Shown: piece by piece, positions 1 to 30,704 of the stretch
Layout of the letters: each line of letters opens with the position of its first letter
Position numbering within the stretch: the stretch's first letter is position 1
Origin: a virus
Lineage: Duplodnaviria > Caudoviricetes
DNA length: 30,704 nt
Virus record (IMG/VR): IMGVR_UViG_3300032320_000087
Location: 1-30,704 of that record
Direction: 5' to 3' (one strand)
Program-made: the position numbers and the translations under genes
The notes under the pieces: generated by a model
What the model was told of the DNA's origin: nothing
Seen by the model: only the letters and a program-made list of their open reading frames with translations
The model's database searches: none

Positions 1-27
1 GCCTCTTTAGCGAGGTGGAAATGCTAA
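1..27 (+). CDS. 3' end of upstream phage protein (..ASLARWKC*), resembles C-terminus of DUF6321-type phage proteins; partial
   Basis: Frame 1 reads gcc tct tta gcg agg tgg aaa tgc taa; the stop abuts the next gene's start; the W-x-C* ending is recalled from this conserved phage family. Only 8 codons are visible. Confidence 0.35.
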   Translation, partial: ASLARWKC

Positions 28-29
28 AT

Positions 30-257
30 ATGATGGAACTCTGGACGGGCGGTTTAACTATATTTGTAGCCCTTATTGGTTATATGATGCATGAAAAGTT
101 TAACGACCTTAAACGCATTGATATTTTATTGAACAAGACAAGAGAAGAGGTGGCTCGTGATAACGTTACTAAAGCAGAAGTTGAACGTATTGTTGAACAC
201 ATTGACGCAAGGTTTAACAAGCTTGAAGGCAAAATTGACGAGCTTATTAGGAAATAA
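30..257 (+). CDS. Small membrane protein, N-terminal TM helix plus coiled coil (start 21, 30 or 33)
   Basis: LWTGGLTIFVALIGYMM hydrophobic segment followed by heptad-rich LKRIDILL..RFNKLEGKIDELIRK; ATG 30 directly follows the upstream TAA. Confidence 0.7.
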   Translation: MMELWTGGLTIFVALIGYMMHEKFNDLKRIDILLNKTREEVARDNVTKAEVERIVEHIDARFNKLEGKIDELIRK

Positions 258-260
258 ATA

Positions 261-878
261 ATGCCAAGTGTCTCTAAAAAACAACACAATTTTATGGCTG
301 CAATAGCCAAGAACCCAGCTTTTGCTAAAAAGGTTGGAATGAAGCCCTCCGTTGGAGAGCATTTTTTAAATGCCGATAAAGGCAAAAAATTTGGGAGTGG
401 TGGCATGAAAAAAGTTCGTAAATACGCTGAAGGCGATATGGTTGAAGACACAGAAGACGGTGGCGCTTATGTTGGATCACGTTTAAACATGGGTAAAGAC
501 CGTGGAAGCCGTCTTGGTCGTGTAAGTAAAGAAGACTCAGATATGCTTAAAAAGCAAGATGCAGCTTCTGGCATGAATAAAAATCCAAGAATGGGTGGTT
601 TAGCAAGAGCTGGTATGTCTGGTGGTTTGGGTAACAAATATGGCATGAAAAAAGGTGGCATGGCTCACGAAGAAAAAGGTGAGATGAAAAAAGACCTTGC
701 CCAAGACAAGAAAATGGTTAAAAAAGCTGTTGGTATGCATGACAAGCAACAGCATGGTGGTAAAAAAACAAATTTATCTACCCTTAAAAAGGGCGGTAAA
801 GTTTGTATGGCTCGTGGCGGTGGCATTGAAATCAAAGGCAAAACCAAGGGCACCATGATTAAGATGAAGGGTTGCTAA
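261..878 (+). CDS. Lys/Gly/Met-rich small basic protein, putative internal virion protein
   Basis: 205 aa, low complexity, N-terminal MPSVSKKQHNFMAA..NPAFAKKVG block, several Phi-x-x-G-G motifs, C-terminal RGGGIEIKGKTKG tag. Confidence 0.8.
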   Translation: MPSVSKKQHNFMAAIAKNPAFAKKVGMKPSVGEHFLNADKGKKFGSGGMKKVRKYAEGDMVEDTEDGGAYVGSRLNMGKDRGSRLGRVSKEDSDMLKKQDAASGMNKNPRMGGLARAGMSGGLGNKYGMKKGGMAHEEKGEMKKDLAQDKKMVKKAVGMHDKQQHGGKKTNLSTLKKGGKVCMARGGGIEIKGKTKGTMIKMKGC

Positions 879-879
879 G

Positions 880-1578
880 ATGAAAAAGAAGCTACGCAAG
901 TTTTCTGAAGGTGGTTTTGAAACTGCTGTAGGTCAATCTAGAATTGACGAGGACACTCGTGCCCGTGCAATGCGTTCCGTAATGCCTGATGATTCTCCAG
1001 CTGGCACCTCTACTTACGGTGAAGAAAATGCTTCTCCAGTTACAGTTACCAAAACCAAAACCTCTGTTACTGCTCCTGTAAAACCTAAAGCCGATGCGCC
1101 ATATAGTAAACCTGCAGGTAATTATGTTAACCCAGAAAAAGGTCTTGAGCGTGTTGAGCCAGAAAACTATATTCCTGGCGCTGGATTGCTTAAAGGTATG
1201 CTCAAGCAAGTGGTTAATATGGGTGCAAAGCGCACAGCTAAAGAAGCTGCTGAAGGTGCAGCTAAGAATGTAGCTCGTAGATCTGAAGAAGGGTTTAACC
1301 CATCTGAAGCCTTGGATGCACTAAAGCCAACCAGAACTGTAAGCGTTAAAGGTAAAGATATTCCTGTTAAGCAAGGCAAGCCAAACTTTGGCAAATCAAC
1401 CGAAAACATGGGCGTTAAAGAAGTGATGAATAAGTCTGGTGAAAAGATTCCAGTAAAACGTTCTATGGATGATATGATTGATGATGGTGGTTCTGGTGCG
1501 TTTAAACGTGGTGGTAAAGTATCCTCAGCATCTAGACGTGCTGATGGTTGTGCAATTCGTGGCAAGACAAGGGCTTAA
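880..1578 (+). CDS. Basic disordered protein, putative internal virion protein
   Basis: 232 aa; FSEGG near the N-terminus; ends FKRGGKVSSASRRADGCAIRGKTRA; starts 1 nt after the previous stop. Confidence 0.8.
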   Translation: MKKKLRKFSEGGFETAVGQSRIDEDTRARAMRSVMPDDSPAGTSTYGEENASPVTVTKTKTSVTAPVKPKADAPYSKPAGNYVNPEKGLERVEPENYIPGAGLLKGMLKQVVNMGAKRTAKEAAEGAAKNVARRSEEGFNPSEALDALKPTRTVSVKGKDIPVKQGKPNFGKSTENMGVKEVMNKSGEKIPVKRSMDDMIDDGGSGAFKRGGKVSSASRRADGCAIRGKTRA

Positions 1579-1580
1579 TC

Positions 1581-1829
1581 ATGGCAAAATCACCTGATCA
1601 AATTGTTGCGGAAATTGACCGCAAGCAAAACGAAGAAGACTTAGGATTGCCTAAACGCATGGCTAAAGCTGCTGTTAATTTGGTTAAGCCAAAAGCTACT
1701 AAGCCAGATACGGGGGAAACTACTAATCCTATGGGTGATAAATATGCTAAAGGCGGTACAGTGTCTTCTGCTTCTAAACGAGCAGACGGATGCTGTGTTA
1801 AGGGTAAAACCCGTGGGAAAATGGTATGA
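1581..1829 (+). CDS. Small basic protein, putative internal virion protein (start ATG 1581 rather than 1548)
   Basis: MAKSPDQ..; ends YAKGGTVSSASKRADGCCVKGKTRGKMV, nearly identical to the tail of the upstream protein. Confidence 0.8.
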   Translation: MAKSPDQIVAEIDRKQNEEDLGLPKRMAKAAVNLVKPKATKPDTGETTNPMGDKYAKGGTVSSASKRADGCCVKGKTRGKMV

Positions 1830-2098
1830 GACCCAGTAGAGGAATGGGAGCTATCTCTCCCTCTAAAATGCCTAGCGGGAAAAAGAAAGCCCGTAGAGAT
1901 GATACCAACTTTACTCAATTCAAAGAAGGCGGTAAGGTTAATGCTGCTGGCAATTACACAAAGCCTAGCTTGCGTAAACGGATTGTTTCTCAGGTTAAAG
2001 CAGCTGCAACACATGGTACTGGCGCAGGTCAATGGTCAGCTCGTAAAGCACAATTAGTAGCTAAAAAATATAAGGCGGCTGGCGGTGGATATAAATGA
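1826..2098 (+). CDS. Leader plus N-terminal half of DUF5872-like protein
   Basis: YTKPSLRKRI..GQWSARKAQLVAKKYKAAGGGY matches the recalled DUF5872 N-terminal motif; ATGA overlap with the upstream gene. Confidence 0.7.
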   Translation: MRPSRGMGAISPSKMPSGKKKARRDDTNFTQFKEGGKVNAAGNYTKPSLRKRIVSQVKAAATHGTGAGQWSARKAQLVAKKYKAAGGGYK

Positions 2099-2343
2099 CT
2101 GGATTAGCAAAATCACAACGTTCTTTAAAGGCTTGGGGAGACCAGAAGTGGACAACCAAGTCGGGAAAGAAGTCGTCCGAAACAGGCGAGAGATACCTGC
2201 CAAAAAAAGCAATCGAGTCGTTAAGCCCGCAGGAGTACGCAGCAACGACAAAAGCAAAGCGGGCAGGAAAAGCACGGGGACAACAGTTCGTGCCGCAGCC
2301 GCAAAAGGTAAAAGCAAAAGTAAAGCCATTTAGGAAAATATGA
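2095..2343 (+). CDS. C-terminal half of DUF5872-like protein
   Basis: QRSLKAWGDQKWTTKSG..RYLPKKA..ATTKAKR..GQQFV matches the recalled DUF5872 C-terminal motif; ATGA overlaps on both sides. Confidence 0.7.
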   Translation: MTGLAKSQRSLKAWGDQKWTTKSGKKSSETGERYLPKKAIESLSPQEYAATTKAKRAGKARGQQFVPQPQKVKAKVKPFRKI

Positions 2344-3266
2344 GCACATCTGGTTCAACTACATTTAATTTAGACCTTAACAACCTCATTGAAGAGTCTT
2401 TTGAGCGTTGTGGTACAGAGCTGCGTACTGGTTATGATATGCGTACTGCACGTAGGTCTTTAAACCTATTGACTGTGGAGTGGGCTAATCGTGGTATTAA
2501 CCTGTGGACTATTGAGCAAGGTCAGATTGAAATGGTTACAGGACAAGGAATGTACCCTGTACCAACTAATACTATTGACTTGTTAGACACTGTTGTTCGT
2601 CAAAACAACGGCATTCAAAGCACTCAAATTGACATCAATATTACCCGTATTTCAGAGTCTACTTACTCCACAATCCCAAACAAACTGACTACTGGTCGCC
2701 CTATTCAAGTGTGGTTTAACCGCCAAACTGGTCAAAGCAACAGTACAACAGCTACTTTAAACGGCTCAATTAATGCTACCGCAACAACTATTACTGTAAG
2801 TGATGCAAGCCAGCTAACAAGTGGTGGATACATTCAAATTGACTCAGAAATCATTGGTTATGCCAACGTTTCTGGCAATCAACTAATTAATTGCTATCGT
2901 GGTCAAAGCGGTACAACGGCTGCCGCACACACAACTGGTGCTGCAATTACTAATAAAAACCTTCCATGTATTAACGTTTGGCCCACCCCTGATGCTGGTG
3001 GCAGTCCTTACACCTTTGTTTATTGGAGGCTACGCAGAATACAAGACGCTGGTACTAACGGCACGGTAGAACCAGACATTCCATTTCGATTGTTGCCTTG
3101 CATGGTAGCTGGATTAGCTTTTTATTTAGCTCAAAAGTTACCAGACGCATTACCAAGAATGCAGTTTTTAAAGAACGAATACGAAGAACAATGGTTGATG
3201 GCATCTACAGAGGACAGGGAAAAAGCAGCCTCTAGATTTGTGCCAAGGACTACTTTCTATGGCTAG
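2340..3266 (+). CDS. Head-tail adaptor/neck ring protein (tail tubular protein A-like) with inserted beta domain
   Basis: N-terminal TSGSTTFNLD..LIEESFERCG..ARRSLNLLTVEWANRGINLW; G-R-P..VWPTPD..; helical C-terminus; position upstream of tail genes. Confidence 0.65.
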   Translation: MSTSGSTTFNLDLNNLIEESFERCGTELRTGYDMRTARRSLNLLTVEWANRGINLWTIEQGQIEMVTGQGMYPVPTNTIDLLDTVVRQNNGIQSTQIDINITRISESTYSTIPNKLTTGRPIQVWFNRQTGQSNSTTATLNGSINATATTITVSDASQLTSGGYIQIDSEIIGYANVSGNQLINCYRGQSGTTAAAHTTGAAITNKNLPCINVWPTPDAGGSPYTFVYWRLRRIQDAGTNGTVEPDIPFRLLPCMVAGLAFYLAQKLPDALPRMQFLKNEYEEQWLMASTEDREKAASRFVPRTTFYG

Positions 3267-3681
3267 TAAGTACAGTAGTGGCAAGTTTGCCATTGCGGAG
3301 TGTGATCGATGCGGTCAGCGATATAAGCTAAAGGAGCTTAGAAAGCTGGTTGTAAAGCAGCAAATGAAGAATATTAAGGTGTGTCCTGAGTGTTGGGAAC
3401 CAGATCAGCCACAGTTATCTTTGGGTATGTACCCAGTAGATGACCCACAGGCGGTTAGGGAGCCAAGACCAGACTTAAGTTATCAAGTTTCTGGAAATAA
3501 CGGTTTGCAGGTAATATTAACCAATAGTGTTAATCCAGATGCTAATGGAGTACCGCAGGGTGGTAGCAGGGTGTTTCAGTGGGGGTGGAACCCTGTTGGT
3601 GGCGCTAGAGATAACGGTTTGACACCCAATGATCTTGCCCCGTCTTGTTTAGTGGGTGTCGTAACAGTAACAACAACTTAG
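3259..3681 (+). CDS. Conserved Zn-finger virion-associated protein (start ATG 3259)
   Basis: CDRC..VCPECWEPDQPQ..DPQAVREPRPD, two CxxC pairs. Confidence 0.75.
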   Translation: MASKYSSGKFAIAECDRCGQRYKLKELRKLVVKQQMKNIKVCPECWEPDQPQLSLGMYPVDDPQAVREPRPDLSYQVSGNNGLQVILTNSVNPDANGVPQGGSRVFQWGWNPVGGARDNGLTPNDLAPSCLVGVVTVTTT

Positions 3682-3690
3682 GAGTAGAAA

Positions 3691-3894
3691 ATGTTTAAAC
3701 GTGATGCAGATGGCATAGCCAAAAAAGGCAAAACAGAAGGTCGCAATTTAGGTGATAGCGGTCCAACAGCTTCAGTACTAAAGTCAAAGCCAAAAATGTT
3801 AGGCAAAGACCAAAATGTAATGAAGAAAATTGGTCGTAATCTAGCTAAAGTTCAAAACCAAGGTATGCGTAAAGCAGCTGGACGAGGTCGTTAA
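3691..3894 (+). CDS. Small basic protein with N-terminal ADG..KGKT tag
   Basis: AGGAG RBS about 6 nt upstream; begins MFKRDADGIAKKGKTEG. Confidence 0.75.
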   Translation: MFKRDADGIAKKGKTEGRNLGDSGPTASVLKSKPKMLGKDQNVMKKIGRNLAKVQNQGMRKAAGRGR

Positions 3895-3896
3895 TC

Positions 3897-4184
3897 ATGG
3901 CTACTTTTAGCAAAAAGGTAATGGGCAAAGAAGTTGGCGATGCCAGCGTCTATGCCGAACCACATACTATGAATGGAAAAGCTATGAAAGCTAATGAATC
4001 TATTGGATATAAAACAGACCCTAACTCTATGAGTGCAATTGAGTCTACTCCAGGCGGTATGCCAGCTCGTAGAGTCAGCACAGGCAATCCTGATTCAAAA
4101 CAAATTAACAAAAATGGTGGAGTAAAACAGCGTGGATCTGGCGCAGCTACCAAAGGGTTTACCTCTAGAGGACCAATGGCGTAA
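3897..4184 (+). CDS. Small basic protein with C-terminal RGSGAATKG tag
   Basis: 95 aa; TAATG overlap with the next gene. Confidence 0.75.
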   Translation: MATFSKKVMGKEVGDASVYAEPHTMNGKAMKANESIGYKTDPNSMSAIESTPGGMPARRVSTGNPDSKQINKNGGVKQRGSGAATKGFTSRGPMA

Positions 4185-4843
4185 TGAATTACACGGAATT
4201 AACTTCTGTAATACAAGGCTACGCAGAAAACGATTTTCCAGCAACAGTTGGGTCGTTCACGTCTGCACAGCAGCTTGCTAATTTTGTCCAGCTGGCGGAG
4301 CAACGCATCTATAACATAGTGCAAATGCCAGCGTTTCGTAAAAACGTTACAGGCACAATGACTACTGGTAATAAGTACCTTGCAACTCCTACAGACTGGC
4401 TTGCAACATATAGCCTTGCAGTAATTAATTCCGCTAATGAGTACCACTATCTTTTGAACAAAGATGTGAACTTTATTCGTGAGTCTTACCCAGATACTGA
4501 TGCCGCTTTCTATGCAGAACCTCAGTATTACGCTATATTTGATAACAACACGTTTATTCTTGGACCTACTCCAGACGCTAATTACGCTACGGAACTCCAT
4601 TATTTTTACTATCCAGCATCTATTGTTACTGCTGGCACAAGCTGGCTTGGGGATAATTTCTCTATGGTATTGGTCTACGGAGCGCTTTTAGAAGCAGCCA
4701 CATTTATGAAGTCAGATGCCGATGTTATTACCAATTACAAGGCTCGTTACGATGAAGCTATGGTAGAACTTAAACAATTAGGTGAAGCTAAAGAACGTCA
4801 AGACTCTTATCGTAGCGGTCAAGTGAGGTATCCAGTAAAATGA
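4184..4843 (+). CDS. Second head-tail adaptor/ring protein
   Basis: MNYTEL..FVQLAEQRI..EPQYYA..FILGPTPD..Y..W..LVYGALLEAATFMK..RYDEAM, the typical phage adaptor pattern. Confidence 0.7.
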   Translation: MNYTELTSVIQGYAENDFPATVGSFTSAQQLANFVQLAEQRIYNIVQMPAFRKNVTGTMTTGNKYLATPTDWLATYSLAVINSANEYHYLLNKDVNFIRESYPDTDAAFYAEPQYYAIFDNNTFILGPTPDANYATELHYFYYPASIVTAGTSWLGDNFSMVLVYGALLEAATFMKSDADVITNYKARYDEAMVELKQLGEAKERQDSYRSGQVRYPVK

Positions 4844-5127
4844 TTACTGTACAAGGAATAGGCGAGTCTAGTGGAATCCAAGTCTTTACTAAAGACCACG
4901 GAGGCTTTACTCCAGAGGAAATAGCTGAAAGAGCGTTAGACAAAATCATTCAAGTAGGAGACCAATCCCATCCCGTGGTTCGTGATCAAGCAAATGCTTT
5001 TCGCAATCATATTCGTGGGGTATTAGTTTTCTACATGAATGAAGCGGTAAAATTTGATCGTGTAACACTAGCCCACAAGCTACGGGAAGCTGGTCATCCT
5101 GAATTAATTAAACTTTTAGACGAATAG
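4840..5127 (+). CDS. Conserved hypothetical phage protein
   Basis: GFTPEEIAERALDKII; ATGA overlap; helical. Confidence 0.7.
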   Translation: MITVQGIGESSGIQVFTKDHGGFTPEEIAERALDKIIQVGDQSHPVVRDQANAFRNHIRGVLVFYMNEAVKFDRVTLAHKLREAGHPELIKLLDE

Positions 5128-5136
5128 GAGTCCAAA

Positions 5137-5589
5137 ATGGCTTTTACAGGCAACTTTATGTGTACCAGCTTTAAACAGCAGATTCTGCAAGCTGCGCACG
5201 ATTTCACAACATCAACTGGCGATACTTTTAAGTTAGCTATGTATGACAACTCAGCATCGTTTACCGCTGCTACGACTGCATATACTGCAACTAACGAAGT
5301 AACGGCTTCTGGCTCTTACTCTGCTGGTGGCGGTACGCTAACTAACATAACTCCAACAACTTCTGGAACTACAGCGTTTACAGACTTTGCGGATTTATCG
5401 TTTACTTCAGCAACTATTACTGCTTACGGTGCGTTAATTTATAACACCACACCAACTTCTGGTTTGGGTTTAACTAATCCTACCGTTTGCGTACTTGACT
5501 TTGGTGGTGCTAAAACATCTACTGCTGGTACATTTACGATTGTTTTCCCAACGGCTGACGCAACAAACGCTATTATCCGTATTGCTTAA
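5137..5589 (+). CDS. Virion structural protein (Thr/Ala-rich beta protein, fibre-associated)
   Basis: AGGAG RBS; MCTSFKQQIL..FKLAMY..TNEV..GSYSAGG..GALIYN..LDFGGAKTST.GTFTIVFP. Confidence 0.75.
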   Translation: MAFTGNFMCTSFKQQILQAAHDFTTSTGDTFKLAMYDNSASFTAATTAYTATNEVTASGSYSAGGGTLTNITPTTSGTTAFTDFADLSFTSATITAYGALIYNTTPTSGLGLTNPTVCVLDFGGAKTSTAGTFTIVFPTADATNAIIRIA

Positions 5590-5602
5590 GGGTAATTGAG
5601 GT

Positions 5603-6499
5603 GTGGCTGATGTCATCGTTCCGTTATCTGGCTGGGGAAACCAAGGCTGGGGCATATCTCCTTGGGGAGAGGGAAGTGTTTCTGTTTCTGCAACGGGGCA
5701 AGTTGGCTCAGTAACAGTACAAGCAAATGTTAGTTTTAATGTAACAGGTGTTAGCGGTACAGGAAATGTAGGTGCAGTAACAGCTCAGGCTGGTAGTTCT
5801 GTAGTAGTAACTGGTTTAAGTTCAACTGGGTCAGTAGGTTCTGTTGAGGTAAATGCAGGGGCTTCGGTTAGTTTAACTGGGGTTACTAGCACAGCAAGCG
5901 TAGGGTCTGTCACCGTAACAACAATAACTGCTGTAAGCGTTACTGGGGTTAGTGCAACAGGAAGTATTGGAAGTCCGTCTGTAACCGCTGGGGCATCATT
6001 TAGTGTTACGGGCGTTGCAGGAACAATAAATGTAGGCTCGGTAAGTATTCAAGGTGCAGCAAATGCCCCTGTTTCTGGACTAGGTGCTACTGGTAGCATA
6101 GGAAGCGTCACTGTACAACAAGGTACAGGCGTTTCTGTAACGGGTGTTTCTGCCACAGGATTTGTAGGAAGCGTAACTAATACTGGTAGCGCTTCTGTAA
6201 GTTTAACTGGAGTTGCTGGTACTGGGCAGATAGGTCAAATATCAGCAAGTACAGAGCAAAATGTTAGTGTTACTGGATTCTTATTAACATCCAGTATTGG
6301 AACGATTAGCGTAGTAATTAATGTAGATGTAGGGGTAACAGGTGTTAGTGCAACAGGTCAAATAGGAAATGTCTTAATTTGGAGTCAAATTGATGATAAT
6401 CAAACAGCAAATTGGGCTGGCATAAATGACTCGCAAACACCCGTCTGGAGTGATATTATTGACACACAAAGCCCTAATTGGGTAGGAATAGCAGCATAA
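5603..6499 (+). CDS. 22-aa repeat fibre/appendage protein
   Basis: About 11 tandem 22-aa units VTGVSATGxVGSVTV; GWG-rich N-terminus and Trp-periodic C-terminus; GTG start. Confidence 0.8.
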   Translation: MADVIVPLSGWGNQGWGISPWGEGSVSVSATGQVGSVTVQANVSFNVTGVSGTGNVGAVTAQAGSSVVVTGLSSTGSVGSVEVNAGASVSLTGVTSTASVGSVTVTTITAVSVTGVSATGSIGSPSVTAGASFSVTGVAGTINVGSVSIQGAANAPVSGLGATGSIGSVTVQQGTGVSVTGVSATGFVGSVTNTGSASVSLTGVAGTGQIGQISASTEQNVSVTGFLLTSSIGTISVVINVDVGVTGVSATGQIGNVLIWSQIDDNQTANWAGINDSQTPVWSDIIDTQSPNWVGIAA

Positions 6500-6509
6500 A
6501 GGATAAAAA

Positions 6510-7529
6510 ATGGCATCCACATATAGTGAATTAAAATTTGAGCTAATAACCACGGGTGAACAAGCGGGAACTTGGGGTATTACCACTGATACCAATATTG
6601 GAACCGCCATCCAAGAAGCCATTACAGGCTCTGCTGATGTAGCATATTCAAGCGCAGCGGATGTTACTGTAACGCTTACAGACACAAATGCTACCCAAAC
6701 AGCCCGTAATCTGCGTTTAAACCTAACAGAATCTGGTGCTGGAATAGGCTATACAGGTAACTTAGTCCTTGGTTCTGGATGCCAAATTGAGAAGTTATAC
6801 ATAATCAATAACGGTACTACTGGCACTAAGACTGTTAAAAACACCACAGGTACAGGTATTGCTGTCCCTGCTGGTAAGACTATGTTTGTTTTCAATAACG
6901 GCACAAACGTTGTTGATGCAACAACTTATCTAAGCTCTCTAACATTAGGTACAGACTTAGCCGTAGCCGATGGCGGTACAGGCGCTTCTACATTCTCTTC
7001 TGGTGCTTTGTTAAAAGGCGCAGGAACAAGTCCAATTACTACAGCTACCGCAGGAACAGACTATGTAGCACCTGGCACAGCTACAACCTTTACAGCTCTA
7101 CAGACTTTTGCTGGTACATCATCAAATGCAGACTTAAAGACTTCTAATATCCTTGAGGTTGCTACAGTCTCAGCTACGGCAGCAACAGGCACAATTAACT
7201 ACGATGTAACTACCCAATCGGTTCTGTATTACACAACTAACGCATCAGCTAACTGGACAGTAAACTTCCGTGGTTCAAGCGGTACTTCTTTAAATACTAT
7301 TATGGCTACAGGTGAGTCTTTGTCTGTTACCTTCTTAGTAACTCAAGGCTCTACAGCCTATTACAACTCGGCAGTTCAAGTAGATGGCTCTTCTGTAACA
7401 CCAAAATGGCAGGGCGGTACAGCCCCAACAACAGGTAATGCTAGTTCAATAGACAGTTATACCTACGTAATTCTAAAAACGGGAAGTGCAGCATTTACTG
7501 TACTAGCTACACAAACTAAATTTAGTTAA
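6510..7529 (+). CDS. Tail fibre protein (proximal)
   Basis: AAGGA RBS; MASTYS..ELITTGEQAGTWG..; LAVADGGTGAS fibre motif; C-terminal WQGGTAPT..DSYTYVI beta domain. Confidence 0.7.
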   Translation: MASTYSELKFELITTGEQAGTWGITTDTNIGTAIQEAITGSADVAYSSAADVTVTLTDTNATQTARNLRLNLTESGAGIGYTGNLVLGSGCQIEKLYIINNGTTGTKTVKNTTGTGIAVPAGKTMFVFNNGTNVVDATTYLSSLTLGTDLAVADGGTGASTFSSGALLKGAGTSPITTATAGTDYVAPGTATTFTALQTFAGTSSNADLKTSNILEVATVSATAATGTINYDVTTQSVLYYTTNASANWTVNFRGSSGTSLNTIMATGESLSVTFLVTQGSTAYYNSAVQVDGSSVTPKWQGGTAPTTGNASSIDSYTYVILKTGSAAFTVLATQTKFS

Positions 7530-7539
7530 GGTCTCATAG

Positions 7540-10500
7540 ATGCCACGTTTATCTAAAATTGGTGCAGCAGCCCTAGCAGCCTTTGGTTGGACTTCTGGAG
7601 ACTCTGCCGTTTCTGCTAGTTATCTAGTTGTTGCTGGTGGTGGCGGTGCATCATGGGCTGGTGGCGGTGGTGCTGGAGGATATAGAACAGACTCAATATC
7701 GCTTAACCCAACACTTTCATATACGGTAACCGTTGGTGCTGGTGGCGCACAAGCAGTATCAGGCGTTGGAAATAATGGTTCTGATTCTGTGTTTAGTACC
7801 ATTACATCTTCTGGTGGTGGTTATGGAAGATACAATGTGTCGGCAGTTTCTGCTGGCTCTGGTGGCTCTGGAGGGGGCATTGGTGGTCAAGCTGGTACAC
7901 AAACGGCTGGTTCTGGTAATACTCCATCAACATCTCCATCTCAAGGTAATAACGGTGGTACAGGAAGCGGCTCTGGTGGTGGTGGCGGTGGTGGCGCAAG
8001 CGCTGTGGGTCAAAGTATTGCTAGCACAACAGGCGGTAATGGCGGTGCTGGTACAGCCTCTTCTATTACAGGAACTTCTGTAACCTATGCTGGCGGTGGA
8101 GGTGGAGGTGGGTCTGGAGCTGGTGGTACTGGCGGTGCTGGTGGCGGTGGCGCAGGCTCAACAACTGTAGGAACTGCTGGAACAGCTAACCTTGGCGGTG
8201 GCGGTGGCGGTGGATGGAATACTAACGGTGGTAACGGTGGCTCAGGCGTAGTGATTATCTCCTACCCAGCCCCACAGAAATTCGGTGGCGGCATCATTGT
8301 AACCGATGGTGGTTCAACTATCATTCACATATTTAATACATCAGGGGTTCTTTCTCCGCTGTCTTCATTGTCAGCAAACTATTTAGTTGTTGCAGGTGGT
8401 GCGGGTGGTGGTAACTCAGGTTCAACAAACCCAGCTGGAGGTGGCGGTGCTGGTGGGTTGTTAACTGGTTCTGGTGCAGTAATTGACACCAACTCAATAT
8501 ATTTAGTACAAGTTGGAGCAGGTGGAGCAGGTTCAACTGCATCAAACACCGCTGGAACAAATGGTGTAAATTCTTATTTTAGTGGCTACACAACAACTGC
8601 TATTGGCGGTGGTGGCGGCTCATCTGGTACTGGCGCTGCTGTCACTGGTGGCTCAGGTGGTGGCGGTAACTATGGTTCGCAAACTGGTGCTGGAGTAACT
8701 GTAGCAGGACAAGGTTTTGCTGGTGGTAATGCGTTTAATGGTGCAAATTACACTGCTGGTGGCGGTGGTGGCGCTGGAGCTGTTGGCGTTAATGGAACTT
8801 CGACAGCTGGCGGTAATGGTGGGGTAGGTATAGCTTCCTCTATTTCTGGCACAAGCACTTTTTATGCTGGTGGCGGTGGCGGTGCTGGACCAAGCAATTC
8901 AGGAAATACCGCAGGAGTAGGTGGCAATGGGGGTGGCGGTAATGGAGGAAGAGGAACAACTGTAAGTGCACCAACAAGTGGAACAGCTAATACTGGTGGT
9001 GGCGGTGGTGGCGGTGGATATGCTTTTGCACAAGACGGTGGAGCTGGTGGCTCAGGAATTATAATCATCTCCTACGCTGGCTCTACTCAGCTTATGGCTG
9101 GCGGTACAGTCACAATCTCTGGTGGCAATGTAATCCACACATTCACCTCAAGCGGATACTTAACACCATTGAAGTTGGTTAACAACTCATTGCGTTTCCG
9201 TTCAAGTGCTAGTGCTTATTTGAGCCGTACACCTGCAACCGCCTCCAATCGTAAAACTTGGACTTGGAGTGGTTGGGTTAAGCGTGGTTCTTCTGCCGCT
9301 AATGTTCTTTTTATGGGCGGTGCAACCCAAACAGATACAGGCGCAACTTGTATTACTTTTTATAACGACATACTTTATATTCAAGGTTACAACACAAATT
9401 GGCTTGTAACCACACAAGTATTTCGTGATTATTCTGCTTGGTATCACATAGTTGTGGCAATGGATTCTACAAATTCAACCGCAAATAACAGGCTAAGATT
9501 GTATGTAAATGGTGTAGAAGTCACATCGTTTTCTACAAGAAACAATTTAACTCAAAATACTGATTACGGAATTAACCAAGCCGCATTGCATACTATTGCA
9601 TATCAATCGGTAGCATTTGGAAATACATATTTTGATGGCGAGCAAACAGAAATTAACTTTGTTGACGGTCAGGCATTAACACCAAACAGCTTCGGTACAT
9701 TTAACAGCTACGGTGTATGGCAACCTATTACCTACGGTGGTAGCTACGGTACTAATGGTTTCTATTTGCCAATGAACCCTGGTAGCTCTACTTATGCCGC
9801 ACCTTTTAACGGAACAAGTCAATTAATTTCTGTTCCCGCAAATGCAGCGTTTAACTTTACTGGTAACTTTACAGCCGAGTGCTGGGCAAATACTTCAACC
9901 ATAACTAACGCAACTCAGCCTACTTTGTTTACTATTGGTTCAGATGGCGCTGGTTTAGTAGTTGGTTTTTATGCAGGTACATTTTATTGCTATATGTTAG
10001 GTAGCGGTGGCTTAATGTCAGCTGCAACATTGCCATTAAACCAATGGGTTCATGTGGCATGGGTAAGGGTTTCGGGTGTTAATACCCTTTATCTTAATGG
10101 TGTTGCTAGTGCCACTGCCTCAGTATCTGGAACATTATCCAGCACAGGCGGTGTGACCGTTGGTAGAACAGGAAGCTCAGGCTCAGCTTTCCAATATTTC
10201 CAAGGTTCAGTATCAAACTTTAGGGTAAATAACACTGCTCTTTACACAGCAAACTTTACTCCACCTACAAGCCCGTTAACTGCTGTTAGTGGAACTCAGT
10301 TATTAACCTTGCAAAACGCTACCATTATTGATAACTCAACTAATGCGTTCACTATTACCAATACAGGTTCTGTGGCAACTGTTGTAGCTTATCCGTTTAA
10401 TTTAAACAAAACAATAGATTACAGCCCAGCTGGTAACAACTGGACAAACAACAATATTGGCACAGTAACAGGCACAACCCTTGATGTAATGACCGATGTC

Positions 10501-11118
10501 CCAACGCTGACTAGCGCAACGGCTGCAAACTATCCAACATTGAACCCTTTGGCTTTACCTCCATCAGGCTACACAGCTGGTACATTTTTAAGCGGAAACT
10601 TACAATTTACTACTGGTGGTGTAAAGATAGCAAAATCAACTATGGCAATTCCTTTAACAGGAAAATGGTATATAGAGTGCAGAAGTAGCGGAACAAGTGC
10701 TTCTATTGATTGGATATTTGGGTTAACAGGCATGGCTACTACAACCCCTGTAAATCATTCAAATCCAGGCGTTAATTTGTATATATCTGATACTGCTTAT
10801 TGGTTATTAAATGCCGTAACACAATTTACCCAAGCTGGTGCTATATCGTCTAGTGATGTTTTCCAAATTGCTTATGATTCAAGCACAGGAAAAGTATGGT
10901 TAGGAAAAAATAATACTTACTACACAGCGGCTGGGGCTGGTACTGGTAATCCATCGTCAGGCACAAATGAATTTGGTACGATTTCTACTACAACAGAATA
11001 TTGTGCTTATACAGGTGGAAACTCAGGAACTACTACAAGTAGTATTAACTTTGGACAACAACCATTTGTCTACACACCGCCAACAAACTTTGTAGCCCTT
11101 AACACTTACAACCTATAA
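7540..11118 (+). CDS. Receptor-binding fibre: two glycine-rich domains, LamG/ConA-like, nested second LamG, SPRY-like
   Basis: Duplicated YLVVAGGGG..GGSGxxIISY units; SLRF..WTWSGWVKR..WYHIVVA..LYVNG LamG; GKWYIE..NFGQQPF SPRY-like. Confidence 0.8.
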   Translation: MPRLSKIGAAALAAFGWTSGDSAVSASYLVVAGGGGASWAGGGGAGGYRTDSISLNPTLSYTVTVGAGGAQAVSGVGNNGSDSVFSTITSSGGGYGRYNVSAVSAGSGGSGGGIGGQAGTQTAGSGNTPSTSPSQGNNGGTGSGSGGGGGGGASAVGQSIASTTGGNGGAGTASSITGTSVTYAGGGGGGGSGAGGTGGAGGGGAGSTTVGTAGTANLGGGGGGGWNTNGGNGGSGVVIISYPAPQKFGGGIIVTDGGSTIIHIFNTSGVLSPLSSLSANYLVVAGGAGGGNSGSTNPAGGGGAGGLLTGSGAVIDTNSIYLVQVGAGGAGSTASNTAGTNGVNSYFSGYTTTAIGGGGGSSGTGAAVTGGSGGGGNYGSQTGAGVTVAGQGFAGGNAFNGANYTAGGGGGAGAVGVNGTSTAGGNGGVGIASSISGTSTFYAGGGGGAGPSNSGNTAGVGGNGGGGNGGRGTTVSAPTSGTANTGGGGGGGGYAFAQDGGAGGSGIIIISYAGSTQLMAGGTVTISGGNVIHTFTSSGYLTPLKLVNNSLRFRSSASAYLSRTPATASNRKTWTWSGWVKRGSSAANVLFMGGATQTDTGATCITFYNDILYIQGYNTNWLVTTQVFRDYSAWYHIVVAMDSTNSTANNRLRLYVNGVEVTSFSTRNNLTQNTDYGINQAALHTIAYQSVAFGNTYFDGEQTEINFVDGQALTPNSFGTFNSYGVWQPITYGGSYGTNGFYLPMNPGSSTYAAPFNGTSQLISVPANAAFNFTGNFTAECWANTSTITNATQPTLFTIGSDGAGLVVGFYAGTFYCYMLGSGGLMSAATLPLNQWVHVAWVRVSGVNTLYLNGVASATASVSGTLSSTGGVTVGRTGSSGSAFQYFQGSVSNFRVNNTALYTANFTPPTSPLTAVSGTQLLTLQNATIIDNSTNAFTITNTGSVATVVAYPFNLNKTIDYSPAGNNWTNNNIGTVTGTTLDVMTDVPTLTSATAANYPTLNPLALPPSGYTAGTFLSGNLQFTTGGVKIAKSTMAIPLTGKWYIECRSSGTSASIDWIFGLTGMATTTPVNHSNPGVNLYISDTAYWLLNAVTQFTQAGAISSSDVFQIAYDSSTGKVWLGKNNTYYTAAGAGTGNPSSGTNEFGTISTTTEYCAYTGGNSGTTTSSINFGQQPFVYTPPTNFVALNTYNL

Positions 11119-11122
11119 GACT

Positions 11123-12169
11123 ATGCCTACACCAACAATCCCAGCTGGCAATTTGTTTATGAACGCTACCACTTATACTGGTACAGGAGCTTCTTTGACC
11201 GTTACCAATGGAGTAGCTGGGCAGTCATTTCAACCTGATTTTGTTTGGATTAAATCCAGAAGTGTGGCAGAAAACCATTTAGCTTATGACTCTGTCAGAG
11301 GTACAAACCAAAGACTTTACCCTAACTTAACAGCAGCAAATTCAACAGCAACAGACCAATTTAATTCATTTAATAGCAATGGATTTACGCTTGGCGCAGA
11401 CCCATCACAACAAGCCAACATAACTGGCGCAACAATGGTTGCTTGGAACTGGAAAGCAGGTGGCACAGCCGTCAGCAACACAGATGGAACAATAACTTCT
11501 TCAGTATCCGCAAACCAAACAAGTGGCTTTAGTGTTGTTACTTATACAGGTACAGGTAGTAATGCAAGTGTAGGGCATGGACTTTCTGTTCTTGGTGTTG
11601 CCCCACAATTTATTCTTACTAAAACTGTAAGTACAGCATTAGGTAACTGGGGCGTGTATCACGCATCATTAGGAGCTACAAAAGCCTTAAACTTAAATAA
11701 TACAATTGCTGCAGCAACATTTATTCAATTTTGGAATAATACTGCACCAACTTCAACTGTATTTTCAGTAGGAACATCTAATGATGTAAATGGCGCTTCA
11801 ACTTATGTAGCATACTGCTGGGCGCCTATTGCTGGCTACTCTGCATTTGGCTCGTACACAGGTAATGGTTCTGCTGATGGAACTTTTGTATATACAGGGT
11901 TTAGACCAAGATTTATAATGATAAAAAGGTCAAGCGGTGTAGGTGATTGGCTAATCCAAGATACATCAAGAAGCCCATATAATTTATCTGATTCTGTTTT
12001 GTACGCAAACTATTCTGATGCTGAAGGAACAGGCGGTGGATATGGAATTGATATTCTTTCCAATGGATTTAAATTTAGAAATTCAGCTACTTATGCCAAT
12101 GCAAGTGGTTCAACCTATATTTACGCTTGCTGGGCTGAGAATCCGTTTAAGTACAGCAATGCTCGATAA
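11123..12169 (+). CDS. Fibre-associated beta protein (YTG-repeat, DUF7483-like)
   Basis: YTGTG..FQPDFVWIKSR..AWNWKAG..GFSVVTYTG..GYSAFGSYTGNG..GFRPRFIMIK..DILSNGFK. Confidence 0.75.
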   Translation: MPTPTIPAGNLFMNATTYTGTGASLTVTNGVAGQSFQPDFVWIKSRSVAENHLAYDSVRGTNQRLYPNLTAANSTATDQFNSFNSNGFTLGADPSQQANITGATMVAWNWKAGGTAVSNTDGTITSSVSANQTSGFSVVTYTGTGSNASVGHGLSVLGVAPQFILTKTVSTALGNWGVYHASLGATKALNLNNTIAAATFIQFWNNTAPTSTVFSVGTSNDVNGASTYVAYCWAPIAGYSAFGSYTGNGSADGTFVYTGFRPRFIMIKRSSGVGDWLIQDTSRSPYNLSDSVLYANYSDAEGTGGGYGIDILSNGFKFRNSATYANASGSTYIYACWAENPFKYSNAR

Positions 12170-12185
12170 TTAATAAGGAAACAAA

Positions 12186-12629
12186 ATGACATTTACTAGA
12201 CAAGACGAAATACGCCCAGACGACCAATACTACTGGGTAACACAAAACGCAGACGGTTCATACTCAGCTACTCCAAAAGAGCTAGAAGACCGTGAAGAGT
12301 CCGATGAAAATGGCAACCCGATGTATGTGCAAGTTTATGATGCAACCGCCAATGACGGTAAGGGTGCAATGGTAGACACTACAAAGCGCCTAGTCACCAA
12401 GGGTCTAAAGTCCCAGTGGATTGCCAAAGTTAAGCACAACACCAACATGACCCTAGCTCAGACCGATTGGTATGTAATCCGCAAGGCAGAGCGTAATGTT
12501 GACATTCCTGCTGATGTAGCTACTTATCGTGCGGCAGTCATTGCATGGGCTACAGCAACAGAAGCATCTATTACAGCAGTAACAACAGTTGAAGAACTTA
12601 AATTAATTAACCTAGGAGTATCAATCTAA
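12186..12629 (+). CDS. Tail fibre assembly chaperone-like protein
   Basis: AAGGA RBS; LAQTDWYVIRKAE..IPADVATYRAAV chaperone-type motif; follows the fibre genes. Confidence 0.65.
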   Translation: MTFTRQDEIRPDDQYYWVTQNADGSYSATPKELEDREESDENGNPMYVQVYDATANDGKGAMVDTTKRLVTKGLKSQWIAKVKHNTNMTLAQTDWYVIRKAERNVDIPADVATYRAAVIAWATATEASITAVTTVEELKLINLGVSI

Positions 12630-13000
12630 TGGCACATTTTGCTAAAATTGAAAATGGTGTTGTAGTCCAAGTAGTAGTCGCAGAGGAAGACTTTATTGCC
12701 ACTGGCGCATTGGGTGACCCAGCTAATTTTGTACAGACATCGTATAACACCCGTGGCGGTATCCACTACGGTCAAGACGGACAGCCAAGTGGTCGTGAGC
12801 CATTACATAAGAATTATGCTGGCGTTGGCTATACATTTGACGGCACAGGTTTTGCTCCTCCACAACCATTCCCAAGCTGGAACATGAATTCAACTACTTA
12901 TCTTTGGGAGGCTCCAATAGCGATGCCAACTGACGACAAGCCATACTCATGGGATGAAGCAACCCTAGCGTGGGTAGAAGTTGAAAGAATGACCGCATAA
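12629..13000 (+). CDS. Conserved partner of glycine-rich fibres (assembly protein-like)
   Basis: MAHFAKIENGVVVQVVV..QTSYN..KNYAGVGYTFD..PQPFPSW..WEAP..WDE; AGGAG RBS. Confidence 0.7.
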   Translation: MAHFAKIENGVVVQVVVAEEDFIATGALGDPANFVQTSYNTRGGIHYGQDGQPSGREPLHKNYAGVGYTFDGTGFAPPQPFPSWNMNSTTYLWEAPIAMPTDDKPYSWDEATLAWVEVERMTA

Positions 13001-13209
13001 TGAGAACCGTTTACGATGCGCAAATTGTAGACGGGCTAGTGCAGCCTAAGCATGAAGTTCATATTGAGTGTCGTGCCTGTGGTTACGACCTCGATGAAGC
13101 TGAACTGACTGCGGATACCTGCTCGGATTGCGGTGCGCCTTTAAACCTTAAACAACATATTTCTATCCATGCGACATCTGTTCCTGCCGCTGGTGGCGGA
13201 GTTATGTAA
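13000..13209 (+). CDS. Small zinc-ribbon protein
   Basis: CRAC..CSDC; TAATG overlap. Confidence 0.65.
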   Translation: MRTVYDAQIVDGLVQPKHEVHIECRACGYDLDEAELTADTCSDCGAPLNLKQHISIHATSVPAAGGGVM

Positions 13210-13220
13210 GGTGAAAAGGT

Positions 13221-13673
13221 ATGGCAGACCCGTATGGATTATCAGAAGGAGTCAAAACTCTTAGTGGTAGCCTTGATGCAACTAGAGAGGCTACTAAAGG
13301 GCTAACTAAAAGCATTGAAAATGCCCAGCACGATGCAACAGAGGTAGCTCAGAAACAAGCTAATGAGCGTATCAGGGCAAGACGGGAAGCAGAGTTTAAG
13401 AAAGAAAGAGCATTAATCAAGGCTTTAGAAGCCTGGAAGCATAAGAAACAAATCTCCGATGAGGAGGCTAATTTAAAGATAAAGTTTGTTAAAGCCCACG
13501 GAGCTAAAGAGTGGGAAGCGGTACTAAAGATTAAGCTGGATATTGAGAATATGCAACGCAAAGACAATGAAGAATACCAGCATGATTTAAAAGCAGTAAG
13601 GCGAGTGCAGTTTTATTGCTTTGCAGCAGCTGCCGTTATTGCATGGTATTTAACTTGGGGTATTAAGGGGTAA
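13221..13673 (+). CDS. Coiled-coil protein with C-terminal TM anchor
   Basis: Charged helical body, then FYCFAAAAVIAWYLTWG; immediately upstream of the holin. Confidence 0.7.
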   Translation: MADPYGLSEGVKTLSGSLDATREATKGLTKSIENAQHDATEVAQKQANERIRARREAEFKKERALIKALEAWKHKKQISDEEANLKIKFVKAHGAKEWEAVLKIKLDIENMQRKDNEEYQHDLKAVRRVQFYCFAAAAVIAWYLTWGIKG

Positions 13674-13675
13674 TT

Positions 13676-14077
13676 ATGTTTCCATTAGGCGCACTATTAG
13701 ACATTGGCGGTAAGATACTTGATAAGGTCTTTCCTGACCCAGCACAAGCAGAGCAAGCCAAACTCAAACTGTTGGAGATGCAACAGAATGGCGAGTTAGC
13801 TCAAATTGCAGCAGATACTGCGGAACAGCAAGAGCTTACTAAAAGACAGCAAGCTGACATGGCTTCTGACTCTACGCTATCTAAGAACATCCGCCCGATG
13901 ACTTTGGTATTTATATTGATTGTCTACTCCACCTTTGCCATGATGTCCGCTTGGGATGTAGAAGTAAACAACAACTACGTAGAACTGCTCGGTCAATGGG
14001 GTATGTTGATTATGTCTTTCTACTTTGGCGGACGCACCCTTGAGAAGATTATGGATATGAAGGCTAAAAAAGAATGA
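13676..14077 (+). CDS. Holin (3TM/GTA-type holin family)
   Basis: GKILDKVFPDP..ADMASDSTLSKNIRPMTL..TM..GMLIMSFYFGGRTLEK; adjacent to the endolysin. Confidence 0.8.
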   Translation: MFPLGALLDIGGKILDKVFPDPAQAEQAKLKLLEMQQNGELAQIAADTAEQQELTKRQQADMASDSTLSKNIRPMTLVFILIVYSTFAMMSAWDVEVNNNYVELLGQWGMLIMSFYFGGRTLEKIMDMKAKKE

Positions 14078-14661
14078 CGTATGACCAGCTAGATAAACTA
14101 GGCATAGACCACAAATGGCTTGCCCCGCTAGAAGAAACTTTTGCTAAGTACGACATATCTACGCCTGTTCGTCAGGCTTGTTTCATTGGGCAGTGTGCTC
14201 ATGAGTCTGGTAACTTCAAGACCCTGCAAGAGAACCTAAATTACAGCGCTGAAGGGCTAATGAAGACTTGGCCCAGCAGATTTCCAAATTTAGAATATGC
14301 ATCTCAGTATGCCCGTAATCCAGCTAAAATAGCGGGTAAGGTCTACAACGGCAGACTAGGAAACACTAGCGAGAAAGAGGCTTCTCAGTTTTTGGGGAGA
14401 GGACTTATCCAGTTGACTGGCAAGGAAAACTATGCGAATTGCGGAACTGCTCTTGGTATTGATTTTGTTGGAAATCCTAATCTTCTAATTGAGCCTAAAT
14501 ATGCAGCTTTGTCTGCGGGCTGGTTCTGGAACAAGAAGGGTTTAAACAGCTTGGCAGATAGCGGTGATTTTGAGACAATGACTAAACGCATCAATGGTGG
14601 CTTAATTGGTTTAGAAGACCGTAAAGCCAAAATTGCCAAAGCTCTATCCATATTAGGGTAA
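14074..14661 (+). CDS. Endolysin, glycoside hydrolase family 19
   Basis: FIGQCAHESG..ENLNYS..GRGLIQLTGKENY..SAGWFW..TKRINGG..GLEDR. Confidence 0.92.
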   Translation: MTYDQLDKLGIDHKWLAPLEETFAKYDISTPVRQACFIGQCAHESGNFKTLQENLNYSAEGLMKTWPSRFPNLEYASQYARNPAKIAGKVYNGRLGNTSEKEASQFLGRGLIQLTGKENYANCGTALGIDFVGNPNLLIEPKYAALSAGWFWNKKGLNSLADSGDFETMTKRINGGLIGLEDRKAKIAKALSILG

Positions 14662-14667
14662 ACCCGA

Positions 14668-16539
14668 ATGCCATTACAAAAGCTACAATTTAAACCAGGC
14701 GTTAATCGAGACCAAACCAACTACTCTAACGAGGGTGGTTGGTATGAGTGCGATAAGATTCGTTTTCGTTCTGGGTATCCACAGAAAATTGGTGGGTGGC
14801 TTCGTTATGGTTCAGTTACGCTTATTGGTATTTGCCGCCAGATGTTTAACTGGATTACCACTCTTGGTGATAACTACCTTGCAATGGGAACCAGTAAAAA
14901 GGTCTATATTGAGGCTGGTCAAGAGTTCTATGACATTACCCCCTTACAGCATACCTCTACCACTTTAGGCGCTGCTGCTGGTCCGTTTACAGCTACTACT
15001 GGCTCTGCGGTACTTACTGTGTCTTATTCCACAGATACCGCCTATAACCCAGAAGTGGGCAATTATGTAACTTATGGTGGAGCCGCAACGCTTGGTGGGA
15101 ACATTACAGCTAATGTTTTAAATGCCGAGTTTGGTTATGTAATCCTTACTGTAGACACTAGTGCCAAGACTTACACCATTAATGTAGGTGTTAACGCTAG
15201 TGCTTCCGATACAGCAAAGGGTGGGGCTACAGTTACAGCTTATTACGATATTGATGTTGGTTATGACATAGTTACCTATGGTTATGGATGGGGAGCTGGT
15301 GTTTGGGGTCGTGGTGCTTGGGGTTCTGGTTCTATAACTCCTGTTGTTCAGTTACAAAGGGATTGGTTCTTTAATAACTTTGACAACGACCTTGTAATGA
15401 ATATCCGCAATGGCGCTATTTATTACTGGAAAAACACCGATGGGGTTCAAGCTAGAGCGACTCTTTTGTCCACAACTACGATAGATGGCGTTGCACCAGC
15501 AGATGTACCATCCTTAACTAAGCAGATATTACTATCTCAAAACGATAAGCATTTATTGGCTTTTGGAGCCACACCTTATGGTGGTGGTGCTTTTGACCCA
15601 CTGCTTATTCGTTGGGCTAATCAAAACCAAGCTAATGTTTGGACTCCGTTAGTTACCAATTCTGCTGGATTTATTCGTGTTTCTAGGGGTTCTGAGATTG
15701 TTTGCGCTATAGCAACCCGTCAAGAAATTCTAGTATTTACTGACGGAACCCTTAATTCCTTGCAGTATTTAGGCACAACAGATGTGTTCGGTTTACAAGA
15801 ACTGTCAGACAACATCTCCATCCTTAGCTCCCGTTCTGTAGCCGTAGTTAACAATACTGCCTATTGGTTTGGTCACGACAAGTTCTATGCTTACTCTGGT
15901 CGTGTAGAAACTTTGCCATGCACCCTGCGTAATCATGTATTCCAAAACTTAAACTACAATCAAGTAGACCAAATTGTCGTTGGCACTAATGAAGGTTGGA
16001 ATGAAATCTGGTGGTTTTACCCTACCGCTAATAGTAATACCAATGATGCCTATGTAGTCTATAACCATCTAGAGAAGATATGGTACTACGGCTCTATAGA
16101 GCGCACCGCATGGAGTGACTCATCACTAAGGGAATACCCTCAGTCTGTAGCTTCAACGATTGTCTATGACCAAGAAAATGGTGTAAACGCAGATACTTTA
16201 CCTTTGGAAGCTAATATATCGTCTTCTGACTTTGACTTAACGGACGGAGATCAATTTATATTAACAAAGAGAATTATTCCTGACATTAATTTTGATGGTT
16301 CTACAGCCTCTTCTCCAGAAGCCACTATGTATATTAGACCTAGGAACTTTCCTGGCACGTCATACACAAACACGGAAACTGGGCGGGTTATCCAAACTAC
16401 AGTAGATCAATATACAGATCAAATTTTTATGCGGGCTAGAGCACGTCAAATGGCAATTAAGATTGCTTCCGCAAATCTAGGTGTTCAATGGCAGTTAGGT
16501 AGCCCCCGTTTAGACGGCAGACCAGACGGAAAACGCTAA
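14668..16539 (+). CDS. Tail nozzle / DNA stabilisation protein (P22 gp10 / T7 gp12 analogue, beta-propeller)
   Basis: 623 aa beta-rich protein: FKPGVNR..GGWYECDKIRFRSGYPQKIGGW..IRW..EIWWFYP..YVVYN; located upstream of the ejection proteins. Confidence 0.7.
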   Translation: MPLQKLQFKPGVNRDQTNYSNEGGWYECDKIRFRSGYPQKIGGWLRYGSVTLIGICRQMFNWITTLGDNYLAMGTSKKVYIEAGQEFYDITPLQHTSTTLGAAAGPFTATTGSAVLTVSYSTDTAYNPEVGNYVTYGGAATLGGNITANVLNAEFGYVILTVDTSAKTYTINVGVNASASDTAKGGATVTAYYDIDVGYDIVTYGYGWGAGVWGRGAWGSGSITPVVQLQRDWFFNNFDNDLVMNIRNGAIYYWKNTDGVQARATLLSTTTIDGVAPADVPSLTKQILLSQNDKHLLAFGATPYGGGAFDPLLIRWANQNQANVWTPLVTNSAGFIRVSRGSEIVCAIATRQEILVFTDGTLNSLQYLGTTDVFGLQELSDNISILSSRSVAVVNNTAYWFGHDKFYAYSGRVETLPCTLRNHVFQNLNYNQVDQIVVGTNEGWNEIWWFYPTANSNTNDAYVVYNHLEKIWYYGSIERTAWSDSSLREYPQSVASTIVYDQENGVNADTLPLEANISSSDFDLTDGDQFILTKRIIPDINFDGSTASSPEATMYIRPRNFPGTSYTNTETGRVIQTTVDQYTDQIFMRARARQMAIKIASANLGVQWQLGSPRLDGRPDGKR

Positions 16540-17189
16540 TGCCTTTATACAATGTCCGTGCGCCAGCGCTCCCTCTAGCAACACAAGAATACGAACAACC
16601 CCAGCAGGATCAGTTCCAAAACGTGCTTCGTCTGTACTTTAACCGAGTGGATGATGCGTTGTTTGCACTATCTGGACCATCTGGAGGGGCAGGTTTAGGA
16701 TTCCCTTATGGTGCATTTTCTAGCGGGGTAACACAATCCGCTGCCTCTAATACCGCCACAGCGTTAACTTTTAATACTACTGACTTTGCCAATGGGTTTT
16801 CTGTAGTAAGTAACTCTAGAATTACCCCCGACTACTCTGGTATCTATAACCTGCAATTTAGCGTTCAAATTCAAAACCTGTCTAATGCCCCAGAAGATGT
16901 GTATATATGGCTTAAGCAATATACTGCTGCAACTAGCACTTTAGCTGACATTACAGGCTCTACAGGCGTAGTTGGACTATTAGCAAGAAAGAATCCAGGA
17001 GACCCATCCCACGATATTAAGGGCTGGAACTACTATGTTTCTATGAATGTGGGGGATTATATACAGATTTACTGGTCAACCACCAATGGTACGGACGTAA
17101 CTATTCCTTATTATGCAGCCAGCGGAAGCCCTACAAAGCCATCAACCCAGTCTGTAGTGGCAACTATGACCTTTGTTTCTACCGTTTAA
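16539..17189 (+). CDS. Tail needle/spike-like protein: N-terminal helix plus C1q/TNF-like beta domain
   Basis: APALPLA..LRLYFNRVD helix, then YGAF..Q..GIYNLQFSVQ..W..GDYIQIYW. Confidence 0.55.
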   Translation: MPLYNVRAPALPLATQEYEQPQQDQFQNVLRLYFNRVDDALFALSGPSGGAGLGFPYGAFSSGVTQSAASNTATALTFNTTDFANGFSVVSNSRITPDYSGIYNLQFSVQIQNLSNAPEDVYIWLKQYTAATSTLADITGSTGVVGLLARKNPGDPSHDIKGWNYYVSMNVGDYIQIYWSTTNGTDVTIPYYAASGSPTKPSTQSVVATMTFVSTV

Positions 17190-17192
17190 ACA

Positions 17193-17201
17193 TGATAAAC
17201 T
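17193..17201 (+). promoter_or_regulatory. Possible extended -10 promoter upstream of the ejection module
   Basis: TG-A-TAAACT in a 39-nt intergenic gap, one of the few in the operon; GAGG RBS downstream lies within a CCTC-AA-GAGG inverted repeat. Confidence 0.25.
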
Positions 17202-17228
17202 TACCCCAAACAACCTCAAGAGGCTTTT

Positions 17229-17618
17229 ATGTTTAATGTAGACCAAGAGCTACCTGCATCCCAAATCATTATGCAAGACCCCCATTCTCAAGAAGCTGGG
17301 GCAGAACAAGTTGTTATGGCTGTTAATAAACTTGTTGAAGAAGGCAAAGGTATTTTGGTGCGCCACAACAATTCAATTGTTTTACTTATACAAATTGGTG
17401 ATGGTGAAGTGGAAATTCATTTATTTACAGTAGACCCTCCACACCGTCTTGCATCAGCAATGAAATACTTCCACGACCAATTGGTACAGTCAGGAATTAC
17501 TAAGGTGTATGGCACAGAGATGCCTGATAAGCAGCTAGTTAAAATGATGTTGGCGGTGGGTATTCCCGTGGATAAGTCCGATAAACCCGATTATTACTGG
17601 ATGGGTATTGCACAATGA
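17229..17618 (+). CDS. Hypothetical protein, possibly GNAT-fold (positional analogue of T7 gp13 / P22 gp14)
   Basis: 129 aa alpha/beta protein (EIHLFT..SGITKVYG..MLAVG) between the tail and ejection genes. Confidence 0.6.
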   Translation: MFNVDQELPASQIIMQDPHSQEAGAEQVVMAVNKLVEEGKGILVRHNNSIVLLIQIGDGEVEIHLFTVDPPHRLASAMKYFHDQLVQSGITKVYGTEMPDKQLVKMMLAVGIPVDKSDKPDYYWMGIAQ

Positions 17619-19297
17619 GATACAAATTAGACTCCGAACTCCCTATTAATGCGTTCTCTCCTCGTGGAGGACGTAGTCCTTTTACTCGTGGGATGACACT
17701 TGAAGGACCTAGTGGGGGTGGGGGTGGGGTTCTTGCTCCTGTTACTAAAGCTTTTGGTAGCGTAGCTAAAGCCGCTACTGATGTAGTAAAAGGCGTTGTT
17801 CAGCCTGTTTATAACGCTACGTTAAAACAAATTCCAGGCGTTGATAATGCGTTAGTTAACTTAGACAAATCTGTAGGAAAAGCTATTCCTGGTGGTTGGG
17901 GGACAGTAGCTTCAGTTGCTGCATCGTTTATTCCTGGTGGTCAATTGGCTGCATTAAGCATGACTCCAACTCAACTTGCCACTGGTTTAGGTGCGCTAAG
18001 TGGCTCTGGTGTAATGCGTGGTAAACATGATTTTAATTTGCAAGGCGCTATTATGGGCGGTGCAATGGCTTATGGCGCTTCTGAATTAAGCCAAGCTTTC
18101 CAAAATGCTGGAAAAAGTATAGCTGAAGGTGCTACTGATGCTACTACTCAATCAATTGCGAATGCTGCCGATAAAACAATAACACCAGGTTCTGGTTACG
18201 TTCCAGAAGGCGGCATGACTCAATTAGCGGGCACTCCCGCACCTGCTCCAACTCCTCCAGTTGCCCCTCCTGGTGCAGGATATGATTATTCTGCTGGTTA
18301 TTCGCCTACTGGTTCTGATGCTGTTACTCAGGCTTATACACCTCCGCCAACCATGTTAGAGAGAGCTGGTACTGCAATTCAAAACATACCTTCCAATATT
18401 GAAAGCGGACTTACAAGTCTTGGTAAATCTGCTACAAATTTTGGTGAGTCTGTTGGAAAAGTGTTTGATCCAGCCACTTATAATGGTTTAGGTGGCAAGT
18501 TGGCTGATGTTGGTTCTGGCACATTAGACAATATGGGCAACTTTGCTTCTGGAGTAGGCAAAGTAATTGGTGGCTCTGCAAGCCTTCCATCTGGCACATT
18601 AATGGGTGCTGGCGTTCCTTTGGTGCTTGGTTACTCTGGTATGGCTGCTCTTGAAGAGCAACAAAAATATTTAGACCAGCAACTAGCCGCTGGCAACATT
18701 GCACAAGATCAATATGATGTTGAAAAAGCTAAAATTGAAGAACAAAGAGCTTTTGCACAAAAAACTGTAAATGAAAACCCACTTCAAGCAACTACAGACA
18801 TAAACACTATTAGTAACGACCCTTCCATTTACAATAAGGCTAGTACACCTATATACGCTAGTCGCTCTACAGGGGATACTTTGTATGATAAAGACCCTTC
18901 AGGCGGCACAAAACTTCTTTATGCTGTAGGCGGTTCAGTAGATGATGAGTACGGCATGGATGAAGCTAGAGGAATGATGTCTGGTAACCTGCAAAACGGT
19001 CTTTTTGGTGGCGGAATTGCTAGTCTTGCTGCTGGTGGTATGGCTCCAAGATTTTTATCTGGCGGTGGCGATGGTATGAGCGACTCTATTCCAGCAAATA
19101 TTGGCGGTAAACAAGAAGCACGTCTTGCTGATGGTGAGTTTGTAGTGCCAGCTGATGTAGTTTCTCATTTAGGAAACGGCTCTTCTAAAGCGGGTGCAAA
19201 ACAACTGTATTCAATGATGGATAAAGTGCGTAAAGCTCGTACTGGTCGTCAGTCTCAAGGTAAACAAATTAACCCACGCAAATATATGCCTGTGTAA
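17615..19297 (+). CDS. Ejection/internal virion protein with C-terminal GDGMSDSIPA domain
   Basis: Gly/Ala-rich amphipathic segments; C-terminal GDGMSDSIPA..ARLADGEFVVPADVV..GAKQLYSMM. Confidence 0.75.
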   Translation: MRYKLDSELPINAFSPRGGRSPFTRGMTLEGPSGGGGGVLAPVTKAFGSVAKAATDVVKGVVQPVYNATLKQIPGVDNALVNLDKSVGKAIPGGWGTVASVAASFIPGGQLAALSMTPTQLATGLGALSGSGVMRGKHDFNLQGAIMGGAMAYGASELSQAFQNAGKSIAEGATDATTQSIANAADKTITPGSGYVPEGGMTQLAGTPAPAPTPPVAPPGAGYDYSAGYSPTGSDAVTQAYTPPPTMLERAGTAIQNIPSNIESGLTSLGKSATNFGESVGKVFDPATYNGLGGKLADVGSGTLDNMGNFASGVGKVIGGSASLPSGTLMGAGVPLVLGYSGMAALEEQQKYLDQQLAAGNIAQDQYDVEKAKIEEQRAFAQKTVNENPLQATTDINTISNDPSIYNKASTPIYASRSTGDTLYDKDPSGGTKLLYAVGGSVDDEYGMDEARGMMSGNLQNGLFGGGIASLAAGGMAPRFLSGGGDGMSDSIPANIGGKQEARLADGEFVVPADVVSHLGNGSSKAGAKQLYSMMDKVRKARTGRQSQGKQINPRKYMPV

Positions 19298-19307
19298 AGG
19301 ATAAATC

Positions 19308-20207
19308 ATGCCAACCCAAACAAACGTATCGTCAGCCTTAACAGACGTCCCAACAATACTTCAACCTTACATTACTGGGGCTGGTGGAGTATTGCCTACA
19401 GCTCAAAAAATTACGGGTCAAACTTATGACCAACTGTATGGTGATCCATTAAAGGCTGCTGGTTTAGCTGGCGCTGGTCGTGTTGCTTCTTTATCTCCAA
19501 TGCAAACTCAAGTTGGTGCTGACTTATCAGCAATGAAACTGCCAGGTCAATATGGTGCTGGTACAGCAGCGGTTACTTCTGGTATTGGCACTTTACAAGG
19601 TTTAAACGACCCTACACAAACTGCTGCTTTTATGTCTCCATACGTTCAAAACGTAATAGATGTTAATAAAGCAGAAGCAACTCGTGATGCACAAAAAGGC
19701 TTGCTGTCTAATAATTTAGCAGCTGGCAAGCAAGGCACTTATGGTGGCGCTCGTCAGTTATTGGCTCAAACTGAAATGGATCGCAATCTTCAAACTAAAT
19801 TAGGTAGCATTCAATCTACAGGTATGCAAAATGCATATGATGCCGCACAAAAAGCTCAGTTAGCTCAAGCTCAAGGATATGGCGCATTAGGTTCTACTAT
19901 GGGAGCATTAGGTACAGCACAACAAGCTGGTCAAATGGATATTACAAAAGCGCAGGGTGCTTATGGTGACTTACAGCGCAACGTACAACAAAACCAATTA
20001 GATGCTCAGTACAACGATTTAATGGCTAAGTTAAACCAACCATTAACTAACGTTGAAACAATGAGCAACTTGGCTCGTGGTGTTCCATTGGCTCAAACAG
20101 GAATGGCATCCACTACCACCACTCCTCCGCCAAGTTTTGCTAGTCAGTTAGCTGGTATGGGGTTAACGGGGCTATCTCTTTACAATATGTTTGGATCTAA
20201 ATCATGA
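19308..20207 (+). CDS. Ejection (DNA pilot/transfer) protein
   Basis: Gln/Ala/Gly-rich; MSPYVQNVID, GTYGGARQ; hydrophobic C-terminus QLAGMGLTGLSLY; AAGGA RBS. Confidence 0.7.
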   Translation: MPTQTNVSSALTDVPTILQPYITGAGGVLPTAQKITGQTYDQLYGDPLKAAGLAGAGRVASLSPMQTQVGADLSAMKLPGQYGAGTAAVTSGIGTLQGLNDPTQTAAFMSPYVQNVIDVNKAEATRDAQKGLLSNNLAAGKQGTYGGARQLLAQTEMDRNLQTKLGSIQSTGMQNAYDAAQKAQLAQAQGYGALGSTMGALGTAQQAGQMDITKAQGAYGDLQRNVQQNQLDAQYNDLMAKLNQPLTNVETMSNLARGVPLAQTGMASTTTTPPPSFASQLAGMGLTGLSLYNMFGSKS

Positions 20208-22138
20208 GCATATTAAGCGCCCTTAAACAGCAAAACAGTTCAATTGATTCGTTGGCTGCTTTACCGCAAGCCATGATTATGCAAATGGCTCAACGAAAAG
20301 AAATTAGCGAGGCTATGGTAGCTCCAATTCTTGCTCGTAAGGCAGAGTTAGCTGATGCTTTTGCAAGACAAAATATGTTAGCAAATGCTAGCAAAGCTCA
20401 ACCTACCGTAATGGAACAGTTGTTGGCAAAAAATGCTCAAGCAGAGCAGCCACAAATGCCAGAGCAAATGCCACAACAAGTTATGCCACAGGAAGCTGCT
20501 CCGTCAATTAATCCACAAGCTATGCCGCAAGGTGCAGAAGATGTAGGTATTGCTACTCAAGCTACGCAACCCATGTCAATGGCTGGTGGTGGAATTGTTG
20601 CTTTCTCTAAGGGCGACTTTATCGATGAAGATGATGACGAAGATGCTAGAGAAGAGGCTGACTACGCAACAATGATGAATGCTGCGCTTAGCGGAGCAAG
20701 AAATATTCCGCATAAAATATCTGAATTAGCTAGTCGCTTACCAAAATCTTATGCAGACACAAAAGCTCAAGTTTCGCATGAAAAAGCTCAAAAAATGGGC
20801 GGTCATAAGTACGAAGACTTGGTTCTTGCTGAAGCAAAGCGACAAGGTGTTGACCCAAAACTAGCGCTTCATGTTCTTTACAAAGAAACTGGCGGTCATA
20901 AAGACCCAGCAAATGCTAAATCTCATGCTGGCGCTTTAGGTCCAATGCAAATTATGCCTAGAACAGCTAAAGATTTAGGTATTGATCCATCAGATCCAGT
21001 TCAAAATATTCATGGCGGAGTTAAGTATTTAGCTCAACTTGGTTCTATGTTTGACAATAACCCACGCTTAACTGCTGCGGCTTACAACGCAGGTCCTGGC
21101 AACGTGCGTAAACATGGTGGAGTTCCTAACTTTAAAGAAACTCAAAACTATGTTGTAGGCTTAGCTCATGGTGGTGAAGTTCAACATTATGCAAGCAAAG
21201 GTTATGTAGAAGACGATGAACCTACTTCTGCTTTTGAAAGATTTTTTAATCAAACAGATGCATTAAAGGATTACGAAAACAAACTAGCTAAACAAAGAGA
21301 TTTTGAGCGAGTAACTCGTGAACAACCAGGATTGTTTGATAAAACCACTAAAACACAACGTGATAAAGCAGCTGCTGATTTAGCGGCAGCCAATCAAGCT
21401 CGTGTTGGTATTAAAACGCCCGCCAAAGTAATTCCGCCAACAATACCAGATGAACTTAAAAATCTGCCTATAGCCAGCGCACCTCAAGAAGTACGTGATA
21501 ACTCTGTCAAAGTAATGCCTTTACCGCAGGGTCAAGCACAAGCACCAGTAATGCCAAAATCTGGTCTTGAAAACTTTATGGAACAAATGGTTGCTCAAAA
21601 ATCAGAACTTGCAAAACAACGAGCTGAAGACAAAAATATGGCTTTGCTTACTGCTGGTTTAGGTATGTTGGGCGGTACGTCTCAGTATGCTTTTGAAAAT
21701 ATTGGTAAAGGTGCTTTAGCTGGTGTCCAAAACCTTGGCGAAGCTAGAAAATCACGAGCTGCAGAGCAAAACGCTATAGACAGAAATATGTTGTATGCAC
21801 ACCGTTATCAAGGTGTTGAGGATGTTGCTAGACAAAATGCTGCAGCACAACAAGCCTATAGAGGTGAGACATTACGAGAAACAGCACGAGCCAACACTAA
21901 TAAAGAGCTTGAACACGCACAAGCTAACCTTAACAATTATCTTAAAATGCAAATGGATCTTTACAAGAACCGTTTCCCAGTTGAGGGAATGCCTGGTGCT
22001 ACCGAAGCAATGGCTGAAATTTACAAGCGCCCAGAGTATGTAGCATTAGCAAAACGGGCGGGTTATACTACTAATCAACCAAGCACTACGTTTACACCAA
22101 AACAAGAGTCTTTATTAAGCAAATACTTACCTAGATAA
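20204..22138 (+). CDS. Ejection protein with SLT lytic transglycosylase domain
   Basis: ET (catalytic Glu at about 20885)..AKSHAGALGPMQIMPRTA..NIHGGVKYL..AAYNAGPGNV..ETQNYV. Confidence 0.85.
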   Translation: MSILSALKQQNSSIDSLAALPQAMIMQMAQRKEISEAMVAPILARKAELADAFARQNMLANASKAQPTVMEQLLAKNAQAEQPQMPEQMPQQVMPQEAAPSINPQAMPQGAEDVGIATQATQPMSMAGGGIVAFSKGDFIDEDDDEDAREEADYATMMNAALSGARNIPHKISELASRLPKSYADTKAQVSHEKAQKMGGHKYEDLVLAEAKRQGVDPKLALHVLYKETGGHKDPANAKSHAGALGPMQIMPRTAKDLGIDPSDPVQNIHGGVKYLAQLGSMFDNNPRLTAAAYNAGPGNVRKHGGVPNFKETQNYVVGLAHGGEVQHYASKGYVEDDEPTSAFERFFNQTDALKDYENKLAKQRDFERVTREQPGLFDKTTKTQRDKAAADLAAANQARVGIKTPAKVIPPTIPDELKNLPIASAPQEVRDNSVKVMPLPQGQAQAPVMPKSGLENFMEQMVAQKSELAKQRAEDKNMALLTAGLGMLGGTSQYAFENIGKGALAGVQNLGEARKSRAAEQNAIDRNMLYAHRYQGVEDVARQNAAAQQAYRGETLRETARANTNKELEHAQANLNNYLKMQMDLYKNRFPVEGMPGATEAMAEIYKRPEYVALAKRAGYTTNQPSTTFTPKQESLLSKYLPR

Positions 22139-22140
22139 AT

Positions 22141-25100
22141 ATGGCAGAACTAGATGATCTTTTTCTAGCTTTAGAAAGAGCGGATGCCGCTGGGAACAAG
22201 GAAGACGCTCGTGAGTTAGCCAAGATGATCTCTATGGTTTCTGGTGGGGTTTCTGCACCCCCAGAGCCATCTGTTAAACAAAACACCAGTCGTTTAGGTG
22301 ATATTGCTACAGAGTTTAAACAAGCTGCTGTAGGTGCTGGTAAATCATTTGCTGACGTATTTGGCGCAGAAAATGCGGCATCTCAATATCTTGGCGGTGT
22401 CCAAGAAAAAATGGGCAAAGAACTTAGACCGCAACGCATTGAACAAATGCAAAATCGGCAACGCATCATAGATGAAGCAATTAAGTCTGGCAGTACTCTT
22501 GAAGAAATTAAAGCTTATTTAGGTGGGGTTACAGAAGCTATTCCAGAGTCTATAGCTCAGGGGGTAGGCTCTCTTGTGCCTTATGTAGGAACTGGTATGT
22601 TAGGTGCTGGAGCTAGGGCGGCTGGATTAGCCTCTAAAGTAATTCCTAGCGCTAGAGCAATCAATACAACTTTAGGTGCGGCACAAGGTACTGGTGCAAT
22701 AAAAGGTTCTATTTACGATACCGTTAAATCTGAGCTTGAAGCTAAAGGCGAAAGCCCAGAAGTGGCGGCTGAAAAAGCTTCTCAAGCCCAAGCATACTCA
22801 TTGGCTAATGTTCCTCAGCTTGGTTTAGGTGCGGTTTTAGGTGCTGCGGCTGGCAGATACGGTGCAGAGAACTTAGTAACACCTGGCATTATTAATCGTT
22901 TAAACGCTAAGATGATTCCTAGGGCGGTAACCGCTGCGGCAGCTGAAGCTCCATTTGAAGGACTTCAGGGGGGTCAAGAACAATATGCAACTAACCTAGC
23001 TTTGGCTAGAGAAGGTTTTGACGTAGATCCTATGCAAGGTGTTCTTGGATCTGCCGCTAGAGATGCCGCTATAGGCGCTATTACAGCCGCCCCTATAGGA
23101 GCTATTAGCCGAGGTGAAAAAGCGCCTCCTAAGCCCGTTTTAGAGCCTACAAAGGCACAAGAAGCTGAGGAAAAGGAGAAGCAATCCGATCCTAATATTT
23201 ACAATCCAGCAGTCAGGGAAAGTGCCCCTCAAATTGCGGCAGCGCTACTCCCCGAAATGAAGCGTTTTGGCTTGGAAAATGTAGGTCTAAAGGTCATGGA
23301 TTCTATCGAAAATGGTAGAGCCGATGGTATGTGGGCTAATAACCTAATCCACGTAGCCTTAGACAAGCCTAATCCTATGGGTTCTATGCGCCATGAGTCT
23401 ATCCATGCGTTAAAACAGTTAGGCGGGTTCCAAGATAATGAATGGTCAGCCTTAAACAACAAGGCTAAGGGCGAGTGGCTTAAGACCTTTATTAAAGATA
23501 CTGGTAAATACGAGCAATATAAGAAGATTTATCAACAAGATAACAAGACTTTGGCTGGCTTTGAGGACTATATCCACGAAGAAGCGATTGCCGAAGCGTT
23601 TAGATACTTTGACAAGAATGGCGCTCCAGAGGGCATGATTGGTGCTATCTATGAGAAGCTTAAGCTAATGTTTGAAGCTATGCGTAATGGCTTTACTGGT
23701 GCTGGATTCCAAAGTGCAGACAGTATCTTTAGAAGTATTGAATCAGGCACAAGAGAGCAAGTAGCCCCAGCGGGTGAAGTACTTAATCCCGCCAGATTCT
23801 CTAAGCCTGATACCCGCAGATTAGATATGAACTTCAAGCAAGTTGCTGAACGTATTCCAGAGCTGCAAGAAGCTATGGCTAAGATGGATGCTGGCAAGAT
23901 GACTGGCGCTCAGTACGACAAACTAGTAAACAGATACAAACCTATTATTCCTTATGATTTTGTGCCCACTCCCGCTACTAAGGCGGAAGCCGTGGATGCC
24001 ATTGAAGATAAAGAAACCTATGGTATACCAGCCAAGAAACTCAAAGAAGGTCATCCAGTTGGTTTAAGACTTGATATTCCAGCCTATACCCGCAAAGGTG
24101 TATGGGTTCCAACAATCCATGAACAAGCCTCTGGCTTTGGTGCTGGTAAAAAGATTGGGCATGAAAGCGTTGCAGAGTTAACTGATGCCACATTTGGTAT
24201 GTCTGAGAAAGCTGCAGCAAGTATTGCTGGCGGTAAACCAAAGGGAACTATTGCCACAATTAAAGGCAATTGGAAGAAATCAAACGAGAAGACAGCTGTT
24301 GCAAAAGCACAAGCTGCTTTAAACGACCCAGCATGGACGCAAGTAGGTATGGATCCAGAGCGTCATAGCTATTTCTATGACCGCAAGACAACCCAACCAA
24401 TTCTGTCTGCTGATGAAGTCATTCAGATTGGTCCGCTCGTGCTGGCTAAAAACGCTAAGTTTGGTTCTAAGAAAGACTTTAAGTACTCCTTAGATAATGC
24501 CACCAAGGTTGAGCAAGTTCAATTCTTAGACCAAGAGATACAAGACTTGGTTAAAAACGTTGGCAAGCGTATTGTTGGCATGAAGTCTGATGAAACTTTA
24601 GAAGACGTTAAAAAGGCTGTTGCTAAATTACAACAGTACACTGCTGAAGGTATTAAAGGTAAAGATTGGTACGAAAAATCAGCCGCAGCAGTGCTGAGTG
24701 CGTTTAATGGCGACCCTATCCTTGCAGAGAAGTTTTTCCAAATTATTGCTATTACCTCAGCCAACACAGAGGTTGGAGCTAACTTTACCAAGGCGGTAAA
24801 CGGCTGGACTCAATTTGCTGAAGGCAGACCAATCAAAGTTGGCACTGAAAACGAGAACAAGAAGGTAGATGCTCTTCTTAACTTTGGTGAAGATTGGGGC
24901 GGTAGAAAGACTAATACTTTCTATTCCAACTTAATGGAAGCTATGGAAGGCAAAGATACTGGGCGGTCAACTATTGACTTGCATATGACCCGTATGATCT
25001 TTGGTAAAGATACCCCTACTGATGCTCAATACGAATTAGCTGAAAACATGGTTCGTTTGCTTGCTACTAAAGCGGGCATGGTTCCAAGACAGGTACAAGC

Positions 25101-28100
25101 CGCATCTTGGGTTACTCAAAAAGCCAAGTCTATGTTTGACTTGTATCGTCAAAAAGGCTGGAAAAAGAACCTTTCTGATACCGAGTTAAGAGAATTAACT
25201 TTTGAAAAAGCAGTTGGTGATTATTCCCACCAAATGAAAGCCAAGACTAAAGCGTTGCCTATTACAGAGGCTCTAAAAGAACCATCTCCTAGCATCAAGG
25301 CTCGCACCCAAAACATTACTGGAGAGATCATCCCATCCGTACAAACCCCTATGGGTCAAGCGGAAGAGATGGCTTTCAAGTTTAAAGAAAAGATTACCAA
25401 GCAGATTGCTAACTCTGATGCCATTCCTAAGCTGATTGATGCTCTTGGCATTAATAGTAAGGTTAAAGTTACCGTTGGTTCTGGAGCATATGCCTCTAAG
25501 GTTAACCCTAACTTAATTGTTAAGGTCATTAGCGACAACCCAGAAGAAGCCCAACGAGATGCGTTAGATCTGGCTAACGCCATGTCTTATGTGTTTAAAC
25601 AGGATGCCACGCCTTTGTACCGTGCTGATCCTAAGTTGCTAGGACAAAATCAGCTTGGTCACAAGATTAAGTTTGATACCGCAGACATCACACCAACTCA
25701 GCAGAAGAAGATGTTGGCAATTCTGCAAAAGCGTTTAGGCGAAGATGCTGGATTTACTAAGATCAACAATACTGAGTTAGTTACAATTAACTATCGTGGT
25801 GAAGACGGCAATCCGTTCCTCACTACAGACGAAGATTTTATGAAAGGTCTTGCTGAGATTCAAGATGAACTTAGCAAGGTTTCACCAATAGAGTCCCAAG
25901 AGATGTTTGGGGCGCAATCGGAGTATCCGTACCATGACTGGAAAACAGAACCTAGTGGAGCTGGGATTATCACTCGGCTTCAAGATAGCAGACGAGACAG
26001 ACCCAATCTACGACAACAGCTTGACAATCTCGGTGAATCCTTCGTCTCTGATCTCAGAAACACCGTCAGAGAATCAGGAGCAACCCCAAGATTTAGCATA
26101 ACCGCACCCGATACCAAAGAGTTTAAACAGTGGTTTGGCAACAGCAAAGTTGTTAACTCCGATGGCAGCCCTAAAGTCTATTACCACGGCACCGCCCAAG
26201 ACATTACAGAGTTCAAGCCTAAACAGGCTAATGCAATATTCTTAACAGACAATCCAAAATTTGCTAAAGATTTTTCACAATTAAGCAAACATTACATGGA
26301 GCAAGATGCGTTTAATTCTGCCTCACAAGAGGAGAAGATAGCGCAATTACAGTCCGTCAGAAAGCTTTTGGAGGAAGATGGTAGAGATACTGACTCAATA
26401 GCAAAAGACATTAGAAAACTAAAGAAAGGCGAAAAACTACCTAGCGACTTTTATATAGCTGGCGGTTATTCCGATTTATTAGACTACGTAAACCGTGATA
26501 ATGCGGGAGCGGAAAACATTCTTCCTGTATTTGTAAAGGCAAACAATCCTTTTGACTATCAAAATATTAAAGATATTGAAAAAGTTTTAAAGGTTGCTAC
26601 CCCAGAGGAAATGCAACCTATTTTGCAAAGGGCTTCTTATAACCCAGACAGATTAAAAAGAATTATTGGCGAGGGATCTTGGAACACTATTGAGTCCCCA
26701 CAGTTTCAATCAGCAGTTAGACGTGCTGGATTTGATGGATTTTATGTAAGCGAAGGCGGTAACAAAAACCTTGCGGTCTATGATTCAAGCCAAATTAAGT
26801 CGTTTACTAACCAAGCGCCTACAGAATCTAAAGACATTCGTTTCTCTGTTGCCTTAAATAGCATTGCGCCAGACACTTTCCTTACATCTGATAAGAACCC
26901 TAATGCTCTAGGTAACCTAGGGTTTATGCCAGTTAACTCGCCATTCCCTAAACGTCCTATCCGCCTTCAGATTGGAACTAGGGGCAACGAAAAGGGCAAA
27001 GCCTACGGTGCTAAACACATCCTAGAACGTGCTTTAACAGATGTGGCGCACAGACCAGTAGCGGTTACTAAAGAAGCCCTAGAAGACACTATTCTTCATA
27101 TTGAGAGCTTGTCTAAACGCTTTAATCGTGTTTACGCAGATGGCAAGCAATTCATTCTGTATGACGCACAGACCGATGATGCAATGGTTGTAACACCAAT
27201 GAACGGTTTCTACGGTGTCACTACTATGTACAGTAATCCAAACGTACAACGTAGATACGGCAACCCTAAGTGGAGTGGCAGAAACATCCAACCACCAGTA
27301 GAAGAGACAGGATTAAAGGCTAAAGGCATTTCTGTACGTGCTACAGAAGAGGGCGACATTGTCCAGTCCGAAGTACCTAAAGCGTTTAAACAGGCTAAAG
27401 TAACTACGCCAAATCAGATTGATGAGCAAGCTCAAAACTTGCCACGTAAAACTGGTACATTAGGTGTTAAGAAGAAGTTGTCTGTAGCAACTAACGCTCC
27501 TCCACAAGGCACGTTTACAACCCTTGTTGAAAACAAAACTGCTGGTAAACGTTTAACCGATGCTATTACTGGTGTTATAGACTTGTTTAAAGACCCAGAA
27601 AAACGCATGGAAGCCCGCATAGCGTTTATTGACCCTAACTCAGCGTTAGCAAAACGGTTAGAAAATCAACCAGTTTATGATAAAAATGGTGTACTTCGTG
27701 CCGATTTGCTGGCTAGAGGCAAAGCTACCACCATCAACATCATTCGTAACGGTCTGCAAACGGGAATTCCCATCAAAAACTCTGATGGATCTGTCATCAT
27801 TGAAAGAGATGACGTAAACAACCTAGCCAACAGCCAGGCGTTAGCAGATCGTTTAAACGATAACCAATACGTAATTGACTCAAAAATCAAGGGTGGTGGT
27901 AGAGGATTTGTAGCTGAAGTGGCTCGTGCCCTCCGTGCTAAAGAAATTATAGAAGAGGATGCTGCCTTTAACAAAACAGAACCTAACCGCAAGAAACATA
28001 AAAACAGAGAAAAGCAAATCAAGATTGAACAAATCAAATGGGCGGAGCAACAACTTAAAAACGTCCCTGAGCTACAAGCAATCTTTGACATTTGGAAAAA

Positions 28101-30219
28101 CGTTAATACTGGGCTGATTAACTTGTGGGAAGACGTGGGATTGTTTAGCAAAGAACAAGCTGACAATTACCGTTCTAAGCAACACTACGTGTCTTTAGCG
28201 GCTTCGTATGCCGACCTAGAAGTGATGATGGCAAACCAGTTAGGCTTTACCGCATCAGGCTTAAAGTCCACAGGCAAAGTGCATGAGCTTAAGGGTGCTG
28301 AGTATTTGCGGGACAAGAATGGAGTCATTCAGACTGATGAAAATGGCAAGCCAATTTTGTTAGAACGCAACCTTTGGGAAAACATTGATAAACAATATGC
28401 TTCTATGTTAGCGGCTGCTTACCAAAATCAAGTACGTAAGATTGCGGTTCAACAGTTGATGGGTCATGAAGCCGCCACAATTCCAACCAGAATGAAAAAT
28501 GGTAAAGAAGTTGGAGCGCCATTAACAAAAGGTATTAACTTAAAGTACAAGGATTATGGAAATCCATTGGCTGATAAAGATGGTGTAGTTCATGCTATTG
28601 TTACTAACCCTATAGATCTAGCCGCATTTGAAACGTTCCATTATGAGTTAACCCCTTTAATGAAGTTCTTTGGTGGGGCTACTAACGTCCTCCGTGCGGG
28701 TGCCTTGCTCAACCCAATGTTTTGGATTCGTCAGCTTATCCGTGACCCAATCCATGCAACTTTGGTGGCTAATAGCGGTATCGTAACCCCATTCCACTCC
28801 GCCAAAGAGTTTATCAGCATTCTTACTAAGAACTCTCCTGAAGCCCGCATTTTGGCTGAACGTGGAGTCATTGGACAGTACGATAGCACCCTAGACTTGC
28901 ATTCTTATCTTGAGGGGGCTGGTAAAGAACAATTACCAAAAGGTAATATTAATAAGTTGTTCCATAAGTTGATGCAGTACCACGAAGCATCTGATGCCGC
29001 AACCCGTGTAGCTATCTTTAAGAAAGAAAAAGAAGCTGCCATGAAAAAGGGCATGAACGAAGAGCAAGCAACTAACCTTGCAGTTATGAAAGCTCGTGAG
29101 TCCATTAACTTTATGATTCACGGAAACTCAGAGACTTTAAATTCTCTGCGTCAGATGATTCCGTTTCTTTCTGCGTCCATTACTTCTTTAGATACCGTAT
29201 ACCGTGCAGCTACAGGTTACGGATTGTCTGGTGAAGAGAAGGCTGCTGCTAAGAAGCTGTTTAAACAACGTGCAGGTTTAATGCTCGGCAGCAGCATTGC
29301 CTACGCTATGTTGATGCAAGACGATGATGAGTACAAAAAGTTGCCTGATTATGTCAAAGATAATAACTGGCTAATTAAGAACCCAACAGGCGAAGGCTTT
29401 TTGAAAGTAGCCGTGCCGTATGAGGTTGGATTCCTGTTTAAGACATTGCCAGAGGTGGCTATACGTGGTTTGTATGGCAATTCAACAGGCAAAGAGATGC
29501 TCAAGTCTTACAAAGACGGATTCTTGCATAACTTGCCTACTGGTGGAGTTCCTATACCACAAGGCGTTAAACCACTTTTAGAAACGGTTGCTAACTACTC
29601 ATTCTTTACTGGCAATCCAATTGAGAGCATTGGCGAAAGCAGACTGCCAATTGAAATGCGTGGCAGAAACGCAAGTGAAACCGCCAAGTTCTTAAGTCAG
29701 TCTGGTTTGGGTGCAATAGGTCTGTCCCCCGCCAAAATTGATAACCTGATGCAAGGCTACCTTGCAGAGGCTGGTACATTCTCATTCTTTTTAGCCGATC
29801 AGCTTGTCACTACAGTACAAGGCAAAGAACCTACCTCTAAGAACTTGGCTAAACAACCATTCTTCAAGTCATTCCTAACTGATCCAAACTCTAATAAAGC
29901 CGTTGCCGACTTCTATCAAATAGAGCAGACCGCCAACCAAGTAGCACAAGAGTTCAGCACAATGACTAAAACTGGCTTAGGCAAAGAAGCAGTAGAGCTA
30001 ATGCAAGATGAAGACAAGCGCAAGCTAATGGCATCTGCTCCCGCTTTACGCAGAGTGGCTACATCCATGACTGCTATCCGCAAGGCAATTGAAGCCACTA
30101 ATAACAATCAAAATATCCCGCCTGATGATCGCAGAGAAATGGTTAACAAGTTGACATCTCAATACAATCGGGTGGCAGAGCAAGGTGTCAAGTTAGCAAA
30201 TACCCTAGGTATTCGATAA
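22141..30219 (+). CDS. Giant polyvalent ejection protein: membrane region, zincin, several effector modules, LPD38-like C-terminus
   Basis: 2692 aa; HESIH at 23392-23406 with EEAIAE; WFGNSKVV..YYHGT..QIKS ART-PolyVal-like; YGAKHI PBECR-like; LPDYVKDNNW..PYEVG..NYSFFTGNPI LPD38-like. Confidence 0.85.
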   Translation: MAELDDLFLALERADAAGNKEDARELAKMISMVSGGVSAPPEPSVKQNTSRLGDIATEFKQAAVGAGKSFADVFGAENAASQYLGGVQEKMGKELRPQRIEQMQNRQRIIDEAIKSGSTLEEIKAYLGGVTEAIPESIAQGVGSLVPYVGTGMLGAGARAAGLASKVIPSARAINTTLGAAQGTGAIKGSIYDTVKSELEAKGESPEVAAEKASQAQAYSLANVPQLGLGAVLGAAAGRYGAENLVTPGIINRLNAKMIPRAVTAAAAEAPFEGLQGGQEQYATNLALAREGFDVDPMQGVLGSAARDAAIGAITAAPIGAISRGEKAPPKPVLEPTKAQEAEEKEKQSDPNIYNPAVRESAPQIAAALLPEMKRFGLENVGLKVMDSIENGRADGMWANNLIHVALDKPNPMGSMRHESIHALKQLGGFQDNEWSALNNKAKGEWLKTFIKDTGKYEQYKKIYQQDNKTLAGFEDYIHEEAIAEAFRYFDKNGAPEGMIGAIYEKLKLMFEAMRNGFTGAGFQSADSIFRSIESGTREQVAPAGEVLNPARFSKPDTRRLDMNFKQVAERIPELQEAMAKMDAGKMTGAQYDKLVNRYKPIIPYDFVPTPATKAEAVDAIEDKETYGIPAKKLKEGHPVGLRLDIPAYTRKGVWVPTIHEQASGFGAGKKIGHESVAELTDATFGMSEKAAASIAGGKPKGTIATIKGNWKKSNEKTAVAKAQAALNDPAWTQVGMDPERHSYFYDRKTTQPILSADEVIQIGPLVLAKNAKFGSKKDFKYSLDNATKVEQVQFLDQEIQDLVKNVGKRIVGMKSDETLEDVKKAVAKLQQYTAEGIKGKDWYEKSAAAVLSAFNGDPILAEKFFQIIAITSANTEVGANFTKAVNGWTQFAEGRPIKVGTENENKKVDALLNFGEDWGGRKTNTFYSNLMEAMEGKDTGRSTIDLHMTRMIFGKDTPTDAQYELAENMVRLLATKAGMVPRQVQAASWVTQKAKSMFDLYRQKGWKKNLSDTELRELTFEKAVGDYSHQMKAKTKALPITEALKEPSPSIKARTQNITGEIIPSVQTPMGQAEEMAFKFKEKITKQIANSDAIPKLIDALGINSKVKVTVGSGAYASKVNPNLIVKVISDNPEEAQRDALDLANAMSYVFKQDATPLYRADPKLLGQNQLGHKIKFDTADITPTQQKKMLAILQKRLGEDAGFTKINNTELVTINYRGEDGNPFLTTDEDFMKGLAEIQDELSKVSPIESQEMFGAQSEYPYHDWKTEPSGAGIITRLQDSRRDRPNLRQQLDNLGESFVSDLRNTVRESGATPRFSITAPDTKEFKQWFGNSKVVNSDGSPKVYYHGTAQDITEFKPKQANAIFLTDNPKFAKDFSQLSKHYMEQDAFNSASQEEKIAQLQSVRKLLEEDGRDTDSIAKDIRKLKKGEKLPSDFYIAGGYSDLLDYVNRDNAGAENILPVFVKANNPFDYQNIKDIEKVLKVATPEEMQPILQRASYNPDRLKRIIGEGSWNTIESPQFQSAVRRAGFDGFYVSEGGNKNLAVYDSSQIKSFTNQAPTESKDIRFSVALNSIAPDTFLTSDKNPNALGNLGFMPVNSPFPKRPIRLQIGTRGNEKGKAYGAKHILERALTDVAHRPVAVTKEALEDTILHIESLSKRFNRVYADGKQFILYDAQTDDAMVVTPMNGFYGVTTMYSNPNVQRRYGNPKWSGRNIQPPVEETGLKAKGISVRATEEGDIVQSEVPKAFKQAKVTTPNQIDEQAQNLPRKTGTLGVKKKLSVATNAPPQGTFTTLVENKTAGKRLTDAITGVIDLFKDPEKRMEARIAFIDPNSALAKRLENQPVYDKNGVLRADLLARGKATTINIIRNGLQTGIPIKNSDGSVIIERDDVNNLANSQALADRLNDNQYVIDSKIKGGGRGFVAEVARALRAKEIIEEDAAFNKTEPNRKKHKNREKQIKIEQIKWAEQQLKNVPELQAIFDIWKNVNTGLINLWEDVGLFSKEQADNYRSKQHYVSLAASYADLEVMMANQLGFTASGLKSTGKVHELKGAEYLRDKNGVIQTDENGKPILLERNLWENIDKQYASMLAAAYQNQVRKIAVQQLMGHEAATIPTRMKNGKEVGAPLTKGINLKYKDYGNPLADKDGVVHAIVTNPIDLAAFETFHYELTPLMKFFGGATNVLRAGALLNPMFWIRQLIRDPIHATLVANSGIVTPFHSAKEFISILTKNSPEARILAERGVIGQYDSTLDLHSYLEGAGKEQLPKGNINKLFHKLMQYHEASDAATRVAIFKKEKEAAMKKGMNEEQATNLAVMKARESINFMIHGNSETLNSLRQMIPFLSASITSLDTVYRAATGYGLSGEEKAAAKKLFKQRAGLMLGSSIAYAMLMQDDDEYKKLPDYVKDNNWLIKNPTGEGFLKVAVPYEVGFLFKTLPEVAIRGLYGNSTGKEMLKSYKDGFLHNLPTGGVPIPQGVKPLLETVANYSFFTGNPIESIGESRLPIEMRGRNASETAKFLSQSGLGAIGLSPAKIDNLMQGYLAEAGTFSFFLADQLVTTVQGKEPTSKNLAKQPFFKSFLTDPNSNKAVADFYQIEQTANQVAQEFSTMTKTGLGKEAVELMQDEDKRKLMASAPALRRVATSMTAIRKAIEATNNNQNIPPDDRREMVNKLTSQYNRVAEQGVKLANTLGIR

Positions 30220-30298
30220 ATGATTCGCATTTGTCACAAAATGCATATATGATGTACGTAATTTATTGTTGTAATTCAATAATTTACGGAGGCTTTTG

Positions 30299-30704
30299 AT
30301 GGCAAAGTATTTCCTTACAGATGATCAGTTCATAGAATCTTGGTTAAAATTAGGTAGTCCGCAAAAATTTGCGGCAGAACACCAGATGGATGTCCGTTCT
30401 GTGTACAACAGAAGACGGTCTATTGAAAATAGATTAAAGATCCAACTACCAACCCTAGACGATAATAGGTTTTCCCCCCTTAAAAAACTAGAACAAGTCA
30501 TAGGCAACGCTAGACGTGGCATAGAGATGGAAAAAGGCAGAGTCGTAGTGTTCTCAGACGCTCATTTTTGGCCCGACCAGTACACTACCGCCTACAAAGC
30601 TCTTCTAATGATCATTAAAGAGTTCCGACCTAAAGTGGTTATCGCTAATGGGGATATTTTTGACGGCAGTCAAAACAGTAGGCATCCAAGGATTGGCTGG
30701 ACAC
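30299..30704 (+). CDS. Calcineurin-like metallophosphoesterase with N-terminal HTH; partial, not in the ORF track
   Basis: GGAGG RBS at 30288-30292; translation MAKYFLTDDQFIESW..VRSVYNRRRSIE..VVFSDAHFWP..IANGDIFDG contains the DxH and GDxxD motifs; frame is open to the window end. Confidence 0.85.
   Translation, partial: MAKYFLTDDQFIESWLKLGSPQKFAAEHQMDVRSVYNRRRSIENRLKIQLPTLDDNRFSPLKKLEQVIGNARRGIEMEKGRVVVFSDAHFWPDQYTTAYKALLMIIKEFRPKVVIANGDIFDGSQNSRHPRIGWT

Follow-up and report, generated by a model that had tools for sequence, protein, structure and literature searches.

RNA-virus polyproteins consist of one chain with one embedded protease, by which they are cut, and a repeated site between the units. 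For polyvalent proteins, autoproteolytic release by a zincin-like MPTase has already been proposed (Iyer et al. 2017, PMC5512222); in the main text of that paper, as far as it was available to us, no cleavage site or junction motif is named, and the strings 'linker' and 'boundar' each occur 0 times. The part of the same source that was consulted describes the HExxH-bearing vRNAP of N4 as packaged unprocessed, and in the N4 vRNAP structure the RNAP and the C-terminal domain were solved together (PMC13434306). In T7 IVP-D (gp16)-like proteins, cargo is joined to a conserved helical core according to the portions consulted of two further accounts (PMC4819975; 10.64898/2026.04.10.717836), which, unlike the present case, describe neither a tag nor processing.

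The window analysed here (the whole stretch of DNA, 30,704 nucleotides) encodes on its + strand, as for all features below, a 2,692-aa protein (22141..30219) that is a phage polyvalent ejection protein of the type treated by Iyer et al. As with the T7 IVP-D (gp16)-type proteins F116 gp60 and phi24B gp47, this is the final and biggest gene of an ejection (internal virion) block, a likeness from which IVP-D homology is not inferred. Three ejection-block genes lie upstream (17615..22138; 560, 299 and 644 aa, the last with an SLT domain). The large ORF comes after a lytic transglycosylase gene and a match to the PHROG 'DNA ejection protein', and the genes ahead of it (tail, holin, endolysin, DNA-ejection, SLT) place it in a virion/ejection module. 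From gene position, together with virion proteomics of distant relatives, we infer packaging of the protein in the virion and its injection along with the DNA. A search of 50,697 phage records gave no close cultured relative and 1 weak match to the HExxH domain.

The N-terminal region (aa 1-359, 22141..23217) has no family match and contains no [RK][FYL]S. It is followed by a domain with HExxH and a downstream Glu, predicted to be a zincin-like metallopeptidase (aa 360-542, 23218..23766), whose HESIH (23392-23406) is at aa 418 and whose EEAIAE (23578-23595) is at aa 480. At the other end of the protein, the conserved C-terminal region (aa 1782-2692, 27484..30216) has 498 homologues (E<=1e-10) and contains LPD38 (aa 2395-2566; PF18857, E 4.4e-30). 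The original prediction held that HESIH and EEAIAE are followed by four sole [RK][FY]S sites and a KLS, delimiting modules of 226, 533, 247 and 209 aa, and a recount proved it exact: [RK][FY]S occurs in the 2,692 aa only at aa 552, 781, 1317 and 1567, and the KLS is the sole [RK]LS.

The first tag, RFS (aa 552-554, 23794..23802), is followed by K and lies in a linker of pLDDT<50; across 36 close relatives the corresponding tripeptide is RFS in 30, RYA in 3, KFS in 1 and absent in 2. Cassette A (aa 555-780, 23803..24480) matches the mycobacteriophage L5 gp82 family weakly (PF25735, E 2.7e-5, 24.5 bits, under the cut-off of 27; also phrog_586) and has no match in the ESM Atlas. It ends at the second tag, KYS (aa 781-783, 24481..24489), after which several different cassettes are found in close relatives. 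Here the place is taken by cassette B (aa 784-1316, 24490..26088), which combines DUF7178 (PF23802, E 5e-11) with a ferredoxin-like alpha/beta part recognised from the model and a fold search; a free-standing cassette B was not found, the 7 matches each being partial and on contigs of 1.1-3.5 kb. The third tag, RFS (aa 1317-1319, 26089..26097), is a start point of homology segments, and its codons move together with the upstream cassette. Cassette C (aa 1320-1566, 26098..26838) has the ART-PolyVal ADP-ribosyltransferase fold (PF18760, E 1.8e-19), its model matching ART folds with a best Z of 7.3 over 138 residues at rmsd 3.9. That best match is the ART-like domain (1418-1599) of another ejection protein, the pre-ejectosome subunit gp27 of cyanophage A4 (A-4L gp27; PDB 9k3a, PMC12002296), which unlike the window protein has neither HExxH nor the tag. 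The fourth tag, RFS (aa 1567-1569, 26839..26847), precedes cassette D (aa 1570-1778, 26848..27474), likely a PBECR-like (barnase/RelE fold) nuclease; this candidate has no Pfam match, and an ESM Atlas score of 0.90 to PF18809 clusters is taken as a lead only. The fifth tag, KLS (aa 1779-1781, 27475..27483), is the insertion point of additional cassettes in relatives. The recognisable domains thus lie between tags, as had been anticipated, with the reservations given for cassettes A and D.

With ART-PolyVal, DUF7178 and LPD38 above the Pfam cut-off in one polypeptide, plus the PBECR-like lead, the protein combines unrelated effector domains. In this, and as a large, mosaic virion-module protein with HExxH and Glu, it resembles the polyvalent proteins in the portion of Iyer et al. 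consulted, and its earlier assignment to that class is borne out; what that portion does not contain is the specific, lineage-tuned tag mapped here at swap points. A description of the tag was not found in the literature searched, in which subscription titles were thinly covered.

Chance occurrence in this single protein was assessed by shuffling. For [RK][FY]S, 1.24 sites are expected and at least 4 arose in 701/20,000 shuffles (P 0.035, marginal); five [RK][FYL]S sites give P 0.137, and four [RK][FYL]S[LIVF] sites P 0.0026, the last pattern having been picked post hoc. A single sequence is therefore insufficient, and it is comparison with the sequences of relatives that demonstrates the tags to be module boundaries. 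Sixty-three distinct junction types were located without use of the tag motif, of which 38 have an [RK][FYL]S no more than 12 aa away (null 0.089) and 47 a relaxed tag pattern at that distance or less (null 0.116). This count is preferred to a broader one (245/570 junctions within 10 aa of a tag) because the latter counts the same events repeatedly across relatives. At the tag, similarity to an upstream family gives way to similarity to a downstream one (184 and 248 pairs), the tail of each cassette being the first three tag residues and the following cassette beginning at a hydrophobic residue, as after 85/91 ART C-junctions. Cassettes are exchanged, inserted and reordered at the tag in relatives, such that the plug-and-play arrangement originally proposed, with modules swapping at the motif, is found in practice. 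Effector domains of polymorphic toxins are likewise exchanged by recombination, as the consulted part of PMC5512222 relates. Unlike in those toxins, several internal cassettes in variable order are involved here, not a single C-terminal tip, and no orphan cassette genes were seen: 377 small ORFs taken from 37 loci gave no match to any cassette.

Density and spacing were measured in the best 150 of 3,032 HExxH-domain representatives, which contain 282 tag sites against 65.8 expected. Per 1,000 aa, the tag occurs in this sample 2.42 times in the cassette region, 0.07 in the N-terminal region, 0.05 in the HExxH domain and 0.34 in the C-terminal region, and in distant representatives the density of [RK][YFL]S-L-[RK] is 7 to 48 times higher in the cassette region than elsewhere. 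Gaps between tags of less than 100 aa number 10/204 among the best 150, compared to 30% at random. Enrichment persists in 15 proteins with no detectable anchor (28 against 5.2). In the window protein all five tags lie in, or border on, stretches of pLDDT<50, the low values at tags 2, 4 and 5 being due in part to shallow alignments. The tag therefore marks swap points, recurs at intervals the size of a domain and falls outside confidently folded cores. A polyprotein would present just such a motif, repeated at the protein level in accessible linkers where its units meet, although here the motif belongs to the virion protein of a dsDNA phage, in which the cargo can be exchanged and cutting is only predicted.

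The tag is also kept as protein, not as DNA: 150 sites comprise 119 different 12-mers and use all six Ser codons, the DNA of the five window tags is all different, and no conserved DNA recombination site of the integron kind is present at the cassette ends among the 150 sites. Of the idea that the motif is a recombination-tolerant linker, the part that stands is that crossovers survive at it; a conserved DNA sequence does not accompany them. These data also bear on a very unlikely explanation, in which the tag has no protein function and is a by-product of shuffling, the ART-PolyVal tail having spread by seeding illegitimate recombination. Crossovers are indeed located inside the tag, ART cassettes usually end in it, and sites of one gene share a codon in 41% of 523 comparisons against 29% expected. 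The codons are nevertheless free, Ser being written as TCN (113) and AGY (37). Against the same explanation, the tag also terminates unrelated cassettes, several lineages change tag version protein-wide, ART tails are without the tag where the protein has no HExxH or one of another type, and orphan cassettes are missing from the neighbouring small ORFs.

The version of the tag tends to follow the lineage of the HExxH domain and not the C-terminal anchor, a relationship shown as a correlation in sequence data, with variant labels and lineage patterns assigned by eye. In other HExxH lineages the ART cassette is flanked by the lineage's own tag or by none. In F116 gp60, which has two HExxH motifs, the ART cassette is bordered at either end by an FSR tag. 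Lineage-specific tags recur at domain spacing, with 7, 5 and 6 copies in L149, L166 and L105, respectively, and 16 inspected proteins with Q, A, K or E variants have no [RK][FY]S-type sites in the scanned region. Across 14 HExxH clusters the N- and C-junctions of ART cassettes are more alike within than between proteins (179 against 148, P 0.008), the likeness being absent in five of the 14 (L047, L109, L134, L146 and L163). Inside the present lineage, S, A, N and Q are mixed at the third tag residue in many proteins, and an unbiased measure of third-residue concordance is modest (83/120 pairs against 77.2, P 0.013). No column of the HExxH domain tracks the Q variant or is common to the Q-variant lineages. 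The giant proteins of DC33 and MinM2 lack this tag, though DC33 may have an F-x-Q version of its own.

Within one clade of the anchor, placed by a quick version of the tree, proteins with other HExxH types lack the tag. That the tag goes with the HExxH type in this way argues against its being cut by another protease, from phage head maturation or from the host, with host proteins or peptidoglycan as the substrates of the HExxH domain. Such targets are named as alternatives in the parts consulted of Iyer et al. and of the phi24B and phi14:2 preprints, and the head genes lie beyond this window, but the remaining window ORFs are without the tag ([RK][FYL]S[LIVF], 0 against 1.0 expected), and the 20 matches in 169 neighbour ORFs (11.3 expected) are mostly two conserved, unrelated sites repeated. 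We hold this alternative to be quite unlikely.

Our preferred reading, which we believe to be probably right, is that the protein's own HExxH domain cuts the cassette-joining tag [RK]-[YFL]-S-[LIVF]-[RK] and so frees the cargo after the predicted injection. The domain would read the peptide tags between cassettes and cleave there. Thermolysin-type preference favours a cut ahead of a hydrophobic residue, and the scissile bond would on that basis fall between Ser and the hydrophobic residue, with new N-termini near K555, L784, I1320, V1570 and V1782. Cleavage, if timed after injection, would yield separate free effectors, and crossovers would concentrate at tags because only swaps that rebuild a tag would survive. 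The chances seem to us about even that, more broadly, each HExxH lineage reads its own tag, closing every cassette and often the protease too, with fresh multi-effector payloads assembled by recombination at the tag and unpacked inside the host within minutes.

The H, E, H and EE of the HExxH domain, which has 3,032 relatives (E<=0.001), are unchanged in 20/20 aligned relatives; catalytic residues are visibly present in the representatives checked, among which no catalytically dead relative was found. The AlphaFold model of the domain has helices, at moderate pLDDT, in place of the zincin sheet expected before the HExxH helix, and zincins were absent from the fold and sequence search results: Foldseek returned nothing at E<=0.001 for either model, the matches listed by a VIA fold search with aa 345-1330 include no zincin, the HExxH profile, run against PDB sequences, picked up helical look-alikes only, and Pfam gave single weak rows (Tox-MPTase2, E 0.039; M13, E 0.06). 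Relatives with no cassettes still have an intact HExxH, and the tag after the domain is missing in 18/118 representatives, both of which count against cleavage. Protein-level conservation, linker location and co-variation with HExxH lineage would be explained equally well were the tag a docking handle for the HExxH domain or the ejection apparatus, by which cassettes of an uncut chain are ordered, unfolded or threaded; N4 vRNAP, which in the structure and in the part of PMC5512222 consulted stays whole in the virion, lends this some weight. An unlikely reading all the same, it sits poorly with the invariance of the catalytic Glu and metal ligands in those 20 aligned domains, with the packaging of ART-like cargo by A-4L gp27, which has no tag, and with the tag bordering the HExxH domain itself, upstream in 17/144 and downstream in 81/144.

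What is new here is the lineage-tuned junction tag; the unpacking of polyvalent proteins by zincins, as proposed in 2017, had been without a named site in the text consulted. The tag makes this old self-processing hypothesis testable at named residues, with F116 gp60 as a cultured test case, and lets uncharacterised cassettes be parsed into natural units for anti-defence screens. If true, a protease-and-tag code would be to DNA phages what polyprotein processing is to other viruses, and might yield a set of small orthogonal sequence-specific proteases. Even without any cutting, the tag accounts for the positions of domain exchange in these giant genes.

The 2,692-residue polyvalent protein encoded by ORF 22141-30219 lies in a phage virion module on the + strand, where tail, holin and endolysin genes are followed by three ejection-type genes and then by the ORF itself. 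Pfam matches above cut-off were obtained for DUF7178 (aa 835-994), ART-PolyVal and LPD38 (aa 2395-2566), together with an L5 gp82-like match below cut-off; residues 1570-1778 were placed near PBECR nucleases in the ESM Atlas (0.90), which we treat as a lead. The model of the ART cassette resembles ART folds, the top match being chain 9k3a_B of the cyanophage A4 pre-ejectosome (Z 7.3, rmsd 3.9, 138 residues). The protein is of the phage type described in PMC5512222, the available part of which proposes that a zincin processes polyvalent proteins into units and names no cleavage site for such processing. The A4 pre-ejectosome subunit gp27 (phage A-4L, locus L172, 20116-25269, - strand) has been solved structurally, and its residues ~1418-1599 form an ART-like domain in which a YHGT motif occurs; the word 'ribosyl' is absent from the main text of PMC12002296.

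The original prediction placed a recurrent [RK]-[FYL]-S tripeptide at the boundaries of modules downstream of a zincin-like domain, and its coordinates are all correct: [RK][FY]S occurs solely at aa 552, 781, 1317 and 1567, with KLS at 1779, HESIH at 418 and EEAIAE at 480, and the spacings of 226, 533, 247 and 209 residues equal the module lengths proposed. The tripeptide opens a longer junction peptide, [RK]-[YFL]-S-[LIVF]-[RK], here called the tag, which is absent from every other ORF of the window. Taken within this protein, the counts are weak alone, four [RK][FY]S sites being reached in 701 of 20,000 shuffles and five [RK][FYL]S sites giving P 0.137. In two AlphaFold models every one of the five tags falls within, or borders, a stretch with pLDDT<50, an observation weakened for tags 2, 4 and 5 by shallow alignments. 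Elsewhere in the window, a 560-aa protein starting at 17615 opens with RYKL, which resembles the tag; RYSL opens an ORF of similar start in another viral locus (L068, at 1652). In the ejection-block proteins at 17615-19297 and 20204-22138 alike, [YLM]A-x-GG-type motifs recur close to domain edges and may be a second processing signal. A further family, phrog_19943 (1,227 positions), matches two consecutive ORFs at 7540-12169, encoding a Gly-rich/LamG protein and a DUF7483 protein.

The tag labels the places where cassettes are exchanged. When 120 of the 498 homologues of the conserved C-terminal region, or anchor (aa 1782-2692), were compared along with 90 viral loci, alignment ends against the window protein clustered at about residues 784-790, 1317, 1567-1579 and 1778. 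Cassette D (1570-1778) precedes cassette C (1320-1566) in one clade, and close relatives have differing cassettes after KYS and additional ones inserted after KLS. Swap points set independently of the motif, where one alignment stops and another begins, collapse from 104 proteins to 63 junction types; [RK][FYL]S lies within 12 residues of 38 of these (8.9% at random) and a relaxed pattern within 12 residues of 47 (11.6% at random), bearing out the expectation that modules swap at the motif. Upstream of the tag the residues track the upstream family, downstream of it the downstream family, and in the junctions printed the tripeptide codons move with the upstream cassette. A check of 377 neighbouring ORFs turned up no orphan cassette.

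A profile of the HExxH+Glu domain (aa 360-542) yielded 3,032 representatives, and among the best 150 of these [RK][FY]S[LIVFRK] was seen 282 times against 65.8 expected, with no enrichment for A, Q, E, K or M at the third position. In the long proteins of this set (at least 2,000 aa, with at least 1,100 aa after the domain) tag density per 1,000 residues was 2.42 in the cassette region, compared with 0.07 in the N-terminal region, 0.05 in the HExxH domain and 0.34 over the final 850 residues, and 10 of 204 inter-tag gaps were shorter than 100 residues (30% at random). Where 1,000 aa or more follow the domain (118 proteins), at least two tags are present in 85 cases and none in 18. The tag is general in this HExxH lineage and is a protein signal: across 150 distinct sites there are 119 different 12-mers, and each of the six codons for Ser, like each of the six for Arg, is in use. 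Sites of one gene share a codon somewhat more often than expected (41% versus 29%), leaving room for duplication; that the tag is a by-product of shuffling seems quite improbable. Five representatives (P0121, P0161, P0233, P0241 and P0245) have two to four window-type HExxH domains each, with few or no tags. A separate HEGRH-bearing cassette, distinct from the main HExxH domain, recurs in L044, L070, L124, L126 and other loci. At L031 the giant gene (3432-12583) is in two frames, broken within the HExxH domain, possibly through assembly error; the near-identical L034 and L035 are whole.

The version of the tag tends to go with the HExxH lineage. Other HExxH types are present among the best 79 of 557 ART-cassette loci, and many of these bracket the same ART cassette with a tag of their own at both ends (e.g. 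L100, L106, L162, L166, L167). Such lineage-own tags, in patterns picked by eye, recur at domain spacing (seven in L149, five in L166, six in L105). Cultured F116 gp60 has HExxH motifs, and an FSR tag stands on either side of its ART. Likeness between the N- and C-junctions of the ART cassette scored 179, the null mean being 148 (P 0.008; 14 HExxH clusters, one protein each, tandem ARTs excluded), five of the 14 being discordant, and unbiased within-lineage concordance was modest (83/120 versus 77.2, P 0.013). A quick anchor tree (53 rows) has several HExxH types in one clade, with [RK][FY]x tags only alongside the window-like type, and the tag is still enriched (28 versus 5.2) in 15 proteins lacking a detectable anchor, some perhaps truncated. 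Versions with Q turn up in three distinct parts of the HExxH tree; the scanned region of the 16 variant proteins inspected contains no [RK][FY]S-type site. ART cargo with neither HExxH nor tag occurs in A-4L gp27 and two proteins of L148, the latter a tandem mid-sized pair (1077-5128) combining ART with InPase in one and with a zeta-toxin-like ATPase in the other. No specificity column was found in the HExxH domain. Cutting of the tag by another protease is rather unlikely. The giant gp45 of the cultured freshwater Limnohabitans phage DC33 (L170, 7045-16422) carries HExxH as well as several F-x-Q motifs spaced at domain-like intervals, and one of these precedes its ART cassette.

The polyvalent family and the self-processing hypothesis are already known. 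The tag, a real feature, was not found described in the literature searched, whose coverage was limited, and the available parts of PMC9503650 and PMC12810830 hold nothing on junction motifs. Judging from sequence, the HExxH domain probably cuts at the tags, which would free cargo; HExxH+Glu is invariant in 20/20 aligned domains. Against this, a zincin fold was not recovered for the domain by AlphaFold model or by fold and sequence searches, no dead-protease relative was found as a control, HExxH is retained in cassette-less relatives, and N4 vRNAP remains whole according to the available parts of PMC5512222 and PMC13434306. A handle that works without cutting is unlikely, if slightly less so than cutting by another protease; host-protein or peptidoglycan targets are voiced as alternatives in 10.1101/2020.03.07.982082.

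Under self-cutting, the HExxH+Glu domain would engage the tag where it sits in an extended linker, then cleave it. Thermolysin-type enzymes prefer cutting before a hydrophobic residue, and such a residue is present in 85/91 ART C-junctions, so the cut would probably fall just before it. By analogy with distant relatives, for which packaging or injection is reported or proposed in the available parts of PMC4819975, PMC9144972, PMC12002296 and 10.64898/2026.04.10.717836, the window protein is likely packaged and injected. Cutting would release four cargo units, cassettes A (555-780), B (784-1316), C and D, and swaps would be retained only if the tag were rebuilt, which would explain the breakpoints.
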